From the NCBI GenBank assembly GCA_011525365.1, contig WTGQ01000002.1, forward strand, positions 2,524,773 to 2,588,772: a DNA stretch of 64,000 nucleotides. The letters are read 5' to 3'. The notes beneath the pieces were generated by a model. That model did no database searches. It saw nothing but the letters and a program-made list of their open reading frames with translations, and had not been told where the DNA came from. The position numbers and the translations under genes were made by a program. Every line of letters starts with the position of its first letter. Positions within the stretch are counted from its first letter, which is position 1. Shown here piece after piece: positions 1 to 64,000 of the stretch. Origin of the DNA: Acidobacteriota bacterium. GTDB taxonomy: Bacteria > Acidobacteriota > Thermoanaerobaculia > Multivoradales > Multivoraceae.

Positions 1-591
1 GAGCCGGTGGCTGATGTAGACCGCGGCCGCTCCCCGGCGCGCCACTCCCCGCACCTGGCGGAGCAAAGCCCGCGCCTCGCGTGGCGACAGCGCCGCCGTC
101 GGCTCGTCCAGAATCAGTAGCCGGGGCTCGAGCGCCAGCGCCTTCGCGATCTCGACCGCCTGGCGGGCGCCGAGGGACAGCTCCGAACAACGGGCATCGG
201 GATCGACGTCCATCTCCAGCAGGCCGAGCAGACGCCGCGCCTCCCGCTCTTCCCAACGCCGGCGGACGATCCCCCGCCGGGACCAGCCGGCGCCGAGAAA
301 GAGGTTCTCGCGCACGCTCAATTGCGGCACCAGGCTGAGCTCCTGGTGGATCACCGCGATTCCTCGTTCGCGCGCATCCGCGGGCGACGCGAACGCGGCG
401 GCTTCGCCCTCGAACTCGATGCGGCCACCGTCCGGCCGTTCGGCGCCCGAGACGATCCGGATCAGGGTGCTCTTGCCGGCGCCGTTCTCGCCGACCAGGC
501 CCAGCACCTCGCCGGCGCGCACCGCCAGGCTCACCCCGCGAAGGGCGTCCACGCCCGGGTAGCTCTTGCTGATCCGATGGAGTTCGAGCAA
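1..591 (-). CDS. sugar ABC transporter ATP-binding protein, 5' portion; the gene continues past the window start
   Basis: Reverse-strand translation of 1-600 gives Walker [10 protein letters not shown], the ABC signature LSLGARQ and Walker [12 protein letters not shown]. It is absent from the ORF track because it runs off the window. The start, around 591, is not resolved. Confidence 0.75.
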
Positions 592-614
592 GTGGCTACC
601 GGCAGGCCGAGGCC

Positions 615-1592
615 CTAGTCGAGTGTCGGATCCTGCTCGGCGTCGGCCTGCCGGTAAAGCTCCGTCGGGATCAGGTGGACACGCTCGAAGTCCTCGCCGT
701 CGAGGTAGCGCACGATGTTCTGCACCGTCATGACGCCCATCCGGTCCGGGTACTGGATCGGATCGGCGTAGATCTTCCCGTCCCGGATCGCTTCCCGTCC
801 CGCGATCTCGCCGTCGAAGCCGACGATCCTGACCTGATCCGCGCGTCCTGCCTGCTCCAGCGCGGTGCGCGCGCCCAACGCCGAGGGATCGTTGATCGCG
901 AACACGCCGGCGAGGTCCGGATAGGCCTGGATGCCGTCCGCCATCGCCCGGTAACCCTCGTCGCGCAGGCCACCGCCCTCGAGTTCGGCCACGATCTCGA
1001 TCCGTCCCTCGGTCCGATCGCGGTTGTACTCGCCGATCGCGTGACGGAAGCCGTCCACGCGCAGGACGCAGGAGTTGGCTTGCTTGAAGTGCAGCACCAA
1101 CACCTCGCCGCCGGCCTCTCCGAGCGCCTCGATCATCGCTTCGCCGGCCAGCAGCCCGCCCTGATAGTTGTCGGTGCCGACGTGACCGGCGATCTCGACA
1201 CCCTCGGCGACGGCCTGGAGGTCGGACGTGAACACCGGAACCCCGGCTTCGTTCGCCCGCCTCACCGCGGGGCCAATGGCGATCCGGTCCACCGGGTTGA
1301 GGACGATCGCGGCGACGCCGGAAGCCAGGAAGTTGTCGACCTGCTGCGACTGCCGGTTCACGTCGCGCTCGGCATCGGTGACCACGACGTCGAAGCCGTG
1401 GCGCTCGGCCTCGGCGGTCAGGTTGTCGGCGATGATCTTGAAGAACGGATTCTTGAGCGTCATCGCCGAATAGCCGATCGTCCCCCGCGCGACGCTGCCG
1501 ATTCCGTCGCTCCCGTCCATGCCGCCGCCACAGGCGCCGAGCGCGGCCAGCACAATCGCCGCCGCAGTTCCCACGAGCAAGCGCTTCATCAT
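615..1592 (-). CDS. sugar ABC transporter substrate-binding lipoprotein (periplasmic binding protein, RbsB/LacI-type fold)
   Basis: ORF 615..1727 trimmed to the MMKRLL start. It has a signal peptide with lipobox LAALGAC and is RbsB-like throughout ([30 protein letters not shown]). Confidence 0.8.
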
Positions 1593-1640
1593 CGGCAGAT
1601 TGTGACACGCAACCCGGAGGAGCCGGATAGAGTCACGCGG

Positions 1641-3530
1641 ATGACCGAAACCGGTGTGTCCTCGTCGGCCGCGGCTCAGCCGCTGCTTCGGATCCGCGAA
1701 CTCCGGACCTACTTCCACGGCAAGCACGAGACGGTCCGCGCGGTCGACGACATCGATCTGACGATCCAGGAGGGCGAGACGCTCGGGCTGGTCGGCGAAT
1801 CGGGTTCGGGCAAGTCAGTGACCTCGCTGTCCGTGATGCGCCTGCTCGAGAGCACCGCGAACATCGAGAGCGGGGAGATCGCCTGGTTCGGCCGGGACCT
1901 GGTTCATTTGCCGAACCGCGACATGCGGAACCTGCGCGGCAAGGACATCGGGATGATCTTCCAGGAGCCGGGCACTTCGCTGAACCCGGTCTTCAGGGTT
2001 GGCGACCAGGTCGGAGAGGCGCTCCGCGTCCATCTCGGGATGAGCCGCCAGGAAGCGCGCCGGCGGACGATCGAGCTGTTCGAGGAAGTCGGCATCCCGG
2101 AACCGGAACGCCGTGTGGACAACTATCCGCACGAGATGTCGGGCGGCCAGAAGCAGCGGGTCATGATCGCCATGGCGCTTTCGTGCAATCCGAAGCTCCT
2201 GATCGCGGACGAGCCGACGACCGCGCTCGACGTCACGATCCAGGCCCAGATCCTGGACCTGATCCGCCGCCTGCGCGACGAGCGCGGCATGTCCATCCTG
2301 TTCATCAGCCACGACCTGGGGGTGATCGCCGAGATCGCCGACCGGATCGCAGTCATGTTCCGCGGTCGGATCGTCGAACGCGGCCGGGTGACCGAAGTGT
2401 TCAACGACCCGCGGCATCCCTACACCAAGGGGCTGCTGGCCTGCCGTCCGCACCTCGACCGCGACTTCCGGCGCCTGCCTACCGTCGCGGACTTCATGGA
2501 CGTGGAAGAGGATGACGGCGAGGGCGAGATCCGGATCACCGAACGCGAAATCACCGAAGACTCGCTGAATGAACTGGTCGGCCGCGGGCGCGGCCGCCTG
2601 CTCCATCCGCGCACCGCGCTCGAGAGCCTGGGTTACGCGGAGGATCCGGGACCCGGCGAACTCGTGCCAGGCGACACGGAACCGCTGCTCGAGGTGCGCG
2701 ACCTCAAGGTCTACTACCCGATCCGGAGCGGCTTCCTGCGCCGGCAGGTGGGCGACGTCCGCGCGGTCGACGGCATCTCCTTCGACGTCTATCCTGGCCA
2801 GACGCTCGGGCTGGTCGGAGAGTCCGGCTGCGGAAAGACGACGACGGGGCTGGCTCTGCTGCGCCTGATCGACATCACCGCCGGCACAGTCCGGTTCGAG
2901 GACCAGGACGTCACGGCGATCCCGTCGGGTCGTCTGCGGGCGCTGCGCGGCCAGATGCAGATCATCCTCCAGGATCCCTACTCGTCGCTCAACCCGCGGA
3001 TGACGGTCGAGGCGATGCTCAGCGAGGCGATGGCGATCCACAAGATCGGCGACAGCCGCAGCGACCGCCGCGACCGCGCGGCCCGGCTGCTCGAGGAGGT
3101 CGGCATGGAGACCGTCCACCTGCGCCGCTACCCGCACGAGTTCTCCGGCGGCCAGCGCCAGCGGATATCGGTTGCCCGCGCGCTGGCGGTCCAGCCCAGG
3201 CTGATCATCTGCGACGAATCGGTTTCCGCCCTCGACGTCTCGGTGCAGGCGCAGGTCCTGAACCTGCTCAAGGACCTCCAGGAGGAGCGCGGCCTGACCT
3301 ACATCTTCATCAGCCACGACCTGTCGGTGGTGAAGTTCATGTCCGACATGATGGCGGTCATGCTCGACGGCAGGATCGTCGAACAGGGGCCGTCGGAGGC
3401 GATCTACGCGGCGCCTCGCGAGGACTACACCCGCCGGCTGATCGACGCCGTCCCCGACGACTCGATCGCCAACATCGAACGCCGGCAGCAGCAGCGGAGA
3501 GAAGCGCGGAGCATGCGCGAGGCCAACTGA
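1641..3530 (+). CDS. ABC transporter ATP-binding protein with two fused ATPase domains (DppD/DppF- or GsiA-like)
   Basis: In-frame ATG at 1641. The upstream part of ORF 675..3530 is antisense to the binding-protein gene. It has two Walker A motifs ([16 protein letters not shown]), two signature motifs ([16 protein letters not shown]) and two Walker B motifs ([16 protein letters not shown]). Confidence 0.85.
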
Positions 3531-3564
3531 AGCGCCGGTCGAGCCGGGCCGAGCAAGCACCGAC

Positions 3565-4947
3565 ATGAGCAGCAACGGCAGTCGCTTTCCGGAAGCCCTC
3601 GTCCTCATCTTCGCGATGATCGTGGCCGCGCAGGTGCTGACCTACCTGCTGCCGGCCGGCGAGTACGAGCGCGACGGCCGCCAGGTGCTGGCCGGCACTT
3701 ACCATGCGGTGGAAGCCGCGCCTTTGCCCTGGCATGCCGCCCTGACCAAGGTGCCCCGCGGGCTCGAAGCTGCCGCCGAGATCATTTTCTTCGTCTTCCT
3801 GGTCGGCGGCGCGATCGCGGTCATCCGCGCCACCGGCGCGATCGACGCCGCGATCGGTGCCGCGATCAGGGCCCTTGGCGGGCGGCCGATCCTGCTCGTC
3901 GGCGGCATGACGACCCTGTTCGCGGTCGGCTCGTCGACCATCGGCATGGCCGAGGAGTACATGCCCTTCGTTCCGATCCTGGTTGCGATGTGCATCGCGC
4001 TCGGGATGGACGCTGTCGTGGCTCTCGGCATGGTCTACCTCGGCGCCGGGATTGGCTACGGCACCGCGGCGATCAACCCCTTCACGGTGATGATCGCCAA
4101 GGACATCGCAGGTCAGGACCCCGGCACCGGTTTCGGGCTTCGATGGGCGCTGCTGGCGGTCATGCTGGTGATCGGGATCCACCACATCCTGCGCTACGCG
4201 CGCCGCATCGAAGACGACCCGGAACGGAGCCTGGTGCGTGACATCGACTACTCCGGCGGCGGGCACAAACTGAGCGCCGCCGATCTCACGCCGGCCCGGC
4301 TCGGGATCCTGGGCAGCTTCGCCGCGATGATCGGTGTCTTCATCTGGGGCGTCAACGTGCACGGCTGGTACCTGGTCGAACTCGCGGCGCTCTTTCTGGG
4401 CGTGACGATCATCTCGGCCGTTCTCGGCCGGGTGTCGGCGAACCGGACCGCCAGGGCCTTCACCAGCGGCGCCGCGGAACTGACCGGGACCGCGCTGCTG
4501 ATCGGCTTCGCGCGCACGATCGAGGTCGTGCTCTCGGACGCGCGGGTCATCGACACCGTGATCCACGGCATCGCCTCGCTGCTCGAGCGGGCGGAAGCCC
4601 TGGGTTCCGGCGCCGCCGTCGTCGCCGCCTGGGGCATGCTGGCCGTGCAGAGCGTCTGCAACTTCCTGATTCCCTCAGGCAGCGGTCAGGCCTACGTGAC
4701 GATGCCGATCATGGCGCCGCTCGCCGACCTCACCGGGGTCGGCCGCGAGACCTCCGTGCTCGCCTACCAGCTCGGCGACGGGTTGATGAACCTGATCGTC
4801 CCCACGAACGCCCTGCTGATGGGCATGCTGCTCCTGGCGCGCATCCCCTACCAGCGCTGGCTGCGGTTCATCCTGCCCGCGATGGTCAAGCTCTACGTCG
4901 TCGCGATGCTCATCCTCGCGGTGGCGGCGCTGATGCGGTTCGAGTAG
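3565..4947 (+). CDS. YfcC family (DcuC-like) integral membrane transporter
   Basis: Collinear similarity, recalled from memory, to E. coli YfcC: PEALVLIFAMIVA, FLVGGAIAVIRATGAIDA, NFLIPSGSGQAYVTMPIMAPLADLTGV, AYQLGDG. It has many transmembrane segments. Confidence 0.8.
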   Translation: MSSNGSRFPEALVLIFAMIVAAQVLTYLLPAGEYERDGRQVLAGTYHAVEAAPLPWHAALTKVPRGLEAAAEIIFFVFLVGGAIAVIRATGAIDAAIGAAIRALGGRPILLVGGMTTLFAVGSSTIGMAEEYMPFVPILVAMCIALGMDAVVALGMVYLGAGIGYGTAAINPFTVMIAKDIAGQDPGTGFGLRWALLAVMLVIGIHHILRYARRIEDDPERSLVRDIDYSGGGHKLSAADLTPARLGILGSFAAMIGVFIWGVNVHGWYLVELAALFLGVTIISAVLGRVSANRTARAFTSGAAELTGTALLIGFARTIEVVLSDARVIDTVIHGIASLLERAEALGSGAAVVAAWGMLAVQSVCNFLIPSGSGQAYVTMPIMAPLADLTGVGRETSVLAYQLGDGLMNLIVPTNALLMGMLLLARIPYQRWLRFILPAMVKLYVVAMLILAVAALMRFE

Positions 4948-4967
4948 CCGCCGCCGGCCCGACCGCG

Positions 4968-5819
4968 CTACAGGTTCAGCTTCGCCGGCAGGTACCGGTC
5001 GATCAGCCCCTGGTAGTAGGGCCGCAGTTCTGCGGCATCCGGTGGACGATCGCTCTTGGAGTACAGGTCGTAGCCGTTGAAGAGCCGTACCCAGACGAAC
5101 ATCTCGCGGTCACGGTCGTTCATCAACTCCCGGTACGCGCCTTCGCGGTGACACGAATAGAAGGAGTGGTAGCGGATCATGTAGAGGGCCGGCTCCGGCA
5201 GGTAGTCGCTCAGCACCTGGTAGAGGTATTCGTCGTGCCCCCAGGACAGGTGAACCCGGTCCAGGCCGCAGCCCGGTTCGTACACCCCGAGAGGTGTCGA
5301 GTAGGTCGGATTCGCCGTGTCCGGGTTGCCCTCGAACAGCTCCGGATAGACGATCCGGTCTGAGAACGCACAGCCGACCGGGAACGTGTCGCCGACCACC
5401 GCCCATTGCGGCTCGCCCCACAGGCAGAGCACCTTGCCCAGGTCGTGTATCAGTCCGGCGAGCACGAACCAGTCCGGGTGGCCGTCGGCCCGGATCGCCT
5501 CCGCCGTCTGCAGCAAGTGGTCGAGCTGGGAGAGGTCCAGATCCGGATCCGAGTCGTCCACGAGAGTGTTCAGGAACTCGAGCGCCTCCCACGCCGGGAG
5601 TTCAGCCCGGTCGAGCGTGAGGTACTCCGCCTTCTTGTCCTGCACGAAGTCCCAGGTCTGGTTCCGGTGATTCAGCCGGTAGAACTCGCGCACCGTGTCG
5701 CGGGGGGGCGCCTCGAAGTCCCGGTAGTCCTCCCGCCGTTTGCCGCCCGACTCCACCGGCGTCGGATAGAGTTCGGCAACGAAGTCGTCCCAGTCGTCGA
5801 GTCGCTCGAGCGGCGCCAT
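4968..5819 (-). CDS. myo-inositol oxygenase (MIOX family, HD-domain di-iron oxygenase)
   Basis: Near-collinear match to animal MIOX motifs recalled from memory: [66 protein letters not shown]. The ORF 4968..5852 begins at a TTG, so I trimmed it to the ATG at 5819. Confidence 0.85.
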
Positions 5820-5875
5820 TGGCGATACGCTAACAGGCCGACGCCCCACCAACCTGGGGAGGACCCGACCCGAGA

Positions 5876-6229
5876 GTGCCCTACATGGTCTACAAGCTCC
5901 TGCACGTGCTGGGAGCGGTCATGGTGCTTGCCGCCGCGGGCGGCGTGGCGGTTCACGCCGCAAACGGCGGTCGCAGGGAGGACAACCAACTGCGCGGCCT
6001 GCTCGCCGCCATGCACGGAGTCGGCCTGGTCCTGAGCGTCGTAGCCGGTTTCGGGATGCTCGGCGCCAGCCTGCCCGGTTGGGCCTGGGTGAAGCTGGTC
6101 ATCTGGTTGTGCTTTGGCGCCGCACTCACGCTGCCCTACCGCAACCAGGCCCTGGCCAAGCCTTTGGTCGTCATCCTGCCGCTGCTGGCGGCGGTCGCTG
6201 CCTACCTGTCGCTGTACAAGCCGTTCTGA
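5876..6229 (+). CDS. small integral membrane protein of unknown function
   Basis: A 117-aa ORF with three to four hydrophobic segments and high-GC codon bias. I found no recognisable family. Confidence 0.45.
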
Positions 6230-6357
6230 GTAGCTGACAGGGAGCGCTGGGGGCTCCGGTCAGATTCCCGTCAGGGAAAGGTCAGGCCACCGGCCCTGCC
6301 CCCGCGGCGAGAATCAGGAATCCGGGTCAAACCCCGGCTGTTTCCATTCGTAGATAT

Positions 6358-6438
6358 GAACGGGTCTGTGCCACAAAGGGGCAAGGCACGGACCCGTTCG
6401 GCGCCGGGCGGCGCGAGCGTGTCGTACCGCCCGGCGCC
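6358..6438. terminator. two consecutive GC-rich hairpins between convergent genes, likely bidirectional terminators
   Basis: GAACGGGTCTGTGCC-12 nt-GGCACGGACCCGTTC forms a 15-bp stem with one G·U pair. It is followed by GGCGCCGGGCGG-15 nt-CCGCCCGGCGCC, a 12-bp perfect stem. There are no T-runs, as expected for a high-GC genome. Confidence 0.4.
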
Positions 6439-6470
6439 ACCTTCGCTCCGGCGACGCTTCGTACCGGGCC

Positions 6471-7367
6471 TCACAGGAAGATGCAGGTCGGACAGTCGCC
6501 CGCTGCCGCCGCCAGCGCCCGGTCCGCCTCGCACTGGTACTCCGGGCTGCTCGACCGATAGCTCCGCGTGTCGCCGCATAGCATCGTCTCGCGTTTCCAG
6601 TCGTCGTCGCCCGACCAGCGATACGGCAGCATCTTCACGGCGCCCGGCTGCTCCAGCTCCCCAACGGCCGTGAGCGCGGCGGCGACGATCTCCCGCTGCA
6701 GCGCCGGGTCCTGCGCCTTCCCTGCCGTATGACCGAGGGGATAGTCGAGGAAGACGGCGCGCGGAGGATTGACCGAGCGGGTGATCGAGAGAGCGGAAGT
6801 CAGCGACGTCGTCGGAATCCCGTCCGCCTCGACCCGGCGCGCTATCAGTCCCACGGACTGATGGCAGACCGGTCACACGGGGACGAGCAACGCCAGGTCG
6901 ACCTCGTCCTCAGCGAGCCGGCGGCTGATCTCCGGCGCCAGTGCATCCCGAACGCGGCGGGCCGAGTAGATCCCTCCCATGAAGGCGTAGGCGCGCGGCG
7001 ACAGTTCCCCGATCACGCCCTCCGCCACGAGGGTCCGCAGCGTGTCGACCGGAAAGACGACGTTCGGGTCCGCACGCGCGTCGGTTTGGTCGTAGGCGAA
7101 GTGGCTCGTCCGCAGTTCCGAAACGGGAACCGACGTATCGATCACACGCAGCGAGATGTCGTCCCGATGATGGAAGGCGACCTGGCCCGCCCGATACACA
7201 CCACCGGAGCCCACCAGCCCCACTCGGCACTCGCGGAGAGGCTTCGCCAGCTCGGTCCAGGGCGGTGGGCCATCGTTGCGCACCCATCGATAGGGATCGT
7301 GGCCCAGGCTCGAGTAGAGGTCGCGCGTACGGACGATGTGGTCCACCGGCGGTCGTCGTGTCGTCAT
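6471..7367 (-). CDS. glycine/sarcosine/betaine/D-proline reductase component-B family selenoprotein (PrdB-like). The in-frame UGA at 6873..6875 is read as selenocysteine.
   Basis: ORFs 6873..7403 and 6471..6854 are in the same frame and separated only by TGA. The joined protein is ...DEVDLALLVPV-U-PVCHQSVGLIARRVEADGIPTT... This is collinear with PrdB recalled from memory: NcmFPiDrvrELaaEGvIG...FMGG, then DAaILTaG-U-GTChR...AGIPT, then PLgdP. The ATG at 7367 has a GGGAGA Shine-Dalgarno sequence 7 nt upstream. Confidence 0.75.
6844..6862 (-). promoter_or_regulatory. candidate bacterial SECIS stem-loop immediately 3' of the in-frame UGA
   Basis: The mRNA reads UGA-CCGGUCUGCC-AUCAGUCC-GUG-GGACUGAU. 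That is an 8-bp perfect stem starting 11 nt after the UGA, which matches the spacing bacterial SelB needs. Confidence 0.5.
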
Positions 7368-7420
7368 GCCCCATTCTCCCTGGTTCACGCCATTCTGCCC
7401 CAAGATAGGATGCCCGCTGC

Positions 7421-7849
7421 ATGACGACCGAGGACTGCCGAGCGAGCGGCCGGCTCAACCTCCCCGAATCCGAGTGGCGGGCAAGACTCGGCGACGAGGA
7501 GTTCCGGGTTCTGCGGCGGGAGGCAACCGAACGCCCCTTCACTTCGGCGCTCAACCACGAGGGCCGGAGCGGCATCTTCCTCTGCGCCGGCTGCGGCGCG
7601 GAGTTGTTCCGGTCGGGTGCGAAGTTCGAGAGCGGCACCGGCTGGCCCAGCTTCTTCGAGCCCATCGCCGGAGCCGTCGACACGAAGCGGGACTTCAAGC
7701 TGATCGTCCCCCGAACCGAGTACCACTGCTCCCGCTGCGGCGGGCACCAGGGCCACGTCTTCAGCGACGGACCGGAGCCAACCGGCCTGCGTTACTGCAA
7801 CAACGGCGTCGCCCTGCGCTTCCGGCCGGCGCCGGAAAGCGAGCCGTAA
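7421..7849 (+). CDS. msrB: peptide-methionine (R)-S-oxide reductase MsrB
   Basis: Two zinc-knuckle CxxC pairs (CAGCGAEL and CSRCGGHQGHVF) and the catalytic Cys in RYCNNGVAL, which is Cys rather than Sec. Length 142 aa. Confidence 0.9.
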   Translation: MTTEDCRASGRLNLPESEWRARLGDEEFRVLRREATERPFTSALNHEGRSGIFLCAGCGAELFRSGAKFESGTGWPSFFEPIAGAVDTKRDFKLIVPRTEYHCSRCGGHQGHVFSDGPEPTGLRYCNNGVALRFRPAPESEP

Positions 7850-7886
7850 ACCCGACACGACCCCCAAGGCGGGGAGGAGTAAGACG

Positions 7887-9500
7887 ATGTCGACCAAAGC
7901 GACAACCCGCCGAGCCGGCGGAGCGATCCTCGGGGCCGGCCTCGCGCTGACGCTTGCGTGCGGCGGTGAGCAGGTCGAGCCCCTCACCACGACCGTCAAC
8001 ACGGAGCTCGGCGCGGTCGAAGGCCAGGCGCTCGAGTCCGGAGTCTTCAAGTTCGCCGGTATCCCGTTCGCGGCGCCGCCGGTTGGCGACCTCCGCTGGC
8101 AGGCGCCCCAGCCGGCTGCCGCCTGGGAGGGCAGCCGCGACGCCACGCGGTTTTCCGGTAGCTGCTGGCAGCCACTCTCCCCACCCGGTTCCTTCTACGA
8201 CACCGGCGAGATCGAGCGCAGCGAGGACTGTCTCTACCTGAACGTCTGGACCGGCGCCGAACACGCCGAAGCAGCTCTTCCGGTCATGGTGTGGATCCAC
8301 GGAGGCGGCCTCCAGACCGGCTCTGGCAGCACTCTGCTGTACGACGGGGAGAGTCTGGCCGAGCGCGGCGTCGTGCTGGTGACGATCAACTACAGGCTCG
8401 GACCGATGGGCTTCCTGGCTCACGCGGAACTCTCGGCCGAAACCGAGTCGGGAGCGTCGGGGAACTACGGCATCCTGGATCAGGTCGCCGCGCTCCAGTG
8501 GGTCCAGGCGAACATCACCGCCTTTGGCGGAGACCCGGGCCGGGTCACGATCTTCGGCGAGTCGGCCGGTTCGTGGAGCGTCAACTACCTGACCGCGACG
8601 CCGCTCGCCGCGGGGCTGTTCCACCGCGCGATCGGGCACAGCGGCGGCATCTTCTGGCCCATGCCGCAGCTTGGAGACGCGGAGTCCGAAGGTGCGCGCG
8701 TCGCGGAGCGCCTCGGCGCCGGCGACCTCGCGGCCATGCGCGCCGCCACCGCCGAGGAGGTCTACGAAGCGGCCGGTGCGTCCGAAGCGCTTGTCTTCGT
8801 CGGCCTCAGCGACGGCCACGTGTTCCCGCGCGACATCCACGATCTGTTCGCCACCGGCGAGCAGAACGACGTCGACACGATCGTCGGCTTCAACAGCGAC
8901 GAGGGGACCGCCCTGTTCGCCGGTCCCGCCGGAACCACCGTCGCCGACTACCGGCAGTTGCTCGCGGACACCTATGGCGAGCACGCCGACGCGATGTTCG
9001 CCGTCTACCCCGCCGAGACCGACGAACAGGCACGGATCGCCGCCTACGAGAACACGGCCGACCAGTTCTTCGCCTGGCAGATGCGGACCTGGGCCAGGCT
9101 GCAGAACCGCACCGGACAACGACCCGTTCGAATGTACTTCTTCTCCCGGGTACCACCATGGGACGAGGCGGACACCTACGGTTCGTACCACGCGGCGGAG
9201 ATCGCCTACGCCTTCGACAACCTCCACCTCAGCGGCGAGTTGAGGGACGACATCGGCCCCTTCAACCACGCCTGGGACGAGACCGACCGGGCGCTCGCGG
9301 ACACGATGGCGAGCTACTGGGTGAACTTCGCGGCCACCGGCGACCCCAACGGCGACGGCCTGCCCGACTGGCCCGTCTACGATCCGGATGCCGACGGCGT
9401 CCTCGAACTGGGCGACAAGATCGGCGTCATCCAGGGCCTGCTCAAGGATCGGCTGGACGCCTTCGACGCCTACTACGAGGACCTGCGCGGGAACGGGTAG
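7887..9500 (+). CDS. carboxylesterase type B family lipoprotein (para-nitrobenzyl esterase-like)
   Basis: Lipobox LTLACGG. Type-B esterase motifs EDCLYLNVW, the nucleophile elbow GESAGSWSV and VMVWIHGGG. GGAGGAG Shine-Dalgarno sequence. Confidence 0.9.
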   Translation: MSTKATTRRAGGAILGAGLALTLACGGEQVEPLTTTVNTELGAVEGQALESGVFKFAGIPFAAPPVGDLRWQAPQPAAAWEGSRDATRFSGSCWQPLSPPGSFYDTGEIERSEDCLYLNVWTGAEHAEAALPVMVWIHGGGLQTGSGSTLLYDGESLAERGVVLVTINYRLGPMGFLAHAELSAETESGASGNYGILDQVAALQWVQANITAFGGDPGRVTIFGESAGSWSVNYLTATPLAAGLFHRAIGHSGGIFWPMPQLGDAESEGARVAERLGAGDLAAMRAATAEEVYEAAGASEALVFVGLSDGHVFPRDIHDLFATGEQNDVDTIVGFNSDEGTALFAGPAGTTVADYRQLLADTYGEHADAMFAVYPAETDEQARIAAYENTADQFFAWQMRTWARLQNRTGQRPVRMYFFSRVPPWDEADTYGSYHAAEIAYAFDNLHLSGELRDDIGPFNHAWDETDRALADTMASYWVNFAATGDPNGDGLPDWPVYDPDADGVLELGDKIGVIQGLLKDRLDAFDAYYEDLRGNG

Positions 9501-9630
9501 GGGCGCCTTTGTGCTAGCGTCCCGCCATCAGGCAGTGGGTGCAGAGCTCACGCGGCGAACCAGGATGCGCCTGTAGTTCTCGTGCGTGGATCCACAGTGG
9601 AACCCCAAGGCCGAGAAACAGGAGCAGCAG

Positions 9631-9894
9631 ATGGCAACGAGAATCTACGTGGGGAACCTCCCCTTCGACACGACGGAAGAGGCGGTTCGCGCGCTGTTCC
9701 AGGCTCATGGCGAGGTGTCAGAAGTTTCGCTGATCAACGACCGTGAGACCGGCCGGCCGCGGGGCTTTGGCTTCGTCGAGATGGCGTCCGGAGGCCAGGA
9801 GGCCATCTCCGCTCTGGACCGGCAGCAGTTCGGCGGTCGCACCCTTCGCGTCAACGAAGCCCGCCCGCGCGAGGAACGCCGGCCTCGCTGGTAG
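9631..9894 (+). CDS. RNA-binding protein with a single RRM domain
   Basis: RNP2 IYVGNL and RNP1 RGFGFVEM. ATG at 9631 with an AGGAG Shine-Dalgarno sequence. Length 88 aa. Confidence 0.85.
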   Translation: MATRIYVGNLPFDTTEEAVRALFQAHGEVSEVSLINDRETGRPRGFGFVEMASGGQEAISALDRQQFGGRTLRVNEARPREERRPRW

Positions 9895-9902
9895 CTCGTC
9901 AG

Positions 9903-10631
9903 CTACATCTGCGGGTAGAAGAACTGAGCCACGACAACGTCGGCCTGGGGCGACGGCTTCAGTTCGATGATGTCGTCGCGGGAGCCGCCCTTCGTCATCC
10001 TGAAGGACGCGTTCACGCGCTCCGGAGCGTCCCAGAGCACGATCGCGAACTCACCGTTCTTCTCGACCGGACCGCTCGCCTGGAACGAGCCGTCACCGGA
10101 GGTGATCGTGACCTCGCCGCCGCCCTTGACCGGCTTGCCACGCCTGTCCTGGACCCGTCCCGCCAGCACCGTGCGGATGCCCGGCGACTCCATCGACTCA
10201 CCCTCCCGGAAGAGGATCGGATAGAGCTGCTGGGATCCGTCCCGCTGGACCGCGACGCGCGCTATGACCGAACGGAAGCCGCTGCGCTCGAAGGTGACCC
10301 GAACGGTGATCCCTTCGTAATCGTCCCGGCTGAAGATCCGGCCCATGTTGCGCAGAAGGTAGGTACCGGTCTTGCGGCCCTTGGCCCGTAGCCGTGGCGC
10401 GGGCATGTGGTCGTTCTGGAACCAGATGTCCACATCCGGCAGCGGGTTCCCGCTCGAGTCGAGAATCGTGCCGAAGACGCGCGTGTTGTCCCGGCCGCCG
10501 ACCGCGCCGGTCACGTCACCGCCGCGCAGGTCGGCGCCGACATTGGCAGGCCCCGGATCCTGGGCCAGAGCGGGGACCGCCAGCACGAGCAGCGGGATGA
10601 ACAGGAGCGGAGAAAGGAGTCTCTTCGGCAT
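9903..10631 (-). CDS. secreted protein with two carboxypeptidase-regulatory-like (Ig-like beta-sandwich) repeats
   Basis: Signal peptide MPKRLLSPLLFIPLLVLAVPALA. Two repeats of the G-x-[IV]-x-D-x-x-G-x-P-[LV] type. Confidence 0.55.
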   Translation of the reverse strand: MPKRLLSPLLFIPLLVLAVPALAQDPGPANVGADLRGGDVTGAVGGRDNTRVFGTILDSSGNPLPDVDIWFQNDHMPAPRLRAKGRKTGTYLLRNMGRIFSRDDYEGITVRVTFERSGFRSVIARVAVQRDGSQQLYPILFREGESMESPGIRTVLAGRVQDRRGKPVKGGGEVTITSGDGSFQASGPVEKNGEFAIVLWDAPERVNASFRMTKGGSRDDIIELKPSPQADVVVAQFFYPQM

Positions 10632-10721
10632 TCTCGAGGCCCTCCGAACGGTTTTCGCGCAATGAGTCCGTACGCGCTCGCTACAGGCATCCCGGAACCT
10701 ATCAACAACTAGGATCGCCCG

Positions 10722-12110
10722 ATGCGGTCACCTGACACCGTTCCGGCAACGTCGCCGCGGCCGAGGCAGATCCTGGCGGCGGCAGCGATCGGTATCACGG
10801 CGGCCCTGCTGGTTCTGCGCTGGACGGCGCCGGACAACACGACCGCCCCTTCCGGCAGCGCATCCCGCGGCGTCCCGGCTCCCCTGCCAGCCCGCCCGGA
10901 GCCCGAGCCGCCGCCGCCCCTGCCTCGCGAACTCAGCGATGCTCTCGACCTGATGGCTCAGGGAAGACTCCGTGAAGCGCAGCGCCTGATGCTCAGCTTC
11001 GACGCCAGTCCTGCCGCCCTGGAACTGCTGCCCGACCATCGGGAGACCATGAACGCAATGCTGGAGCGCCTCGGGAAAGAGCCGGTCCTGCTGGCTGCCC
11101 TGGAGTTCGAGGGCGGCTTCGAGGATGCCGACCTCGACCGGCTTCGCCGAGCGCTTGGCTCACTGTCGCGCGAGCGGATGATCGCCCTCCGGCGTGACCC
11201 GCAGGCATCGCGCCACGTCGACGACGCGCGACGGCTGACCTCGGAGGTCGACGCGATCGAGGGACTGCTGGGCAGCGACCGGCTGGCGGCGCTCCGGCTG
11301 GCCCAGGACTTCGCGCGGCGACACCCGCGATTCGCGGCCGGCCTCGCCTTCGAGGATCGCGCCGCCGAGGCGATCGAGGAAACGGCCGGGCGGTTGATGG
11401 CGGCGAACCGCCTGGAAGAGGCCCGAACGCTGCTGCTCGAACTCAGATCGCTTCGCGGCGACTCGGCCGAGGAGGCCACGTCCGTCGATGCCAGGCTGGC
11501 TTCCATCGACTCGGTGTTCCAGCGACGGAGCGACCTGGACGCCGCGATCCGTGAGATCGAGATGCTGGGTCGGAAACGACCACACGAGGCGCTGGAGGTT
11601 CTCGCCGCCATGGGGCGGACACCCGAGAACGGTCGTCGTCTGGCCCAGGTGGAGTCCACTCTCAGGTTCCTGCTGGACGATCTCGACCAGGGAAGCCCCG
11701 CCGTCGAGATACTGGCCGCGAACGGTTCGAGCCTGGACCAGATCGAGTACGACCGCCGCGAGGATCTGGTGCTGCTGGTTCGCGCCCGGGACGACTACGA
11801 GGTGGTTTCGGTGCGTTTCTTCTGGCGTTGGTTCGACCGCGAAGGGGAAGGCGATGTCGTCGAGGCGATACTCAGGCCGGTCGACCCTGAGCCGGCGCCC
11901 GCCGCGGACGCCGCAGGCGACGCCAGAACCACCGAGATCGCCTTCAAGGCGACGGTTACACAGCCCGAACACGGGGGCCGGAGCATTCAGTTCTGGGCCG
12001 AGGCGACCGACCGTGGCGGCCGCGTCGCGAGAAGCGACGACCCGCCGAGACAACTCACTCCTGCGCGGCGCGGGTTCCTGCAGCGGCTCGGCCTTCGCCG
12101 CCGCCAGTGA
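10722..12110 (+). CDS. hypothetical protein with an N-terminal membrane anchor
   Basis: Transmembrane helix ILAAAAIGITAALLVL, a Pro-rich linker, then a helical Ala/Leu/Arg-rich body. I prefer it over the antisense ORF 11160..12146 because of consistent GC3 bias and the signal-anchor. Confidence 0.45.
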   Translation: MRSPDTVPATSPRPRQILAAAAIGITAALLVLRWTAPDNTTAPSGSASRGVPAPLPARPEPEPPPPLPRELSDALDLMAQGRLREAQRLMLSFDASPAALELLPDHRETMNAMLERLGKEPVLLAALEFEGGFEDADLDRLRRALGSLSRERMIALRRDPQASRHVDDARRLTSEVDAIEGLLGSDRLAALRLAQDFARRHPRFAAGLAFEDRAAEAIEETAGRLMAANRLEEARTLLLELRSLRGDSAEEATSVDARLASIDSVFQRRSDLDAAIREIEMLGRKRPHEALEVLAAMGRTPENGRRLAQVESTLRFLLDDLDQGSPAVEILAANGSSLDQIEYDRREDLVLLVRARDDYEVVSVRFFWRWFDREGEGDVVEAILRPVDPEPAPAADAAGDARTTEIAFKATVTQPEHGGRSIQFWAEATDRGGRVARSDDPPRQLTPARRGFLQRLGLRRRQ

Positions 12111-12169
12111 CCCTTCACGGACGTGAAACCATTGACTACCAGACACTTACCGGCGCCAGGCGCACTGGT

Positions 12170-13435
12170 ATGATGACCGCCGTGGCGAACGGTACCAGCG
12201 CCCCGAACAACGCCGGTGAAACACCTGCAGAGCCGGCGATACCCCAGCACCACGTCGAGACGACCGACCGGGACTTCCGCAGCCTCGGGCTGAATCCGGA
12301 GATCCTGGAGGTCCTGGCCGAAATCGGCTTCGAGCATCCGACGCCCATCCAGGCCGACGTGATCCCCGACGCGATCGCCGGCAGGGACCTGATCGGCCTG
12401 GCCGAAACCGGCTCCGGCAAGACAGCCGCCTTCGTCCTGCCGATCGTCCAGCGGCTCGGCCGGGGCAAGGGCGTGCGCGCGCTCGTCGTCTGCCCCACGC
12501 GCGAGATCGCCCTGCAGACCAAGGCCTTCCTCGACGTCTTTCGCAAGAGCCGGTTGCGAATCACCTCGGCCTGCCTGATCGGAGGCGTGAAGATCGGACC
12601 CCAGTTCGACCAGTTGCGCCGGGATCCCGACGTTTTGGTGGCAACGCCCGGGCGACTCCTGGACCACACCGAACGCGGCACGGTGAGCCTTCGCAACGTC
12701 GAGGAGCTCGTGCTGGACGAAGCAGACCACATGCTCGACCTCGGCTTCATGCCCCAGGTGCAGCGGATCGTGACCCAGGTGCCCAGCCGGCGGCACACGA
12801 TGCTGTTCTCGGCCACCATGCCGCCCCCGATCGAACGCCTGGCCCAGCGCTACATGGACGATCCCCTCCGGATCGACCTGGCGCCCCGCGGCGCCGCTTC
12901 CGGAATCGAACACCGCCTCTACCTGGTCGACGAGAAGGACAAGAAGAGCTGCGCCCTGGCGCTGCTCGACTCGGTCCCCGGATCGACCCTCGTCTTCACC
13001 AAGCGCCGGTCCGACGCCGAGTGGCTGTGCCGGGTGCTGGAGCGGGGACGGCACAGCGTCGCGCGCATCCACTCGGACCGCTCGCAGAAGCACCGGGTCG
13101 ACGCCCTCGAGAGTTTCCGCGCTGGTCATCATCGCATCCTGGTGGCAACGAACATCGCGGCCCGCGGCATCGACGTCCAGGGCATCGAGCACATCCTGAA
13201 CTACGACCTTCCCGATACCGCCGAGGACTACATCCACCGCGCCGGCCGCACCGCACGCGGCGCCGCCGAAGGGGTCGTGTCGTCGATCGGTACCTGGCTC
13301 GACAAGCCGATCGTCCGCCAGATAGAGCTGGCGCTCGGTCACCCGCTGCCTCGCCGGGAAGTCGAGGGAGTGTCCCCTTACCGTGAAATGCGGTCGCTCA
13401 ACGAGCGCCGCCGGCGCTCTCCGCTGCGCCGCTGA
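12170..13435 (+). CDS. DEAD-box ATP-dependent RNA helicase (RhlE/DeaD-like)
   Basis: Q-motif PTPIQ, motif I AETGSGKT, motif II DEAD, motif III SAT, motif VI HRAGRTAR. Arg-rich C-terminal tail. Confidence 0.9.
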   Translation: MMTAVANGTSAPNNAGETPAEPAIPQHHVETTDRDFRSLGLNPEILEVLAEIGFEHPTPIQADVIPDAIAGRDLIGLAETGSGKTAAFVLPIVQRLGRGKGVRALVVCPTREIALQTKAFLDVFRKSRLRITSACLIGGVKIGPQFDQLRRDPDVLVATPGRLLDHTERGTVSLRNVEELVLDEADHMLDLGFMPQVQRIVTQVPSRRHTMLFSATMPPPIERLAQRYMDDPLRIDLAPRGAASGIEHRLYLVDEKDKKSCALALLDSVPGSTLVFTKRRSDAEWLCRVLERGRHSVARIHSDRSQKHRVDALESFRAGHHRILVATNIAARGIDVQGIEHILNYDLPDTAEDYIHRAGRTARGAAEGVVSSIGTWLDKPIVRQIELALGHPLPRREVEGVSPYREMRSLNERRRRSPLRR

Positions 13436-13443
13436 ACGCCGCC

Positions 13444-15066
13444 GTGATCCCCATCCCGGATCTCCTGAACCGGGAGCCCTTTCTCGGCATCGACCGGAAG
13501 GCTCTGTCGGACCTGCTTGGCCTCGCCATTCTCGGCCGGGAGATCGGCACCGAGTTCCATGACCTGATGGCGGAGGCGGAGACGCCGCCCACGACGTGGC
13601 GGCCGGAGTTCTTCGAGCAGGACCTGTTCATCGACCGCCTGATCGCGGAGAGCTTCGAGGTCGCAATGGACGGCGTCCAGTACCCGATCAACCAGCGCTT
13701 TCTCCGACGCGCGCTATCCGCTACCCCGACCGATCTGCGGACGATCGAGTTCCGGCAGTCGATCCTGCGCGAGATGGACGAGAACGAAGAGATCCTGGCG
13801 TCAGCCAAACGACTCTACCGCGAGCTGTTCGCCCTGCTTTCGCTTCACCGTACGCCCCGTTATCACCGCATCGTCGACACCGCGGCCCACAACCTGGACA
13901 TCCTGAAGCAGAGCCGTCTCGTCATCGACCTGATGCACGACCGGTTCGGATCCGCCCGTTCCGGTCTCAGACGCCTCCACCAGGGGGCGGCCGCAATCCA
14001 CGAGACGGAGGAGTACAAGACCCTCGCCGCCCTGCTGGACTACGAGGACCAGCTCGCCCAACTGAACCTCGACATCTCCCTGGGCGGCGACGGCCGTATC
14101 CGCCGGGTCGAGGTGCGTTCCCTCGACGAGTGCAGCGACAACCGCTTCTGGACGCGACCGATCAAGCGCTTCTGGGGCCGGCTCCAACTCGGGATCGGCG
14201 GCTACTCGATGACGAACCGGGAACTCCTGAACCGGGTGATCGAGCGGGTCTACGTCTCCCTGTCTCCGGCCCTGATCCCGCTGATCCAGATGCTTGGCCA
14301 ACTGGAGCTCTACCTGGCGGTGCGGGCGTTGAGGGACCGCGCCGCCGGACGCGGCCTCGAGATGTGCATTCCTGAACTCCTGCCCGACCACGACACCGGC
14401 CCGGCGTTCGCCTGCGAGAACCTGTGGAACCCTCTGCTGCTGCACCAGGAACAGGCGCCCGTCCCCTGCACGGTGAGCACCGCCGGCAGCGTGCCGATCA
14501 CGGTCGTGACCGGGCCCAACTCGGGCGGCAAGACGCGGCTGATCCAGGCGATCGCGCTCGCCCAGCTACTCGCCCAGTCGGGCCTCTACGCGCCGTGCAC
14601 CCGCGGCCGCCTGCGGGTGCAGAACGGGCTCTTCGTCTCCCTGATCGAACGCGAGAGCGCGGACCAGGTAGAGGGCCGCCTGGGCCGGGAACTCGTGCGC
14701 ATCCGCACCCTGTTCGAGGAGATGGAGCACGGCTCGATGGTCATCCTGGACGAGCTCTGCTCGGGCACGAACCCGTCGGAGGGCATCGAGGTCTTCACCC
14801 TGGTCCTGCAGTTGCTCCGGCGGGTCGATCCGGTGGCCTACGTCACGACTCACTTCCTCGACCACGCCCGTTCCCTGGAGGAGAACCACCACGAACTGGG
14901 CCTGGAGTTTCTCCAGGTGGAGCTCGACGAAGCCCGCCGGAGCACCTACCAGTTCAACGCCGGCGTCGCCAGGACCTCCCTGGCCGCGCTCACCGCCGAA
15001 CGCCTCGGGGTTACCTTCGAGAACCTCTCGACGGCCGTCGACCGCCGCCGGACAAAGGCGAGCTAA
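13444..15066 (+). CDS. MutS domain V (ABC-type ATPase) protein lacking the mismatch-recognition domains
   Basis: C-terminal Walker A TGPNSGGKT and MutS-type Walker B/D-loop ILDELCSGTNPSEG. The N-terminal 330 aa or so are unassignable. Confidence 0.7.
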   Translation: MIPIPDLLNREPFLGIDRKALSDLLGLAILGREIGTEFHDLMAEAETPPTTWRPEFFEQDLFIDRLIAESFEVAMDGVQYPINQRFLRRALSATPTDLRTIEFRQSILREMDENEEILASAKRLYRELFALLSLHRTPRYHRIVDTAAHNLDILKQSRLVIDLMHDRFGSARSGLRRLHQGAAAIHETEEYKTLAALLDYEDQLAQLNLDISLGGDGRIRRVEVRSLDECSDNRFWTRPIKRFWGRLQLGIGGYSMTNRELLNRVIERVYVSLSPALIPLIQMLGQLELYLAVRALRDRAAGRGLEMCIPELLPDHDTGPAFACENLWNPLLLHQEQAPVPCTVSTAGSVPITVVTGPNSGGKTRLIQAIALAQLLAQSGLYAPCTRGRLRVQNGLFVSLIERESADQVEGRLGRELVRIRTLFEEMEHGSMVILDELCSGTNPSEGIEVFTLVLQLLRRVDPVAYVTTHFLDHARSLEENHHELGLEFLQVELDEARRSTYQFNAGVARTSLAALTAERLGVTFENLSTAVDRRRTKAS

Positions 15067-15067
15067 C

Positions 15068-15760
15068 TCAGTACGGAACGCCGGTCGCCCGGCAGACGAA
15101 CCGCATCAGTGGTGAGGCGGCGGCGCAGAGGCCCGTGAACTCGTCCAGAAAGCCGCCGCCGAGCAGCCGCGTCTGATTGAGACGCGCGACGGCCATGAAG
15201 GACTTGCGCTTGATGTCGTCGATACGTGGATGATCCGCATCGAAGCCTCGCGGAGCCCGTTTCAGACTCTCACCGCCCAGTTCAAGCTCCCCGCCGAGCC
15301 CCGGATTCCCGGTGACCTCGGCCCAACCGTCCGCGTCTTCCACGATCTGCCGCCGGATCGTCCGCAGCGCCTCCGGGTGGGGCCGCCACATCCCGCCGCC
15401 CATGAACACGCTGCCCGGTTCGATGTGGAGGTAGAAGCCGGGCGCATGGGCGTCGCGATGCTGCTCGTGGCGGAAGTGGATGCCGATGTGAGTCTTGTAG
15501 GGCCGCTTGTCGCGAGAGAAGCGCACGTCCCGGTGGATGCGGAACAGGGAACCGCCGACCTTCTTCGGCACCGCCAGAAAGTGGCTCGAGACCTCGTCGA
15601 TCCGGGTCCCGAAGTCGCTGATGAACTGAAGTGCCGGCTCGCGCACGACACTTTCATAGCGCTCGCCGTTGGCCGTGAACCAGTCGCGCTCGTTGTTCTC
15701 CGCGAGTTCGCGCAGAAAGGCGAAGGTCTGTCTCGAAAACGGGTTCTTCCATCGCTCCAT
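15068..15760 (-). CDS. DUF2461 / TIGR02453 family protein
   Basis: Characteristic N-terminus [21 protein letters not shown] and about 230 aa in length. Confidence 0.65.
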
Positions 15761-15843
15761 CGTCGCCTGCTCCTGTGCCTTCGGGGCCGGACTCTCGCTG
15801 CGGAGCGAAGTGTATTCTCGGATGCTTCAACAAGGAGACCCGA

Positions 15844-16590
15844 ATGGACATTTTCGTCGCCGAGCTGGTCGGCACCGCGCTCCTGATCATCCTGGGCGAT
15901 GGCGTCGTGGCCAACGTGGTCCTCGCCCGGACCAAGGGGAACGACAGCGGCTGGATCGTCATCGCGACCGGCTGGGGGCTCGCCGTAGCGCTGGCGGTCT
16001 ACTGCGTCGGCCGGGTCAGCGGCGCGCACATCAACCCGGCCGTCAGCGTCGGCCTGTGGTCGATCGGCGAACTCGAGACGGCCCTGCTGCCGACCTACAT
16101 CGGCGCCCAGTTGCTCGGCGCCTTCGCCGGCGCGGTCATCGTCTACCTCACCTACCGTCCCCACTGGGCGGTCACGTCGGATCAGGCGGCGAAGCTCGGA
16201 GTCTTCTGCACCGCTCCGGAGATTCCGCGGCGCCGCGGCGCGAACTTCGTGACCGAAGTGGTCGGCACCGCCGTCCTGGTCTTCGGTGTCCTGGCCATCG
16301 CCGCCAACGCCTCCGAACTCGCCGGCGAGATCGACCTGTCGGCGGTGTTCGCCACGGGCATCAACCCCCTCCTCGTCGGCTTCCTGGTCTGGGGAATCGG
16401 CCTCTCGCTGGGCGGCCCCACGGGCTACGCGATCAACCCGGCGCGCGATCTGGGCCCCCGCATCGCCCACGCGGTCCTGCCGATCCCGGGCAAGGGCGGC
16501 TCCGACTGGGGCTACGCCTGGGTGCCGGTGGCGGGTCCGCTCGCCGGCGGAGTGCTCGGCGCTCTGGCCTTCCGCGGTCTCGGCTGGTAG
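15844..16590 (+). CDS. glpF: aquaglyceroporin / glycerol uptake facilitator
   Basis: MIP-family NPA boxes HINPAVS and [10 protein letters not shown]. Six transmembrane segments. AGGAG Shine-Dalgarno sequence before the ATG at 15844. Confidence 0.9.
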
Positions 16591-16601
16591 ACCCGGCAGA
16601 C

Positions 16602-18089
16602 ATGAACTACATCCTCGCCCTGGATCAGGGCACCACGTCCAGTCGTTCCATCCTGTTCGAGCACCAGGGAACTGCCGCCGCTTCCGCGCAGCGCGAGTTC
16701 CCGCAGCTCTACCCGTCGCCCGGTCACGTCGAGCACGATCCGGAAGCGATCTGGAAGTCCCAGCTCGCCACCGCCCGCGCCGCCATACGGGGAGCTTCCG
16801 CCTCCGCCGCCGAAATCGCCGCCATCGGCATCGCGAATCAGCGGGAGACGGTCGTGCTATGGGAGCGCGACAGCGGCAAGCCGATCGACAACGCGATCGT
16901 CTGGCAGAGTCGCATCACCGCGCCGCTCTGCGAGCGACTGAAGCAGCAGGGACACGAGGACCTGTTTCGCAATAGAACCGGCCTGGTGCTCGATCCGTAC
17001 TTCTCGGGCACGAAGATCGCGTACCTGCTCGACAAGCACAAGCTCCGCGCCCGCGCCCGCCGCGGCGAGATCCTGGCCGGAACGATCGACACGTTCCTGC
17101 TCTGGCGCCTGACCGGCGGCGAAGTCCACGCCACGGACGCGAGCAACGCCTCGCGCACGCTGCTGTTCGACATCCACAACCTGGACTGGGACGACGAGTT
17201 GCTCGGCATGCTGCGCGTGCCTCGCGCCATGCTGCCCGAAGTGCGGGACTCGAGCGGCGACTTCGGGCGAACGGACCGGCGCCTGTTCGGGCGGCGGATT
17301 CCGATCGCCGGCATCGCCGGCGACCAGCAGGCGGCCACCTTCGGACAGGGCTGCTTCCGGCGCGGCATGGTGAAGAACACCTACGGCACCGGCTGCTTCA
17401 TCCTGATGAACACCGGGAGCCGCGCGGTTTCGTCGAAGAACGGCCTCCTCACCACCGTCGGCTGGGTGCGGGCCGGCAAGCCCACGTACTGTCTCGAGGG
17501 ATCGGTGTTCGTCGGCGGCGCCGCCGTCCAGTGGCTGCGGGACGGATTGGGACTCATCGAACGTTCGGAACAGATCGAGGAACTGGCCGCGAGCGAGCCG
17601 GACAGCGGCGGCGTCTACCTGGTCCCGGCGTTCGTCGGCCTCGGCGCACCGCACTGGGATCCCTATGCCCGGGGTCTGCTCATCGGACTCGAGCGTTCGA
17701 CCACCGCCGGCCACGTGGCCAGAGCCACTGTCGAGTCCATGGCATACCAGAGCCTCGACGTCGTCCGAGCCATGGAGGCCGACGCCGGTTCACGGATGCG
17801 CGAACTCCGGGTCGACGGTGGCGCCGCGGTCAACGACACCCTGATGCAGTTCCAGGCGGACCTGCTCGGCAAGCGGGTACAGCGGCCGGTCGTCGCGGAA
17901 ACAACGGCGCTCGGCGCCGCCTACCTCGCCGGACTCGCCGTCGGCTTCTGGAGCGACCAGGCCGACGTGACGAGCAACTGGGCGCTCGACCGCGAGTTCG
18001 AACCGCGCTCGACACCCGCGGGGCGCCGCCGTCTCGCCGCCAGCTGGCAGCGGGCGGTCGAGAGATCGCGGGCCTGGGCCGAGACCTAG
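16602..18089 (+). CDS. glpK: glycerol kinase
   Basis: N-terminus [17 protein letters not shown]-family motifs throughout ([30 protein letters not shown]). Lies 11 nt after glpF. Confidence 0.95.
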
Positions 18090-18138
18090 CTGCGGTACGC
18101 TCTCGCCCCTCGAACCGACCACGCATCCGGAGATCGCA

Positions 18139-18966
18139 ATGACCGACGTAGCCGCCCGCCCCCGCCTCACCGTTGACATCGAAGCCGGCGTCGCCGATGT
18201 ACGTCTCGACCGCGCGGACAAACTCAATGCGCTGGACGGAGCGATGTTCGACGCCCTCGGCGGCACCGCCCAGGAGCTGGCCGAAGACTCGTCCGTGCGC
18301 GCCGTCGTGCTCTCCGGCAACGGCCGCGCTTTCTGCGCCGGCCTCGACTTCGGCAGCTTTCGCGCCATGCAGCAGAGCGGCGACGGACCATCCTCGACGC
18401 GCGAACTGGTGCAGCGGACCGACGAGAATCCCGCCAACCGCGCGCAGTTCGCGGCCTGGGGCTGGCACGCGATGCCCGTTCCCGTCATTGCGGCCGTTCA
18501 CGGTGTGGCCTACGGCGGCGGCTTCCAGATCGCGCTGGGCGCCGATCTCCGCGTCGTCCACCCGGAAGCCAGGCTCTCGGTGCGCGAGATCGTCTGGGGT
18601 CTGATCCCCGACATGGCTGGTCCCCAGTTGCTGCGGCACCTGGTGCGCGCCGACATCGCCAAGGAGCTGACCTTCACCGGACGCGTGATCAGCGGCGTCG
18701 AGGCCGCGGAACTCGGCCTCGTCACCCGCCTGTCCGAGAATCCGCTCGATGACGCCCTCGCCCTGGCGCGCGAGATCGCCGGCAACTCGCCGCACGCGAT
18801 CCGCGCCGCCAAGCAGGTGCTCGACACCGCCTCGACGGCCAGCGTTCGCGAAGGGCTCGAGACCGAGGAGCGGCTGCAAGTCGGTCTGATCGGCTCTCCG
18901 AATCAGGTCGAGGCGGTGATGGCGAACATGGAGAAGCGGGCGCCTAACTTCGCCGACGTCGACTGA
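18139..18966 (+). CDS. enoyl-CoA hydratase/isomerase (crotonase) family protein
   Basis: Crotonase fold motifs VVLSGNGRAFCAGLD and AAVHGVAYGGGFQIAL. Confidence 0.85.
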   Translation: MTDVAARPRLTVDIEAGVADVRLDRADKLNALDGAMFDALGGTAQELAEDSSVRAVVLSGNGRAFCAGLDFGSFRAMQQSGDGPSSTRELVQRTDENPANRAQFAAWGWHAMPVPVIAAVHGVAYGGGFQIALGADLRVVHPEARLSVREIVWGLIPDMAGPQLLRHLVRADIAKELTFTGRVISGVEAAELGLVTRLSENPLDDALALAREIAGNSPHAIRAAKQVLDTASTASVREGLETEERLQVGLIGSPNQVEAVMANMEKRAPNFADVD

Positions 18967-18991
18967 AAGCGGAGGCGGCTGACTCCTGCCG

Positions 18992-21229
18992 CTACTCCAG
19001 GTGCCAGCCGTGGCTGCCCTGGAGCAGCGCCCGCTGGGAGTCGAACGGCTCGCTGCCGGCCCCCGGCTCGACTCGCGTGTAGCTGCCGTCCGGCTCCAGA
19101 CGCCGGCAGTTCGCCGTGTCGACCAGGTGCGGCGCCAGGATGTCCCGGAGCGCCGCCTGCCGCAGGTCCGGATCCAGGATCGGACACAGCAGTTCGACCC
19201 GGCCGTTCAGGTTGCGAGGCATCAGGTCGGCGCTGCCGGTGAACAGCTCCTCGTCGCCGCCGTTCCGGAAGTAGTACAGCCGCGAGTGCTCGAGGAACCG
19301 GCCGACGATCGAGGTCACCGAGATGTTCTCGGACAGACCAGGCACGCCCGGACGCAGACAGCAGATCCCACGCACCTGCAGCAGCACGTCGACGCCGGCC
19401 TGGGAGGCGCGGTACAGCGCGTCGATGCACTCGCGGTCGACCAGCGAGTTCATCTTGAAGATCAGGCGTCCGTCACCGCGCAGCCGGTGGCCCTCGATCT
19501 CCCGGTCGATTCGCCGGACGAGTTCACGGCGCATCTGGTGCGGCGCGACCAGGAGGCGACTGTAGCGCTCCTCACGGGCGTATCCGGTGATCGCGTTGAA
19601 CAGTTTGGCCACGTCCGAAGTGATCTCGGCGTCATCCGTCAGCAGTCCGATGTCCGTATAGATGCGGGCGGTCACCGGGTTGTAGTTGCCGGTCGCGAGG
19701 TGCGCGTAGGAGTGCAGCTTGCCCGCCTCCCGACGCACCACGAGGCACATCTTGGCGTGGGTCTTGAGCCCCATCACGCCGTACACGACATGAACGCCGG
19801 CGGCTTCCAGCGCCCGCGCCCAGCCGATGTTGTACTCCTCGTCGAAGCGCGCCTTCAACTCGACCAGGACCGAGACCTGTTTGCCCTTCTCCCGCGCCTC
19901 CATCAGGGCCTCGACGACGGGTGAGTTCGCTCCAACACGGTAGAGGGTCTGCTTGATCGCGATCACGTCCGGATCGGCCGCCGCCTCCTGCAGCAGCCGA
20001 ACGACCGGGGAGAAGCTGTCGTACGGGTGATAGAGGAGGTGATCGCGCCGCCGGATCGCCTCGAAGAGGGACTCGTCGCTCCTGAGCGCGGCATGGCGCA
20101 CGGGGCGGATGGTGCTGTCACGGAGTTCGGGCAGATCGAGGAACGCGATCTCGCTCAGGTCGGCCAGGCCGAGCGGCGACGGCAACGTGTCCACCTGGAA
20201 TCGTGCCAAACCCATGTTCCGCTCCAGAATCGCCCGGATGCGCTTCGGCATGTCCTCGCGTACCTCCAGGCGCACGACGGAGCCGAAGTGCCTCTGCCCG
20301 ACGACCTCGACGATCGCCGTCAGCAGATCGCCCGCCTCGTCCTCCTCCACCTCCAGGTCGGCGTCCCGCGTGACCCGGAAAGGGTAGGCGGCCGCGACCT
20401 CGAAGCCAGGGAACAGCAGGTCGAGATTGGCCGCGATCAGCTCCTCGATCCACACGAACCTGCCCCGCCCCGACTCCAGGCCCAGCTCGTCGCGGCTGCT
20501 GCCTGGCGCCCGCACCAGACGCGGCAGTACCTGCGGCACCTTGACGCGGGCGAAGCGCTCACCGTGACTGCCGTCGTCGATGACCACCGCCAGATTCAGG
20601 CTCAGGTTCGAGACGTGAGGAAACGGATGGCTCGGGTCGAATGCCAGCGGCGTCAAAACGGGGAAGATGTCGCGCTTGAAGTACGACCGCAGCTTGCGCT
20701 TCTTCTTGTCCGAAAGGGAGTCGTACGAGACGATCTTGATCCCCGCTTCGTTCAGTTTGGGCAGCAGGTCGTCATGCCAGCAGCCGTAGACCAGCCGGCG
20801 TTCGCGCTCGAGATGGGAGCGGATGCCGGCCAACTGCTCGGACGGCGTCATTCCGTCCGGCGGCGCTTCCAGCGCGCCGCGTTCGAGTTGCCGCACCAGA
20901 CCCGCGACGCGAACCATGAAGAACTCGTCCAGGTTGCTGCCGTAGATCGAGAGGAACTTGACCCGCTCGAGCAGCGGATGCCGGGAATCGCGAGCCTCTT
21001 CGAGCACCCGGCTGTTGAAGCGCAGCCAACTCAGCTCCCGGTTGATGTAGTGCTCGGCGAGACCCGGCACGATGGCCGGCGTCCGCCGTTTCGCGGGCGG
21101 ATCCGCTTCTGCATCCAATGGTTCGGCCACCTCCAATGGTTCGGCCGGCACCGTCGCCGTCGACGGCTCGATCAGGTCTTCAGCGGACGCAGCCTCTGGA
21201 TTCATCGAAGTAACAGCCGGGGTCGCCAC
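18992..21229 (-). CDS. ppk: polyphosphate kinase 1
   Basis: PPK1 N-domain ELSWLRFNSRVLEEA...LSIYGSNLDEFFMVRV. PLD-like HKD-type C-domains. About 700 aa. The true start may be an internal Met. Confidence 0.9.
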   Translation of the reverse strand: MATPAVTSMNPEAASAEDLIEPSTATVPAEPLEVAEPLDAEADPPAKRRTPAIVPGLAEHYINRELSWLRFNSRVLEEARDSRHPLLERVKFLSIYGSNLDEFFMVRVAGLVRQLERGALEAPPDGMTPSEQLAGIRSHLERERRLVYGCWHDDLLPKLNEAGIKIVSYDSLSDKKKRKLRSYFKRDIFPVLTPLAFDPSHPFPHVSNLSLNLAVVIDDGSHGERFARVKVPQVLPRLVRAPGSSRDELGLESGRGRFVWIEELIAANLDLLFPGFEVAAAYPFRVTRDADLEVEEDEAGDLLTAIVEVVGQRHFGSVVRLEVREDMPKRIRAILERNMGLARFQVDTLPSPLGLADLSEIAFLDLPELRDSTIRPVRHAALRSDESLFEAIRRRDHLLYHPYDSFSPVVRLLQEAAADPDVIAIKQTLYRVGANSPVVEALMEAREKGKQVSVLVELKARFDEEYNIGWARALEAAGVHVVYGVMGLKTHAKMCLVVRREAGKLHSYAHLATGNYNPVTARIYTDIGLLTDDAEITSDVAKLFNAITGYAREERYSRLLVAPHQMRRELVRRIDREIEGHRLRGDGRLIFKMNSLVDRECIDALYRASQAGVDVLLQVRGICCLRPGVPGLSENISVTSIVGRFLEHSRLYYFRNGGDEELFTGSADLMPRNLNGRVELLCPILDPDLRQAALRDILAPHLVDTANCRRLEPDGSYTRVEPGAGSEPFDSQRALLQGSHGWHLE

Positions 21230-21269
21230 GGTAACCGTTGATTCTACACCGGTTTCGGGCTTTCCGGTG

Positions 21270-23228
21270 TCACTCCGGAGGGCGGCGCCTGACCACGACG
21301 AAGGTCACGTCGTCCGCGGGAACTCCCTGCGGTGACAGCTCTTCCACCCAGCGCTCGAACTCGGCCACCGCGTCCTCGGCCGAATGCTGGCCGACCTCGC
21401 GCCAGCGCTCGGCTACCGCCGGGTAACCGACCGGCTCGCCGTCCTCCTTCAGCATCTCGGGCAGCCCGTCGCTCATCAGCAAAGCCCCGTCGCCGGGCTC
21501 GAGGCGCACGCGGCGACGCTCGTAGGATGCAGTGGCCAGCGTGCCGAGCGGAACGCCCGAAGTCATGATCTCCTCGACCTCGCCGGAAGGGCAGCGGCTG
21601 ATCAGAACCGGCGGCATCCCCGCCGACGCCAGTTCCAGGCTGCCTTCCCGATACCGTGCCAGCACCAGCGCCATGGACCGCCGGCCCAGGTTCATCGAGC
21701 GGATCGTCGCCGTCGAGCGGGACAGGAAGTCGGCCAGGTCGAGGCCCATGTCCGCCGACGCCAGCAGCGTCTTGACCACGGTCACCATGGTGCCCGCCCG
21801 GGCACCGTGGCCGGTCGCGTCGCCGACCGCGATGGTAAGCGAACCGTCCTGCCGCGGCCGGCTGAAGTCGTAGTAGTCGCCCCCCACCTCCGACGCGGTG
21901 CGCAGGAAAGCGGCAATCTCCAGGTCGGGGTGCTCAGGGAGGGCAGTGGGCAGCAGCGAGAGCTGGAACCTCCGGGCCTCCTCGAGTTCGCTGGTCTGCC
22001 GCTCGTTTTCCGCCTCCAGCAGGCGCCGGTCGACCTCCTGCTGGCGCCGGTACCTTTCCTGTTCGAGCAACTGCTGCCGGCTCTTCTCCTGGTCGCGGGC
22101 CATGCGGTTGAACGCTTCGCCCAGTTTGCCGACCTCATCCCGGCCGCCGAGTCGCGCCCGAGCCGCGGCGTCGCCGCGGGCCAGCCGGTCGACCTGCCTG
22201 GTCAGGTGACTGAGCCTCCGTGTCAAGCGGTTCGAGAGCGGCGCCACCGCCAGCAGCGACAGGCTGAGGATCCCCACGCCGACGCCGAGGTTGCGAAGCG
22301 AGGCGTTCCTCATTTCGGCCAGGGAGGGGCCGATTGGACGCACGATGCCGTAGATCAACTCGCCTCCCGCGGCGGCCTGCGTGGCGACCACCCATTCGCT
22401 CATGCCCTGGCAAAGGTCTTCGTGCCCCGCGGCGAGCGCCTCGAGGAGGGGTTCGTCGCCGGCGCAGTGCACTTCGCCGAGGAGGTCCAGTTCCTCCGGC
22501 TCGGAGGTGAAGATCTCGCCCTCCGCGTCCAGTGCGAACGGCACCGCGCCGCCGCTGCGCGGAATGCGCCGCAGGACGTCTCGCATCAGGTTCTCCGGCC
22601 GGATCGCGGCTTCCAGGTGCGCCACGACGTCGCCGTCCCGATGGACGGGAGTAGAGACGGGACCACCGAAGACCCGCGCGGTCCAGTCCCGGGCCCTGCG
22701 CGCCCACTCGAGGTCCGCCTCGTCGTCCTCCACCTCGCCCCGTTCGACCATGGGTCGTTCACCCGGGCGGCCACCGGTCGGCAGACGTTCCGGACCGCCC
22801 CTTCGTGACCAGAAGACGCGCCGGCCCTCAATGCCCCGGAGCCCCCTTGGACCGGGGCCATCGGGATTCCGGCCCGGCTCGCCACCCGATTCCCGCTCCA
22901 GCGTGACCGCGGGAACGAGTTCGAGCCCATCGACGAAGTCCGCGCCATCGCCCATGGTGCTCCAGAGAAACTCCACGAGGGCCTCCGGGTCGGCGTACTG
23001 GGGATCGTCGAAGGGCAGCATCGTGCCAAGCCTCCGCATGTACCCCTGTACATCGTCCCTGGTGCGGAGGAGGCCAACCGATATCTGCCTCGTGACCTCG
23101 AGAGACTCCGCCTCGACCGCGGCCCGGAATGCCCTTGCCGAGGAAACGTACGTGTAACCGACGATGCCAGCCAGAGGCAGGACCGCCAGCACCAGAAAGG
23201 CAAGGATGAGTTGGCTGCGCAGCTTCAT
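21270..23228 (-). CDS. membrane sensor with HAMP domain and PP2C/SpoIIE-type Ser/Thr phosphatase domain
   Basis: N-terminal transmembrane helix, periplasmic segment, second transmembrane helix, HAMP domain, coiled coil, then PP2C motifs GDYYDF and VGDATGHGARAG. Confidence 0.8.
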   Translation of the reverse strand: MKLRSQLILAFLVLAVLPLAGIVGYTYVSSARAFRAAVEAESLEVTRQISVGLLRTRDDVQGYMRRLGTMLPFDDPQYADPEALVEFLWSTMGDGADFVDGLELVPAVTLERESGGEPGRNPDGPGPRGLRGIEGRRVFWSRRGGPERLPTGGRPGERPMVERGEVEDDEADLEWARRARDWTARVFGGPVSTPVHRDGDVVAHLEAAIRPENLMRDVLRRIPRSGGAVPFALDAEGEIFTSEPEELDLLGEVHCAGDEPLLEALAAGHEDLCQGMSEWVVATQAAAGGELIYGIVRPIGPSLAEMRNASLRNLGVGVGILSLSLLAVAPLSNRLTRRLSHLTRQVDRLARGDAAARARLGGRDEVGKLGEAFNRMARDQEKSRQQLLEQERYRRQQEVDRRLLEAENERQTSELEEARRFQLSLLPTALPEHPDLEIAAFLRTASEVGGDYYDFSRPRQDGSLTIAVGDATGHGARAGTMVTVVKTLLASADMGLDLADFLSRSTATIRSMNLGRRSMALVLARYREGSLELASAGMPPVLISRCPSGEVEEIMTSGVPLGTLATASYERRRVRLEPGDGALLMSDGLPEMLKEDGEPVGYPAVAERWREVGQHSAEDAVAEFERWVEELSPQGVPADDVTFVVVRRRPPE

Positions 23229-23230
23229 CG

Positions 23231-24067
23231 TCAGGTTGAACCCGATCCAGTTTCGCCATCTTCCCTCGCGGCCTCGGCCGAGAGGGCCGGCTGCCGCACC
23301 AACCTGCCGTCCTTGCGGCGACCTGAGAGCGAACTGACCACGCCGTGCAGCGCCCGCACCTCGTGTTCCCTGAGTTCGGCGCGGTGAAGGATGCTCCTCA
23401 AGTTGCGAACCATGATGCCACGCTTCTCCGCCACTCGCAGGAAGCCGGAGGCGTCGAGTTCCTGCTCCAGGTGCTCGAACAGGTTCACGAGTTGCGCCGA
23501 CGTCGCCGGCGGCGTCGCCGAAGCCTGTTCGCGGAGCGTCGCGGCGCCGTACTCAGCCTCGAACCAGGCATAGGCGACCAGCAACACGGCCTGGGCCAGA
23601 TTGAGGGACGAGTATCCGGCGTTCAGCGGTATGTGGACGATGTGCGAGGCCAGAGCGACATCGTCGTTGTCGAGACCGGCCCGCTCCGGACCGAATAGCA
23701 CCCCGGATCGCTGTCCCGCCGCGGCGTCGTCCCTGATCTCGCAGGCCAGTTCCCGCGGCCCGATTACCGGCTTGAGCATGTCCCGCCGGCGGGCAGTCGT
23801 CGCGTACACGCGGTGCAGGTCGGCGACCGCCGCCGCGGTGCTCTCGAAGACCCGCGCCCGGTCGATGACGTCGCGCGAGGCGCCGGTCGCCATCGCCTGC
23901 GCCCGGTCGTTCGGCCAACCGTCGCGCGGCGAAACCAGTCGCAGCTCGGTCAGCCCGCAGTTCAGCATCGCCCGCGCCGCGGCGCCGACGTTCTCGCCCA
24001 TCTGAGGGCCGACCAGCACGATCACGGGCGACTGCGAGGACGCCGCGGCGTTGCGCTCCCGAACCAC
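23231..24067 (-). CDS. SpoU/TrmH-family RNA 2'-O-methyltransferase (TrmJ-like)
   Basis: ENVGAAARAM and NLAQAV SPOUT motifs. Lies 3 nt upstream of the phosphatase gene on the same strand. Confidence 0.8.
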   Translation of the reverse strand: MVRERNAAASSQSPVIVLVGPQMGENVGAAARAMLNCGLTELRLVSPRDGWPNDRAQAMATGASRDVIDRARVFESTAAAVADLHRVYATTARRRDMLKPVIGPRELACEIRDDAAAGQRSGVLFGPERAGLDNDDVALASHIVHIPLNAGYSSLNLAQAVLLVAYAWFEAEYGAATLREQASATPPATSAQLVNLFEHLEQELDASGFLRVAEKRGIMVRNLRSILHRAELREHEVRALHGVVSSLSGRRKDGRLVRQPALSAEAAREDGETGSGST

Positions 24068-24086
24068 AGCCCCCTAGGCTACACAG

Positions 24087-26243
24087 GTGACTGGCGCGAG
24101 CCTGGCGGACCGGTTGCCCGAAACCCCGGGCACGTTCTCATCCGACCTCATCCTGGAACGCTTCCTCGAGTGGGTCTCCGGGCTCGGCTTCGAGTTGTTC
24201 CCCGCCCAGGAAGAGGCGCTGGTCGACGTCATGGCGGGCAGGCACGTGGTCCTCGACACGCCGACCGGTTCGGGCAAGTCGCTGGTCGCGATGGCGATGC
24301 TGTGGAAGGGCCTGTGCGAGGGCAGGACGGGCTTCTACACGGCGCCGGTCAAGGCCCTGGCTTCCGAGCAGTTCTTCCGCATGTGCAACGAGTTCGGCGC
24401 CGAACGGGTAGGCATGCTGACCGGCGACGCCGCCATCAACCCGAAGGCGCCGATCGTCTGCTGCACAGCCGAGGTGCTGGCGAACATGGCGCTCCGGCAG
24501 GGCGCGGAGCTTCCCGTCGACTACGTGGTGATGGACGAGTTCCACTTCTACGCGGACCCGGAGCGCGGCGTCTCGTGGCAGGTGCCCCTGATCACGCTTC
24601 CCGACACGACCTTCCTCCTGATGTCGGCGACGCTCGGCAACATGGCGCCGATCAGCGAGGCCCTCGAGCGCGCGACAGGCCGCCCCGTGGCGCTCATCAA
24701 CAGCAGGGATCGGCCGGTACCGCTCGAGTACGAGTACCGGAAGACGCCGCTGCATCTCACGATCGAGGAACTCGCGAGCGCGGGCCGGGCGCCGGTTTAC
24801 GTCGTCAACTTCACCCAGCAGGACTGCGCGCGGCTCGCCCAGAACCTGACCAGCCTGAGACTCTGTTCGCGGGAGGAGAAGAAGGCGATCTTCAGGGAGA
24901 TCGGGGACTTCCGCTTCGACACGGCCTACGGCAAGGAGATGCGGCGCTTCCTCGGCTTCGGCATCGGCGTCCACCACGCCGGGTTGCTGCCGAAGTACCG
25001 GTTGCTTGTCGAGAAGCTCGCCCAGTCGGGGCTGCTCAAGGTGATCGCCGGTACGGACACGCTGGGCGTGGGCGTCAACGTGCCGATCCGCACCGTCCTC
25101 TTCCGCCAGCTCTGCAAGTTCGACGGCGAGAAGGACACGATCCTGAAGGTACGGGACTTCCAGCAGATCGGCGGTCGCGCCGGCCGCAAGGGGTTCGATG
25201 AGCTGGGCTGGGTGGTCTGCCAGGCGCCGGCGCACGAGATCGAGAACCGGCGCAGGAGCCTGAAAGCCAGCGCCTCGCCGCGCGGGAGAGGCCGCAAACC
25301 GGTCCGCAAACGGCCGCCGCCGCGCGGTTTCGTGCCCTGGGACGAACGCACCTTCGAGCGGCTCGTGACCAGCCCCCCCGAGACGCTGGAATCCCGCTTC
25401 CGGCTCCGTCACGGCATGGTGTTCGACCTGATCCAGGCCGACGAGTCGTTTCGCGACTGCGGGCGCCACACGAACTTCGGCTCGCTGCGACGTTTGATCG
25501 CCGCCTGCCACGAAACCACCGCAACCAGGGCCCGTCTGATCGGCCAGTCAGCCGAACTCGTGCGGGCGCTGCACCGCGCCGGCATCCTGCGGATGACAGC
25601 GCGGTCCGGCGGCGGCTACCTCGTCGAGGCCGACCGGGAACTGCAGATCGAGTTCTCGATGCACCAGAACCTGTCGCTCTACCTCGTCTCGACCCTGGAG
25701 CTGCTCGACCGCGACGACCCGGACTACGCCCTGGACCTGCTCAGCCTGGTCGAGGCGATCCTGGAGGATCCCGGGATCGTGCTCCGGCGTCAGGCCGCGA
25801 AGCTTCGGGACGAACTCGCGGCGCGGCTCAAGGCGAAACGGGTGCCGTTCGAGGAACGGAGGGAACGGCTGCGGGAGGTCACCCATCCTCGACCCCTGGT
25901 CGACCTGATCGAACCGACCTTCGATGAGTTCCGGCGTACCCATCCGTGGGTGCGCGGCGACTCGATCCGGCCGAAACGGGTCGGCCGCGAGGTCTACGAG
26001 GACTTCCTGAGCTTCGACGACTTCATCAGACGCTACGACCTGCAGCGGTCCGAGGGCATCGTTCTGCGCTACCTGAGCCGGCTGTTCAAGGTCCTGAGTC
26101 GCGGCGTTCCGGACCGTTTCAAGACGGACGCGGTGTTCGACCAGCTCAGCTACTTCCACGCACTCCTCACGCGCGTCGACAGCAGCCTGCTCAGCGAGTG
26201 GGAACGGCTGTGGTCGCTCGAAGACCAGGCGGGCGGCTCGTAG
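24087..26243 (+). CDS. DEAD/DEAH-box helicase with a long C-terminal extension
   Basis: Walker A DTPTGSGKS, DEFH box, SAT-like MSATLGN, and helicase C-domain with QQIGGRAGRKG. The C-terminal 300 aa resemble the DUF3516-type extensions of actinobacterial helicases. I recall this family from memory and am not certain of it. Confidence 0.7.
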   Translation: MTGASLADRLPETPGTFSSDLILERFLEWVSGLGFELFPAQEEALVDVMAGRHVVLDTPTGSGKSLVAMAMLWKGLCEGRTGFYTAPVKALASEQFFRMCNEFGAERVGMLTGDAAINPKAPIVCCTAEVLANMALRQGAELPVDYVVMDEFHFYADPERGVSWQVPLITLPDTTFLLMSATLGNMAPISEALERATGRPVALINSRDRPVPLEYEYRKTPLHLTIEELASAGRAPVYVVNFTQQDCARLAQNLTSLRLCSREEKKAIFREIGDFRFDTAYGKEMRRFLGFGIGVHHAGLLPKYRLLVEKLAQSGLLKVIAGTDTLGVGVNVPIRTVLFRQLCKFDGEKDTILKVRDFQQIGGRAGRKGFDELGWVVCQAPAHEIENRRRSLKASASPRGRGRKPVRKRPPPRGFVPWDERTFERLVTSPPETLESRFRLRHGMVFDLIQADESFRDCGRHTNFGSLRRLIAACHETTATRARLIGQSAELVRALHRAGILRMTARSGGGYLVEADRELQIEFSMHQNLSLYLVSTLELLDRDDPDYALDLLSLVEAILEDPGIVLRRQAAKLRDELAARLKAKRVPFEERRERLREVTHPRPLVDLIEPTFDEFRRTHPWVRGDSIRPKRVGREVYEDFLSFDDFIRRYDLQRSEGIVLRYLSRLFKVLSRGVPDRFKTDAVFDQLSYFHALLTRVDSSLLSEWERLWSLEDQAGGS

Positions 26244-26246
26244 CGG

Positions 26247-26924
26247 TCACCGCCTCCGCCCAACGCCGAGTTTCGGACACCACTCCTCGACCGGACAGCG
26301 GGAACACCAGGGGCTCACCGGCAGGCACAGCTTCTGGCCGAAGCTGACCAGAGTCTTGTTCAGGCCGATCCACTGGCTGCGCGGCAGCTTCCGGCGCAGA
26401 GCCATCTCCGTCTCGAGCGGAGTCGTAGTGTCCACGTAGCCCCAGAGGTTCGTGATCCGGTGCACGTGGGTGTCGACGCAGATACCGGGGCGGCGAAACC
26501 CCTCGGTGACGACCAGGTTCGCCGTCTTGCGGCCGACACCGGGAAGTTCGACCAGCTCCTCGACCGTCCTGGGCACATCACCGCCGAACCGCTCGCGCAG
26601 CACCGTCATCGCGAGCTTCAGGTTCTTCGCTTTCGTCCGGTAGAAGCCGACCGGAAAGATGAGCCGCTCCAGCTCCTCGAGCGGCAGGCCGCCGATCTCT
26701 TCCGGTGTCGACGCCGCCTCGAACAACCGCCTCGTTGCCCCCGCCGTCGCCTCGTCCTTGGTCCGCGCGCTCAGGATCGTCGACACCAGCACCTTGAAGG
26801 GATCGCGCTCGGTCTCCGCGATCAGCGTCACGATCGGCAACTCCGAGCCTTCCAGACGCCGCCGGATGCGGCGAAGCATCGCCGCCAGGCGGCGATTCGT
26901 CGGCGGCGGCGGCGGCGCGGGCAC
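26247..26924 (-). CDS. nth: endonuclease III
   Basis: HhH-GPD motifs LPGVGRKTANLV, catalytic Lys/Asp, and the [4Fe-4S] cluster CLPVSPWCSRCPVEEWC. The true start may be the internal MLRRI. Confidence 0.9.
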   Translation of the reverse strand: MPAPPPPPTNRRLAAMLRRIRRRLEGSELPIVTLIAETERDPFKVLVSTILSARTKDEATAGATRRLFEAASTPEEIGGLPLEELERLIFPVGFYRTKAKNLKLAMTVLRERFGGDVPRTVEELVELPGVGRKTANLVVTEGFRRPGICVDTHVHRITNLWGYVDTTTPLETEMALRRKLPRSQWIGLNKTLVSFGQKLCLPVSPWCSRCPVEEWCPKLGVGRRR

Positions 26925-26972
26925 GGCGCCCGCGAGAATACCGTCGCTCGTCCCGACTGTTACCTTGGTGCG

Positions 26973-27872
26973 ATGAATGTGGCCTTGAGCGGCGCCTCGG
27001 GACTCATCGGCAGCGCTCTCGCCGACAGTCTGGAGGCCGCGAGTGGTCGTTGCCGCAGGCTCGTGCGCCGCACGCCGTCCAGGCCGGACGAACTCGAGTG
27101 GCGACCCGAACGCGGCCTGGCCGAATCACCGGCCGCCGAGGGCCTCGACGCGCTGATTCACCTAGCGGGGGAGAACGTCGCCGCCGGCCGATGGACCGCC
27201 GCGCGCCGAAGCAGGATCAGCGCCTCGCGCGGCCCCGCGACCCGGCGGCTCGTCGAGTCGCTGAGCCGTCTCGAACAGCCCCCGCGGGTCTTCGTCTGCG
27301 CTTCCGCGGTCGGTTACTACGGCGACCGGGGCGACGAGTTGCTGGACGAGGACTCGACGTCCGGGGCCGGCTTCCTCGCCTCGGTGTGCCGCGAGTGGGA
27401 AGCCGCCGCCCTGACCGCGGGCGCGGTTTGCCGGCGCGTCGTGATCCTCCGGTTCGGGGTCGTGCTCTCGGCGCGTGGCGGCGCCCTGGCCAGAATGCTG
27501 CCGCCCTTCCGGCTGGGCTTGGGCGGCCGGCTCGGATCGGGGCGGCAGTACCTCCCCTGGATCCACATCGACGACGCGGTGACCGCGATCCGCCACGTGA
27601 TGGAGCGCGACATCCGCGGACCCGTGAACCTGGTCGCTCCGGAACAGGTCACGAACGCGCACCTGACCAGGACCATCGCCGCCACGCTGGGGCGTCCGGC
27701 TCTGCTCCCGGTGCCTTCGCCGGCCCTCCGCCTGGCCTTCGGTGAGATGGCTCAGGAGACGCTGCTTGCCAGCGCCCGCGTCCTTCCCGCGGTCCTGCAG
27801 GAGACCGGCTTCTCCTACCGGTGTCCAACCCTGGACGCGGCAATCGATCACGAGCTGTCGCCCGACCCGTAG
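26973..27872 (+). CDS. TIGR01777 (YfcH-like) NAD-dependent epimerase/dehydratase family protein
   Basis: Rossmann N-terminus ALSGASGLIGSAL and the DUF1731-type C-terminus. ATG at 26973. The upstream part of ORF 26460..27872 is antisense to nth. Confidence 0.8.
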   Translation: MNVALSGASGLIGSALADSLEAASGRCRRLVRRTPSRPDELEWRPERGLAESPAAEGLDALIHLAGENVAAGRWTAARRSRISASRGPATRRLVESLSRLEQPPRVFVCASAVGYYGDRGDELLDEDSTSGAGFLASVCREWEAAALTAGAVCRRVVILRFGVVLSARGGALARMLPPFRLGLGGRLGSGRQYLPWIHIDDAVTAIRHVMERDIRGPVNLVAPEQVTNAHLTRTIAATLGRPALLPVPSPALRLAFGEMAQETLLASARVLPAVLQETGFSYRCPTLDAAIDHELSPDP

Positions 27873-27921
27873 AATCCGGGAAGCGAAACGCTACCCGGCG
27901 TTGTTGTAGACCGCTACCACC

Positions 27922-28647
27922 ATGGCCTTCAAGCTCGAGCGACGCGAGACCACCCGGTCGAAGTTCGCACCCGGTTCCCTCCATCTCGGTGGATCGCCAT
28001 ACGAGTTGGAGCCCGAGAACCGGACCCCACTGCGAATCGCGGTCATCGCGACGATCGCCTTCCACGCGCTGCTGTTCGTCATCAGCTTCCCCAGCATGAG
28101 GCCGCGGGCACTCCAGGCCGCACAGTCACCGAAGGCGTTCGTCGTCCAGGCCGTGCGCTTCAAGCCGCCGCCACCCGCCAAGGCGGAGCCCATTCCCCAG
28201 CGAAAGACGAAGAAGATCCCGATTCCCGACCCGACCCCCGACGAGCCCGAGCCGCTGATCCGGGAAGAGCTCCTCGAAGCGCCGCAACTGGAGATCGATG
28301 GCATCGCCGACGTCCTGTTCGACCTTCCAGAAGCCCCCTCCCCCGCCGGACCGCCCGGCACCATGTGGGTCGAAGGCGATGTCCTGCCCCCCAAGAAGAC
28401 CTACGCTCCGCTGCCCAACTACACCGAGGAGGCGCGTCAGGCGCGCATCCAGGGCGTCGTCATCCTGCAGGCCGTCGTCGATACCCTGGGCCAGGTCGGC
28501 TACGTCAAGGTGCTCAAGGGCCTGCCGGAGGGTCTCACCGAGTCCGCCGTCCAGGTCGTTCAGGAGTGGCGCTACGAACCCGCCACCCTGAACGGCGAAC
28601 CGGTCCCGGTCTACATCAACCTGACCGTCAACTTCTCGCTGCAGTAG
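27922..28647 (+). CDS. TonB family protein (C-terminal TonB domain)
   Basis: Pro-rich spacer KPPPPAKAEP followed by the TonB C-domain NYTEEARQARIQGVVILQAVVDTLGQVGYVKVLKG...ESAVQVVQEWRYEPA. Confidence 0.7.
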   Translation: MAFKLERRETTRSKFAPGSLHLGGSPYELEPENRTPLRIAVIATIAFHALLFVISFPSMRPRALQAAQSPKAFVVQAVRFKPPPPAKAEPIPQRKTKKIPIPDPTPDEPEPLIREELLEAPQLEIDGIADVLFDLPEAPSPAGPPGTMWVEGDVLPPKKTYAPLPNYTEEARQARIQGVVILQAVVDTLGQVGYVKVLKGLPEGLTESAVQVVQEWRYEPATLNGEPVPVYINLTVNFSLQ

Positions 28648-28667
28648 GCGACCCGGCGGATAGCCAC

Positions 28668-28846
28668 GCCTGCGCCGAGGCCGGGAGGGAGGGTCCCAGC
28701 GGACGCTCGCGCCCTCTTGGTGGATGAGGAGACCTGGCGCTCGCTTCGGTCGGCTGCGCTCCGCTACGTGGTTGGTTGATGGACGGACATGGGCAGTCGC
28801 TGGCCTCTAGCCCGCTGGGACCCTCCCTCCCGGCCTCGGCGCAGGC
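28668..28846. repeat. 35-bp perfect inverted repeat pair flanking a 109-bp spacer (MITE-like or large hairpin)
   Basis: 28668-28702 GCCTGCGCCGAGGCCGGGAGGGAGGGTCCCAGCGG is the exact reverse complement of 28812-28846. The repeat itself is certain. Its nature is not. Confidence 0.7.
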
Positions 28847-28860
28847 TGGACGATGTCGGC

Positions 28861-28945
28861 GTTGTGTCACACCTATGCACCTCAACACGGTTTGTGTAAC
28901 ACTTCGAGGCCACAAGTGCGACACAAGCCTGTTTGTCGTACACAG
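28861..28945 (+). promoter_or_regulatory. array of four GTGTnACAC-type near-palindromic motifs upstream of the fic gene (operator-like)
   Basis: GTGTCACAC at 28864, GTGTAACAC at 28894, GTGCGACAC at about 28915 and GTCGTACAC at about 28934. Spacings are 30, 21 and 19 bp. The array ends about 40 bp before the fic ATG. Confidence 0.4.
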
Positions 28946-28986
28946 ACGTTCCACAAAGAGCGCGACGCCAGGAGTCAAGAAGCACG

Positions 28987-30102
28987 ATGTCTCCCGTCCA
29001 CTACCAACCCGGCAGCTTCCCGCCAGACGAGCGCCTCGACTGGGCCGAACTCGTACCGCTGATTGGCCCCACCACGGCTGCAATCGCCCGCTACGACGGC
29101 TTACTCGAAGCCGTGCCCAACCCCGATGTCCTGCTTGCGCCGCTCGGAACCCAGGAAGCCGTGCTCTCGTCCCGGATCGAGGGCACTCAGGCTACCGCCC
29201 GCGAGGTCCTAGAGTACGAGGCTGGACAGGAAGCGCCCTCTTCGGAGCGGAGGAACGACTTCGTCGAGGTCCTGAACTACCGACTCGCGATGCGCGAAGC
29301 AGAGCAGTTGCTGAGGAAGCTACCAATCTGCCTCAAAGTCGTTCGGCAAACGCATCGGGTTCTCCTTCGTGGAGCACGCGGCAAAGGGCGCGACCCAGGC
29401 GAGTTCCGCCGGTTACCGAACTGGATCGGCCCCCCCGACTGCACAGTCGAAGAGGCGCGCTTCGTGCCGATCGAGGCCGACAAGCTCATGGCCGGCCTCG
29501 ATCGATGGGAGAAGTACCTCCACGAGGAGACTCGGGACCAGTTAGTTCAGCTCGCTGTCATACACGCCGAGTTCGAGGCTCTGCACCCGTTCCTCGACGG
29601 TAACGGCCGTCTGGGTCGCATGCTCGTGCCTCTCTACCTCGCCGAGAAGAGCCTGATTCGGCGGCCGATGTTCTACATCAGTGCCTTCCTTGAAGCGAAT
29701 CGCGACGCCTACTACGAAGGACTCCTCGCAGTCTCCCGCGATGACGACTGGACAGGCTGGTGCCGCTTCTTCCTAGAGGCCCTGCGCACGCAAGCGGAGG
29801 ACAACATCGCCAAGGCGAGAAGAATCCTGAGTCTGTACGACCGGATGAAGCACCATGTAACCGACCTCACTCACTCCCAGTACGCCATCAGTTCGCTGGA
29901 CTTCATCTTTGAGTCTCCGGCGTTCAGCAGCACACGTTTCATCGCACACGAGAAGGTGCCCGCTCCCGCCGCTCGCCGCATCCTGAACGCACTCCGCGAT
30001 GACGGCGTGTTGAGAACGGTGCTCCCAGCCAGCGGCCGCCGGCCCGCGATCTTCGTCTTCGACGAACTCCTCGAAGTCGCCGAGGGTCGCGCGACCGAGT
30101 AA
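28987..30102 (+). CDS. Fic family protein (class II Fic with an N-terminal inhibitory helix)
   Basis: Fic motif HPFLDGNGRLGRM. Upstream (S/T)xxxE(G/N) inhibitory motif SSRIEG. ATG at 28987. Confidence 0.85.
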   Translation: MSPVHYQPGSFPPDERLDWAELVPLIGPTTAAIARYDGLLEAVPNPDVLLAPLGTQEAVLSSRIEGTQATAREVLEYEAGQEAPSSERRNDFVEVLNYRLAMREAEQLLRKLPICLKVVRQTHRVLLRGARGKGRDPGEFRRLPNWIGPPDCTVEEARFVPIEADKLMAGLDRWEKYLHEETRDQLVQLAVIHAEFEALHPFLDGNGRLGRMLVPLYLAEKSLIRRPMFYISAFLEANRDAYYEGLLAVSRDDDWTGWCRFFLEALRTQAEDNIAKARRILSLYDRMKHHVTDLTHSQYAISSLDFIFESPAFSSTRFIAHEKVPAPAARRILNALRDDGVLRTVLPASGRRPAIFVFDELLEVAEGRATE

Positions 30103-30125
30103 CCTCGCCGACTCAACAAACGCTG

Positions 30126-32985
30126 ATGAGACTAGCTTGGCAGGAGATCCGCCCACGCGCCGCCGCGTTCGCCCGCGACTGGGCCGACGCCGGCTACGAG
30201 AAGGGCGAGACGCAGAGCTTCTACAACGCCTTCTTCCGCATCTTTGGCGTCGAGCGGCGCAGCGTCGCCCGCTACGAGGAGCAGGTCAAGCGGCTGGACG
30301 ACTCGCAGGGGTTCATCGACTTGTTCTGGCCGGGCGTGCTGCTGGTCGAGCAGAAGAGCGCCGGCCGCGATCTCGTGGCGGCGCGCCGTCAGGCGCTGTC
30401 TTACTTCGACGCCCTCCCGGAGCGCGAGCGGCCTCGCTATCTGCTGTTGTGCGACTTCCAGAACTTCGAACTGCTCGACCTGGACGAAGGCGAGGAAGCG
30501 CGGTTCACGCTGGCCGAGTTGCCCTCCAACGTGGAGAAGTTCGGCTTCATCCTCGGGGTCCAGAAGCGGACCTTCCGCGACGAGGACCCGGTCAACGCGG
30601 AGGCCGCGAAGCTGATGGCGGATCTCCACGACCGGCTGCTCGAGGTCGGCTACGGCGGTCGGGAGCTGGAGTTGTTCCTTGTCCGGATCGTGTTCTGCCT
30701 GTTCGCCGACGACACGGGCATCTTCGAGCGGCGCGACATCCTGCTCGAGCTGCTGGAGCAGCGAACCTCACCGGACGGCAGCGACTTGGGCGGCAGGTTG
30801 GCGCATCTCTTCCAGGTCCTGAACACGCCCGAAGCCAGCCGTCAGGCGACCCTGGACGAGGACCTGGCCCGCTTCCCGTACATCAACGGCGACCTGTTCG
30901 CGGAGACCCTGCCGATCGCCGACTTCGACTCCGCGATGCGCAGAGCGCTGCTCGATGCTTGCCGCTTCGACTGGACCGAGATCTCGCCGGCGATCTTCGG
31001 GACGCTGTTTCAGTCGGTCATGGAACCGGAGGAGCAGCGGATCAAGGGCAGCCACTACACGTCGGAGGCGAACGTCCTGAAGGTCATCGAGCCGCTGTTC
31101 CTGGACGACCTGCGGGCCGAGTTCTTGAGGCTCCGGCGGAGCCGAGGCACGCGGCGCAACGCCGAACTCCATGCCTTCCGGCAGCGACTCGGCCGGATGC
31201 GTTTCCTCGATCCGGCCTGCGGTTGCGGCAACTTCCTGGTCATCGCCTACCGGGAACTGCGCCAGCTCGAGATCGAGGTGCTCCGGGAACTCTTCCCGTC
31301 GCGCCAGCTCGGCCTCCTTGCTGACGCTCTGTCCCTCGTGAACGTGGATCAGTTCCACGGCATCGACCTCGACGAGTTCCCGAAACGGATCACGGAGATC
31401 GCGCTCTGGATGATGGACCACATCATGAACAACAGGCTCAGCCTGGAGTTCGGGGAGGCCTACGCGCGGATCCCGCTGGAGAGCTCACCGCAGATCCCTG
31501 CGCGGTGACGCTCTGGAGGTCGACTGGGACGACGTCCTTCCGCCGGAAGAGTGCTCCTTCGTGCTCGGCAATCCGCCCTTCGGCGGTGCCAAGCACCAGA
31601 CCGAGGAACAGCGGGCGCAGGTGCATCGCATCGCGGATCTCGGCAAGAGCGGCGGCACCTTGGACTACGTCACGGCCTGGTTCCTGAAGGCCGGCGAGTA
31701 CCTGCACCAAGGAATCGAGACCCAGCGCCGGTCCAGGGATCCAGCTGCAGCCGCCAATACGGTCCGGCCGCTCCGGATCGGTTTCGTCGCCACGAACTCG
31801 ATCACTCAGGGCGAGCAGGTCGGCCAATTGTGGCCGTTGATCTTCGACCGTCTGGGACTCGAGATCGCTTTCGGCCACCGGACGTTCGCCTGGAAGTCGG
31901 ACATCAAGAAGAAGGCGAACGTCCATGTCGTGATCGTCGGCCTCACGCTAGCGACCGACACCCCCAAGGATCGTCGGTTGTTCTCTTATCCCGACGTCAA
32001 GGGGAGTGCCGAGGAGAGCCGCCACGCTGCGATCTCGCCGTATCTCGTTGACGCCGGCGGACTCGCCGACCCGCATCTCGTCGTGCGGGAGACGGCAGAG
32101 CCGCTCAACGGCTGGCCGCGTCTCGCTAGCGGCAGCCAGCCCATCGACGACAGGAACTACATCTTCACCGACGACCAGCGGGCTACGTTCCTGGAACAAG
32201 AACCCGGGGCCGCGAAGCACTTGCGCCCCTACGTTGGCGGCGGTGACTACATACAGCGCCACTCCCGTTGGATCCTCGCCCTTCAGGACGCCGAGCCAGA
32301 GGAACTAGCAGCCTTGCCCTTCGTGGTGCAGCGGATCAAGGCTGTCAGGGAGTTCAGGTCAAGGAGCAAGAGGAAGGGCACGCTCGCGATCGCCAACTCT
32401 CCCCGAAGCTACAACGTCGAAGTCCTGCCCACGTCGCCCTTCCTCATCGTCCCCGAGGTCAGCTCCGAGCGCCGCGACTACGTGCCGATCGGCTGGCTTG
32501 AACCCCCGACCATCCCGAGCAACACAGCCCGCATCATCGAGAATGCGACCAAGCCGCTCTTCGCCCTGCTGACCTCCGCCATGCACATGGCCTGGCTGCG
32601 CGTGATCGGCGGCCGCCTGGAGAGCAGGTACCGATACTCGATCGGCTTGGTCTACAACCCCTTCCCGGCGCCGGCGGCGGACGCGGAAGTGCTCAACGAG
32701 AAGCTCGCGCCCTTGGCCAACGCCGTACTCGCAGCCCGCGCAGCGCACCCCGGCGCAACGCTGGCCGAACTCTACGACCCGGACCTCATGCCCGACGACC
32801 TCCGCCGCGCCCACCAGGCCATCGACCGTGCCGTCGACCGCCTCTACCGCCCGCGCCGCTTCTTATCGGAGAACGAGCGGCTGGAGCACCTGCTCTCCCT
32901 CTACGAGAAAACGATCGCCCCCATCTCCGCCGCGGCCCAGCCCAAGCGAAAGCGACGCCGCCGGAGGACGGTCGCGCGCAGATAG
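30126..32985 (+). pseudogene. MmeI-family type IIL restriction-modification enzyme (endonuclease-methyltransferase-TRD fusion), disrupted by a frameshift near 31495-31510
   Basis: N-terminal PD-ExK FIDLFWPGVLLVEQKS. Methyltransferase motif I LDPACGCGNFLV. Motif IV GNPPFGG, with the preceding RGDALEVDWDDVL in the +1 frame. The first frame stops at 31506-31508, and the second frame is open upstream through the junction. Confidence 0.65.
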
Positions 32986-33052
32986 CCGGGGTTGGCGTCC
33001 TGGAGCAGTCGCGTTCAGTCGCCGACGGGAGGCTAGAGCTAGAGTCCGGTTC

Positions 33053-34492
33053 ATGTCCCAGCGGCCCCCTGGCACCGAGCCGATTCTCCTCGAGAATGCA
33101 GTGCGGTTGCGCCCGGCCACGGCGGTCGACAGTGGCACCTGCGAACGTGACGTCATCGCGCGGGCGGAGATTCGGCTCCTGCCGAAGCCGGGCCTCGCAC
33201 TCATCGCGGACGACACTCCTTTCCGCCTCGATTCGGCCAAGGAGCCCTGGACCCTGGTTCAACCCAAGACCTCTGGAGAGCTGTTCGACGTCACGCCGCA
33301 ACCATCTCCTTCATCGCCGCCGGAGGACAAACTCAGGCAGTTCTTTGAGATCTTCGAAGCCACCGGCCACGAAACCGTAAGTCGTCAATCGACAGCCGAC
33401 GCAAGGGAACCGACACGGTGGAACCTAGTGTTTCTACCCCGACGTGCGCCCATCGTCGTTGAAAGGCGTCGAGAAGCTGCCAAGCGACTTGAACTCGAGA
33501 TTCTCAACTTCCCCGTCTTCGGGGGTGACGCGACGAAGGCGGTGCAACTCCCTGGCGGAATCTACCGGATCGGCCATCTGGCGGTCGAAGCGGCACCCTG
33601 GAAGATCGAGTTCACCGAGAGGCCCGGGCTAGGCAGCGTCAGGGCGGAGTTGAATGCAAGCCGCGGGTTCGCAACGACCCACGAGGCAAGAATCGACAGA
33701 GCGGACGGCGGTCCAATCGAGAAAGAGGAAGCTCAGCGTCTCTTGGAAGCGCTCGACCGGTTTCTCTCCTTCACGCGAGGAGTCGGATGCGCCACCGCGG
33801 TTGTAAGGGCGTTCTCGGGTGACGACGCCGTCGTCTGGGAACAGTGGGGCTGTCGGCAGGTGGCGCCTTGGCGCCCTGAACCAGACTCCTGGTTCGACTT
33901 GGAGCATGGGCGAGTCCTTGCCGAGGCCTTCTCCGCCTTCCTTCGTACTTGGGAAACGTGCCACGAGAAGCGGGCCGCCCTTCGCGAGGCGATCTACTGG
34001 TACCTCACAGGACACTGGGAGAACAGTCGAGTGGACGGCGGCCTCATCCTGCTACAGGCGGCGATGGAGCGCCTTGCACATACCTTCTACCGCCCGAAGC
34101 GCTGGAAGGGAAAGGAGAGGGAGACAAGCGGGCAGTGGCTTCGGATGGCCCTTGAGCGAGCTGGAATCCCGGTGGAAGCGCCAGCCAGCTTCAAAGCCCT
34201 CGGCACGTTCGCCGACGGCTTGAGCTGCCCGAAGGGAGAGAAAAGAGACGCCGTGTTTGCGATGACGCAGGCGCGAAACAACGCCGTTCACCCAAGGAAG
34301 GAAACGGAAGTCGCGGGCAGCCTCTACTTCCAAGCCTGGACCCTGGCTCGTTCCTTCGTGGAGCTCATGGTACTAAGTGCCATCGGCTACCAAGGCCCCT
34401 TCGCCAATCGCCTGCGGGAGGGAAGGGTGGAACTCGTGCCCTGGGCGCAGACCAAGAAGCTCCAGTCGGCAATCACACACGGCGCCGAGTAG
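33053..34492 (+). CDS. hypothetical protein, 479 aa, with a C-terminal helical domain carrying a HEPN-like RNxxxH motif
   Basis: ATG at 33053. Lies 67 nt after the MmeI-like gene. The motif is AMTQARNNAVHPRKE inside a predicted all-helical C-terminal 180 aa or so. I recognise no family. Local GC (about 59%) is lower than the flanks. Confidence 0.45.
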   Translation: MSQRPPGTEPILLENAVRLRPATAVDSGTCERDVIARAEIRLLPKPGLALIADDTPFRLDSAKEPWTLVQPKTSGELFDVTPQPSPSSPPEDKLRQFFEIFEATGHETVSRQSTADAREPTRWNLVFLPRRAPIVVERRREAAKRLELEILNFPVFGGDATKAVQLPGGIYRIGHLAVEAAPWKIEFTERPGLGSVRAELNASRGFATTHEARIDRADGGPIEKEEAQRLLEALDRFLSFTRGVGCATAVVRAFSGDDAVVWEQWGCRQVAPWRPEPDSWFDLEHGRVLAEAFSAFLRTWETCHEKRAALREAIYWYLTGHWENSRVDGGLILLQAAMERLAHTFYRPKRWKGKERETSGQWLRMALERAGIPVEAPASFKALGTFADGLSCPKGEKRDAVFAMTQARNNAVHPRKETEVAGSLYFQAWTLARSFVELMVLSAIGYQGPFANRLREGRVELVPWAQTKKLQSAITHGAE

Positions 34493-34518
34493 TGGGTCGG
34501 CGATCCCGAGCAGCGGAG

Positions 34519-35421
34519 ATGGCTCTGTGTGCGGAAGACGCGTTGCTCGCCGCCATCGAGATCTACAACAAGCCTCGAGTCGCCTACCGCGAGCAGACGC
34601 TGGCGCTCCTCCTGGTGAATGCCTGGGAGATCCTCCTGAAGGCGCGTGTCGTTCAGATGCACGGCAACAATCTGGCGGCGATCTACAGGCGGGAGCGAGG
34701 GTCCAAGCGATTCAGAAGAGCCAGATCGGGGAGAATCCTCACGGTCAGCCTTAGAGAGGCCGCCGAGAAGGCTCAGGTGGCCGATCAGGTGCGAAGCAAC
34801 CTGGAGGGACTCTGCGAGATCAGGGACGAGGCGGCGCATCTGGGCAACCTAGGGTCCGAGTTCAGGGAACAGACGCTGAAGCTTGGTTCAGCGGCGGTTC
34901 GGAACTTCGTTGTAGCTGTTGGCCGATGGTTTGGCCGGCAGGTTGAGGCACCTCACTTCCTGCCGCTTGGCTTCCTCAATCAAGCGGATCTGGTAAGGCC
35001 GGCCAACGTGCGGCAGAGAGAACTCCTGGACTATCTGAGGAAGCTGACTTCGGACCAGACACCATCGGACTCCGGGTTCACCGTGAGCTTGCGTGTCGAC
35101 GTTCTGCTGAACCCGGAGTTCTCCGGCGGTGGCACGATCGGTGTCACGAACAACCCAGCCGCGCCGAAGGTGCACCTGACGGACACGCAAGCTCTCGAGC
35201 GGTATCCGCTGACGTACGAGGATCTCGTAGAGGAGTGCCGCGCCCTGATTCCGAACCTCAAGCAGAACCAGTCGTTTCACGAGGCGATGAAGACAGTGAA
35301 GAGTGACGCTAACCAAGCGCTCGAGAGGCGGCTGAATCCGCAGAAGCCCGGAGGTACGAGGAAGTTCTTCTACGCCAGGACGGCGCCGGGCCGTCTCCGG
35401 CACCTCCTGCGAGGTGACTGA
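34519..35421 (+). CDS. hypothetical protein, about 300 aa, with an N-terminal four-helix HEPN-like domain (Rx4H: EIRDEAAHLGN)
   Basis: The ORF 34492..35421 overlaps the stop of the upstream gene. The probable start is the ATG at 34519. It has a conserved-looking helix AIEIYNKP...LALLLVNAWEILLKA and an Rx4H motif. I can place it in no named family. Confidence 0.45.
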   Translation: MALCAEDALLAAIEIYNKPRVAYREQTLALLLVNAWEILLKARVVQMHGNNLAAIYRRERGSKRFRRARSGRILTVSLREAAEKAQVADQVRSNLEGLCEIRDEAAHLGNLGSEFREQTLKLGSAAVRNFVVAVGRWFGRQVEAPHFLPLGFLNQADLVRPANVRQRELLDYLRKLTSDQTPSDSGFTVSLRVDVLLNPEFSGGGTIGVTNNPAAPKVHLTDTQALERYPLTYEDLVEECRALIPNLKQNQSFHEAMKTVKSDANQALERRLNPQKPGGTRKFFYARTAPGRLRHLLRGD

Positions 35422-35494
35422 AGTGGCTGGCGCAGCGTTCGGCGTGGTCCGTTGGTCCGCGTAGGGGAGCCAGCCGACGCCGATGCCCGCCGGC

Positions 35495-36577
35495 CTAATC
35501 TCCGCCCGAACCCGTGCTCGCGCCCTGCCCCTTCTTCTCGTAGTACTCCTTCTCCAGCAGCCGGGCGCCGCGGAGGATGTTGCCCATCGCGTAGTTGCCT
35601 TCGTGGCAGGCGTACTCGTAGAGAAGGCCGTCGGTTCCCGGCCAGATGAGTTCGCCGCTATAGGGGGCAGCGTAGTCCGTGTCATGGACGGTGAACCCGT
35701 AGAGCAGGTCCCTCTCGCCGTGGCGGCTGAAGCGCTCGATGACCTTCAGGCCGTCGCGCGGGTCGCTCTGGCTGTCGAGGAAGTTGGTCGTCTCCACGAC
35801 CAGCGTGTCGCCTTCCCACCAGCCGATCGAGTCGCCGCCCATCGAACGGTACTCGGCTGGCGCGTGCTCGGCGTTCAGGCGGACCACCTTCGCCCAATGC
35901 ATCCACTCGACCAGGATCACGACGTGGTCCTCGGTCTGCGTGATCGTCTTCAGGTTGTTGTAGGGCAGTGAACGGACCGGCGTCGTGGCGACGCCGGTGT
36001 AGATGCAGCGGTCTCCGGGAGTCAACGTCTCGGGGCCATCGTAGGGATCGTCCCCGGCCTCGATCCACCAGGCGTCCCCGGTGTTCTTGTAGAGGTACGG
36101 GTTCACCCTGGCCCGCCGCGCCTTGCCGGCCTCGGTCAGTTCCGGCATACGGCCGTTCGGCGGGTCGATGAGGACCGATGTACGGTACTGGCCATCGATC
36201 GGATACGCCTGGTTGCCAAAGTCCAGCCAGAAGAAGTTGTAGCCGCCGACCGCGCCGGACGCGCCCGCGGAACCGTCGCCGCCAGCCGGGGGCGCCTCAC
36301 GGTCCGGGTCGCTGACCGCGTCCGCGCCCGCGCTGGCCGCCGCCATCCCGGCAGCGATCCGCTCCGCTTCCTCCGCGGTCATGAACTGTTTGTCGCCGAA
36401 GCGGGGATCCCGTTCGAACGGTGTCAGGTTGGCGACGTCGTAGTTGCCGGACAGGTCCGGCCGGCCGCTCGCCGTGCGCCGGATGTCGTCATCGCTGGCC
36501 GCCACGGCGGGCGTGGCGAGAAGCGACAGAAAGACGAGAACAACGAACAGGGTGGAGACGTTGCGACGAATCGGCAT
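35495..36577 (-). CDS. secreted hypothetical protein
   Basis: Signal peptide MPIRRNVSTLFVVLVFLSLLATPAVAAS. About 335-aa mature region with no recognisable family. Confidence 0.5.
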   Translation of the reverse strand: MPIRRNVSTLFVVLVFLSLLATPAVAASDDDIRRTASGRPDLSGNYDVANLTPFERDPRFGDKQFMTAEEAERIAAGMAAASAGADAVSDPDREAPPAGGDGSAGASGAVGGYNFFWLDFGNQAYPIDGQYRTSVLIDPPNGRMPELTEAGKARRARVNPYLYKNTGDAWWIEAGDDPYDGPETLTPGDRCIYTGVATTPVRSLPYNNLKTITQTEDHVVILVEWMHWAKVVRLNAEHAPAEYRSMGGDSIGWWEGDTLVVETTNFLDSQSDPRDGLKVIERFSRHGERDLLYGFTVHDTDYAAPYSGELIWPGTDGLLYEYACHEGNYAMGNILRGARLLEKEYYEKKGQGASTGSGGD

Positions 36578-36644
36578 GGTGGCTCTCCTTGCGGGGGAAT
36601 GGCTGCGCCGACACTACCGCAGGAGACCAGCGGAACGACGACGG

Positions 36645-37892
36645 TCAGCGCGGCGGCAGCCAGCCGCGCGGAGGGCGGAAGTACGCCTTGAAGTTCGCTT
36701 CCCGCCGACGCTCCGGGGACAGGTTCTCGAACACCCCGTAGACGAAGGTGCCGTGCTGGTGACTGTGAATCACCGGGTTGCCACGCCAGGCAGCCTCGCC
36801 GATCTCGCACGGCTGCTCCGGGAGACAGCTGCCCCGACTCTCAAGGTCCGCAACCTCGTACTGGAAGCCGATGAACCGCGCCCCGTGAGGCAGAAAGATT
36901 CCCAGGACCTGGCAGGACCGTTCAGGATCGAGGATGGGGCCCAGCAGTTCCTGGACTTCGGTGCGAACCTCATCCGGCAGCAACCGCAGCACGTCGTTAC
37001 CGGTTGGCTCGACGAGCGACCCGGCGTACACCCGAAAACGGACTGGCAACGAGTCCTCGACGATCTTCGCCACCCGCTCCATCCGCTCAACGAGATCAGG
37101 GGCGCAAGCGACGGTTTCGGCCGTTCTCGGCTCGGCGGGCCAGTTGCTCGCCACCGACCACTCGCCGGGGCCGCATTCCGGACAGGCGCCGGCCCGCAGC
37201 AGAGTGCGGTTCGGGAGCAGGCGGACCACCTCCGGTTCGGCCGCCGCCTCGGGTTCGCGCGCCGGTTCGGGCGCCGCGGCAGCAGGCCGCTTCTCCACCG
37301 GCGGGTCCACAACCGGCTGCTCCGCCACCGCCACAGGCTGCGCGGCGGGCGCCTCCGGAGGTTCCGGCGGCGGCTCCACTACCCGCGCCACGTTCTCACT
37401 GCGCAGCCGACGCGCCCGTTGCTCTGCCCGTCGTTCGGCGCGTCGCTGAGCCCGAGTCATCGCTCGCGCCGAGCCCGCGCTGACCGCCGCCGTGTCGACG
37501 CCCAGGCTTGAGTAGCCGACGTTCATCGGCGCCCAGAAGGGACCCGTGCGCTGGCGTGAGGTGAACCCGACCTGCGGCCGCTTCCCGTCTTCCAGCTTCA
37601 GGTAGGAGCTCACGATCATGAACCCCTCGCGCCGCAGTTCGACCTGCCACTCGCCTGCCGACAGACCGCTGACTTCCGCCATTCCGGATGCGTCGGTCAG
37701 CAGCGGCGGCGGTCCGCCAGAGCGATCGGGCTCGGCCAGGAAGACCATGACCGTAACCCCCGGCAACGGCTGCCCGGCGTCATCCGTGACCACCACCTGA
37801 AAGCCGTTGCTCCCGCTCCATTCCTGGGCCGGCGCCGGGGCGGCGGCCGTGAGGACGACCGCCAGCGCCAGGAGGGGCCGGCCGATCGTCAT
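36645..37892 (-). CDS. secreted protein with an N-terminal carboxypeptidase-regulatory-like domain and a Pro/Ala/Glu-rich linker
   Basis: Signal peptide MTIGRPLLALAVVLTAAAPAPAQ. GFQVVVTDDAGQPLPGVTVMVFL beta-sandwich motif. The C-terminal Cys-containing domain is unassigned. Confidence 0.5.
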   Translation of the reverse strand: MTIGRPLLALAVVLTAAAPAPAQEWSGSNGFQVVVTDDAGQPLPGVTVMVFLAEPDRSGGPPPLLTDASGMAEVSGLSAGEWQVELRREGFMIVSSYLKLEDGKRPQVGFTSRQRTGPFWAPMNVGYSSLGVDTAAVSAGSARAMTRAQRRAERRAEQRARRLRSENVARVVEPPPEPPEAPAAQPVAVAEQPVVDPPVEKRPAAAAPEPAREPEAAAEPEVVRLLPNRTLLRAGACPECGPGEWSVASNWPAEPRTAETVACAPDLVERMERVAKIVEDSLPVRFRVYAGSLVEPTGNDVLRLLPDEVRTEVQELLGPILDPERSCQVLGIFLPHGARFIGFQYEVADLESRGSCLPEQPCEIGEAAWRGNPVIHSHQHGTFVYGVFENLSPERRREANFKAYFRPPRGWLPPR

Positions 37893-38140
37893 CCAGGCCT
37901 CTCCGGGGGCGTCACGTTCTTTTCCGGCGGGCGTCGACGATCGCGCCAGGTGCCGGTCATCAGGGTCAGAAGCCCCAGGATCAACTCGTCGACGAAGGGA
38001 AGAACGTCGGGAACGAACAGGTCGATGAGAAAGACGATCGCAAGGACGACGAACAGCTGCGGGAAGCGCAGGCCGCCAAGGAAGGAGAATAGCGACGAGT
38101 TGCTGGAGCCGCGGCTCGGCGTCGTCTGATCGGCCATCAT
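37889..38140 (-). CDS. small membrane protein, 83 aa
   Basis: MMADQTT..., with a single strongly hydrophobic helix FPQLFVVLAIVFLIDLFV. Its stop overlaps the start of the downstream gene by 4 nt. Confidence 0.35.
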   Translation of the reverse strand: MMADQTTPSRGSSNSSLFSFLGGLRFPQLFVVLAIVFLIDLFVPDVLPFVDELILGLLTLMTGTWRDRRRPPEKNVTPPERPG

Positions 38141-38176
38141 TTCGGAGTCTATCTTCGGAGCGCTAACCTCCTCGCC

Positions 38177-38920
38177 GTGAACGAGCCGGCGATCGTCTAC
38201 CCAGCGCTTGCGCTCGCCGGCTGCATCGCAGGCGCCCTGAACGTGGTCGCGGGCGGCGGTTCGTTTCTCACACTGCCGATCCTCATCTTCTTCGGCCTCC
38301 CTCCCGGCGTTGCAAACGGCACGAACCGGGTCGCGATCCTGCTCCAGAACGTCGTCGCCTCCTGGGGCTTCCACCGCCACGGCGTTCTAGACCGGCGGGC
38401 GATCCTGTGGGCGGCCCTGCCGGCAACCGCCGGCGCCGGGCTGGGCGCCTGGGCGGCTCTCATCATCAGCGACGACGCGTTTCGCCGCGTGCTGGCGGCT
38501 CTGATGGTCGTGGTGACCCTCTGGACCCTGATCTCGCGGCGAGCGGAGCCCGAAGAGCAACCAGCGACGCTTCGGGTGGGCCTCCTCGCGCTCGGCTTCT
38601 TCGGCGTCGGCGTCTACGGCGGCTTCGTCCAGGCCGGCGTCGGGTTCTTCATCCTGGCCGCAACCTCGCTGGCCGGCCTGGACCTGGTCCGCGGCAACGC
38701 GGTGAAGGTGCTCAGCATCCTCTGCTTCACCGGCCTCTCACTGCTCCTGTTCGCGCTCTCCGGGCGGGTCGACTGGAGCTTCGGCCTCGCCCTCGCGGTC
38801 GGAAACATGGTCGGCGGCTGGCTGGGCGTGCGGCTCACCGTGCTCAAGGGTCACGCCTGGGTCCAGCGCGTGGTCACCGTCACCGTCGTCCTGTTCGCCG
38901 TCCGCCTCTGGTTCGGCTGA
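38177..38920 (+). CDS. TauE/SafE family sulfite-exporter-like membrane protein (DUF81)
   Basis: Duplicated four-transmembrane-segment repeat with GGGSFLTLPILIFFG and GVGFFILA motifs. Confidence 0.85.
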   Translation: MNEPAIVYPALALAGCIAGALNVVAGGGSFLTLPILIFFGLPPGVANGTNRVAILLQNVVASWGFHRHGVLDRRAILWAALPATAGAGLGAWAALIISDDAFRRVLAALMVVVTLWTLISRRAEPEEQPATLRVGLLALGFFGVGVYGGFVQAGVGFFILAATSLAGLDLVRGNAVKVLSILCFTGLSLLLFALSGRVDWSFGLALAVGNMVGGWLGVRLTVLKGHAWVQRVVTVTVVLFAVRLWFG

Positions 38921-38943
38921 GCCCGGGGCCACCCGGCGGCGCT

Positions 38944-39768
38944 ATGCTCCGCGCCGCATCGACGAACGACGGACGGGACGGAAGAAGGAGAACGACCTTG
39001 GCTTACGACGCATTCGACCTGAGCGGAACCGTGGCCCTCGTCACCGGAGGCAACTCCGGCATCGGCCTTGGCTTTGCCGAGGGACTGGCGCAGGCGGGCG
39101 CCGACGTCTGCATCTGGGGCACGAACGAGGAGAAGAACGCGAACGCGCGGGAGCAACTGGCGCGCCACGGCACGCGGGTGGAGGCCCTGCGCTGCGACGT
39201 CGGCGACGCCGATGCGGTGGCGGCCTCGTTCGCGCGGACCGTCGAGTTGCTCGGCAAGGTCGATTCCTGCTTTGCCAACGCCGGAATCGGCGGCCGGGGC
39301 ACGCCATTCGTCGACATGTCGATGGAGGAGTGGCGGCGCATCTTCCAGGTCAACATGGAGGGCGTCTTCCAGACCTTCCAGCAGGCGATCCGGCACATGG
39401 TCGAACGCGGCGAGGGCGGCTCCCTGATCGCGACCAGCAGCCTCTCGGCGGTCTTCGGCGCGCCGCGCAGCGAGCACTACGCGTCGACCAAGGCGGGGCT
39501 CAACGCGATGGTGCGTGGCCTGGCGGTCGAGCACGCGCGCCACGGCATCCGGGTCAACTCGGTCCTGCCCGGCTGGATCGCCACCGCCATGACCGAGCGG
39601 GCGATCAACTCGGAAGCGTTCCAGACGAAAGTCCTGCGGCGGGTTCCGGTGCGCCGCTGGGGCGTCGGCGAGGACTTCAGCGGCATCGCCGTCTATCTGG
39701 CGAGCAGGGCGTCGAGCTACCACACCGGCGACGAGTTCGTGATCGACGGCGGCTACGCCTGCTTCTAG
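38944..39768 (+). CDS. SDR family oxidoreductase
   Basis: TGGNSGIGLG cofactor motif, NAG, catalytic S...YxxxK (YASTKAG) and the PGWI motif. The start is either the ATG at 38944 or the TTG at about 38999. Confidence 0.85.
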   Translation: MLRAASTNDGRDGRRRTTLAYDAFDLSGTVALVTGGNSGIGLGFAEGLAQAGADVCIWGTNEEKNANAREQLARHGTRVEALRCDVGDADAVAASFARTVELLGKVDSCFANAGIGGRGTPFVDMSMEEWRRIFQVNMEGVFQTFQQAIRHMVERGEGGSLIATSSLSAVFGAPRSEHYASTKAGLNAMVRGLAVEHARHGIRVNSVLPGWIATAMTERAINSEAFQTKVLRRVPVRRWGVGEDFSGIAVYLASRASSYHTGDEFVIDGGYACF

Positions 39769-40226
39769 AGCGGAGCCGCGTCCTCCATCGAGCGGAAGAT
39801 CGGGACGACGACTTCCGGCATCCGGCAGTGGTTGCCGGACGCCTTGTCGACCCAGACGTGGTCGGTCCGGCCTTCGACCAGGACCCGCTCGTCGACCTCC
39901 ACTCGATAGCCGAAGCTCATCGCGCGGCTCTTCAGCCGATCGAGCCAGCAGACGACGCGAACCCTGTCGCCGTAGCGGGCGCCGCCGCGGTACTTCAGTT
40001 GCACTCCGGTGACCATCAGGTAGTAGCCCTCGTCCTCGATCTTCCGGTAGGCCATGCCAGCCGCGCGGCAGTGATGGGTGCGGGCGAGTTCGAGCCACAC
40101 GAGGTAGTTCGAGTGATGGACCACTGCCATCTGGTCCGTTTCCTTGTAACGGACCTCGACCTCGATCTCGCTGGCGGGTACCTCCCCGCCGGCGGCGTTC
40201 ACGGCAGTGCCTGTCATCCCGTTCAT
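39765..40226 (-). CDS. acyl-CoA thioesterase, YbgC/FadM (4HBT hotdog) family
   Basis: C-terminal 153 aa of ORF 39765..40724. It carries the hotdog catalytic-region motif DQMAVVHHSNYLVWLE. The ATG at 40226 overlaps the stop of the upstream GT2 gene (ATGA). Confidence 0.8.
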   Translation of the reverse strand: MNGMTGTAVNAAGGEVPASEIEVEVRYKETDQMAVVHHSNYLVWLELARTHHCRAAGMAYRKIEDEGYYLMVTGVQLKYRGGARYGDRVRVVCWLDRLKSRAMSFGYRVEVDERVLVEGRTDHVWVDKASGNHCRMPEVVVPIFRSMEDAAPL

Positions 40227-40924
40227 GTCGGCCCGCGACTGTAGCGGAGAACGGTGGCGATGATCTTCCAGCCGGCGCGAACAGTGCCCGAGACCGTGCC
40301 CGTGATCTTCGAGACGCCCGTCCGGCGGCGGTAGCTGACCGGCGCCTCGACGACCCGCAGACGCCGCCGCAGCGCCTTGACCTGCATCTCCGCCGTCCAG
40401 CCGAAGTTCGGGTCCCGCATGCCGAGCGACTCGAGCGCCTGCCACGAGACGGCGCGGAATGGCCCCAGGTCGGTATAGCGGTGGCCGTAGAGCAGGCGCA
40501 CGAGCAGGCAGGCGAACCGGTTGCCCCATCGCGCCTGCGGCAGCAGGGCGCCCGGTTCGGCCTCTCCCAGCACCCGGGAGCCGATGACCAGGTCCGCCTC
40601 GCCGCGCGCGATCGGCTCGACCAGCCGCGGCATCTCGTCGGCGTGATCCGAGTAGTCCGCGTCCAGGAAGACGACGATGTCCGGCGGACCGGTGCGCCGC
40701 AGGCGGTCGAGACCGGCCAGACAAGCGCTGCCGTAGCCCTGAACCGGCGCCGGCACGACCTCGGCGCCCGCTTCCCCGGCCCGCGCCGCCGTCGCGTCCC
40801 GCGAGTTGTTGTCGGCGACCACAACCCGGCGCACCAGGCCAGCCGGAATGTCGGCGAGCACCAGGCCGATCGACTCCTCCTCGTTGTAGGCGGGGATGAC
40901 GACGTCGATCGACGGCGCGATCAC
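40223..40924 (-). CDS. family 2 glycosyltransferase (DPM1/GtrB-like, soluble catalytic domain only)
   Basis: IDVVIPAYNEEESIG, DADYSDHADE (DxD) and GSRV motifs. The GTG start overlaps the upstream stop (GTGA). The Arg-rich N-terminal extension in ORF 40223..41491 is rejected. Confidence 0.7.
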   Translation of the reverse strand: MIAPSIDVVIPAYNEEESIGLVLADIPAGLVRRVVVADNNSRDATAARAGEAGAEVVPAPVQGYGSACLAGLDRLRRTGPPDIVVFLDADYSDHADEMPRLVEPIARGEADLVIGSRVLGEAEPGALLPQARWGNRFACLLVRLLYGHRYTDLGPFRAVSWQALESLGMRDPNFGWTAEMQVKALRRRLRVVEAPVSYRRRTGVSKITGTVSGTVRAGWKIIATVLRYSRGPT

Positions 40925-41787
40925 AGGGTGACGCCGAAGCGGTTCCGCAGTGCGAACGCGAACGCGAGGGAGAGGATCAGGAAGGCGATCAGCCAGTGCA
41001 CGTCGAGCAGCCCGAAGAACGAGATCGCGGCGGCGCTGTACCGCACGTCGATCCGCTCGATCGGTCCGCCGCGCGGCAACGAAGGCTCGGCCGGGTAGAG
41101 CAACTGGTCGAGAATCGCCGCCCTGCGCCTCGTCGGCGAGCGACGCACCCACCGCGCGCCGCCCTCCGCATCGGAAACGAAGACGCTCTTCGTGAACGCA
41201 CGACCGTCCGCGCGCACGACGAGTTCGTGCCGGCCCGGCTCGTTCGCCCGCAGCCGCCATACGACTTGCCGCAGGCTCGGCACCCAGACGCCGGCCGTCT
41301 CCACCGCGACGCCGGCCGGCGCCTCCAGCTCGACCAACGGGCGCGGCGCGGCTTGATCCCCGCCCGCGGCGGCCGGCTCCGCGGGCGCCAGGTCGACGAC
41401 AAGCAGCGTGCGCTCGCCCACTTCGAGCCCGTCGTAGCCGTAATGGAACTGCAACTGGGCGATCAGCAGCATGAAGGGCACGATCATCCACAGGAGCGGA
41501 ACCAGGTTCAGCCGCAGGTAGGTCAGGTTCTCGCGCAACAGCCGCAGTTGGGCCCGGAGCACCGCTCGCAGGTCGTCGTTGAACAGGCGCACCTCCAGCA
41601 GGTGGCCGAACAGTCGCCGCTTGACCGCGGCGATCGCCTCCTGGTTCGATGTCCAGCGGTAGACGAGCAGCGCGAGGATTCCCGACGCCAGCGACACGAG
41701 CGTCACCGGCAAGATCGGCGGCAGGGCCGCGAACGGCCCGAGCACAAGATCGAAGACGGCCCGCAGGGCGGCGTTGACGAGGGACAT
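40921..41787 (-). CDS. integral membrane protein of unknown function
   Basis: 288 aa with hydrophobic helices at both ends and a soluble middle. First gene of the membrane-protein / GT2 / thioesterase operon. Confidence 0.5.
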   Translation of the reverse strand: MSLVNAALRAVFDLVLGPFAALPPILPVTLVSLASGILALLVYRWTSNQEAIAAVKRRLFGHLLEVRLFNDDLRAVLRAQLRLLRENLTYLRLNLVPLLWMIVPFMLLIAQLQFHYGYDGLEVGERTLLVVDLAPAEPAAAGGDQAAPRPLVELEAPAGVAVETAGVWVPSLRQVVWRLRANEPGRHELVVRADGRAFTKSVFVSDAEGGARWVRRSPTRRRAAILDQLLYPAEPSLPRGGPIERIDVRYSAAAISFFGLLDVHWLIAFLILSLAFAFALRNRFGVTL

Positions 41788-41806
41788 GGGCGGCAGACGG
41801 ACGCCG

Positions 41807-42034
41807 TCAGGAGATGTAGCCCAGGCCGCGCAGCCGCTTCTCGATCTCCTCCCTCGACTCCGCGCCCTCGAGCTTGGCCAGCTCCTTCTCCAGCGCGTGG
41901 GTGATGAACTCCTCCACCGACGAGTAGCCCGCGATGTCGCTGTAGCGCTTCACCCGCGCAAGAAGGTCCTTGTCGAGCTTGATCTTGCCGCCGCCGAACA
42001 TCTTCCTCTCCTTCAGATCGAGTCTTGCCGCCAC
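41807..42034 (-). CDS. small ribbon-helix-helix-like DNA-binding protein, 75 aa
   Basis: KIKLDKDLLARVKRYSDIAGYSSVEEFITHALEKEL fits a beta-strand followed by two helices (CopG/Arc/ParD type). Confidence 0.4.
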   Translation of the reverse strand: MAARLDLKERKMFGGGKIKLDKDLLARVKRYSDIAGYSSVEEFITHALEKELAKLEGAESREEIEKRLRGLGYIS

Positions 42035-42042
42035 ACCCCGAG

Positions 42043-44049
42043 TCAGGGGGAGCCGGTAGCCGCTGCGCCGGATGCCGCCGTCAGCGGGAACTCCTCCACG
42101 CCGTACTCGGCCAGGATCGAGGCCGCCAGATCGGTAATGGCGGGGGCCGGCCTGGCAAGGGGCCGGCTGGTGAACAGCACCCCCGGCACGACCCGGTGAT
42201 CCATCATGTGATCGCCGCTCCAGGCGCCGTCGTTGTCCGAGAACACCTCGCCGACGACCTTCCCCGTCGCTGATTCGGTCGATCCCCGGTAGCCTTTGGC
42301 ATAGCCGATGATCAGGTCGGGGCCGACGGCCGCCGGCTCCTGGAAGGCATAGTCGGCGCGACGCTTGACCTCCGTGATCGCGCGTTCGCCCGTCGCGGGA
42401 TCGACCACGGCCAGCAGTTCCGTTCTCAGTTCCTCGATCAGCTCGAGCCTCTCCGCCGCGGTCACGACGCCCTCCCGCTCGCGGCCGCGCAGATTGACAT
42501 AAAGACCCGTGAAGCCGATGCCGTAGGCCCGGGTTCCCTCCCAGTCGACGTTGAGCAGGAAGTCCGGGTCGTTGTAGGCATCCGGGTCCTTCGCCCGCAG
42601 GTAGCCCTTCTCGAGCAGCCAGGCGTTCAGGTGGAAGGTACGCCGCCAGGAGGCGAAGCCATGGTCCGACATGGCGACGACAAGCGGCTCGTCCTCACCA
42701 CCGTCGCCCAGTCCCGCCGCCGCTTCGAGACGGTCGAGCGTCTGCCCGACGATCGCGTCGAGGCCTTCGTAAAGGGTCGGGATCAGGTCGGCATGGGCCG
42801 CGTCGGTTTCGGGATCGTAGGCCGGATGCTCCGGATCGCGCGAGCGCCAGCGCACATGGCCGATCAGGTCCACGTTGCCGAAGTAGTAGAAGAGGAAACC
42901 GCCGGGCTCCTCCAGGAATCGATCCAGCACGTAGCCGTACTGCTCCACCACTTCGTCGCCGGCGATCTTCGCCTGGGCCAGGAACTCCTCCGGAGTGAAC
43001 ACGCCTTCGGTCAGGGTCTTCGTGTCCTCGGGCATCCCTTCGGTGTAGAACCGGTCCACCTCCTGGGCGAGTTCGGCCGCGAAGTCGGGCGGCGTCGAGA
43101 TCGGGGCCGATGGGGCCATCGGATCGTGGTCGATGGGGCTCACGTAGAGCTCGAACTCCGGCTCCAGCGCCCGTAGGTACATACGGCAGATTCCCCGCAG
43201 GTGCTGGGTCGGCATCATCTCGAAGTCGACCTCGAGCCAGTCGCTCCACTCCCCGACCTGGAGCACGATCTGCTGATCGCCGAGTTCGATCTTGGCGCTC
43301 GCGGCCTCCGGATCGATGTAGACGGTGAAGGGCGCGGTCAACTGCTCCGGTTCCTGCAGCAGCGGATTCTCGGGGCCGAGCAGCTCCGCCTCGACGACGT
43401 TGTCGTAGATGTCCAGCTCGACGATGTCGCCGCCGCTGACCTCGCGGTCGGCGAAGAGTTCCGAGGTGTAGAACGAGAACGTGCCGTCCGTGCCGAGGAT
43501 GTCGCTCGTCCCCATCCCCGAAAGCTCGCGACTGGCCGTGCCCGAAACCGGGAAGTTCGCCGGCATGCGGATCACCTGCGTCCGCACACCGTGCTCCTCC
43601 AGCACCTCCCAGAACGGCGTGCCGTGCCGAAAGTGCGTGTACTCGCCGCTGGTGAGCGGGAACTGCCAGCGTCCCACCTTCAGGAACCGGCCTCCCGCGG
43701 ACGAACCGGCGGTAGAGGAGTACGGAATCAGCGTCTCCGGATCGGAGTGGAGGAAGTCGAAGATGCCGTGGCCGCCCGGGTCCATTCCGGTGATGAAGCT
43801 CGACCAGGCGACCGGGCTCTGCGGCGGGACCGTCGTCCGGAGTTGGGCGAAGGTGCCCATCGCCTCCAGCCGGGCGAAGTTCGGCAACCGACCCTCGTCG
43901 ATCAACTGGCGCGTCAGCGCGTGGTCCAGGCCGTCGAAGCCGAGAACGACGACCTTCGGCCCCCTGGAAGGGCCGACGCCTCCACCGCCGCAAGCGAGGA
44001 GCAGGGCGGCCGAGAGAACCGCCGCCGTCGCCAGACGTGAACGCTTCAC
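42043..44049 (-). CDS. type I phosphodiesterase / nucleotide pyrophosphatase family lipoprotein (alkaline-phosphatase superfamily)
   Basis: Lipobox LLLACGGG. AlkP-core motifs VVLGFDGLD, SPVAWSSFITG and AMSDHGF. Confidence 0.8.
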   Translation of the reverse strand: MKRSRLATAAVLSAALLLACGGGGVGPSRGPKVVVLGFDGLDHALTRQLIDEGRLPNFARLEAMGTFAQLRTTVPPQSPVAWSSFITGMDPGGHGIFDFLHSDPETLIPYSSTAGSSAGGRFLKVGRWQFPLTSGEYTHFRHGTPFWEVLEEHGVRTQVIRMPANFPVSGTASRELSGMGTSDILGTDGTFSFYTSELFADREVSGGDIVELDIYDNVVEAELLGPENPLLQEPEQLTAPFTVYIDPEAASAKIELGDQQIVLQVGEWSDWLEVDFEMMPTQHLRGICRMYLRALEPEFELYVSPIDHDPMAPSAPISTPPDFAAELAQEVDRFYTEGMPEDTKTLTEGVFTPEEFLAQAKIAGDEVVEQYGYVLDRFLEEPGGFLFYYFGNVDLIGHVRWRSRDPEHPAYDPETDAAHADLIPTLYEGLDAIVGQTLDRLEAAAGLGDGGEDEPLVVAMSDHGFASWRRTFHLNAWLLEKGYLRAKDPDAYNDPDFLLNVDWEGTRAYGIGFTGLYVNLRGREREGVVTAAERLELIEELRTELLAVVDPATGERAITEVKRRADYAFQEPAAVGPDLIIGYAKGYRGSTESATGKVVGEVFSDNDGAWSGDHMMDHRVVPGVLFTSRPLARPAPAITDLAASILAEYGVEEFPLTAASGAAATGSP

Positions 44050-46289
44050 GCTGCCGCTCCGGCCGCACCGCCTGCAAGGCCTGCCGGGTCGAAGACCGAC
44101 TCGCCCTCCATGTAGTCCGGCTTGTCGACTCCGAACAGGGCCAGCGCCGTCGGCGCCATGTCGAGCAGCGACAGGTCGTCCTCCCGGTCCACAGGCCGGC
44201 TGCTGAAGAAGACGCCGGGCACGAGCCGCGGATCGACGCAGTGGTCTCCGCTCCAGGCTTTCGTGTTGTCGGCGAAGAGCGGCCCCGCCACGACACCGAC
44301 GGCGCAGTCCCAGGACACCCGGTAGCCGTCGTTGTAGCCGACGATCAGGTCGGGGGCGTTGCCCTTGTAGGGACCCGTGTACAGGTCCTCGGCGTCGAAG
44401 GCGGCATTGATGCCGACGGCGCGCCGCTCCTCGTCGCGCAGGCCGGTCCAGGCCGCGATGAGTTCACGTTTGAGCGTCCTCGCCTCTTCGCCGGGCTTCA
44501 CGATGCCGGAAGCCTCCCGGCCCTCCAGGTTCAGGAACACGCCGGCGAGCCCGAGCGCATAGGCGCGCGTGCGCGACCAGTCCACGCCCTCCAGCCACTC
44601 CTCGCTTCCGTCCGCGTCCTCGCGAAGGACGAGGTAGCCATGGTCAAGCAGCCAGCGATTCAGGTTCACGCCGCGACGGAAGGAAGCGAAGCCATGGTCC
44701 GAGAGCACGATGAGAAGATCGTCGTCGCCCAGCTTCTCCATCACCCGGCCGACCAGGGCGTCGTTGTGCCGGTAGTGCTCCTCGATCGTCCGGCGCTGCT
44801 TGCCCGTCTTGCGGCCGTTCGCGGCCGGGTGTCCGTCTTCCATGTAACGCCAGAACATGTGCTGGATCCGGTCGGTGGCGTCGAAGACGCAGGTCAGGGA
44901 GCCCTTGCGCAGTCGCTCGAGCGCGGCGAAGAACATCTCCTCGCGCTCGCGGTCGATGTCGTACGACTGCTTGAGGAACGTCACGTCGTCGGTCACCCCC
45001 TCGTTGAGCGCCGTCGTGTCCTCGGCGAGGCCGAGGGTGGCGAAGTCGCCGAGCCGCTTGGACAGGTACGGAGCGTAGTAGGAGGGGTGGGAAATCGGCA
45101 TCGCCGGCTTCTCCGGATCGATGTGGATCGCGGTCAGGTAGAGGGACGTGTGCTTGCCCGCCTCCGTCAGCATCATCCGGGTCAGACCGTGGACCTTGAC
45201 TCCGGGCGCCGCCCGGAACTCCAGGCGGACCCAGTCCGAGAGCTGGCCCCGGCCAAGCTCGACTGTCTCGCCCGCCACTTCGACCGTCGCGGACCCGGCC
45301 TTGCGGTCGATCTGCACCGTCATCGGCAGACGAAGCGGCGGCGGCGGATCGCCCTCCAGGAAGCTGTTCTCCGGTCCCTCGATCACGCAGTCGAAGTGGT
45401 CGGGGCCGGCGCCGTTCGAGGTCAGCGGCACCCGGACACCGCCCTCGCGGATCGCCTCAGTCGCCGGCCGGGTCGTGTAGTAGAGAAAGGTCCCCTGGCT
45501 GCCGACCAGGTCCGGCACGCACATCGCAGCCAACTGGGCGCCGTAGAAACGGTCCGGCGGGAAGGTGATCGGAACCCGGAGCACCGTGCTCCAGATGTTT
45601 CGCTCGCCGAGCACGGTCCAGAACGGCTTCGACCGCCGCAGCATGCGGATCTCCGGCTTCTGTAGCGGGATCTTCCACTTGCCCAGCTTCAGGAACCGTT
45701 CCACCCGGCCGATGTGGGCCGAGGAGAGCTTCGGCAGGTAGCTGCGCAGGTCCCGGTCGAGGAAATCGAAGATGTTGTGCTTGCCCGGATTGGCGCCGGT
45801 CGCGAAGGTCGACCAGGCGACCGGGGACAGCGCCGGGTAGGTGCTGGCGATTCGCCGGTAGCTGCCCTGACTGCTGAGGCGCTTGAAGTTGGGCAGCCTG
45901 CCCTCCTTCATCATCCGCTCGGTCAGTCGAGGGTCCTGGCCGTCGAGTCCAACGAACACGAGTCGCTTGACGTGCGCCTTCGGCGGCTTCTTCCGCCGCA
46001 CCACCCGCCACAGGGTCCGCACCGGCCAGGCAAGCAGCGAGAGGAACGCAAGCGCCACCGTCGCCAGCAGCACCAGGAACGACGACATCAGCGCGAACCC
46101 CGCCCCCGGACCAATGTAGGCGGCCGCCGGCGCGGCGGCGAAGAGCGCCGCCAGAAGCGCCAGCGCGACGGTTGCAGGACGCGGAGCTGGCAACGGTTCC
46201 TCCAATAGTCGCGCGCCTGGGACACGGGGTGCCAGGCAGCGCGGAGCGGTGCGGAGCATACCAAGCCACGGGTAGCATCCCGGGGTCAT
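44046..46289 (-). CDS. type I phosphodiesterase / nucleotide pyrophosphatase family protein, membrane-anchored paralogue of the preceding gene
   Basis: Same motif set (VFVGLDGQD, SPVAWSTFATG, LSDHGF). Its stop overlaps the paralogue's start. The maximal ORF begins at 46289. The true start is probably internal (46259 or 46088), with the YIGPGAGFALMSSFLVLL transmembrane region retained. Confidence 0.7.
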   Translation of the reverse strand: MTPGCYPWLGMLRTAPRCLAPRVPGARLLEEPLPAPRPATVALALLAALFAAAPAAAYIGPGAGFALMSSFLVLLATVALAFLSLLAWPVRTLWRVVRRKKPPKAHVKRLVFVGLDGQDPRLTERMMKEGRLPNFKRLSSQGSYRRIASTYPALSPVAWSTFATGANPGKHNIFDFLDRDLRSYLPKLSSAHIGRVERFLKLGKWKIPLQKPEIRMLRRSKPFWTVLGERNIWSTVLRVPITFPPDRFYGAQLAAMCVPDLVGSQGTFLYYTTRPATEAIREGGVRVPLTSNGAGPDHFDCVIEGPENSFLEGDPPPPLRLPMTVQIDRKAGSATVEVAGETVELGRGQLSDWVRLEFRAAPGVKVHGLTRMMLTEAGKHTSLYLTAIHIDPEKPAMPISHPSYYAPYLSKRLGDFATLGLAEDTTALNEGVTDDVTFLKQSYDIDREREEMFFAALERLRKGSLTCVFDATDRIQHMFWRYMEDGHPAANGRKTGKQRRTIEEHYRHNDALVGRVMEKLGDDDLLIVLSDHGFASFRRGVNLNRWLLDHGYLVLREDADGSEEWLEGVDWSRTRAYALGLAGVFLNLEGREASGIVKPGEEARTLKRELIAAWTGLRDEERRAVGINAAFDAEDLYTGPYKGNAPDLIVGYNDGYRVSWDCAVGVVAGPLFADNTKAWSGDHCVDPRLVPGVFFSSRPVDREDDLSLLDMAPTALALFGVDKPDYMEGESVFDPAGLAGGAAGAAA

Positions 46290-46896
46290 GGAAGGGAAGA
46301 GTCTCTGGCGAAGGATCCGCTACGGTCGGCCCATCGTCGTCGTCTCCGGTCTTCCCCGTTCCGGCACCTCGATGGCGATGCGGATGCTCGAGGCCGGCGG
46401 CATGGAGATCGTGACCGACGGCGAGCGCGAGGCCGACGAAGACAATCCGCGCGGTTACTACGAGGACGAACGGGTCAAGGACCTCGGGAACGCTCCCGAC
46501 AAGTCCTGGCTCCGCGCCTCACGCGGCCGCGCGGTCAAGGTCATCTCCTTCCTGCTCAAGGACCTGCCGCCGAACCTGAACTACCGGGTCATCCTGATGC
46601 GGCGCGACCTCGGAGAAGTGCTGGCCTCGCAGCGCAAAATGCTCGACCGCCGGGGTGAAACGGACGACACACCCGACGAGCGGATGATGGAGTTGTGGCA
46701 GGACCAGCTCTGGCGGGTCAACTACCTGCTGCGGAAGGCGCCGCAGTTCGAGTGGGTCGAGATCGAGTACGGCGAGACGCTGCGGGACCCGGCAGCGGCG
46801 GCCACGCGAATCGCGGGACTCGTGGACGGCCTGGACGAAAGGGCGATGGCCGAAGTGGTCGATCCGGCGCTCTACCGGAACCGCGCCGCGCCCTAG
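46288..46896 (+). CDS. sulfotransferase family protein
   Basis: PAPS 5'-phosphosulfate-binding P-loop GLPRSGTSM and 3'-phosphate-binding RRDLGEVLAS. Length 202 aa. Confidence 0.7.
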   Translation: MEGKSLWRRIRYGRPIVVVSGLPRSGTSMAMRMLEAGGMEIVTDGEREADEDNPRGYYEDERVKDLGNAPDKSWLRASRGRAVKVISFLLKDLPPNLNYRVILMRRDLGEVLASQRKMLDRRGETDDTPDERMMELWQDQLWRVNYLLRKAPQFEWVEIEYGETLRDPAAAATRIAGLVDGLDERAMAEVVDPALYRNRAAP

Positions 46897-46906
46897 CGCG
46901 AGACTG

Positions 46907-48001
46907 CTAGTACACGCCCACCGTCGTCGCCGACGCCAGCCTCGCGAACGGCCTCACGCCGCTGACGCCGTCCCAGGGGTAGTCGACGTAGGGCTGCTCC
47001 CGCTCGCCCTCGTCGCGCTCGAGGAAGCCGGGCACGAAGAACTCGCGGGTCAGCGTCGTGAGCCGGACCCGGCCGGTGGCGCCGTAGTCGACGACCTGGT
47101 CCGGGGCGTCGGGGTCGACGACCTCGAGCACGGCCCGCGGCTGCGGAGCGTAGTAGGCAATCGTGTAGCCGTCGGCCGCCGTAACCGGCCGCGAGGCCGC
47201 CAGGCCCATCAGGGTGTTGCCGTACGTGGGAGTCATGTAGACGCCGTCGAGGAGTTCCTCGACCGCGAAGCGCGTCCACTGCGGCGTGAACTCCGTGCCG
47301 CCGGAGAAGATGCCCTTGATCCCCGTGTCGGCCAGGGTCTGACCGCGGTCCTCGAGCGCCAGGCAAAGGGACTCGAGCAGCTTCGGCGTCGCGAACATGG
47401 CCTGGATGTCGTGACCGGCAGAGAGCACCGCGAGTGCCTGGTCGATCACATGGTCCTTGTACGCCTCCAGGTGCTCCATCCAGCCCTTCTTGATCAGCTT
47501 GATCACCCAGCGCGGATCGAGGTCGACGCAGAAGCAGATCCCGCCCCGATACTGGCAGAGGTGCTCCACCGCCAGACGCAGGCGACGCGGGCCCGAGGGG
47601 CCCAGCATCAGCCAGTTGCTTCCCGGCGGGAAGTGCTCGTCCGGCAGGCTGGCGCTGAACAGCTCGTAGTCGGTCCGGAAGTCGTTGAGCGCCACCCGGC
47701 TCTTCGGGATGCCCGTCGTGCCGCCGGTCTCGAACACGTAGATCGGATCGTCGGCCATCGCCTTCGGCACCCAACGCCGCACCGGTCCGCCGCGCAGCCA
47801 CTCGTCCTCGAAGGGCGGGAACTTGCGCAGGTCCGCGTAGCAGGCGACGTCGCTGCGCGGGTCGAAGTCGAGCTTTGAGGCGAAGTCGAGCCAGAACGGC
47901 GTTCCGGTCTCCGGACTGAAGTGCCACTCCATCATGTCCCGAACGTGGGCATCGAGTCGTTCCCGGGCCTGGGCCTGGGCGTCAGCGCTGGCGACTTCCA
48001 T
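46907..48001 (-). CDS. adenylate-forming enzyme of the PaaK / F390-synthetase / LuxE acyl-protein-synthetase group (N-domain only, LuxE-sized)
   Basis: Phosphate-binding motif FETGGTTGIPK. 364 aa, with no C-terminal ANL subdomain. Its length and architecture match LuxE-type acyl-protein synthetases. Confidence 0.6.
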   Translation of the reverse strand: MEVASADAQAQARERLDAHVRDMMEWHFSPETGTPFWLDFASKLDFDPRSDVACYADLRKFPPFEDEWLRGGPVRRWVPKAMADDPIYVFETGGTTGIPKSRVALNDFRTDYELFSASLPDEHFPPGSNWLMLGPSGPRRLRLAVEHLCQYRGGICFCVDLDPRWVIKLIKKGWMEHLEAYKDHVIDQALAVLSAGHDIQAMFATPKLLESLCLALEDRGQTLADTGIKGIFSGGTEFTPQWTRFAVEELLDGVYMTPTYGNTLMGLAASRPVTAADGYTIAYYAPQPRAVLEVVDPDAPDQVVDYGATGRVRLTTLTREFFVPGFLERDEGEREQPYVDYPWDGVSGVRPFARLASATTVGVY

Positions 48002-48096
48002 CTGCTAACTCCAATCGGGTCGGTCCTGTGATCGCTGGCTTGAAGCGGCGGCAGACTACAGCACCAGCCGCCGCGGCGATTCCCCGGGCGGAACCG

Positions 48097-49812
48097 CTAG
48101 TCAGGCAGCGCGAAGACCCAGAGCACGCCGCCCTGCGGTACGTAGGTCCGGGTGCCGATCGCTCCGTCCAGGTGGTTCGTTCCGCGCTGGGCGTCGACGC
48201 CCCAGCCCGACTGGACGGCGATGTACTGCACGCCGTCGACCTCGTAGGACGTGGGAACGCCGGTGACGCCCGAGTTCGTGCGCTGGCGCCACAGGAGTTC
48301 TCCCGTGGCGGCGTCGAAGGCGCGGAAGTAGCGGTCACTGGTGCCGCCGGCGAAGACGAGACCGCCGGCTGTCGTCAGCACCGGCCCCCAGAGCTTGCGC
48401 TCGAACTCGACGGTCCAGACCTTCTCGCGCTTGTCGAGATCCCACGCCTGCAGCTCGCCGTAGTGCTCGGCGCCCTCCCGCGACACGAAACCTCCCTCCA
48501 TGCCCATGAAAGTGCGCCCCGGCCGGTAGTCCTCCTCGACGCCCTCGAGGTGGGAGCAGGTGTTCTCGTTGGCCGGGATGTAGAGCAGCCTGGTGTCCGG
48601 GTTCCATGCGGCCGGCGGCCAGTTCTTGGCGCCGGACCAGGACGGACAGAACACGGCTCGTTCGCCGGTGCCCGGGGTCTTCGCCGGGTCGTACTCGGGC
48701 CGCCCGGTCTCCGGATCGATCGACGTGAACACGTCCTGGTAGACGAACTTCGTCGCGTCCAGGAAGTCGATCGAGTCGGCGCTCCTCTCCAGCACCCAGA
48801 TGTAGGCGTTGCGGCCGGGATGGACCAGCGCCTTGCGCGTGCTGCCACCGCGCTCGACGTCGATCAGGAGCGGCGGATCGACCTCGTCCCAGTCCCAGCT
48901 GTCGTTCCAGTGGTACTGGTGATGCGCCCGGATCGCGCCAGTGTCGATGTCGAGGGCCAGTACCGAGGTCGAGTACAGGTTGTCGCCTGGACGCGCGTCG
49001 CCCATCCAGGGGCCGCCGTTGCCGGTGCCCCAGTACGTCAACCGGAGATCCGGGTCGTAGGTGCCGGTGACCCAGACGGAGACGCCGCCGGTGCGCCACG
49101 TGTCGCCGGGCCAGGTCTCGTGGCCGGGTTCGCCGGGGCCGGGAATCGTGTAGGTCTTCCAGAGTTCGTCGCCGCTGTCCGCGTCGTAGGCGGCGATGAA
49201 GCCGCGAACTCCCCACTCGCCGCCGGACACCCCGACGATCACCTTGCCCTCGACCGCCAGCGGCGCGAGCGTCATGTAGTAGCCGCGGGCGTAGTTCTCC
49301 ACCGCCGTCTCCCAGGCCACCCTTCCCGTCCGCGCGTCGAGAGCGAACAAGCGGGCATCTACGGTGGCGACGAACGCCCGCTCGCCCCACAGCGCGACGC
49401 CGCGGTTCGTCGGGTGCATCTGCTGCAGGTCCTCGGGGAGCTCCGGGACGAAGCGCCACAGCAGCTCGCCGGTTCGCGCATCGAGCGCCAGCACGCGGCT
49501 CCCCGGCGTCGTGATGAACAGCGTCCCGTCGTTGACGATCGGCGGCGCCTGGTGGCCCTCGTTGATGCTGGTCGAAAACGTCCAGGCCGGCGCGAGCGAG
49601 GCGACGTTCGAGGTGTCGATCCGGTCGAGCGGGCTGTAGCCCCAGCCGTCGTAAGTGCGCCGGTACATGAGCCAGTTCTCGGGCTCCGGCGAGATGAGCC
49701 GCTCCTGGGTGACTGCGCGGTAGGCGCGCTCCTGGCCGATCGCCGGCACCACCGCGGCGCCGAACATAAGGAGGGCGACCGTCCGTCGAAGAACTGCTTG
49801 CCGGTCCACCAT
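48097..49812 (-). CDS. PQQ-dependent dehydrogenase (eight-bladed beta-propeller, methanol/ethanol family)
   Basis: Signal peptide. NWLMYRRTYDGWGYSPLDRI, repeated W-motifs and DARTGELLW / DAATGELLW propeller repeats. No adjacent Cys-Cys pair. Confidence 0.9.
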   Translation of the reverse strand: MVDRQAVLRRTVALLMFGAAVVPAIGQERAYRAVTQERLISPEPENWLMYRRTYDGWGYSPLDRIDTSNVASLAPAWTFSTSINEGHQAPPIVNDGTLFITTPGSRVLALDARTGELLWRFVPELPEDLQQMHPTNRGVALWGERAFVATVDARLFALDARTGRVAWETAVENYARGYYMTLAPLAVEGKVIVGVSGGEWGVRGFIAAYDADSGDELWKTYTIPGPGEPGHETWPGDTWRTGGVSVWVTGTYDPDLRLTYWGTGNGGPWMGDARPGDNLYSTSVLALDIDTGAIRAHHQYHWNDSWDWDEVDPPLLIDVERGGSTRKALVHPGRNAYIWVLERSADSIDFLDATKFVYQDVFTSIDPETGRPEYDPAKTPGTGERAVFCPSWSGAKNWPPAAWNPDTRLLYIPANENTCSHLEGVEEDYRPGRTFMGMEGGFVSREGAEHYGELQAWDLDKREKVWTVEFERKLWGPVLTTAGGLVFAGGTSDRYFRAFDAATGELLWRQRTNSGVTGVPTSYEVDGVQYIAVQSGWGVDAQRGTNHLDGAIGTRTYVPQGGVLWVFALPD

Positions 49813-49814
49813 CG

Positions 49815-50378
49815 TCAGAACTCCCTCTCGAACCGGATCGTCGCGCTGAAGCCGCCGGCCGCCACGAGCACACCCTCTTCCGAGCGAAGCGGCAGCGACG
49901 GCAGCCGCCGCGGGGCCGGGCCCGAGATCACTTCGGCGCCGTCCCGCGGGTCGAACTCCGAGTCATGGCAGGAACAGACCAGGAACTCGGCCTCCTCGGA
50001 CCAGTCCTCGATATCGCAGCCGGTGTGGGTGCAGATGCCCGAGTAGGCGACGACGCCGTCTGCGGACGCTTCGCGCGTCTCCGGTGTCAGCGAATCGGGC
50101 TCGAAGCGCAGCAGCAGCACCTGGTTGAGGCGCGAACCGTCACGCACGGCCCCGGATGCAGGGTCCATCGCGTAACAGATGAGCTGCTCGCTCACCAGGG
50201 GAACGTCCTCGACCCGGATCGTCTCGCCCTGGCGCGCCCCGAAGGCGAAGACGAAGCGGTCCCCTTCGCGGGGTCGAGCCTTCCGCGGATCGTCGGATTG
50301 CGCGTGCAGCACGTTCAGGCCACGCACACCCAAACCCAGTGCCAGGGCCGATTTCAGAACGGTGCGACGGTCCTCCAT
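49815..50378 (-). CDS. Tat-exported Rieske [2Fe-2S] domain protein
   Basis: Twin-arginine signal RRTVLKSALALGLG. Rieske boxes CTHTGC and CSCHDSEF. Lies 2 nt upstream of the PQQ dehydrogenase on the same strand. Confidence 0.8.
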   Translation of the reverse strand: MEDRRTVLKSALALGLGVRGLNVLHAQSDDPRKARPREGDRFVFAFGARQGETIRVEDVPLVSEQLICYAMDPASGAVRDGSRLNQVLLLRFEPDSLTPETREASADGVVAYSGICTHTGCDIEDWSEEAEFLVCSCHDSEFDPRDGAEVISGPAPRRLPSLPLRSEEGVLVAAGGFSATIRFEREF

Positions 50379-50477
50379 GGCCGGCGAAGGCTAGCAGCCC
50401 CGGTGCTACGATTCCGCCGCTTCAGAACGCTCGATTCATCCTCCGGCCACCGACCCGGCCGCGACCAGGTAACCAGC

Positions 50478-51908
50478 ATGATCGACATCCCCGCCATCCG
50501 TTGGGGCAAGCCCTACGAGTCGCTCGAGAAGGCGACGATCGTTCACTTCGAGACCGGCGAGGAACTGGCGACGCTGCACCAGACCAACCCCGGCCTGGTC
50601 CAGCGGGACATGCGCCGCGCCCAGCGCGCCCGCGACATCCTGCGCGAGATTCCGTCCAGCGAACTGATCTCCATGGTGATCGAGGCCGCCGACCTCTACC
50701 TGAACGCGAACCTGCCCCTGGGCAGCGGCAGCCAGACCCCGGAGGACTTCGTCCACTACCAGTCGGCGACGACCGGCCTGCCCGAGCACATGTGCCGGGC
50801 GAACATGGACAAGAACCACTTCGTGCTGACGAACATGGGCGAGGTGCTGGAGGCGCTGACCCGCGGTCTCGACCTCGACATCCTGGCTCGGGGCCACGGC
50901 GTCGAGGAGCGCGGCGTGCCGGTCAGCTACCAGGCGCAGGCGCCGGTGATCGGCCTGGTGCTGCCGTCCAACTCGCCGGGCGTGCACACGCTGTGGATGC
51001 CGGTCATTCCGCTTCAGATCGGCCTCGTGTTCAAGCCCGGACCCCAGGAGCCGTGGACGCCGTACCGGATGACCGAAGCGTTCGCCCAGGCCGGCGTGCC
51101 TCGCGAGGCCATCTCGATCTACCCGGGCGAGGGCGACATCGGCGCGGCCGTCCTCGCCTCCTGTTCCCGCAGCATGATCTTCGGCGGCGCGGACACCGTC
51201 GCCCGTTACCAGAACGATCCCCGGGTCCAGCCGCACGGCCCCGGCTTCAGCAAGATCCTGCTCGGCGACGACGTCGTCGACGACTGGGAGCAGTACCTCG
51301 ACGTCATGGTCGACAGCGTGCTGGTCAACAGCGGCCGGAGCTGCATCTCCTGCTCCGGCGTCTGGGCCTCCCGCCACACGGAGGAGATCGCCCGGGCCCT
51401 CGCCGAGCGGCTGGCGCCGGTCTTGCCGAAACCGGCCGACGACCCGGAATCGCCCCTCGCGGCCTTCACCGTGCCCGGCATGGCGAAGGCGATCAACGGC
51501 ATGATCGACGCCCAGGTCGACGTTCCCGGCGTTCGCGACCTGACGTCGGAGATCCGCGGCAACGGCCGGCTCGACGAACGCGAACGCTGCGACTACCTGC
51601 TGCCAACCGTTCTCCACTGCGCCGACGCCGACATCGAAGCCGCAAACGTCGAGTACATGTTCCCCTTCGTCTCCGTCGTCGAGTGCCCGCAGCAGAAGAT
51701 GCTGAATGCGATCGGCGACACCCTGGTGTGCAGCGCGATCACCGGCGACGAAGGCTGGCGACGCCAACTGATCGACGCCACCCACGTCGACCGTCTGAAC
51801 CTCGGCCCGGTGCCGACGATTCAGCTCAACTGGCTGCAGCCCCACGAAGGCAACATCATCGACTTCCTGTTCCGGGCGCGTGCGTTTCAGGAGGCGGAGG
51901 TCGCGTAG
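50478..51908 (+). CDS. LuxC-like acyl-CoA reductase (aldehyde dehydrogenase superfamily)
   Basis: ATG at 50478 within ORF 49965..51908. ALDH-like fold with a Cys-containing catalytic loop NSGRSCISCSG. Size and organisation match the LuxC family. I recall this family from memory. Confidence 0.6.
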   Translation: MIDIPAIRWGKPYESLEKATIVHFETGEELATLHQTNPGLVQRDMRRAQRARDILREIPSSELISMVIEAADLYLNANLPLGSGSQTPEDFVHYQSATTGLPEHMCRANMDKNHFVLTNMGEVLEALTRGLDLDILARGHGVEERGVPVSYQAQAPVIGLVLPSNSPGVHTLWMPVIPLQIGLVFKPGPQEPWTPYRMTEAFAQAGVPREAISIYPGEGDIGAAVLASCSRSMIFGGADTVARYQNDPRVQPHGPGFSKILLGDDVVDDWEQYLDVMVDSVLVNSGRSCISCSGVWASRHTEEIARALAERLAPVLPKPADDPESPLAAFTVPGMAKAINGMIDAQVDVPGVRDLTSEIRGNGRLDERERCDYLLPTVLHCADADIEAANVEYMFPFVSVVECPQQKMLNAIGDTLVCSAITGDEGWRRQLIDATHVDRLNLGPVPTIQLNWLQPHEGNIIDFLFRARAFQEAEVA

Positions 51909-51963
51909 CGACCCGTCGGGCAGCACCATCTCCCACCCGCGCGTGGCTGTACGATCGCCCACC

Positions 51964-52821
51964 ATGCGCAAGCGGCTGGCTTCCGGCATCGAGCTCCGGA
52001 ACGCGAGTTCCGAGGAGGACTACGCCGCGATCGTCGATCTCCAGCGGCAGACCTGGGGCGACAGCTTCGACGACGCAGTGCCGCCGCCGATGCTGAAGAT
52101 CTCCCAGAAGATGGGCGGCGTGGTCGCCGGCGCCTACGACGAGGCCGGCCGGATGCTGGGCTTCATCTACGGCATGAGCGGCTTCCGCTTCGGGGAGCGC
52201 GCTCACTGGTCCCACATGCTGGCGGTGACGCGGGACGCGCGCGGCCTCGGCCTGGGCCGTGAGCTCAAGGCCTTCCAGCGTGAGCTCCTGCTGGAACTCG
52301 GCGTCGAGACCGTGTACTGGACCTACGACCCCCTGGTCGCCCGGAACGCGAACCTCAACCTGAACCGGCTCGGCGCGCTGCCGGTCGAGTACGTCGAGGA
52401 CATGTACGGCGAGGACACGGGCAGCATCCTGCACAGTGGACTGGGGACGGACCGCTTCATCGTCGCCTGGCCGATCGGCAGCGAGCGTGTGGCGGCCTTG
52501 ATGGAGGGGGGGCCGGCGGCCGGACCTACCCGGGACACGCCGCCTTTCCCCGTCGACGAGACGGTGGTCAACACCGCCTGGGTCGAGGTGCCGCCGAAGA
52601 TCGGCTCGATCCTGCGCGCCTCGCCGGAGGACGCCGCTGCCTGGCGGCGCCGCACCCGCACGCAGTTTCAGGAGCACCTGGAGGACGGCTACGCGGTCAC
52701 GGGGTTCACCTGGCGCGAAAACCCCGAGCCGGATGCCGGCGGGGACGCCGGCGCACCCAGTGTTTCGGACCGGCGCTACTACTACCGGCTCCAGAAGCTC
52801 GAAGGAACGGAGACGCAATGA
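51964..52821 (+). CDS. GNAT family N-acyltransferase
   Basis: Acyl-CoA binding motif RGLGLGRELK in the C-terminal half. The ATG at 51964 overlaps the downstream gene by 4 nt. Confidence 0.6.
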   Translation: MRKRLASGIELRNASSEEDYAAIVDLQRQTWGDSFDDAVPPPMLKISQKMGGVVAGAYDEAGRMLGFIYGMSGFRFGERAHWSHMLAVTRDARGLGLGRELKAFQRELLLELGVETVYWTYDPLVARNANLNLNRLGALPVEYVEDMYGEDTGSILHSGLGTDRFIVAWPIGSERVAALMEGGPAAGPTRDTPPFPVDETVVNTAWVEVPPKIGSILRASPEDAAAWRRRTRTQFQEHLEDGYAVTGFTWRENPEPDAGGDAGAPSVSDRRYYYRLQKLEGTETQ

Positions 52822-53942
52822 GCCTTCAGATCGACTCGATCACCCTGCGCGAGATTCGACTTCCCCTGGTCGAGCCATTCCGGATCTCGTCCGGCGTGAC
52901 GACGACCCGCCGCATCCTGCTGCTGGAGCTGATCGACGCGGACGGCGCCTCGACCTGGTCCGAGTGCGTCGCCGGCGACTTCCCGAACTACTCGCCCGAG
53001 AGCATCGACACGGCGACCCTGGCGATCCGCGAGTGGCTGGCGCCGCGCGTGCTGGGCCGGCACTTCGAGACGCCCGGCGACGTAGCCGAAGCTCTTTCCG
53101 CGGACCTCCGCGGCCACGAGATGGCCCAGGCCGCGATCGAGATGGGGGCCTGGGCGCTGGCGGCCACCAAGGCCGGACAGAGCCTCTCTTCGCTGCTCGG
53201 CGGCACCCGCCAGCGGATTGGCACCGGCATCTCGCTCGGCATCCAGAACTCCCCCGGGGAACTCGCCGACAAGGCCGGGAAGGCACTCGGCGAGGGCTAC
53301 CGGAAGATCAAGCTGAAGATCAAACCGGACCAGGATCTCGACTACCTGCACGCCGTCCGCGAGCGGCTCGGGCCGGATGCGCCGCTGATGGCCGACGCGA
53401 ACAACGCGTACACCCTGGACGACACGGACCACCTCGTCCAACTAGACGACCTCGACCTGGTCATGGTCGAGCAACCCCTGGCCTGGGACGACGTCGCCCG
53501 CCACGCCGAACTCCAGAGACGCATGCGGACCCCGATCTGCCTCGACGAATCGATCACGAACATCTCTCGCGCCGAGGACATGATCCGCCTCCGAAGCGGC
53601 CGGATCATCAACATCAAGCCGGGCCGGGTCGCCGGGTTCACGGCCTCGAAGGCCATCCACGACCTGTGCGAGTCAAACGACATCCCGGTCTGGTGCGGCG
53701 GCATGCTGGAAAGCGGCATCGGCCGCGCCTACAACGTCGCCCTGGCTTCGCTGCCGAACTTCACCATCCCCGGAGACGTGAGCCCCAGCAACCGCTACTG
53801 GGCGCGCGACATCGTGTCGCCGGAGTGGACGATGGACGGAGACGGCTGGGTCGACGTGCCGGACGGCCCCGGCCTCGGCGTGGAGGTCGACCGCGAGCGG
53901 ATCGAGGCTCTGACAGTGCAGCGGGAGACGCTGACGGCCTGA
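52818..53942 (+). CDS. enolase-superfamily o-succinylbenzoate synthase / N-succinylamino acid racemase (MenC/NSAR subgroup)
   Basis: KIKLKIKP (KxK), MADANNAY, VEQP and LDES metal ligands, and a second Lys. 374 aa. Confidence 0.85.
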   Translation: MSLQIDSITLREIRLPLVEPFRISSGVTTTRRILLLELIDADGASTWSECVAGDFPNYSPESIDTATLAIREWLAPRVLGRHFETPGDVAEALSADLRGHEMAQAAIEMGAWALAATKAGQSLSSLLGGTRQRIGTGISLGIQNSPGELADKAGKALGEGYRKIKLKIKPDQDLDYLHAVRERLGPDAPLMADANNAYTLDDTDHLVQLDDLDLVMVEQPLAWDDVARHAELQRRMRTPICLDESITNISRAEDMIRLRSGRIINIKPGRVAGFTASKAIHDLCESNDIPVWCGGMLESGIGRAYNVALASLPNFTIPGDVSPSNRYWARDIVSPEWTMDGDGWVDVPDGPGLGVEVDRERIEALTVQRETLTA

Positions 53943-53957
53943 CGAGATCGCCGGACC

Positions 53958-54428
53958 TCAGTACGTCAGCTTGTCCGGCTTCTCGTCCCATTCACGGAAC
54001 GCGACAGCCGCCTCGTCCTCCAGCAGCCGGATCATCGGGATGGACCGCTCTTCCATCGGAAGGTCGATCTCGCGGTAGATGTGGTCGTCGCTGAAGCCGA
54101 TCTCGCCAGCATCCTGGTGTCGGTTCGCGTAGAAGATCCGGTCGAGCCTTGACCAGTAGATCGCGGCCAGGCACATCGGGCACGGTTCGCACGAAGTGTA
54201 GATGTCACACCCCTCCAGCGTGAACGTCCCCAGCTTCGTACTGGCCGCACGGATCGCATTCATCTCCGCGTGGGCCGTCGGGTCGTTGTCCGACGTCACC
54301 GTGTTGAACGCCTCGGCGACGACCACGCCGTCCCGAACGACCACGGCGCCGAACGGAAAGCCGCGGCCCTCGCGTATGCCGCGCAGCGACAGCGCGATCG
54401 CGCGGCGCATGTGATCTGCGTGCGCCAT
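53958..54428 (-). CDS. CDA-fold nucleoside/base deaminase, GuaD-type (guanine deaminase / TadA-like)
   Basis: HAE and CEPCPMC zinc motifs. 156 aa. Collinear with B. subtilis GuaD recalled from memory (GFPFGAVVV, TSDNDPTAHAE, YTSCEPCPMC, IPM). Confidence 0.8.
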   Translation of the reverse strand: MAHADHMRRAIALSLRGIREGRGFPFGAVVVRDGVVVAEAFNTVTSDNDPTAHAEMNAIRAASTKLGTFTLEGCDIYTSCEPCPMCLAAIYWSRLDRIFYANRHQDAGEIGFSDDHIYREIDLPMEERSIPMIRLLEDEAAVAFREWDEKPDKLTY

Positions 54429-54454
54429 CTGACTGGACGCGGCCGAACCGCCGC

Positions 54455-55216
54455 CTACAGGCTCCAGCCGCCGTCGACGGTCACCGTGTGACCGGTCACG
54501 AACACGTTGCGCTCGATCAGGGCGAGGATCGCGTCGGCGCAGGTCTCGGGAGTCGCCACGCCCCTGAGCGGCGATCCCGCGCTCACGTGCTGCTGGGCCT
54601 TTTCGTAGTCCTCGTCGCCGAGCCCGCCGCGTAGCCAGCGGCCCTCGATGAAGCCCGGGGCGATCGTGTTGACCCGGATCTCGGGGCCGAGCACGCGCGC
54701 CAGCGACTTCGTCATCACGATGACCGCGGCCTTCGACGCGGCATACGGAATGCTGCTGCCGCCGCCGCCGATTCCGGCGATCGAAGCCACGTTGACCACG
54801 GCACCCTCGCCCGCCGCCCTCATGTGGGGCGCGGCCGCCCGCGTGCAGTTGAAGACACCGCGCAGGTTGGCGCCGAGGATGTCGTCCCAGACCTCGTCCG
54901 TCACGCCTTCCAGGTCGTCGTGGGCGATGAAACGGGTCATCCCCGCGTTGTTGACGAGGATGTGCAAAGCGCCGAAGGCCTCGACGGCTGATTCGATGAG
55001 ACGGCGGCAGTCGGCGTCCTTCCGCATGTCGGCCTGCACGGCGACGGCATTGCCACCACGGTCGCGGATGCCGCCGGCGATCCGCTCGGCGGCTTCGGCG
55101 CCGCTGTGGTAGTTGACGACGACCGACGCGCCCATGCTCGCCAGCAGTTCGGCCGTGGCCTCGCCGACGCCGGAGGACGAGCCGGTGACGACGGCGACCT
55201 TGCCTCCGATCTCCAT
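54455..55216 (-). CDS. SDR family oxidoreductase (FabG-like)
   Basis: TGSSSGVG, NNAG, YAASKAA and PG motifs. Confidence 0.85.
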   Translation of the reverse strand: MEIGGKVAVVTGSSSGVGEATAELLASMGASVVVNYHSGAEAAERIAGGIRDRGGNAVAVQADMRKDADCRRLIESAVEAFGALHILVNNAGMTRFIAHDDLEGVTDEVWDDILGANLRGVFNCTRAAAPHMRAAGEGAVVNVASIAGIGGGGSSIPYAASKAAVIVMTKSLARVLGPEIRVNTIAPGFIEGRWLRGGLGDEDYEKAQQHVSAGSPLRGVATPETCADAILALIERNVFVTGHTVTVDGGWSL

Positions 55217-55235
55217 CGGACCGCCCCGGCGAGGC

Positions 55236-56026
55236 CTAGCGGCCCTTCCAGTTCGGCGGCCGCTTCTCGGCGAACGCCCTCGGCCCCTCGATCAGGTCTT
55301 CCGACTGGTTCATCTGCGCCGTCCACGGGAAGATCGAGCCCGCCGCCTGCTCGAGCGCCATGCCGAGGCCCTTGTTCGCGGCCTCCTTGCTGGCGCGCAC
55401 CGACAGCGGCGCGCACTCCAGGATCTGCGCCGCCCAGGCCCGGGCCCGGTCGAGCAACTCGTCGTGAGGGCAGACCTCGTTGACGATCCCCAGTTCCTTC
55501 GCCTCCTGCGGCGTGATGTGGCGGCCGGTGAGCAGCATGCCCATTGCCTGGTGGTAGGGGATCTGCCGCGGCAGCCGGTGTACGCCCAGCGCTCCCGCCA
55601 TCAGGCCGACCCGGGGCTCGGGGAGCCCGAAAGTCGCCTTCTCGGAGGCGATGATGATGTCGCAGGCGAGGACCAGCTCGAAGCCGCCGCCGAGCGCGAA
55701 GCCGTTGACCGCCGCGATCATCGGCTTGTGTAGATCGAAGCGCGCCGTGATGCCGCCGAAACCGCCGCGCACGCCCTTCATCCCGGCCCGCACGACCTTG
55801 CTGCCGTGCTCGGCCTGGTACTTCAGGTCGTTGCCGGCCGAGAACGCGCGATCGCCCGCGCCGGTGAGGATCGCCACCCAGGCGTCGTCGTCGACCGCGA
55901 AGTCGTTGAACACCGAGTCGAGCTCCTGGCTCGTCGGCGGGTGGATCGCGTTCATCCGCTCCGGACGGTTGAGGGTCACTTCCCAGACGTGATCGTTCTT
56001 CTCGACCTGGAGAAACTCGTAGCTCA
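55236..56026 (-). CDS. enoyl-CoA hydratase/isomerase family protein
   Basis: Trimmed to the GTG at 56026 (AGGAG 8 nt upstream). Motifs are YEFLQVEKNDHVWEVTLNRPERMNA and AAVNGFALGGGFEL. Confidence 0.85.
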
Positions 56027-56140
56027 CTTGCCTGCTCCTGTTCGCTTGCGGGGCCGTTCTGCGGCCATTTGATGGAAGGGCGCGAGAGTAGCAGCAGTCC
56101 CGGCCCATTCTCCCCGCCACTTGTTAGCGTTCCACCTGAC

Positions 56141-57193
56141 ATGGCGCTCCTACCCTTGCCAGCCGGCGCCGGTCCGAAAAGCGATCCGTACCGGAGCGGC
56201 GAGTGGTCGTACAACCCCGACCTGAACCGGGTCGCGGCCGCGGCCGCCGACTGGCGAAGCCGCCACCAGCTCACCCCCGCCGCAGCGGACGAGACGAGCC
56301 GCGTTCTCCTGCTGGTCGACGAGCAGCGGGACTTCTGCCTGCCCGAGGGCGCCCTCTACGTCGGCGGCCGTTCGGGCCGCGGTGCGGTCGAAGACACGGG
56401 CCGCGTGGTCCGCTTCATCTACCGCAACCTCGGCAACCTGACCGAGATCGCATCCAGCCTCGACAGCCACACGCCGCAGCAGATCTTCTTCTCGTCCTTC
56501 TGGGTCGACGGCTCGGGCAGGCAGCTCGACGGCTACCGCGAAGTGCTCGCATCCGAGGTCGAAGCCGGCAAGGCGGTCCCCAACCCGGCTCTCGCCGGCT
56601 GGTTCGGCGACGGCACCGCGGAATGGCTCAGGCGCCAGGCCCTGGACTACTGCCAAAGACTCGAGGCGACCGGGAAGTACCGCCTCTACCTGTGGCCGCC
56701 GCACTGCTTCCTCGGCAGCGAGGGTCACGGCCTGGTCGGCGCGGTCCAGGAAGCCCGGTTGTTCTTCAGCTACGCCCGCGGCGCCGAGACGCCGATCCTG
56801 ATCAAGGGCACAAACCCCCTGACCGAGTACTACTCCGTCCTCGCGCCTGAGGTGCTGATCCGCCACGACGGCGAGGAACTCGATCGGCGCAACCAGGCGT
56901 TGATCGACCGGCTGCTTGGCGCCGACGCCGTGATCGTCGCCGGTCAGGCCGCGAGCCACTGCGTCCGCTACACCGTCGACGACCTGCTGGCCGAGATGCA
57001 GTCCCGCGGCGTCCCGGCAAGCCGGCTGCACGTGCTGGCCGACTGCATGTCGGCGGTCGCCGTGCCCGACCCCGCGACGCCCGGCGAGTTCCTCGCCGAC
57101 TTCACACCCGAGGTCGAAGCCTCAATGAAGCGCTGGCGGGAGGCCGGAGTCCACGTCGCGAGTTCGGAGGACGACGCCTCGGACTGGAGCTGA
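56141..57193 (+). CDS. isochorismatase-family cysteine hydrolase, nicotinamidase (PncA)-like, with a C-terminal extension
   Basis: LLLVDEQRDFC (Asp) and the catalytic Cys in AGQAASHCV. 350 aa. Lies next to nadE and pncB. Confidence 0.6.
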   Translation: MALLPLPAGAGPKSDPYRSGEWSYNPDLNRVAAAAADWRSRHQLTPAAADETSRVLLLVDEQRDFCLPEGALYVGGRSGRGAVEDTGRVVRFIYRNLGNLTEIASSLDSHTPQQIFFSSFWVDGSGRQLDGYREVLASEVEAGKAVPNPALAGWFGDGTAEWLRRQALDYCQRLEATGKYRLYLWPPHCFLGSEGHGLVGAVQEARLFFSYARGAETPILIKGTNPLTEYYSVLAPEVLIRHDGEELDRRNQALIDRLLGADAVIVAGQAASHCVRYTVDDLLAEMQSRGVPASRLHVLADCMSAVAVPDPATPGEFLADFTPEVEASMKRWREAGVHVASSEDDASDWS

Positions 57194-57197
57194 CCGC

Positions 57198-59291
<2,094 letters not shown>

Positions 59292-59337
59292 GCGGGATTA
59301 TGAACGACCGGCCGCCGAAGCGCCGTTCCCCGGCGGT

Positions 59338-60753
59338 TCAGGCCGAGCGGGCGGGCGGCGCGTGCGAGGCCGCCAGCCGGTCGCACTGCTCCATCAGGCT
59401 CGCCGTGACCTCGACCGGCGCCGGCCCGTGTGCCTCGAGGTCCTGCAACGCCGGCGGCAGTGAGGCCACCTCGCGCCCCGCCGTCTCACGAGCGGCGTCG
59501 AGCGCCGGCAGCGGCTCGATCAGCAGGCCGTCCTCCAGCACCGGCACGAGCAGATCGCGGCCCCCTGGATCGTCCAGGCCCGAGGCCTCCCCGCCCTCGT
59601 CGAGCGCGTGGATCACGTCCCGCTCCAAAGCCCCGGCCGCATCTCGGTAGCGCCGCACCTGCAGGCGTCCCGGCAGGGAGGCCTTGCCGACCCCGGCCCC
59701 GAACTTGAACACCGGCCGCCACGCTTCCTCGCCGCTCCGCCGGATCGCCGACAGCTTGTAGACGCCCCCCAGCGCACCCGCGCCCGCCGCCGTGACCAGT
59801 GCGGTGCCGACGCCCCAGATGTCGATTGCCGCGCCCGCCCGCCGCAACGCCAGAATCTTCTTTTCGTCGAGGTTGTCGCTGACGACGATGGCGACGTCCT
59901 CGAGCCCGGCCTCGTTGAGCCGCCGCCGCGCCGCGCGGCTCTGCAGCAGCAGGTCGCCCGAGTCGAGGCGGATGCCGAGCAGCCGCTGGCCGCGCCGCTC
60001 GAGCGCGCGCGCGGTGGCGATCGCGTGCTCGATCCCTCGCTCCACGTCGTAGGTATCGACCAGGAGAACGCAGTTGTTCGGCATCGTTTCGGCGAACGCG
60101 TCGAACGCCTCGGGTTCCGAGTCGAAGGCCTGGACCCAACTGTGGGCGTGGGTGCCCCGCACCGGAATGCCGAAGCGCTGTCCCGCCTCGACGTTCGACG
60201 TCGCGAAGCAGCCGCCGACGTAGGCCGCGCGGCTGGCGCTCAAACCGCCGTCGAAGCCCTGCGCCCGTCGCAAACCGAACTCCAGCACCGGCTGACCCGG
60301 CGCGGCGATGTGACAAAGCCGGGCTGCCTTCGTCGCCACCAGCGTCTGAAAGTTGAAGATGTTGAGCACGGGCGTCTCGATCAACTGGCCGACCAGCAGC
60401 GGCGCCTCGATTCGGAGCAGCGGTTCCCTCGCGAAGACGGCCGTGCCTTCCGGCACGGCCGCCAGCGAGACGGAGAGGTCGAGTGTCGGCAGCACCTCCA
60501 GGAAGTCCCGGCCGAACAGGGCTCGGCCGTCGCTTCCGGCAAGGCTTCGCAGATACTCCACGTCCTCGGCCTCGAAGCGAAGATCGAGGAGAAACTCCAC
60601 GACCTGCTCAAGTCCGGCCGCGACGGCGAAGCCGCCGTCGAACGGGGTATGGCGAATCGACAGGTAGAAGCTGGCCCGGTCCAGATGGCGACCGTGCCGC
60701 CAGTACCCCTGGGCCATCGTCAACTGGTAGAGGTCGGTCGTCAGAGCGCTCAC
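59338..60753 (-). CDS. pncB: nicotinate phosphoribosyltransferase
   Basis: N-terminus LTTDLYQLTMAQGYW and the NAPRTase fold motifs GTHAHSW and FGIRLDSGD. The GTG at 60753 has a GGAGG Shine-Dalgarno sequence. The upstream part of ORF 59338..61449 is rejected. Confidence 0.85.
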   Translation of the reverse strand: MSALTTDLYQLTMAQGYWRHGRHLDRASFYLSIRHTPFDGGFAVAAGLEQVVEFLLDLRFEAEDVEYLRSLAGSDGRALFGRDFLEVLPTLDLSVSLAAVPEGTAVFAREPLLRIEAPLLVGQLIETPVLNIFNFQTLVATKAARLCHIAAPGQPVLEFGLRRAQGFDGGLSASRAAYVGGCFATSNVEAGQRFGIPVRGTHAHSWVQAFDSEPEAFDAFAETMPNNCVLLVDTYDVERGIEHAIATARALERRGQRLLGIRLDSGDLLLQSRAARRRLNEAGLEDVAIVVSDNLDEKKILALRRAGAAIDIWGVGTALVTAAGAGALGGVYKLSAIRRSGEEAWRPVFKFGAGVGKASLPGRLQVRRYRDAAGALERDVIHALDEGGEASGLDDPGGRDLLVPVLEDGLLIEPLPALDAARETAGREVASLPPALQDLEAHGPAPVEVTASLMEQCDRLAASHAPPARSA

Positions 60754-62585
60754 GTCGGCGCCTCCAGCGGCTCGCGCGACGACCGGTGCTGGTACAGCTC
60801 GCCGTCCTCGAAGCCGAGCCGGCGGTAGTACTCGCGGGTGCCGACCGAGGAGATGACGGCGACCTGACCAAACCCGGCGCCGGCCGCGATGTCCAGCGCC
60901 TCGGCGATCAGGCGCCGGCCGAGGCCGACGTGCTGCGACCGTCCCTCGTCCCGCGCGCCCAGGCCGACGACCGCTCCGTAGACGTGAACCTCGCGGATGA
61001 TCGCCCTGTCCGCCAGCTCCGGGATGGAGACTCCGTCCATGCCGGCCGGCCCGGGTAGGCGAAGCCGCAGGAACCCCGCGATCCGGTCCTCCGCGGTCAC
61101 GAACTCGAGGAACGTCTCCCGGCCGCCTGACGCTTCGTAGTCCGTGCGCCGCAGGCGAAGCCGGCGAGGATCGACCTGCCGGCCGCCGACCTCGCGGGCG
61201 CGGATGTCCCGGCAGCGGACGCCGCGCGCCGACGCTTCGGCCTCGGCCACCTGACGCAGGTTCGTCGTGCGGTTGCCGGTCACGATGTCGGTGCCGGGAA
61301 TGTCGCGAATCACCCTGCTGAGGCGGCAGTAGCGCGGCGCTCCGCCCAGACCGTGGACGAGCACGTCGAGCAACTCGTCCGCCTCGTACGGACGCCACTC
61401 GCCGCGTCGGTGGTACGCCATCAGTTCCGCGCTCTCGATCAGGGAGCACGGATAGACCTTGAGTTCGTCCGGCCGCACGTCGGGATCCGCGAACAGCCGG
61501 TCGAAGTCCTCCCGGTCCCTGGCCGGCGTCGATCCGTGGAGATTCGGCATCCAGTGCGCCTGGATCTTGAAGCCGGCCTGGCGCAGGAGGCGCACGGCGC
61601 GCTGGGACCGGGCCGTGTCGTGGCCTCGGCCGTTCAGCGCCAGAACGTCGTCGTCCATGCTCTGGATGCCGATCTGGACCTTCGTCGCCCCGAGCCGCCG
61701 CATGCGCAGCGCCTCCGCCGCGTCGAGCCGGTCGGGCCGGGTTTCGAGCGACAACCCGACGCAGCGGACCGGCGAGGTCTCGTTCTCCCGCTGCGCCGCC
61801 AGCAGGTCGGCCCAGTCCGCGTTCTGCTCGCGCGCCTCCGCCGCCGCCCGCGGATGGACGGCGGTCCAGTCGGAAACGACCTGGTTGTAGCTGCGGCCGG
61901 CTGCCGCGTCCGACGAGTCGACCTCAGCGCCCCGCACCGTCTCCTCGAGCTGCCGGTAGTCCACCGCGGGATCGAAGGTCAGCAACGGATCCGCCCCCGG
62001 CCCGGACGACAGGTCGAAGAACTCATTCATCGCCTCCAGACAGCGCAGGATGAACCAGACCTGGTAGCCCTCCGGGTAGCTCGACCAGGTGCCGCCGAGG
62101 ACGATCAACTCCACCTTGTCGACCGGATGCCCGGTGTGGCGATAGGAGCGGAGGCGGGAGAAGGTCTGCCGGTAGGGATCGAACTGGTGTTCGGCGGCCC
62201 GCTGGGCGCCGGGCTCGGACGACAGGTAGCTCTTCGGCATCCGCACGTCGCTGGGGCAGAAGATGCACCGGCCCGGGCAGGGGTAGGGCTTGGTCAGCAC
62301 GGTCACCGGCGCCACGCCGCTCCTGGTGCGAACCGGCTTCATCCGCACCCGCTCGACGAACGCCTGCTCGCCCGCCGAACCGGGCCGGAGCGCGCGGTAG
62401 CCGCGGATCAACTCGCTCTTCGAGAAGAAACCCCTGCCGTTCTTCGGGTGGCGACGCAGCAGTTCCTCGAGATCACGCTCCCCGAAGCGTGACGCACTCT
62501 CGATGGCGCCGATGATCGCGTCGAGCTCCGCCGCGTGCTCTTCGGGCTCGAACGAGAAACGCTTCGGGGCTATTGTCGCCGCCAT
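60750..62585 (-). CDS. Elp3-like protein (radical SAM domain plus C-terminal GNAT acetyltransferase). Putative tRNA wobble-uridine modifying enzyme.
   Basis: Radical-SAM cluster motif YPCPGRCIFCP, TIM-barrel core, and a C-terminal GNAT with acetyl-CoA motif (RSQHVGLGRRLI). 611 aa. Its stop overlaps the pncB start. Confidence 0.75.
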   Translation of the reverse strand: MAATIAPKRFSFEPEEHAAELDAIIGAIESASRFGERDLEELLRRHPKNGRGFFSKSELIRGYRALRPGSAGEQAFVERVRMKPVRTRSGVAPVTVLTKPYPCPGRCIFCPSDVRMPKSYLSSEPGAQRAAEHQFDPYRQTFSRLRSYRHTGHPVDKVELIVLGGTWSSYPEGYQVWFILRCLEAMNEFFDLSSGPGADPLLTFDPAVDYRQLEETVRGAEVDSSDAAAGRSYNQVVSDWTAVHPRAAAEAREQNADWADLLAAQRENETSPVRCVGLSLETRPDRLDAAEALRMRRLGATKVQIGIQSMDDDVLALNGRGHDTARSQRAVRLLRQAGFKIQAHWMPNLHGSTPARDREDFDRLFADPDVRPDELKVYPCSLIESAELMAYHRRGEWRPYEADELLDVLVHGLGGAPRYCRLSRVIRDIPGTDIVTGNRTTNLRQVAEAEASARGVRCRDIRAREVGGRQVDPRRLRLRRTDYEASGGRETFLEFVTAEDRIAGFLRLRLPGPAGMDGVSIPELADRAIIREVHVYGAVVGLGARDEGRSQHVGLGRRLIAEALDIAAGAGFGQVAVISSVGTREYYRRLGFEDGELYQHRSSREPLEAPT

Positions 62586-62633
62586 GACGGGAACCTACTA
62601 CGGCGGCACCGGGCACTTGCGGGCAACGAGGCG

Positions 62634-63446
62634 ATGACGACCACGGCCGGCGAGACGGCCACCGGGACACCGTTCGAGGGGCGGGCTGCCCTGGTCACGG
62701 GCGGCGGCAGCGGCATCGGACTGGCAATCACCCGCGCCCTCGGCCGGGGCGGATGCGGCATCGCCCTCGGCGGCCGCCGCCGGGAGGTCGTGGAAGCCGC
62801 CGCCGCCGACCTGCGCGCGCTCGGCCTTCGCGCCGTCGCCGTCGCCGGCGACGTCTCGAGTGCGGACGGCGCGCGGCAGATGGTGGAAGAAGCGGCACGC
62901 GAACTCGACGGGCTGGACATCCTGGTCAACTGCGCAGGCGTCTACCGCGCCGGTCCGCTCGCCGACGAGGGCGACGAAGCCGAACCCGACCCGGTCGACC
63001 TCGTCGTCGACGTCGACCTGAAGGGCGTGCTGTTCGCGACCCGGGCCGCGATCCCCCATCTCCGCGCGGGTCGCGGCGGGGCCTCGATCGTCAACATCTC
63101 GTCGTCGCTCACCCAATCGCCGCTCGCCAACTGCTCCGTCTACACGGCCGCGAAGGCCGGCGTCGACGCGCTGACCCGCGGCCTCGCGGCCGAGCTTGCC
63201 GGCGACCGGATTCGCGTCAACGCGGTGCTTCCCGGGGTCGTGCGCACCCCGATCTTCGAGACGATCATGCCGCCGGACGAGGCCGCCGCCTTTCTCGACG
63301 GCTTCGGCGGCCAGGTGCCGCTGGGCCGCGTCGGCGAGCCGGACGACGTTGCCCGCGCCGTCGTCTTCCTGTGCGACCCGGCGAACGACTGGATCACCGG
63401 AGCCCTGCTCGCAGTCGACGGCGGGCTCAGCCTGGGCACACCGTAG
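62634..63446 (+). CDS. SDR family oxidoreductase
   Basis: TGGGSGIGLA, NCAG, YTAAKAG and PG motifs. ATG at 62634. Confidence 0.85.
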   Translation: MTTTAGETATGTPFEGRAALVTGGGSGIGLAITRALGRGGCGIALGGRRREVVEAAAADLRALGLRAVAVAGDVSSADGARQMVEEAARELDGLDILVNCAGVYRAGPLADEGDEAEPDPVDLVVDVDLKGVLFATRAAIPHLRAGRGGASIVNISSSLTQSPLANCSVYTAAKAGVDALTRGLAAELAGDRIRVNAVLPGVVRTPIFETIMPPDEAAAFLDGFGGQVPLGRVGEPDDVARAVVFLCDPANDWITGALLAVDGGLSLGTP

Positions 63447-63540
63447 CGCTCAACCAACCTGCCGGTGCGCCGGCCCTCTGGCCGGCATCCGGGCCGACGC
63501 CGCGAAGCGGCGAGGCAATACAGCCATACTCCCCTTCCCC

Positions 63541-64000
63541 ATGGGCCCGTCGACCCAAGCCGCCCTTCGCCGAATCAACAGCGACTTCTACAGCCGCCAC
63601 GCGGCCGAGTTCGACCGCACCCGCCACCCGGGCGGCTGGCCGGGCTGGCAGCGGGTTGTCGAGACGGCAGTGTCCCCCACTGGCCGCCCGCTACGTGTCC
63701 TCGACCTCGGCTGCGGCAACGGTCGCTTCGCCCTGTTTCTAACGCGGAAGCCCGAACTCCTTGGGCACACTCCGTTCACCTATCAAGGCATCGACCTCAG
63801 CAGCGAGCTGGTCGACCACGCCCGAGCGGCCACCGCCGACCTCGACCGCATCCGGTTCGAGGTCGACGACATCGAGAACTGCGCCCTCGACGAAGCGACG
63901 GTTGACCTCGTCACCCTCTTCGGCGTTCTCCACCACCTCCCGGGGTTCGACACGCGCCGCCGCACCCTCGAACGCGCCGCATCGGCCGTGGCGCCCGGCG
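63541..64000 (+). CDS. class I SAM-dependent methyltransferase (5' partial; continues past the window end)
   Basis: Motif I VLDLGCGNGRF and post-I acidic residue. The reading frame stays open to the end of the window. Confidence 0.55.
   Translation, partial: MGPSTQAALRRINSDFYSRHAAEFDRTRHPGGWPGWQRVVETAVSPTGRPLRVLDLGCGNGRFALFLTRKPELLGHTPFTYQGIDLSSELVDHARAATADLDRIRFEVDDIENCALDEATVDLVTLFGVLHHLPGFDTRRRTLERAASAVAPG

Follow-up and report, generated by a model that had tools for sequence, protein, structure and literature searches.

Two adjoining ORFs on the minus strand of the 64-kb stretch of acidobacterial DNA analysed here (the window), 6873..7403 and 6471..6854, raise the question of whether they are two genes or a single gene that is read through an in-frame UGA. 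Read directly from the sequence, one frame of 298 codons runs from 7367 to 6474 (−) and is broken only by the TGA at 6875..6873; the upstream ORF (7403/7367→6876) ends at this TGA and the same frame then resumes with P-V-C-H-Q-S-V-G-L-I-A-R. The mechanical ORF list starts the upstream ORF at a TTG at 7403, the likely start being the ATG at 7367, and GC3 was coding-like in both halves (0.80-0.86, in a genome of 68% GC). The locus very probably encodes a single selenoprotein of 298 residues, from a stand-alone 'PrdB-like' branch of the GrdB/PrdB superfamily. The features of the locus are as follows.

7421..7849, plus strand: msrB, methionine-R-sulfoxide reductase of the Cys type, divergent (Pfam SelR; context only)
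7376..7380, minus strand: Shine-Dalgarno-like GGGAG read from the sequence, 8 nt upstream of the ATG, presumed to function as such
6876..7367, minus strand: CDS part 1, codons 1-164 (MTTRRPP...DLALLVPV), called as a separate 164-aa protein
6873..6875, minus strand: in-frame UGA, predicted Sec codon 165 of U-P-V-C-H-Q (TGA in 85/85 loci, Cys/Thr in full-length homologues)
6474..6872, minus strand: CDS part 2, codons 166-298 (PVCHQSVGLIAR...CPTCIFL), from tblastn matches and invariant residues
Within CDS part 2, minus strand: 127-aa ORF called by gene callers, starting at the GTG of a hairpin loop
6483..6494, minus strand: C-terminal C-P-T-C, codons 292-295, a Sec-form-specific tail by comparison of homologues
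6471..6473, minus strand: true stop TGA, read from the sequence

Conservation of the in-frame UGA

A search covering 5.8 billion proteins returned matches of two classes, the first consisting of products of about 164 aa that ended exactly at ...LLVPV, and the second of full-length homologues of 280-315 aa in which both halves formed one protein, the UGA column being occupied by Cys and, in a few, by Thr. A profile search at E ≤ 1e-3 gave 3007 cluster representatives, drawn from the superfamily as a whole, and many of the best profile matches stopped at the Sec column or started just after it. Scanning of genomes, at one genome per species, yielded 80 loci (85 in the count of the TGA column), with tblastn matches running across residues 1-298 for most of the 80. 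These loci came from Acidobacteriota, Gammaproteobacteria, Binatia, Chloroflexi, Myxococcota/Deltaproteobacteria, Gemmatimonadota, Methylomirabilota and Spirochaetes, the window's own clade being labelled Holophagales, Thermoanaerobaculia or 'Ca. Multivorans' among the acidobacterial loci. All 85 had TGA at the column, followed by PVCHQSVGL[IVA][AG]R, and the same column was occupied by Cys (44) or Thr (5) in 49 full-length homologues. Residues C168, H169, Q170, R177, P201-R203, D208, W251, W257 and R271 were invariant and common to the full-length homologues. On a neighbour-joining tree the 82 Sec forms grouped together, with 5 Thr and 5 Cys forms inside the same clade.

Thr at the Sec/Cys column (T-P-V-C-H-Q) was seen in a few of the nearest full-length homologues, comprising P0002, P0003, P0004 and P0009 together with L087 (codon 6577-6579) and L091 (codon 4493-4495).

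Every gene caller splits the region into products of 164 and 127 aa, which is what would be expected if the TGA were a real stop, whether produced by a nonsense mutation, a pseudogene or a sequencing error, or standing between two separate genes. The TGA is, however, present at each of the 85 loci across many phyla, the downstream half stays in frame and is conserved at the protein level, full-length homologues encode the two halves as one protein, and the hairpin described below has as its apical loop the very GTG (6854..6852) at which the second ORF is annotated to 'start'. A real stop is already contradicted by these comparative data, and we regard it as barely credible. By its sequence, the pair of ORFs is one gene for a selenoprotein, a predicted PrdB-like redox protein; the preliminary description had joined them across an in-frame UGA, and the unbroken 298-codon frame and the retention of the TGA at every locus bear it out.

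The stem-loop downstream of the UGA

Downstream of the UGA an 8-bp hairpin, AUCAGUCC-GUG-GGACUGAU, was found at 6862..6844 (−), and it extended to an interrupted stem of roughly 16 bp (6872..6834). A SECIS-like hairpin at this distance had been proposed beforehand, and its 8-bp stem does start at the 11th nucleotide after the UGA. Its parts are listed here.

6834..6872, minus strand: SECIS-like stem-loop, lying within codons 166-178 (from fold z-score and covariation)
6862..6855 with 6851..6844, minus strand: core stem, with the apical loop GUG at 6854..6852
6866..6864 with 6842..6840, and 6872..6868 with 6838..6834, minus strand: lower stems

A 71-nt stretch folded at -38.3 kcal/mol (z = -2.86), with 2 of 200 shuffles folding equally well. 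Across 78 distinct sequences, 97.2% of the cells of an 11-pair stem were paired, compared with 25-41% in slid controls in which the partner was shifted by 1-3 columns. Two pairs showed compensatory changes: in 6 sequences U-A had become C-G, with Ile replaced by Val in the protein, and in 4 sequences G-C had become A-U, where both codon changes were synonymous (CAG/CUG to CAA/UUG). Loop bases G28 and U29 were invariant and the third loop base was variable. All 8 core pairs were kept in 74 of the 77 distinct Sec-form sequences, and 3-6 of the 8 in six genes of the Cys and Thr forms; in the Thr form L087 the peptide HQSVGLI was identical but other codons were used and the hairpin was lost. As the hairpin is lost in Cys and Thr forms, selection at the RNA level acts only where the UGA is present, and such UGA-linked selection is the signature of a bacterial SECIS element.

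The stem-loop lies directly 3' of the UGA with a G-U apical loop within 16-37 nt downstream, as in elements of the SelB type. Insertion of Sec at codon 165, directed by SelB and the putative SECIS element, is strongly supported by these comparisons. A ribosome would reach UGA-165, the stem-loop, with its G-U apical loop 19-21 nt downstream of the UGA, would recruit SelB carrying Sec-tRNA(Sec), and Sec would be inserted, with translation running on to the TGA at 6473..6471.

The UGA might also be recoded as something other than Sec, either as Cys by a tRNA-Cys(UCA)/SelB-like system or under a variant genetic code. Systems that recode Sec to Cys are on record for some bacteria, and none of selA, selB, selD and tRNA-Sec was found within the 64 kb of the window. 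Against such recoding, TGA is the stop codon of about half of the long ORFs in the window, the selenoprotein gene itself included, which marks the code as standard, and a variant code is not the explanation because TGA is an ordinary stop elsewhere in the genome. Both the position of the hairpin and its G-U loop are, moreover, those expected of a SelB-type element, and an environmental survey catalogues the family as a selenoprotein family (PMC2398784). Recoding to a residue other than Sec is in our judgement highly unlikely, and Sec is the residue assigned to codon 165 in what follows.

Two further candidates in the window were rejected. Scanning the window for other recoded genes brought up one more TGA, at 11160..11162 (−), with coding-like flanks in one frame; it is antisense to a called gene of 462 aa (10722..12107, +) and is a compositional shadow, not a recoding site. 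An 87-nt 'tRNA-Trp (cca)' reported by ARAGORN at 43919..44005 (−) was no tRNA by Rfam and falls within the stretch that encodes the N-terminal part of a Phosphodiest-family ORF (42046..44049), and it is probably a false positive.

Family assignment and genomic neighbourhood

For profile scoring of the joined protein, U was replaced by C. Pfam GRDB (PF07355) matched residues 79-162, in CDS part 1, with E = 3e-12 and 46.9 bits against a cut-off of 22 bits, and TIGR01918 (selenoprotein B subfamily) was passed narrowly, with 66.3 bits against 65.45. Scores fell short of both equivalog models: TIGR04483 (PrdB) gave 169.2 bits against a cut-off of 300 (9.7e-50, model positions 17-234 of 238), and TIGR01917 (GrdB, ~430 aa) gave 62.5 bits against 602, over model positions 265-420 only. 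A true PrdB equivalog, P0176 (453 bits with TIGR04483), was 32% identical to the window protein and lacked its last ~50 residues, and C-G-T-C-H-R of P0176 aligned with U-P-V-C-H-Q of the window, in the [U/C]-x-x-C column. Membership of the PrdB/GrdB family and the placing of the UGA at the Sec/Cys column of that family, both put forward in the preliminary description, are upheld by these scores and this alignment. From its sequence, the window protein has the size of PrdB and belongs to the GrdB/PrdB superfamily, but is not a PrdB or a GrdB in the strict sense.

PrdB (TIGR04483; Clostridium sticklandii / C. difficile) is collinear with the window protein over nearly the whole model and shares its [U/C]-x-x-C-H motif at the same column. 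Unlike PrdB, the window protein carries a C-terminal extension of ~50 residues (W-K...P-x-Y-Q...D-R and a CxxC tail), and unlike the PrdB locus, no prdA (pyruvoyl subunit), prdC, prdD, prdE or prdF lies near its gene. The B proteins of glycine, sarcosine and betaine reductase (GrdB/GrdF/GrdH; PF07355, TIGR01918) are homologous to it in their C-terminal half, whereas the N-terminal half of GrdB, of roughly 200 residues, is missing from the window protein, and no grdA, grdE, grdC or grdD is found near its gene. 'Stand-alone' is a correct term for it because prdA, grdA, grdE, grdC and grdD were not seen.

For partner genes, the ±6 kb flanks of 80 loci were searched, with ORFs clustered within ±5.5 kb and adjacent genes scanned with Pfam. 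No reductase partner family was among the top Pfam families of the immediately adjacent genes, and the 52 Sec-form loci outside the window's (Multivorans) clade had no conserved neighbour. At these 52 loci the most frequent neighbour cluster was a short-chain dehydrogenase (9/52 within ±5.5 kb), and 88 immediately adjacent genes were spread over 91 Pfam families. Among the close neighbours on the same strand were enoyl-CoA hydratase, acyl-CoA dehydrogenase (at two loci), short-chain dehydrogenase, an AsnC regulator and pirin. Within the window itself, the Pfam annotation held no prdA, grdA or grdE domain, in agreement with the earlier statement that no reductase partner is present.

The gene might still be a genuine D-proline reductase PrdB, or the GrdB of a glycine or betaine reductase, with its partners elsewhere in the genome: TIGR04483 is its best NCBIfam match (9.7e-50) over almost the full model, and close homologues are named PrdB by JGI. 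This is countered by the 169 bits scored against an equivalog cut-off of 300, by the low identity to a true PrdB combined with the extra C-terminal extension, by the lack of a conserved partner gene around the 80 genome loci, and by the host taxa, which to judge from their names are largely of lineages not known for Stickland fermentation. We consider a genuine PrdB or GrdB very unlikely, and a stand-alone PrdB-like protein remains the preferred reading.

The msrB gene (7421..7849, +; Pfam SelR) is divergent from the selenoprotein gene, as first described. It was kept as a neighbour in 26 of 28 loci of the window's clade and was not kept in other lineages. This arrangement hints at co-regulation with oxidative-damage repair in the window's lineage. 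The start codons of the two genes are 53 nt apart (7368..7420), and with so short a spacer the promoters must overlap each other's leader or coding region; a simple sigma-70 promoter and terminator scan of 6200..7900 gave no match.

The Cys forms had a different setting. All seven that were fetched were translationally coupled to the upstream gene, with overlaps of 4-17 nt, at the following loci.

L086, 4880-6903: Cys form
L088, 4751-6891: Cys form
L089, 2794-4915: Cys form
L092, 1779-3903: Cys form
L093, 1784-3891: Cys form
L090, 1292-3124: Cys form
L094, 1850-3867: Cys form

Five loci had an upstream family III CoA-transferase (CoA_transf_3; 2 of the 5 are close relatives), and two had an IclR regulator and then an acyl-CoA dehydrogenase. 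Two Thr forms were fetched and both stood beside CoA-related genes, one following an ADP-forming acyl-CoA synthetase-like gene and the other, L091, flanked by ThiS-ThiF on one side and a 4HBT thioesterase on the other. The operons of the Cys paralogues give a hint of CoA-thioester chemistry for the Cys branch, and also hint at an alpha-substituted acyl-CoA or carboxylate as the substrate. The hint of an acyl-CoA comes mainly from the Cys paralogues, because Sec forms outside the clade share no conserved neighbour.

The C-terminal tail, predicted chemistry and earlier records of the family

A C-terminal CxxC was present in 81 of 82 Sec-form loci versus 0 of 49 full-length Cys/Thr homologues, and was placed a few residues from the C-terminus (CPTCIFL, CPTCVFL, CATCVWL, CEVCEVS). 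Among loci L005-L085, exactly three hydrophobic residues followed the second Cys (C-[VI]-[FW]-L) in 31. The Cys homologue P0015, which is without the tail, was modelled confidently with AlphaFold2 (pLDDT 92.8, pTM 0.92). The model predicted a Rossmann-like alpha/beta fold in which a strand (162-166) stands directly before the Sec/Cys position and the CHQ of U-x-x-C-H-Q opens a helix (170-185). Sequence queries of the PDB gave nothing at E ≤ 10, whether the protein alone or a profile was used.

The chemistry of the Sec-form branch is predicted here by its likeness to PrdB and GrdB, in which a selenolate nucleophile is resolved by a nearby Cys (PMC13188914). By analogy with these two enzymes, the selenolate would attack the substrate and Cys168 would resolve it to a Se-S bond. 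Because the CxxC is exclusive to Sec forms, the tail dithiol C292/C295 is proposed as an internal shuttle that would pass oxidising equivalents to thioredoxin or glutaredoxin, and with such a shuttle the enzyme would need neither a pyruvoyl partner (PrdA/GrdE) nor protein A. Cascade thiol/disulfide reductases with a mobile C-terminal redox pair include thioredoxin-coupled ArsC and, with a GCUG tail, the large thioredoxin reductases. The Sec forms would resemble these in having an active-site chalcogen pair and a terminal-tail Cys pair that could pass oxidising equivalents on to an external reductant, but they have no homology to them, and the likeness is one of proposed mechanism only.

We offer tentatively, as a possibility with the balance well against it, that the Sec-form branch is a self-contained selenol/thiol relay reductase (U165-x-x-C168 and C292-x-x-C295) that cleaves an alpha-substituent without a pyruvoyl subunit or protein A. 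A C-N, C-O, C-S or C-halogen substituent would then be cleaved from a carboxylate or an acyl-CoA. Were this so, the protein would be a pared-down, oxygen-tolerant relative of the Stickland reductases, and its abundance, among the highest of any selenoprotein in oxic oceans, would be explained.

The family itself has been on record for some time. A UxxC 'proline reductase PrdB' was the third most abundant known selenoprotein family of the Sargasso Sea in 2005 (PMC1088965), the 2008 GOS data held 235 Sec sequences and 110 Cys homologues of the PrdB family (PMC2398784), and Anaeromyxobacter dehalogenans and Geobacter uraniireducens were recorded as having the family (PMC1794560). As described there, the family of Zhang and Gladyshev is like the window gene in pfam07355 membership, UxxC motif, Cys homologues and wide environmental distribution, its members having been predicted from an in-frame UGA and a SECIS element. 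These surveys treat it as proline reductase, and its likeness to the window gene is one of description; their passages on PrdB, PrdA and proline reductase make no mention of the C-terminal CxxC tail or of Cys-form operons with CoA-transferase or ACAD genes. Literature on stand-alone 'PrdB-like' or 'GrdB-like' proteins was found only in the form of papers on fluoroacetate in Synergistota.

The preliminary description had called the gene a stand-alone GrdB-family selenoprotein; the stand-alone part holds, with no partner in the window, while the family was already catalogued (PMC1088965, PMC2398784). It is a selenoprotein family catalogued since 2005, of which the window gene is a mis-annotated member, and this will not surprise a specialist. 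Public records of the clade's gene, among the cluster members examined, have 164-167 residues or are extended upstream, every public copy from the clade being truncated at the UGA, and their names are given as hypothetical, as 'GrdB family protein' or as 'PrdB'. For annotation, one selenoprotein gene should take the place of the two ORFs 6873..7403 and 6471..6854. The stand-alone PrdB-like family has been among the most abundant predicted selenoproteins of marine metagenomes for twenty years, and several experimental handles on it are now available, namely a putative SECIS element within the H-Q-S-V-G-L-I codons that is conserved across many phyla, a CxxC tail confined to Sec forms, and Cys paralogues coupled to CoA-transferase and acyl-CoA dehydrogenase genes. 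The hairpin, the tail and the Cys operons are none of them a new kind of system.

Elsewhere in the window, an MmeI-family restriction-modification gene was split over two frames (30126..31505 and 31561..32982, +) and had as its neighbours a Fic gene (28933..30099) and, with a similarly lower GC3, a DUF3644 gene (34492..35418). The region 28933..35418 (+) has the look of a small defence island, possibly in decay. Tandem paralogues of the type I phosphodiesterase / nucleotide pyrophosphatase family lay back to back at 42046..44049 and 44049..46289 (−).

Follow-up and report, generated by a model that had tools for sequence, protein, structure and literature searches.

A chromosomal islet of Fic, MmeI-family, YopA-family and DUF3644 genes in an uncultured Ca. 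Multivorans lineage: a probable long-resident, partly eroded defence locus

Layout and boundaries of the locus

The window, meaning the whole 64-kb stretch of DNA that was analysed, contains an accessory-type stretch of about 6.8 kb (28.65-35.49 kb) and comes from the uncultured Ca. Multivorans lineage (Acidobacteriota, Thermoanaerobaculia). Between the stop of a TonB C-terminal-domain gene (27922-28647, plus strand; Pfam TonB_C 1.9e-19) and a convergent gene for a 360-aa secreted protein (35495-36577, minus strand) lie a hairpin repeat, an operator-like cluster, a Fic gene, a split MmeI-family gene, a YopA-family gene and a DUF3644 gene. The placement of the islet between these two genes, and their identities, agree with the original prediction. 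The TonB gene is syntenic and conserved, adjoining Fic in all related loci at 71-98% identity. The secreted protein has an N-terminal signal-peptide-like segment and no family match in Pfam or NCBIfam. Its lineage-specific paralogue family is large, with members encoded by 560 matched stretches in genome contigs (several per genome), and orthologues at the same position are 85-94% identical. Marks of mobility are missing, as had been predicted: no integrase or transposase was found within about 10 kb of the islet, no direct repeats were found flanking it, and the only tRNA of the 64-kb window (43919-44005) is not near it. The locus was compared with 18 related loci from Ca. Multivorans and relatives, and all genomes compared are uncultured MAGs or metagenome loci.

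Non-coding elements upstream of the Fic gene

The first element is a 179-bp MITE/REP-like hairpin repeat (28668-28846, unstranded) with perfect 35-nt terminal inverted repeats. Its arms (28668-28702 and 28812-28846) are 100% complementary across a 109-nt spacer, exactly as the predicted 35-bp perfect inverted repeat required, and the arm sequence has no other copy in the window (0 matches expected by chance). The RNA fold has an energy of -139.8 kcal/mol (z = -8.7), and no match was found in Rfam. Copies were found at the same site in four loci (L005, L009, L011 and L035) and in at least five other contexts (L069; L047, with two copies; L048; L049; and the L016/18/22/24/29 site). The repeat is a member of a family dispersed in this lineage through unrelated contexts, and not a specific component of the islet to which it had been assigned. 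It resembles MITE/REP-like repeats in its size class (about 180-190 nt), in being non-coding, in its long terminal inverted repeats and in the occurrence of copies at unrelated sites of relatives; it differs in that neither a target-site duplication nor a partner transposase was identified for it and in that its arms vary between copies by compensatory double changes. Such changes were counted at 18 stem pairs, and the long stem has none that affects one side of a pair alone, a pattern suggesting that the hairpin itself is maintained. One Logan contig (L003) breaks off inside the repeat.

The operator-like array (28862-28944, plus strand) lies 5' of Fic and is built of TTGTGTNRCAC sites: TTGTGTCACAC at 28862, TTGTGTAACAC at 28892 and TTGTGTCGCAC at 28916-28926 (minus strand), followed by a related site, TTTGTCGTACACA, at 28932-28944. 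Sites two and three form an inverted repeat with 13-nt arms. The exact motif occurs three times in 64 kb, each time in the array, against 0.08 expected, and three or more occurrences were seen in 0 of 100 shuffles; the operator-like palindrome array is thereby confirmed. Across 102 loci the motif was found only in those with this Fic gene, and the positions that were cross-checked lie upstream of Fic (the window/L002 and L088) or upstream of MmeI (L010 and L013-L015). The repeat variant in the array changes together with the Fic allele class.

Fic gene

The Fic gene (28987-30102, plus strand) encodes a class II SoFic-type AMPylase of 371 aa, with a Fic_N domain (Pfam 1.6e-23), a Fic core (4.6e-16) and, at the C-terminus, a region aligning with the winged-helix domain of SoFic. 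The protein matches the PADLOC SoFic model over its full length (9.8e-108, residues 5-365) and the SoFic structures 3EQX/3ZCN at 4e-32 (residues 12-351). Both the motif HPFLDGNGRLGR and the N-terminal inhibitory motif SSRIEG, the latter of which places the protein in class II, are kept in 17 of 17 orthologues; with the two domains, they support the predicted class II, toxin-type AMPylator.

All 18 related loci with synteny carry Fic at the site between the TonB and secreted-protein genes, with the exceptions that it is truncated in L006 and lies directly upstream of a carboxypeptidase-regulatory-like gene in L084. The gene is thus not accessory in its presence, as had been supposed; its allele varies instead. 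The TonB of L004 and that of L005 are 98% identical and their Fic proteins 70%, whereas the Fic of L004 is 88-90% identical to that of genomes whose TonB is 77-79% identical; Fic identity is 69-83% where flanking genes reach 93-98%. At least five genomes have Fic without the downstream modules. Universal retention of Fic with conserved catalytic and inhibitory motifs also fits a housekeeping regulatory role.

MmeI-family gene

Beginning 23 nt past the Fic stop, the N-terminal fragment of an MmeI-family type IIL/IIG R-M enzyme (30126-31508, plus strand, 460 aa) holds the nuclease domain, a helicase-like spacer and the beginning of the methyltransferase (MmeI_N 5.9e-43, MmeI_hel 5.7e-25 and MmeI_Mtase positions 7-112 at 4.1e-32). 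The C-terminal fragment (31561-32985, plus strand, listed as an ORF from GTG 31561) holds the remaining methyltransferase with its GNPPFGG motif, the target recognition domain and the C-terminal domain (MmeI_Mtase positions 140-258 at 3.1e-32, MmeI_TRD 2.4e-60 and MmeI_C 4e-24). All five MmeI Pfam domains stand in canonical order across the two fragments, which match PADLOC REase_MTase_IIG at 4e-163 and 2.1e-144, respectively. The frameshift lies at 31496-31498 (plus strand), where a CCC run replaces the CC of intact orthologues, and this 1-nt insertion of an extra C leads to a TGA at 31506-31508; homology resumes just past the frameshift, ahead of the listed GTG 31561. The position of the gap was obtained from DNA alignments to five orthologues (L006, L009, L010, L098 and L088), and three-frame translation agrees. 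The exact truncated N-terminal product is recorded from 17 contigs.

In relatives the gene is a single open frame of 1005 (L006), 976 (L009) or 965 (L010) codons, or lies within the range 965-1005 (L012 and L015), and it was called as a single gene of 951-952 aa in L084 and L098 (952 aa in L098). Compared with L006, the N-terminal half is 98% identical and the target recognition domain half 88%. The gene had been described as frameshifted and decayed: the frameshift is present, but heavy decay is not, a single 1-nt insertion being the lesion relative to intact orthologues. Because this insertion lies inside the methyltransferase domain, neither cleavage nor methylation by an intact polypeptide is expected.

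YopA-family and DUF3644 genes

The YopA-family gene (33053-34492, plus strand) encodes a protein of 479 aa, a member of the large YopA family, whose N-terminal third is poorly conserved; an alpha/beta domain forms its middle, and its C-terminal domain, with a conserved RNNAVH motif (R408-H413), is predicted to be HEPN. YopA_M (PF26308) and YopA_C (PF27216) are recorded on the exact window protein and on 12 of 12 close homologues; our own fold and motif analysis predicts YopA_C to be the HEPN domain. None of PADLOC 2.0, PHROGs and NCBIfam includes the family, and no published function for it was found in a literature search. One homologue (L085) adjoins an MmeI-like methylase, a PIN/RHH pair and an SNF2 helicase; others are in non-defence surroundings, after rpoC (L086) or beside UbiA, PP2C and kinase genes (L096).

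The DUF3644/HEPN gene (34519-35421, plus strand, 300 aa) is read from ATG 34519, with an alternative GTG at 34492. Its product matches the PADLOC candidate PDC-S19 over its full length (6e-71) and has an Rx4H motif, RDEAAH (R102-H107); its C-terminal domain is small and of alpha/beta type. As in the YopA-family protein, both the fold and the motif of HEPN were seen in it. The last two genes had been regarded as an overlapping cassette of unclassifiable proteins. Both proteins are assigned here to families, and the genes probably do not overlap, the annotated ATG leaving a gap of 27 nt (34492 to 34519), as it likewise does in L098 and L099. With PDC-S19, SoFic and REase_MTase_IIG, three modules of the block were matched in PADLOC, one of the searches for defence genes that had been proposed.

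DUF3644 homologues of 46-50% identity lie inside a type I R-M operon (L103) and directly 3' of DUF1156 methylase and SNF2/PLD helicase genes (L100 and L104). The pairing of YopA with DUF3644 is not obligatory, since each occurs elsewhere without the other. DUF3644 is a HEPN domain found in R-M operons (PMC3710099), and DUF3644-HEPN proteins defend experimentally, as in HEC-08, where the Rx4-6H histidine is essential, and Ishtar. With MmeI broken, a HEPN guard role would be without an intact partner in this genome.

Base composition and comparison with related loci

The GC content is 63.0% in YopA and 61.8% in DUF3644, and 1-kb windows over this cassette range from 61.9 to 63.3%, so that they lie under the lowest value reached by 1-kb windows beyond the islet (minimum 65.6%, mean 68.7%, sd 1.6). 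The earlier estimate of 59-60% was therefore too low, although its direction was right. Fic, YopA and DUF3644 all have a GC content of 62-63% against 68.7±1.6% outside, and Fic has a GC3 of 0.77. MmeI does not share the deviation seen in the other three of the four genes: its GC3 of 0.86-0.91 (0.86 in the C-terminal fragment) against 0.86-0.88 in flanking genes indicates a host-like codon composition.

As anticipated, the content at the site differs among genomes. Across the 18 loci the state of MmeI varies with the genome from intact through broken to deleted, and YopA with DUF3644 is present in only a few. The order Fic-MmeI-YopA-DUF3644 was found at the same site in L088 and L098, whose TonB is 78-79% identical, and in L006 and L084. 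L099, from another genus, carries Fic, a 31-aa MmeI stub, a 209-aa gene, YopA and DUF3644 at a different place in the chromosome, and L087 has the same site without DUF3644. An IS1595-like insertion is present in L008, and fragments remain in L013 and L014.

Recent horizontal acquisition of the whole 6.8-kb block by this genome through recombination would account for the lower GC and GC3 of Fic, YopA and DUF3644, for the lack of MmeI, YopA and DUF3644 in the closest relatives by flank identity (L004, L005, L007, L011 and L035) and for Fic alleles that are shuffled relative to the TonB tree. It is nevertheless unlikely, given the same order at the same site in L088, L098 and L006, the flank-like GC3 of MmeI and the lack of integrase, tRNA or direct repeats. 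Moreover, in the Fic-only relatives L005, L011 and L035 roughly the first 55 nt of MmeI survive, joined to the stop of the secreted-protein gene, so that absence there reflects deletion of the block and not a lack of gain. Judged from these comparisons of sequence, delivery of the stretch to this genome was not recent. Part of it may have been re-imported from a related species by homologous recombination, which would explain the 98% identity of MmeI_N to L006 beside 89% for the secreted-protein gene. The original view of an old or recombination-delivered defence islet is accordingly kept as regards a variable defence islet without mobility marks, and set aside as regards recent delivery.

The four genes could also be read as one system, in which Fic AMPylates the HEPN RNases and keeps them inactive in the manner of an MNT nucleotidyltransferase, and phage inhibition of a first-line MmeI frees them. 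This is very unlikely. Fic persists alone in at least five genomes, YopA or DUF3644 occurs without Fic in L085, L086, L100, L103 and L104, both decay independently of Fic in L006, L084 and L098, and the other genes are retained without an intact MmeI in the window and in L099; in addition, SoFic is a single-gene PADLOC system described as acting on host targets.

Proposed function and history

The islet is made of known kinds of gene and is inherited and eroded, not newly acquired. It is probably a long-resident chromosomal defence locus of the Ca. Multivorans lineage, with four stacked modules, each of which is retained, swapped or lost without regard to the others. The locus would be older than the divergence of these species, and later changes would comprise allelic replacement of Fic and deletion, IS insertion and frameshifts in MmeI, YopA and DUF3644.

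Gene identities, motifs, synteny, presence and absence, deletion scars and composition are observed, whereas the activities that follow, and any role against phages in this organism, are inferred. On the model of characterised SoFic, which was studied for abortive infection and AMPylation (PMC12249575) and whose AMPylation target is EF-Tu (bioRxiv 10.64898/2026.07.09.737422), Fic would AMPylate host targets, EF-Tu for example, and thereby halt infection. It would be held in check by its own N-terminal inhibitory helix and may autoregulate, its C-terminal winged-helix domain binding the candidate operator sites. MmeI would be inactive, the 1-nt insertion separating the nuclease and first methyltransferase motifs from the NPPF motif and target recognition domain. 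The YopA and DUF3644 proteins, each with a predicted HEPN RNase domain and an intact Rx4H motif, are most likely latent abortive-infection RNases of the sort found habitually beside or inside methylation-based systems.

That the locus does not serve defence, Fic being a housekeeping regulator and the R-M addiction module and toxin-like genes selfish or neutral passengers without benefit to the host, would suit the presence of Fic throughout the relatives, its catalytic and inhibitory motifs unchanged, the tight regulation suggested by the conserved operator array and the repeated loss of MmeI, but is highly improbable in view of the allelic replacement and low identity of Fic beside its flanks, which are atypical for housekeeping genes, the strong full-length match to the defence-derived SoFic model and the R-M or DISARM-like neighbours of DUF3644 homologues.

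Comparison with known systems

The islet can be compared module by module with described systems. The window Fic shares with SoFic of Shewanella oneidensis, a single-gene system in PADLOC/DefenseFinder, the Fic_N domain, Fic core and C-terminal winged-helix region, together with HPFLDGNGRLGR and an N-terminal inhibitory SxxxEG. It differs in that the SoFic structures are only distantly matched in sequence (phmmer 115 bits), in its score of 163 bits, under the 550-bit cut-off of the NCBIfam SoFic equivalog, in the absence downstream of a small antitoxin-like gene such as AS1 (PMC12249575) and in the lineage-specific palindromic operator array that precedes it. The MmeI-family gene has the domain order of type IIL (IIG) enzymes, and its target recognition half likewise diverges faster than its N-terminal half; unlike them, it is broken by a 1-nt insertion inside the methyltransferase domain.

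The YopA-family protein has both domains of its family, which is named after YopA of Bacillus subtilis SPbeta and whose members are typically 400-470 aa, but in this lineage it is extended at the N-terminus by about 125 aa, which are poorly conserved and of low confidence. The DUF3644 protein resembles PDC-S19, HEC-08 and Ishtar (DUF3644/EC042_2821-type) in its N-terminal DUF3644 HEPN domain with Rx4H, and in adjoining methylation-based systems as described for that family; zinc-ribbon repeats are described for HEC-08, whereas the C-terminal domain of the window protein is a small, cysteine-poor alpha/beta unit. PrrC with EcoprrI is the paradigm of a HEPN anticodon nuclease embedded in an R-M system. 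The window genes differ from it in having neither an ABC-ATPase fusion nor a shown sequence relation to PrrC/RloC, and in lying downstream of a single-chain type IIL enzyme instead of inside a type I operon; they resemble it as predicted HEPN RNase genes beside or inside R-M, and as a plausible abortive-infection backup to restriction (PMC3710099).

Organization of the locus and marks of mobility

The block at 28650-35490 of the window is real and variable: a defence locus of long standing, made up of known kinds of genes, that is inherited vertically, recombines, and is partly eroded. It is bounded on the left by a TonB_C gene, which stops at 28647, and on the right by a convergent gene on the minus strand (35495-36577) that encodes a 360-aa secreted protein with a signal-peptide-like N-terminus. 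The original prediction had noted the lack of an integrase, tRNA, or direct repeats, and the searches agreed: the gene tables within 10 kb on either side of the block contained no integrase or transposase, a search for direct repeats flanking the block was empty, and the sole tRNA gene of the window (tRNA-Trp, 43919-44005) is located 8.4 kb from the block. A sigma-70 promoter scan of the block returned no promoters, and a terminator scan of the same stretch gave a count at chance level.

The secreted protein at the right boundary has no Pfam or NCBIfam family. Its paralogue family is strongly expanded, with relatives encoded by 560 matched stretches in the genome collection and several copies per Multivorans genome, and relatives were also seen in Pseudomonadales/Gammaproteobacteria MAGs, several of which share a metagenome bin series with the acidobacterial MAGs.

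A 2.24-Mb MAG scaffold (ENA ERZ23491745, GLAS20-1_SAMN13567174 scaffold_1) matches the window; the two may be assemblies of one organism that differ slightly. The carboxypeptidase-regulatory-like gene (36645-37892, minus strand) differs by one residue from the scaffold copy (99.76% identity), and the other genes compared were 100% identical. Among species-representative genomes, those closest to the window are MAGs carrying the labels Holophagales, Thermoanaerobaculia, or Candidatus Multivorans (Acidobacteriota).

Base composition

The G+C content of the whole window is 68.2%, and 1-kb windows outside the block have a mean of 68.7% (sd 1.6, minimum 65.6). The Fic region (62.2-63.3%) and the region of the two-gene YopA/DUF3644 cassette (61.9-63.3%) lie below all of these outside windows, and 1-kb windows in the MmeI region range from 64.1 to 67.6%. 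The cassette had been placed below its flanks at 59-60% GC; the direction held, and the figure was slightly too low. GC3 was 0.77 for Fic, 0.73 for YopA, 0.76 for DUF3644, and 0.86-0.91 for MmeI versus 0.86-0.88 for the flanking genes. A compositional deviation is thus present in three of the four genes of the block, and the MmeI gene has the GC3 of its surroundings.

Comparison of the locus in relatives

The comparison set consisted of 13 species-representative MAGs in which the orthologous site was examined (loci L004-L015 and L035). L084, L088, and L098 came from protein look-ups and a metagenome scan, as did L099 and L087, which represent a second chromosomal site. Synteny is conserved on the left (DEAD helicase, HhH glycosylase, epimerase, TonB) and on the right (secreted-protein gene, carboxypeptidase-regulatory-like gene, DUF6116, TauE). 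Between these flanks the content is polymorphic among relatives for MmeI, YopA, and DUF3644, which, with the GC deviation, marks a variable locus as predicted; the exception is Fic, which adjoins TonB throughout the compared loci and was never absent.

At this site YopA and DUF3644 were found only in the window, L088, L098, L084, and L006, in various states of preservation. For L088 this rests on full-length tblastn matches to both proteins. YopA is truncated in L098, and both genes are decayed in L006. In L084 the tblastn match to DUF3644 covers residues 1-298 at 62% identity and the called genes are only 81 and 44 aa, so the gene is probably decayed. In the same locus (7611-7973 and 9440-10634) a DUF2513 gene precedes YopA, and a C-terminal Fic fragment (residues 310-371) follows the DUF3644 match, which suggests that part of the locus was once duplicated or rearranged.

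The slot beside the secreted-protein gene is filled in L008, L009, L010, L013, L014, and L015 by a gene of about 209 aa (MDRPTFVLAAMAAAG...RLQKYFFLLDRE...) on the strand opposite to Fic and MmeI; the window lacks this gene, which matches no Pfam family. It is located at 11190-11873 in both L008 and L010 and at 11013-11825 in L015, and also accompanies the block in L084 (11639-12250), L087 (7004-7600), and L099 (5674-6270).

In L099, a genome of a different genus, the block is situated with a GST gene on one side and an SSF transporter gene on the other, in the order Fic, 31-aa MmeI N-terminal stub, 209-aa gene, YopA, and DUF3644, with the same YopA-DUF3644 spacing of 27 nt as in the window; L087 has the same site and lacks DUF3644. 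Since the block occurs at this second site, it was therefore moved or copied as a unit at least once. Homology of L099 to the window starts within the right arm of the hairpin repeat.

The Fic alleles are discordant with the TonB tree. TonB is 98% identical between L004 and L005, and Fic only 70%; the L004 Fic is 88-90% identical to that of genomes whose TonB is 77-79% identical; and the window Fic is 80-83% identical to the L004-type allele group versus 69-71% to the alleles of the relatives closest to it by flank. Upstream of Fic, the variant of the inverted repeat follows the allele class (TTGTGTAACAC...GTGCGACACAA versus TTGTGGAACAC...GTGTTCxACAA), so promoter and gene were exchanged together. 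An islet that was old or recombination-delivered had been proposed; age was supported, as was recombination in the discordance of Fic with TonB, and the history that emerges is one of vertical inheritance with deletion scars.

Fic gene and operator-like array

The Fic gene (28987-30102) encodes a 371-aa protein with Pfam Fic_N and Fic domains (Fic, 4.6e-16). The core motif HxFx(D/E)GN(G/K)RxxR is found in the window protein (HPFLDGNGRLGR) and in 16 of 17 orthologues, with RMGR in one, and the class II inhibitory motif (S/T)xxxE(G/N) is found inside Fic_N as S61-S-R-I-E65-G66 (SSRIEG), conserved in all 17 sequences. The PADLOC SoFic model matches residues 5-365 (9.8e-108), and the SoFic crystal structures 3EQX and 3ZCN, the former deposited as "Fic domain containing transcriptional regulator", align to residues 12-351 (4e-32), C-terminal domain included. 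The protein thus has class II motifs and full-length similarity in common with SoFic, but its score falls below the cut-off of the NCBIfam SoFic equivalog NF046030 (163 versus 550 bits), and it was therefore named SoFic-like; by sequence, it is assigned to the SoFic-like subfamily and not to the equivalog. AMPylation and phage protection are known only for the SoFic proteins of E. coli and Shewanella (PMC12249575; bioRxiv 10.64898/2026.07.09.737422), and EF-Tu is the reported SoFic target (bioRxiv 10.64898/2026.07.09.737422).

Three exact copies of the operator-like site TTGTGTNRCAC are located at 28862-28926, followed by a related fourth site at 28932-28944. These are the only exact sites in the 64 kb, for which 0.08 were expected, and among the fetched loci, 1.7 Mb in total, the motif in its exact form is confined to those with this Fic gene, where the cross-checked positions are upstream of Fic or upstream of MmeI. 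The motif is conserved and specific to these Fic and MmeI genes, and is open to experimental test. A second array occurs in the Fic-MmeI spacer of L010 (15286-15355), L013 (13120-13195), L014 (13094-13146), and L015 (15290-15359), and a copy is present directly 3' of Fic in L004 (about 11400-11530); the corresponding spacer of the window is 23 nt long and has no array.

Erosion of the MmeI-family gene

The MmeI-family gene is in two pieces (30126-31508 and 31561-32985), across which all five Pfam domains (MmeI_N, MmeI_hel, MmeI_Mtase, MmeI_TRD, and MmeI_C) occur in canonical order, and the fragments match PADLOC REase_MTase_IIG at 4e-163 and 2e-144. The catalytic motifs of MmeI are the nuclease D-X9-EXK and the methyltransferase NPPF, and both are found in the translations: the first reads IDLFWPGVLLVEQK in the N-terminal fragment, and the second, as GNPPFGG, opens the C-terminal fragment. 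A single uninterrupted polypeptide is not encoded: alignment of the junction to the orthologous genes of relatives revealed one extra C in the run at 31496-31498, which shifts the frame into a TGA at 31506-31508. The predicted decay of this restriction-modification (R-M) gene is accordingly borne out as to the frameshift, with its domains and motifs still in place. Phase variation is unlikely because the run is only CCC, and a one-off assembly error is unlikely because the exact truncated 460-aa product has been recorded from 17 contigs, though these may share raw data.

L006, L009, L010, L012, and L015 have the gene as one open frame of 965-1005 codons, and in L084 and L098 it is called as one gene of 951-952 aa; in L088 both halves match at the same spacing and the junction lacks the extra C. 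It is reduced to fragments in L013 and L014 and absent from L004, L005, L007, L011, and L035. In L008 it is interrupted beside an IS1595-like DDE transposase ORF (13229-13699), which is an independent route to inactivation. The first approximately 55 nt of the gene (ATGAGACT...GCCGCGTTCG) are kept in L005, L011, and L035, where they run directly into the stop region of the secreted-protein gene; this remnant is a deletion scar.

Hairpin repeat

The predicted 35-bp perfect inverted repeat was confirmed, with arms of 35 nt at 28668-28702 and 28812-28846 that enclose a 179-bp element folding at -139.8 kcal/mol (z = -8.7). The arm does not recur elsewhere in the window. The TonB-Fic spacer of L005, L011, L035, and L009 contains a homologous copy (75-90% identity), L004 and L006 have kept short pieces of the left arm, and other loci have copies in at least five unrelated contexts. 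The dispersed family has members of about 185 nt with long, perfectly paired arms and includes the window copy (28668-28846), L069 (2925-3110), L047 (13372-13560 and 15219-15355), L048 (15685-15868), and L016, L018, L022, L024, and L029 (each at about 14.2-14.6 kb). The interior is conserved and includes GCTCGCTTCGGTCGGC. In an alignment of 11 copies, 18 stem pairs had double compensatory changes; single-sided changes, such as G-C to G-U, numbered zero in the long stem and were many in the inner helices. A Logan contig breaks within the element, and an Rfam search of the whole window and of the repeat/operator region gave no match.

Terminal inverted repeats and dispersed copies are features of MITEs; the window copy has no recognisable target-site duplication, and no cognate transposase was found. 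We regard the element as a lineage-specific MITE/REP-like structured repeat and not as a part specific to the island. An att-like island boundary was rejected, as the inverted repeat belongs to a dispersed family. This structured repeat is likewise amenable to experiment.

YopA-family and DUF3644 genes

The cassette had been described as two unclassifiable proteins. This was not upheld, as both are predicted HEPN proteins and one is already a listed defence candidate. The 479-aa product of the first gene (33053-34492) carries an Rx4-6H motif in a predicted HEPN-fold domain. Its family name rests on precomputed annotations only (PF26308 and PF27216, YopA_M/YopA_C), which are held by this exact protein and by homologues; a Pfam release presumably older than these entries gave no match, nor did PADLOC, PHROGs, NCBIfam, or PDB-sequence searches. 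The family comprises 3383 clusters at 50% identity, and a literature search found nothing usable on its function. The second gene encodes a DUF3644 protein of 300 aa (34519-35421; GTG at 34492 is an alternative start) with an Rx4-6H motif in a predicted four-helix up-down bundle. PADLOC PDC-S19 (PDLC04954) matches residues 5-296 over profile positions 4-315 of 330 (6.3e-71), and a literature search found no mention of PDC-S19. The known system HEC-08 combines DUF3644 HEPN and C-terminal zinc-ribbon-like domains, but the last 80 residues of the window protein form a helix/strand unit without cysteine clusters.

An obligate YopA-DUF3644 operon was rejected, because each gene was found without the other elsewhere. 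In L085 a solo YopA homologue has as neighbours an IS element, an MmeI-like methylase, a PIN/RHH pair, and an SNF2 helicase; another, in L086, follows rpoC. DUF3644 homologues of 46-50% identity lie directly 3' of DUF1156 methylase and SNF2/PLD helicase genes in L100 and L104, and inside a type I R-M operon (HsdM-HsdS-DUF3644-x-PIN-HsdR) in L103. The latter belongs to a defence cluster elsewhere in a Multivorans genome (OZ251997-type, 1960949-1975905), in which a FitA-like RHH/PIN pair precedes the operon, whose fourth gene is of unknown kind, and a YgjP-like gene and a DUF1883-TIR protein gene follow. A metagenome scan with the YopA alignment yielded 10 loci, mostly on short contigs, and the neighbours of the two longest distant matches were uninformative.

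The YopA family is the least-known element of the block, and the HEPN prediction for it is new here. As a large, unstudied Pfam family with a predicted HEPN domain, co-located with R-M genes, Fic, and DUF3644/PDC-S19, it is a reasonable candidate for defence screening.

Interpretation and comparison with known systems

The locus offers a clean natural example of a chromosomal defence locus ageing in place, through allele swaps, deletion scars, IS hits, and single-base frameshifts and without an integrase, in a lineage of uncultured Acidobacteriota, several MAGs of which are, by their record names, from sponge metagenomes. Current understanding is not overturned by these findings.

By homology, Fic would be an AMPylase under auto-inhibition whose release leads to abortive infection, and the operator array is a candidate binding target of its winged-helix-like C-terminal region. 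The normal task of an MmeI-type enzyme would be to restrict unmodified DNA and to methylate its own, and the enzyme would be disabled here. Both HEPN proteins would be RNases in a latent state, and the habitual position of their genes beside methylation systems suggests, by analogy, a backup or guard role like that of PrrC with EcoprrI, the established paradigm for such an arrangement.

A more ambitious reading, which we consider very improbable, is that Fic, MmeI, and the YopA and DUF3644 HEPN proteins constitute one layered system travelling as a unit, in which Fic would control the HEPN RNases by reversible AMPylation. If this were true, the uncharacterised YopA family would represent a new class of R-M-associated abortive-infection RNases, and the pairing of Fic with HEPN would be the Fic-based analogue of MNT-HEPN.

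Follow-up and report, generated by a model that had tools for sequence, protein, structure and literature searches.

The window, by which we mean the whole 64,000-nucleotide stretch of DNA analysed, comes from an uncultured acidobacterium and carries a chromosomal restriction-modification (RM) gene of the MmeI family (type IIL/IIG) that was very probably inactivated in the recent past by a genuine 1-nt insertion, CC having become CCC at positions 31496–31498. The 460-aa open reading frame (ORF) in frame 0 (30126–31508, + strand) and the frame +1 reading that continues to position 32985 together make up one 952-aa type IIL enzyme. The locus is a pseudogene of an MmeI-family member rather than a working member.

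The 5′ part of the gene (30126–31508, + strand) begins with an ATG in frame 0 and, as delimited by the ORF list and by Pfam and PADLOC matches, encodes a PD-ExK nuclease domain, a helical spacer and the start of a gamma-class m6A methyltransferase domain (motifs X and I) before truncation at 460 aa. The nuclease motif IDLFWPGVLLVEQKS (30315–30359, + strand; aa 64–78, D65...E75-Q-K77) aligns with VDLFWPGILLIEMKS of MmeI such that the catalytic residues D70, E80 and K82 of that enzyme (PMC2731913 and PMC4833311) are all matched (D70...E80-M-K82). Methyltransferase motif I, the AdoMet-binding segment, reads LDPACGCGNFLV and lies at 31206–31241 (+ strand, aa 361–372), also in frame 0. From 31499 to 32985 (+ strand) only frame +1 is readable, giving RGDALEVDWDDVLPPEECSFVLGNPPFGG from 31501. 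The same three sources place in this 3′ part the rest of the methyltransferase domain (the GDAL segment and motif IV), the target recognition domain (TRD) and the C-terminal helical domain. Motif IV, NPPF, is encoded at 31570–31581 (+ strand) in frame +1, and the two methyltransferase motifs of a single gene therefore sit in different reading frames. The earliest possible start codon in frame +1 is the GTG at 31561, which opens a 474-aa ORF (31561–32985). Frame 0 ends at a premature TGA (31506–31508, + strand), three codons past the frameshift, and its product has the C-terminus ...PLESSPQIPAR (ARIPLESSPQIPAR). A scan of 28600–35700 for promoters and terminators found nothing above shuffled expectation.

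Much of this layout had been proposed in a first-pass annotation of the same DNA, which described an MmeI-family type IIL RM gene with a single-base frameshift, the PD-ExK motif and motif I in frame 0, the motif IV continuation in frame +1 and a frame-0 TGA at 31506–31508. We recovered every one of these features. That annotation also put the junction beside a CCC run at about 31497–31499; the C run is indeed the junction, although it occupies 31496–31498. Its estimate of roughly 935 aa for the intact enzyme fell short, since the repaired product has 952 aa.

Membership in the MmeI family was defined by Morgan et al. (2009) as similarity to MmeI along the whole length of the protein, beyond the methyltransferase domain alone. 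The repaired protein shows such similarity, its residues 1–937 aligning end to end with residues 1–910 of MmeI (PDB 5HR4) at E=2e-263. All five MmeI domains of Pfam were found far above their gathering scores, with E-values of 1e-24 to 1e-60. The 5′ part contains MmeI_N (aa 11–173), MmeI_hel (aa 180–258) and MmeI_Mtase (aa 344–457, profile positions 7–112), and the 3′ part contains profile positions 115–258 of MmeI_Mtase followed by MmeI_TRD and MmeI_C. The MmeI_Mtase domain is cut between the two ORFs, between profile positions 112 and 115, and the PADLOC model REase_MTase_IIG (PDLC03598, 912 positions) is split into 2–462 and 465–909. Domain matches of this quality across both pieces are far beyond chance, and together with the PADLOC model and the 5HR4 alignment they bear out the family assignment.

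MmeI of Methylophilus methylotrophus (PDB 5HR4) is the prototype of the type IIL single-polypeptide RM enzymes. Its domain limits are residues 1–155 for the nuclease, 156–300 for the spacer, 301–620 for the methyltransferase, 621–825 for the TRD and 826–919 for the C-terminal bundle (PMC4833311). The window gene encodes the same five domains in the same order (nuclease, helical spacer, gamma-class m6A methyltransferase, TRD, C-terminal bundle). Identical to MmeI are the PD-ExK residues, motif I (LDPACGCGNFL, where the family consensus is FDPACGCGxFL; PMC4833311), and motif IV NPPF; the equivalents of H314 and W570 are conserved, and motifs I and IV mark the methyltransferase as a gamma-class N6-adenine enzyme. 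Enzymes of the MmeI family come without a companion methyltransferase gene, and gene calls over the neighbourhood 20126–42985 of the window contained no second methyltransferase gene. Unlike MmeI, the window gene does not encode a single continuous polypeptide, the frame being broken by the 1-nt insertion at about MmeI residue 457, with the stop codon following at 31506–31508. This position lies within the methyltransferase fold, between motif I (aa 360–370) and NPPF (aa 481–484).

The lesion was located by comparison with intact relatives, which read GATCCT where the window has GATCCCT, a CCC run with one extra C (31496–31498, + strand). The blastn alignment to the closest intact locus (L002) contained exactly one 1-nt gap, GATCCCT against GAT-CCT, and this lone gap at the C run upheld the frameshift first proposed. 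The alignment to a second relative (L003, encoding P0122; partial but in frame) likewise had a single 1-nt gap within a couple of bases of the C run. Upon deletion of one C the junction reads PQILRGDALEVDW, which matches PRILRGDALEVDW of P0001 (ILRGDAL, ILRGDALEVDW), the protein of the closest relative, and PHILNANALQIDW of MmeI (PHILNANAL). If the frame were restored by leaving out a base of the stop codon, the junction would read PQIPARDAL, in which the conserved IL and G are lost. As the C-deleted repair matches the relatives and the stop-codon skip does not, we take the event to be a +1 insertion in a CC run. After the one-base repair there are no further stops or shifts in the gene.

The lesion alters a short homopolymer by one base, which is also the commonest type of consensus error, and the rest of the gene is undamaged and evolves under purifying selection, as would be expected if the true genome had CC and encoded a functional 952-aa type IIL enzyme. 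We consider such a sequencing or assembly artefact very unlikely. The exact 460-aa and 474-aa products occur on 17–18 contigs in the NCBI, JGI/IMG, ENA and Logan records, and a 61-nt string spanning the junction was found without change in L001, L004, L085 and four Logan contigs (SRR10694902/04/05/07). L004, a JGI contig of 3,875,896 bp, matches the window with 100% identity across 21.4 kb. L001, a 2.24-Mb scaffold from a metagenome-assembled genome (MAG) in ENA, is set apart from the window by 2 SNPs in the same 21.4 kb, at 20820 and 37814. C-tract length was the same in all seven loci checked, which represent five or more distinct assemblies. Because three assembly pipelines (JGI, ENA MAG and Logan) and at least four SRA runs agree, a one-off consensus error is very unlikely. 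A run of 3 nt is moreover not error-prone on short-read platforms, and no near-identical intact allele is on record, the closest intact protein among about 15 billion proteins being 94% identical. Genuine single-lesion disruptions are documented both in the MmeI family and in 5 of the 80 best relatives of the gene.

The reality of the lesion rests on this agreement between assemblies. The frameshifted assemblies appear to belong to one near-clonal population (0–2 SNPs per 21 kb), and they are independent measurements but not independent lineages; they therefore show that the lesion is reproducible, not that it is old. An intact minority allele in the population, or a systematic error common to all the data sets, would be improbable. 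Scans of metagenome contigs with a CC-or-CCC junction pattern and with an intact-allele string matched neither allele; the collection evidently lacks the organism, and the scans were uninformative. The first-pass annotation had left the choice between a decaying gene and a sequencing indel. Given that the same junction recurs in independent assemblies and that a sister species carries a different lesion in the same gene (see below), the pseudogene reading is favoured and a one-off assembly error disfavoured, the exact junction being present in the JGI contig, the ENA MAG and the four Logan contigs. The word decaying overstates the case, however, as there is exactly one lesion and no sign yet of relaxed selection.

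The mmeI-like gene lies within a small chromosomal defence islet that has housekeeping genes on its flanks. Upstream is an intact gene for a 371-aa SoFic-like Fic/DOC protein (28987–30102, + strand; Pfam Fic_N and Fic) that ends 23 nt before the mmeI start and is syntenic in L002, L003, L005 and L006. The protein matches the PADLOC SoFic model with E=1e-107 over profile positions 8–358 of 361, and scores 163 bits with the NCBIfam SoFic equivalog, the cut-off of which is 550. The Fic motif expected of SoFic, HxFx(D/E)GNGRxxR, is present as HPFLDGNGRLGR. Downstream are two intact genes. The first (33053–34492, + strand; called also in L001 and L004) encodes a 479-aa protein with Pfam domains YopA_M and YopA_C. 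It belongs to a variable cassette, is 91% identical in L006 and had no PADLOC or NCBIfam match. The second (34519–35421, + strand; Pfam DUF3644) encodes a 300-aa protein, the PADLOC candidate defence protein PDC-S19 (E=3e-70), which is 97% identical in L006.

The closest intact relative of the mmeI-like gene is that of L002 (P0001), which encodes 951 aa with 94% identity and comes from the Logan assembly of DRR530893. The nearest named genomes seen in a scan of genome contigs were MAGs of Candidatus Multivorans (Acidobacteriota, Thermoanaerobaculia), which share 88–89% nucleotide identity and synteny with the window, and it is on this that its placement at genus level rests. An association with sponges is suggested only by the names of the MAGs that carry homologues. 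The L005 and L006 loci are syntenic with the window, with TonB-like and SoFic genes on the left side and a conserved 360-aa gene on the right. The Candidatus Multivorans orthologues of L005, L006 and L002 occupy this same chromosomal position, between the TonB-like/SoFic genes and the 360-aa gene, with 80–94% amino acid identity, but differ in their state. Those of L005 (955 aa) and L002 are intact, whereas that of L006 (Candidatus Multivorans thiocomprendens) is broken by another lesion, a frameshifting deletion of 56 nt directly after the EQKS catalytic motif. At the site of the window junction the L006 gene reads in frame. Independent knock-outs of this gene are thus carried by two sister lineages whose neighbouring genes are intact. 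Disruption was found in 5 of the 80 best relatives from species-representative genomes. One is L006 with its deletion, another is L076 with a frameshift, and the other three (L042, L060 and L075) have nonsense codons.

Loss by a single lesion is already established in the MmeI family, and the window case is an ordinary one. The NmeAIII, DraRI and ApyPI genes are natively disrupted by single lesions that were confirmed by resequencing, and their repair restored activity (Morgan et al. 2009, PMC2731913). Like the window gene, each has one lesion, a nonsense codon or a short-repeat frameshift, in an otherwise conserved gene, and in ApyPI, as in the window, it is the length of a short simple repeat that has changed. 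They differ in position, lying at aa 32, 841 and 886 where the window lesion is in the middle of the methyltransferase, and in how they were established, by resequencing and gene repair there and by agreement between assemblies here.

For NmeAIII, DraRI and ApyPI an on/off polymorphism was proposed by Morgan et al. (PMC2731913), and the window allele could by the same logic be an 'off' form that coexists with, or readily reverts to, an intact allele in the population. The lesion is the only one in the gene, there is no further decay and loss of one C would reverse it. Strain heterogeneity could moreover explain why the Logan contigs end within the 5′ part of the gene and at the right-hand border of the islet. 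Against this, all recorded copies from the window lineage are frameshifted, no intact allele was found and a C run of 3 nt is far below the tract lengths that support high-frequency slipped-strand switching. A coexisting or reverting allele seems to us highly improbable, and phase variation by slipped-strand switching was rejected as a candidate, the tract being only CCC and invariant in length across assemblies. A wider reading supposes that in a host-associated acidobacterial population the type IIL enzyme has a standing polymorphism between on and off states, and that the knock-outs in sister species, which leave SoFic and PDC-S19 intact, reveal recurrent selection against single-strand-modifying RM enzymes and not neutral decay; we regard it as a speculation with little chance of being right.

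The reading that we prefer, a genuine and recent inactivation, is consistent with the pattern of substitutions. The Nei-Gojobori dN/dS of the window gene and L002 is 0.18, other pairs give 0.18–0.20 and the pair of intact genes, L002 and L005, also gives 0.18. When L005 and L006 serve as outgroups, the window lineage accounts for about 30 nonsynonymous and 49 synonymous changes, and the lineage of the intact L002 for 24 and 45. Relaxation is thus not detectable: purifying selection acted on the gene during almost its entire history, and the break is recent. The mmeI-like gene is repairable by one base. Fixation of the dead allele may reflect selection, relaxed or negative, on an enzyme that is costly and self-targeting.

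The insertion shifts the frame inside the methyltransferase Rossmann fold, with translation ending three codons on. What remains in the 460-aa product is the nuclease and the spacer together with half of the methyltransferase, in which the H314 equivalent lies; NPPF and the W570 equivalent are missing, as is the TRD in its entirety. A product re-initiated at the GTG at 31561 would start at VLGNPPF. The 20 conserved residues RGDALEVDWDDVLPPEECSF would then be absent from both products.

The two pieces could still make a functional enzyme through programmed +1 ribosomal frameshifting or as two subunits (460 aa and 474 aa), an explanation that we find scarcely credible. The frame-0 stop, a UGA with C as the next base, stands in a weak context for termination, and split methyltransferases are known in other families. 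However, the shift has no counterpart in the closest relatives or in the best 120 homologues, all of which are single in-frame polypeptides. The sequence AUC-CCU-GCG-CGG-UGA offers no +1-slippery codon pairing, and the downstream 101 nt of RNA fold no better than shuffled sequences (z = -1.27). With homologues in frame, no slippery site and unremarkable downstream structure, a programmed ribosomal frameshift was rejected. A functional split enzyme was rejected on account of the methyltransferase core, as the 20 residues that would be missing from both products include the GDAL segment as well as the greater part of the strand that runs into NPPF. In MmeI the catalytic pocket is built of residues from both sides of the break position (PMC4833311). 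Because these core residues are in neither product and the pocket spans the break, we infer that the enzyme is almost certainly dead, with methylation and targeted cleavage both lost.

The intact ancestor was one polypeptide of 952 aa. Judged from its homology to MmeI, it would have bound an asymmetric site of 6–7 bp through its TRD and methylated one adenine on one strand for self-protection, and its N-terminal PD-ExK domain would have cut about 20/18 nt away. Some features of the site can be suggested from the residues that set the specificity of MmeI (PMC2731914 and PMC4833311). The equivalents of E751 and N773 (base 3), R810 (base 4) and E806 and R808 (base 6) are identical in the window gene, the last three residues lying in the TRD segment GGRLESRYRYS (32608–32640, + strand; alignment to 5HR4). 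Unlike in MmeI, the equivalents of A723, F737 and Y738 (base 1) are R, N and V, and those of Y642 and K645 (base 2) are S and Q. As the base-1 and base-2 residues differ yet those of bases 3, 4 and 6 are kept, the ancestral target was probably not the TCCRAC of MmeI but probably shared its ..CRAC part. The relatives L002, P0001 and P0003 have K-S-D at the position-6 specificity residues where the window gene has E-S-R.

The 460-aa and 474-aa ORFs, which public records call separately, are better annotated as one frameshifted mmeI-like pseudogene, and methylome predictions for the organism should expect no motif from this locus. Beyond correct annotation the importance of the case is small. For the question of how RM genes turn over in defence islets, the paired independent losses in sister species add a single observation. 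As with NmeAIII, DraRI and ApyPI, repair, here by deletion of one C, would probably restore activity; the enzyme would have a new ..CRAC-related specificity, which is of modest practical interest to enzyme hunters.

Divergence between the frameshifted mmeI gene of the window (30126-32985, plus strand) and the intact gene of L002 (1465-4320), the Logan-assembly locus that encodes its closest intact relative, was unevenly distributed along the gene: dS rose from 0.076 in the N-terminal half to 0.336 in the C-terminal (TRD) half. Directly upstream of mmeI, the SoFic genes of this pair of loci shared only 78% nucleotide identity. A mosaic was also seen in L006, a syntenic Ca. Multivorans thiocomprendens locus with a deletion in mmeI. 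There (L006 6001-6243), the 69 nt ahead of the deletion matched window 30300-30368 exactly and the first 81 codons gave 96% protein identity, whereas the remainder of the gene had about 88% nucleotide identity to that of the window. These patterns of identity and dS suggest that segments of mmeI have been exchanged between Ca. Multivorans lineages by recombination or gene conversion.

The TRD residues equivalent to the MmeI E806/R808 pair also differed among close relatives. Alignment of the repaired window protein with its homologues gave E-S-R in the window (32608-32640) and in the homologue P0002, versus K-S-D at the same positions in P0003 and in P0001, the 951-residue L002 protein, which is 94% identical to that of the window. 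As this swap at the E806/R808 positions turns base 6 of the site from C to G (Morgan and Luyten, PMC2731914), even very close mmeI relatives probably have different recognition sites.

The L006 lesion (6236-6250 of the locus; JAPVWO010000265.1) is an independent 56-nt frameshifting deletion directly 3' of the PD-ExK EQKS motif, and the sole mmeI product recorded in NCBI for this locus is the 835-residue downstream ORF (P0132). Single lesions were found in four other relatives, these being in-frame stops at residues 892 (L042), 5 (L060) and 553 (L075) and a frameshift near residues 20-25 (L076). About 6% of the 80 best mmeI relatives were disrupted.

On the 5' side, a SoFic-like gene (window 28987-30102) adjoins mmeI in every Ca. 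Multivorans locus, and genes of about 60% identity lie upstream of mmeI in two Latescibacterota genomes (L015 4666-5766 and L007 4510-5610). One gammaproteobacterial genome (L069) has a SoFic-like gene near mmeI on the opposite strand. The pair was present in only 5 of 80 loci; the two genes may sometimes travel together.

The segment 3' of mmeI is a variable cassette (window 33053-35600; L002 4377-6211; L005, a syntenic Ca. Multivorans locus with intact mmeI, 8868-9420; and L006). It encodes YopA_M/C and DUF3644 (PDC-S19) in the window and L006, DUF2513 plus two small ORFs in L002, and next to nothing in L005. The right boundary, at about 35500-35600 in the window, is conserved (97.8% to L002). 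All four Logan contigs terminate at window 35592-35594, and these shared ends hint that the boundary is either a place where strains differ or a hotspot of recombination.

Elsewhere in the window, ARAGORN called an 87-nt tRNA-Trp (43919-44005, minus strand, anticodon at position 39). It lies within the 5' end of a 668-residue phosphodiesterase-family ORF (42043-44049, minus strand), and a scan of the whole window against Rfam families, including tRNA, gave no match at gathering score. The call is probably a false positive.

Full-length homologues of 62-68% identity were found in MAGs from many phyla (genome_contigs loci L007-L084), several of them with names that point to sponges: Poribacteria, Latescibacterota, Binatia, Ca. 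Synechococcus spongiarum, Ca. Poriferihabitaceae and Ca. Palauibacter. This distribution suggests that one MmeI subfamily is horizontally widespread inside one habitat, the habitat being read from the MAG names alone. Within four of these loci, short MmeI-like remnants lie a few kb from intact full-length genes. Those of L013 (4233-4436), L033 (10298-10504) and L040 (two, at 11045-11248 and 12612-12797) match C-terminal residues ~870-940, and that of L064 (12362-12457) matches N-terminal residues 1-32. Such remnants may be leftovers from earlier gene replacements.

Follow-up and report, generated by a model that had tools for sequence, protein, structure and literature searches.

Adjoining HEPN-fold genes of the YopA and DUF3644 families in a restriction-modification island of an Acidobacteriota bacterium

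Two adjoining genes in a 64,000-nucleotide stretch of Acidobacteriota DNA (the window) are intact and full length, keep every invariant residue of their families, and encode proteins with a predicted HEPN fold and a conserved R(N)x3-4H motif, as an earlier note on the same DNA had suspected. We consider it probable, though far from assured, that they are two separate single-protein HEPN ribonuclease defence genes standing side by side in a restriction-modification (R-M) island, and not an obligate two-component system. Independence of the two genes is suggested by their pairing in a single clade only and by relatives that keep either gene alone. The earlier note had read paired HEPN proteins clustered with R-M genes as pointing to an RNA-targeting abortive-infection or toxin-antitoxin system, and had put the cassette forward as a candidate for a previously undescribed one. 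Both genes belong to named families, and the pair is co-inherited with a Fic and an MmeI-type gene in its single clade while each gene stands alone elsewhere among the loci sampled, so neither the novelty nor the single paired system is supported. Feature coordinates are collected in Table 1.

Table 1. Positions of the gene pair, its domains and motifs, and the upstream island genes within the window.
Feature	Coordinates	Strand	Basis or remark
Fic-domain gene, SoFic-like, first of the co-inherited island	28933..30102	+	Pfam Fic_N + Fic; PADLOC SoFic E 7.9e-108
MmeI-type IIG R-M gene, split	30126..32985	+	ORFs 30126-31508 and 31561-32985; PADLOC REase_MTase_IIG
Gene 1	33053..34492	+	ORF list; 479 aa, YopA-family protein
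HEPN-fold helical domain of gene 1 (aa 287-445)	33911..34387	+	
Putative catalytic motif R408-N409-N-A-V-H413, gene 1	34274..34291	+	Invariance in homologues; AF2 helix
TAGTG junction	34490..34494	+	Gene 1 stop overlaps gene 2 GTG start by one base
Gene 2	34492..35421	+	ORF list; 309 aa from GTG (300 aa from ATG 34519)
DUF3644 / HEPN domain of gene 2 (aa 14-167, 309-aa form)	34531..34992	+	
Putative catalytic motif R-D-E-A-A-H, gene 2	34822..34839	+	aa 111-116 (309-aa form); R102/H107 (300-aa form)
C-terminal sub-domain of gene 2	35182..35373	+	Secondary-structure order in AF2 model

The gene pair and its island

The frame of gene 1 is open over 32828-34492 on the + strand, and the ATG at 33053, from which 479 aa follow, is backed by an MSQ(R/W/G) N-terminus common to four homologues. 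At the junction (...GAG TAG TGG GTC...) the stop codon TAG (34490-34492) and a GTG (34492-34494) have one base in common, in agreement with the overlapping stop and start described before for genes of 479 aa and about 300 aa. The start of gene 2 is ambiguous between this GTG and the ATG at 34519. The closest database homologues are annotated as 300 aa from the ATG, which would make the gap 26 nt; either way the genes lie no more than 26 nt apart. Sequence comparison favours the overlapping GTG, because TAGTG and the nine codons up to ATG 34519 are kept in all seven related loci, variable sites in those codons gather at the third position (0, 3 and 6 sites by codon position), and the N-terminal peptide stays VGRRSRA(A/E)(E/G)M. 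The genes are probably co-transcribed and perhaps translationally coupled; of the coupling asserted in the earlier note, the tight linkage at TAGTG stands, and coupling itself is possible. A scan for promoters and terminators gave nothing beyond shuffled expectation, and Rfam over 28000-36600 returned zero RNA families and no sign of an AbiF-type RNA antitoxin. The adjacency of the genes looks like local operon packing, inherited in one lineage.

By its gene content, the cassette sits in an R-M defence island composed of SoFic, a frameshifted MmeI-type IIG gene and the two predicted HEPN RNases, a position downstream of Fic (28933-30102) and a decayed MmeI-like gene that had been recognised before. 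The first MmeI ORF matches Pfam MmeI_N, MmeI_hel and MmeI_Mtase, and the second MmeI_Mtase, MmeI_TRD and MmeI_C. Alignment with intact relatives places the split at a 1-nt insertion (an extra C) near 31496; two of the related loci (L001 and L003) have the gene intact, at 951-952 aa. The Fic gene is found in 7/7 related loci, one of which (L007) keeps its C-terminal part only. No tRNA lies at the island borders. The lower GC content reported for the cassette is borne out: it stands at 62.5%, the window as a whole at 68.2% and the flanks at 68.3-68.6%, and GC3 is 0.73-0.76 against 0.86-0.91 in neighbouring core genes.

Two proteins with HEPN folds

HEPN domains are four-helix up-and-down bundles that act as dimers and carry an Rx4-6H motif, often R-N-x3-H, on the third core helix. 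Such strings were discarded as evidence by themselves, about 2-3 per protein being expected by chance; composition predicts 2-2.7 per protein, and three occur in each of the two proteins here. The weight of two of these copies comes from their invariance across homologues and their placement in HEPN-fold helices. Both had been picked out earlier, together with AIEIYNKP in gene 2, and all are present: ARNNAVH at aa 407-413 of gene 1, and AIEIYNKP at aa 21 and EIRDEAAH at aa 109 of gene 2 (309-aa form).

Gene 1, which the earlier note could assign to no known family any more than gene 2, is by sequence a full-length YopA-family protein. YopA of Bacillus prophage SPbeta (438 aa) aligns with positions 9-439 of the 441 in the gene-1 family profile (E 1.8e-88), and tblastn of gene 1 finds SPbeta yopA (E 3e-14). 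Identity between the two proteins is only about 24%; SPbeta YopA, like gene 1, retains the RNxxxH motif, as FRNKIVHP. The E. coli relatives of gene 1 are named "YopA family protein" in RefSeq. The Pfam run that we used gave no match at E<=1 for gene 1 and no YopA_M or YopA_C match for 76 family members, and the Pfam assignment was made through domains precomputed on homologues, YopA_M (PF26308) and YopA_C (PF27216) being found on 12/12 close homologues, one of them at 94% identity. PADLOC (2023) likewise gave no match at E<=1 for gene 1 and none for the 76 members, and NCBIfam no match for either gene. The family is large, with 3,383 50%-identity clusters at E<=1e-3. Its members are spread over prophage SPbeta, E. 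coli islands and plasmids, cyanobacterial plasmids and Acidobacteriota. An IMG/VR scan for the family gave one contig, and it is therefore not phage-enriched. Searches of the literature (YopA with HEPN, SPbeta YopA, PF26308/PF27216) found no published function, and membership in the YopA family supplies a name, not a mechanism.

The AF2 model of gene 1 (pLDDT 88.8, pTM 0.89) predicts that aa 1-265, the N-terminal and middle region, are rich in beta strands and that the C-terminal domain has the four-helix up-and-down bundle of HEPN. The conserved motif lies on the third core helix of the bundle, at the end of helix 400-412, and R408, N409 and H413 do not vary among 76 homologues, the most distant of them at 24% identity. 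A low-confidence insertion (aa 73-92) sets the protein apart from most YopA-family relatives, which are without it. The gene 1 sequence had zero matches among PDB chains, Foldseek of the model against viral structures (BFVD) zero at E<=0.001, and the N-terminal domain no structural match; a sensor role for that domain is an assumption on our part.

Gene 2 is assigned by sequence to the DUF3644 / EC042_2821 HEPN family and to the PADLOC candidate PDC-S19. Pfam DUF3644 (PF12358) matches aa 14-167 (E 9.9e-33; 113.7 bits against a cut-off of 27.6), and PADLOC PDLC04954 (PDC-S19) matches aa 5-296 over positions 4-315 of 330 (E 6.3e-71). Eight further PDC-S19 models match, and PDC-S19 is the sole PADLOC hit; PADLOC, named in the earlier note as a check on the pair, thus recognised gene 2 and passed over gene 1. 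PDC-S19 is a single-gene computational candidate, whereas gene 2 is start/stop-coupled here to a YopA-family gene, and we found no literature on it. Anantharaman et al. (2013, PMC3710099) described DUF3644 / EC042_2821 as a HEPN family that occurs in R-M operons, and gene 2 stands at the 3' end of an R-M cluster, as described for that family (PMC3710099). The EC042_2821 REase domain (PF18740) and the zinc ribbon were not detected in gene 2 by Pfam.

Like gene 1, gene 2 combines a HEPN fold with an invariant Rx4H: R102 and H107 (300-aa form) are unchanged in 55 homologues with identity down to 21%, and the AIEIYNKP motif is accompanied by NAWE..LKA. The AF2 model has a pLDDT of 79. In the C-terminal sub-domain the order of elements is H222-228, E~231, H233-243, H251-262, E267-271 and E281-285 (pLDDT 76-91), on the strength of which the model is possibly that of a winged helix; the C-terminal part gave no fold match, and we assume a sensor role for it as well. 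Comparison of gene 2 with PDB chains returned one chance match (E 0.23), and PHROGs one unannotated family. When the two families were aligned with hhalign, AIYWY was paired with AIEIYNKP, LILLQAAMERLA with LLLVNAWEILLKA and RNNAVH with RDEAAH, at a probability of 2%, and we therefore claim no specific kinship between genes 1 and 2 beyond the shared fold.

Pairing, distribution and alternative readings

R-M and other defence genes repeatedly adjoin homologues of both genes, in line with the association with defence islands that the earlier note had proposed as a check. The neighbours of gene-1 relatives include an MmeI-like gene, PIN/RHH, SNF2 and a transposase, as well as SIR2, GmrSD_N, AAA_15/DUF3696 and HsdR, and NACHT/nSTAND NTPases adjoin them too. 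The E. coli relatives lie with type I R-M and DUF262 within an integrase-bearing island, and SPbeta yopA has the RES-domain YopC and the SieB-family YopH as neighbours. The upstream neighbours of gene-2 relatives in 60 metagenome loci include type I S, R and M subunits, Eco57I, a BsuBI restriction enzyme, Shedu and nSTAND3.

Pairing of genes 1 and 2 was found only in the seven related Thermoanaerobaculia loci (Ca. Multivorans/Multivoraceae), which also have Fic and MmeI, or an MmeI remnant, in common. Beyond that lineage the YopA and DUF3644 families were not found together: a YopA-family gene was present in 0/80 metagenome gene-2 loci (52 of the 80 with >1.5 kb upstream), and no DUF3644 gene stood beside the gene-1 homologues of about 14 loci. 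Within the lineage, L001 and L002/L006 have an intact gene 1 alongside a gene 2 reduced to a pseudogene or remnant; L003/L005 have an intact gene 2 but a gene 1 from which the RNxxxH helix is deleted in frame; and in L007 both genes are decayed. Several of the related loci come from metagenome-assembled genomes, and some "pseudogenes" could be assembly errors. These natural variants, a motif-deleted gene 1 with an intact gene 2 and the reverse, provide genetic evidence on mutual dependence.

An obligate two-component HEPN system, in which coupling would set the stoichiometry of two proteins working together, for example as a hetero-oligomeric RNase or with one as sensor or guard for the other, is unlikely on this distribution. 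The one-base overlap in 7/7 loci speaks for it, and the third-position variation makes the overlapping start appear translated. Both the overlap and the short stretch that the GTG start adds to the N-terminus of gene 2 persist where the proteins are 51-64% identical, and they do so at two different chromosomal sites, the pair being retained in L014 at 51% and 64% identity at a different site; this exceeds casual adjacency and would fit functional coupling, as would the dimeric action of the HEPN domains that both proteins carry. However, the seven loci are one lineage with Fic and MmeI in common, so that the linkage may reflect a single origin. The absence of the partner from both sets of loci elsewhere, and the survival of an intact gene 1 in L001 and L002 and of an intact gene 2 in L003 with no functional partner, weigh against an obligate pair. 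So does the nearest gene-2 outgroup (46-51% identity), which in 3/3 loci is the last gene of a DUF1156, PLD/SNF2 and DUF3644 cluster.

We judge it more doubtful still that these are housekeeping or RNA-processing HEPN proteins, or functionless decaying remnants, in the island by chance. The island is visibly decaying, with MmeI frameshifted in the window and gene 1 or gene 2 broken in 4/7 related loci, and the literature offers no function for any YopA-family protein. The window ORFs are nevertheless full length with their invariant residues in place, their GC3 lies below that of core genes, their catalytic motifs are conserved over large families, and across phyla the families occur patchily and in association with mobile and defence settings. 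It is tempting to speculate, at the same low level of confidence, that the TAGTG-coupled YopA and DUF3644 proteins form a true two-HEPN RNase pair, hetero-oligomeric or guard and effector, perhaps silenced by Fic as MntA silences HepT, which would be an undescribed arrangement born in the Thermoanaerobaculia. Least probable of all is a toxin-antitoxin module of the MntA-HepT kind, with one HEPN toxin neutralised by its neighbour or by the upstream Fic AMPylase: the Fic gene is co-inherited in 7/7 loci and Fic/Doc genes occur near R-M-linked HEPN genes (Anantharaman et al., PMC3710099), but an MNT-type nucleotidyltransferase is missing, no likeness to a known antitoxin is seen in either protein, both keep catalytic HEPN motifs, the two orphan states in relatives would be surprising if one gene were an essential antitoxin, homologues in other lineages have neither the partner nor Fic, and proteins of 479 and 309 aa are far above the ~130 aa of minimal HEPN toxins.

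If genes 1 and 2 are, as we favour, two separate defence genes, their action can be outlined by analogy with ApeA, DARNA/PD-T7-3, PrrC, HepS and HEC-08, and it is from these characterised proteins that we infer the RNase activity, its target and trigger, and a defence phenotype. On this model both proteins would be latent endoribonucleases that need no metal. Gene 1 would be ordered as sensor and then effector, the ~265-aa beta-rich region preceding the HEPN domain with its invariant RNxxxH; in gene 2 the order would be reversed, the N-terminal HEPN domain with its invariant Rx4H preceding a ~150-aa C-terminal domain that may bind nucleic acid. Dimerisation of the HEPN domains would build a composite active site from two Rx4-6H motifs, and the non-HEPN domain would sense an infection cue and switch the RNase on. 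Cutting of host tRNA or mRNA might then stop translation, resulting in abortive infection or growth arrest.

The pair is of interest and not fundamentally new, each gene belonging to an already named family and the pairing to one small lineage. Two genes of the window that were "unknown" become part of a readable defence island. Less far-reaching than the speculative two-HEPN pair is the possibility that YopA-family proteins make up a widespread and so far unrecognised group that acts in abortive infection as single HEPN proteins. The family is large, has an invariant RNxxxH in a HEPN fold and recurs beside R-M, GmrSD, SIR2 and NACHT genes, yet matches no PADLOC (2023) model; an E. coli member such as WP_001565355, or SPbeta yopA, would make an easy and worthwhile candidate for phage defence. 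In both proteins the presumed sensor domain could respond to new infection cues.

Comparison with known systems

In architecture, gene 1 is comparable with ApeA (Gao 2020), likewise one polypeptide in which non-catalytic N-terminal domains precede a C-terminal HEPN domain, divergent in ApeA. A ligand that binds at a distance from its active site switches ApeA on, and the protein then acts as a tRNA anticodon nuclease in abortive infection (Juozapaitis et al. 2026, bioRxiv 10.64898/2026.01.26.701840). ApeA-NTD1 (about 300 aa, mostly beta strands, with conserved aromatic residues; PMC3710099) resembles the N-terminus of gene 1, whereas the monomer of E. coli ApeA, at about 580 aa, is described as mostly alpha-helical, and gene 1 has 479 aa and a beta-rich N-terminus. 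Pfam HEPN_Apea matched 2/76 YopA-family members weakly (best E 7e-4). We rejected the identification of gene 1 as ApeA, there being no Pfam HEPN_Apea and no PADLOC match at E<=1.

The order of gene 2, an N-terminal HEPN domain with Rx4H and then a different C-terminal domain, is that of DARNA/PD-T7-3, HEC-08 and Ishtar. DARNA cleaves tRNA anticodon loops upon activation by ssDNA, and its C-terminal domain is a 300-aa helical solenoid, unlike that of gene 2. HEC-08 is a DUF3644 HEPN protein in which mutation of H128 abolishes defence. Its C-terminus is zinc-finger-like, and gene 2 was set aside as HEC-08 on its three cysteines without CxxC pairs and on the missing zinc-ribbon Pfam match, though DUF3644 is present. 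Ishtar, with a DUF3644 or DUF4145 HEPN domain, is an anti-plasmid system that removes plasmid RP4; its likeness to gene 2 lies in its described domains. In HepT-MntA the MNT nucleotidyltransferase antitoxin MntA AMPylates and neutralises HepT, and minimal HEPN toxins are about 130 aa; neither gene 1, gene 2 nor their neighbours has a nucleotidyltransferase domain, and this type was dismissed on that ground and on the lengths of 479 and 309 aa.

In genomic setting there is a parallel with PrrC/RloC. These proteins carry an N-terminal ABC ATPase (PMC3710099) that genes 1 and 2 are without, and identity with them was excluded on the lack of an ATPase domain in Pfam or in the AF2 models of either gene. 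The MmeI gene is lost in L014 and frameshifted in the window, and both HEPN genes persist in each, so that they do not strictly depend on the MmeI R-M protein. PrrC/RloC are HEPN RNases lying in or beside R-M operons, sometimes with Fic/Doc nearby (PMC3710099), and it is this setting that genes 1 and 2, and many of their homologues, share with them.

Family membership of the two genes

An earlier note had described this cassette accurately (both ORFs, overlapping stop and start, low GC, Fic and a decayed MmeI gene upstream), had been unable to place its proteins in a known family, and had taken them as a candidate undescribed system. Gene 1 gave no match in a local copy of Pfam, PADLOC, NCBIfam or PDB sequences. 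Precomputed Pfam annotations place YopA_M (PF26308) and YopA_C (PF27216) on 12/12 of its close homologues, and tblastn recovers yopA of Bacillus phage SPbeta (E 3e-14), whose product aligns over its full length with the gene 1 family profile (E 1.8e-88) and retains the motif as FRNKIVHP. E. coli relatives carry the RefSeq name "YopA family protein". A profile search of 1.84 billion representatives yielded 3,383 family clusters at E<=1e-3, with typical members of 430-460 aa. Across 76 members, the most divergent at 24% identity, only F240, R408, N409 and H413 never vary, and the last three form the RNxxxH that the earlier note had read as a HEPN motif. None of the 76 matches a PADLOC model; two match Pfam HEPN_Apea weakly. 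BFVD and IMG/VR searches with the gene 1 model or family added nothing, and several literature searches on these families added nothing relevant.

Gene 2 carries Pfam DUF3644 (113.7 bits, cut-off 27.6, aa 14-167), and a second match, to the PADLOC candidate PDC-S19, spans the full protein (PDLC04954, E 6e-71). DUF3644 has been described as a HEPN domain of the EC042_2821 family that "occurs in R-M system operons" (Anantharaman et al. 2013, PMC3710099). R102 and H107 (300-aa numbering) of the EIRDEAAH motif, also singled out in the earlier note, are invariant in 55 homologues with identity down to 21%, as are AIEIYNKP and NAWE..LKA. An Rx4-6H string carries no weight by itself, with 2-3 per protein expected by chance; the HEPN motif is counted as evidence because its invariance combines with its position in the fold. 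The C-terminal 150 aa of gene 2 matched nothing, and the helix/strand order predicted in an AF2 model hints at a possible winged-helix-like region.

By sequence, then, each gene adds a member to an existing family, gene 1 to YopA and gene 2 to DUF3644/PDC-S19, so the cassette joins known kinds and is not an undescribed system.

Junction, composition and upstream genes

The start of gene 1 is supported by the N-terminus MSQ(R/W/G) common to four homologues. At the junction, GAG-TAG-TG-GGT, one base is common to the gene 1 stop and the gene 2 GTG. Database homologues of gene 2 are called at 300 aa, from an ATG equivalent to 34519; the gap is at most 26 nt with either start. We take the overlapping GTG start as plausible but unproven: seven related loci keep both TAGTG and the nine codons that lead up to that ATG, variable sites in these codons number 0, 3 and 6 by codon position, and their peptide with the ATG is constant as VGRRSRA(A/E)(E/G)M.

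Cassette GC is 62.5%, against 68.2% for the window, and GC3 is 0.73-0.76 against 0.86-0.91 in neighbouring core genes. By gene across 28933-35421, GC3 is 0.76 for Fic, 0.73 for gene 1, 0.76 for gene 2 and 0.86-0.91 for MmeI (core helicase 0.91, TonB 0.86); MmeI looks compositionally native, and the other three do not. Fic matches PADLOC SoFic (E 8e-108). The MmeI-type IIG gene is broken into two ORFs by a single extra C near 31496 (atCCCt here, atCCt in two related loci, L007 and L003), producing a stop at 31506-31508. Its remainder is 88-98% identical to intact relatives of 951-952 aa, and the extra base, lying in a short run of C, may be either a sequencing error or a frameshift that arose very recently.

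At the island's left edge, between the TonB_C and Fic genes, lies a perfect 35-nt inverted repeat (spacer 109 nt), which occurs once in the window where none is expected by chance and was not found in 106 fetched loci, close relatives included. Rfam (28000-36600), promoter/terminator and tRNA scans around the island added nothing.

Coordinates of features in the window and at loci (L numbers) with homologues of gene 1 and/or gene 2
Feature	Sequence	Position	Strand	Remarks
Inverted repeat	window	28668-28702, 28812-28846		intergenic
MmeI-type IIG	window	30126-32985		5' of cassette
Gene 1	window	33053-34492	+	ATG at 33053, 479 aa; ORF end 34492
Gene 2	window	34492-35421	+	309 aa from GTG
DUF2513 gene	L001	7611-7973		120 aa
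Gene 1 with deletion	L003 (= L005)	8895-9974		
Outgroup gene 2 cluster	L013	1038-8909		
Outgroup gene 2 cluster	L015	1784-8909		
Outgroup gene 2 cluster	L107	755-7909		
NTPase gene	L008	1707-3992		
NTPase gene	L009	11378-13663		
NTPase gene	L017	9232-11491		
NTPase gene	L104	1704-3968		
Small HTH gene	L020	9010-9249		
Small HTH gene	L102	11400-11639		
Small HTH gene	L103	5146-5373		

One system or two genes

Exact-protein look-up and pattern scans gathered related loci from Thermoanaerobaculia (Ca. Multivorans/Multivoraceae) genomes that repeat the order Fic, MmeI, gene 1, gene 2. Within a single clade the pair has been inherited together with Fic and MmeI; it occupies two chromosomal sites and decays piecemeal, and either gene persists without a functional partner.

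State of the genes at related loci
Locus	Gene 1	Gene 2	MmeI or site
L004	intact, 91% identity	intact, 97% identity	MmeI frameshifted
L003 = L005	in-frame deletion ~aa 344-421, RNxxxH lost	intact, 85% identity	
L001	intact	central part frameshifted, two stops	
L007	frameshifted	only its ends left	
L002 = L006	intact, 51% identity	32-aa remnant	MmeI 31-aa remnant
L014	intact	intact	L002-type site; two reverse-strand genes in place of MmeI

The L003/L005 deletion, of ~75 aa, removes exactly the RNxxxH helix and leaves the ORF open, a natural catalytic-dead variant upstream of an intact DUF3644 gene. Gene turnover at this position shows again in the syntenic relative L001, where an inserted DUF2513 gene separates MmeI from the gene 1 homologue.

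Cooperation finds its main argument in the conserved TAGTG coupling, and the earlier note had proposed a paired system. We consider an obligate pair unlikely, because each gene outlasts a functional partner in the clade and the partner is absent at loci sampled elsewhere: a YopA-family gene is missing from 80 metagenome loci with full-length gene 2 homologues (27-37% identity; 52 have >1.5 kb upstream), and no DUF3644 gene adjoins the gene 1 homologues of L008-L012, L017-L020 and L101-L106. The same observations argue against a toxin-antitoxin relation.

At 3/3 loci a conserved cluster ends with the nearest gene 2 outgroup (46-51% identity). There a DUF1156 methyltransferase-like gene (~990-1010 aa) and a PLD/SNF2 helicase gene (~1060 aa) precede DUF3644. 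This resembles a DISARM or R-M module to which a HEPN gene is attached; a 254-aa ORF lies ahead of the cluster in two of the three.

Defence context and comparison with known systems

The clustering with restriction-modification genes that the earlier note had stressed extends to homologues of both genes, together with other defence genes. Upstream of gene 2 homologues are type I S, R and M subunits, Eco57I-type enzymes, a BsuBI restriction enzyme, Shedu, nSTAND3 and integrases. Gene 1 homologues neighbour, in one setting, an MmeI-like gene, PIN/RHH, SNF2 and a transposase; in another, SIR2, GmrSD_N, AAA_15/DUF3696 and HsdR; and in others NACHT/nSTAND NTPases; in E. coli they sit with type I R-M and two DUF262 genes, in an integrase-bearing island adjoining ssb and on an IncY plasmid. 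SPbeta yopA lies near RES-domain yopC, SieB-family yopH and the yonT toxin.

At L008, L009, L017 and L104, gene 1 homologues of about 41-45% identity each precede a convergent NTPase gene of NACHT/nSTAND type. This is a second neighbourhood in which the YopA family recurs within the same class of bacteria. A small HTH gene of ~75-80 aa (yopB; "HTH-like domain-containing protein") lies 3' of the YopA-family gene on the same strand in the E. coli plasmid and chromosome and in SPbeta, and may be a recurrent partner, which the window lacks.

The analysis establishes that both genes are intact, which families they belong to and in what island they lie, and that their products have predicted HEPN folds with invariant catalytic motifs. 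We are highly confident of a HEPN RNase fold and motif in both proteins, and a defence role is likely. By analogy with known systems, we lean towards a model where both proteins are probable latent endoribonucleases of the HEPN type: on detecting an infection cue, the non-HEPN domain would set off RNA cleavage, leading to abortive infection or growth arrest.

Two points of interest remain: the YopA family, large and apparently untested, has no PADLOC model, and the start/stop-coupled pairing is lineage-specific.

Among known systems, the HEPN nucleases PrrC and RloC are encoded within R-M loci (PMC3710099), and DARNA/PD-T7-3, a tRNase with its HEPN domain at the N-terminus, is switched on by ssDNA. 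Ishtar, with a DUF3644 or DUF4145 HEPN, acts against plasmids. HEC-08 has a DUF3644 HEPN and loses defence in an H128 mutant; gene 2 is not HEC-08 because it lacks zinc fingers, and among PADLOC models it matches only PDC-S19. ApeA is a dinucleotide-activated tRNA anticodon nuclease. Gene 1 has a similar domain logic, but the ApeA sequence models do not match it, and its N-terminus is not helical but rich in beta strands.
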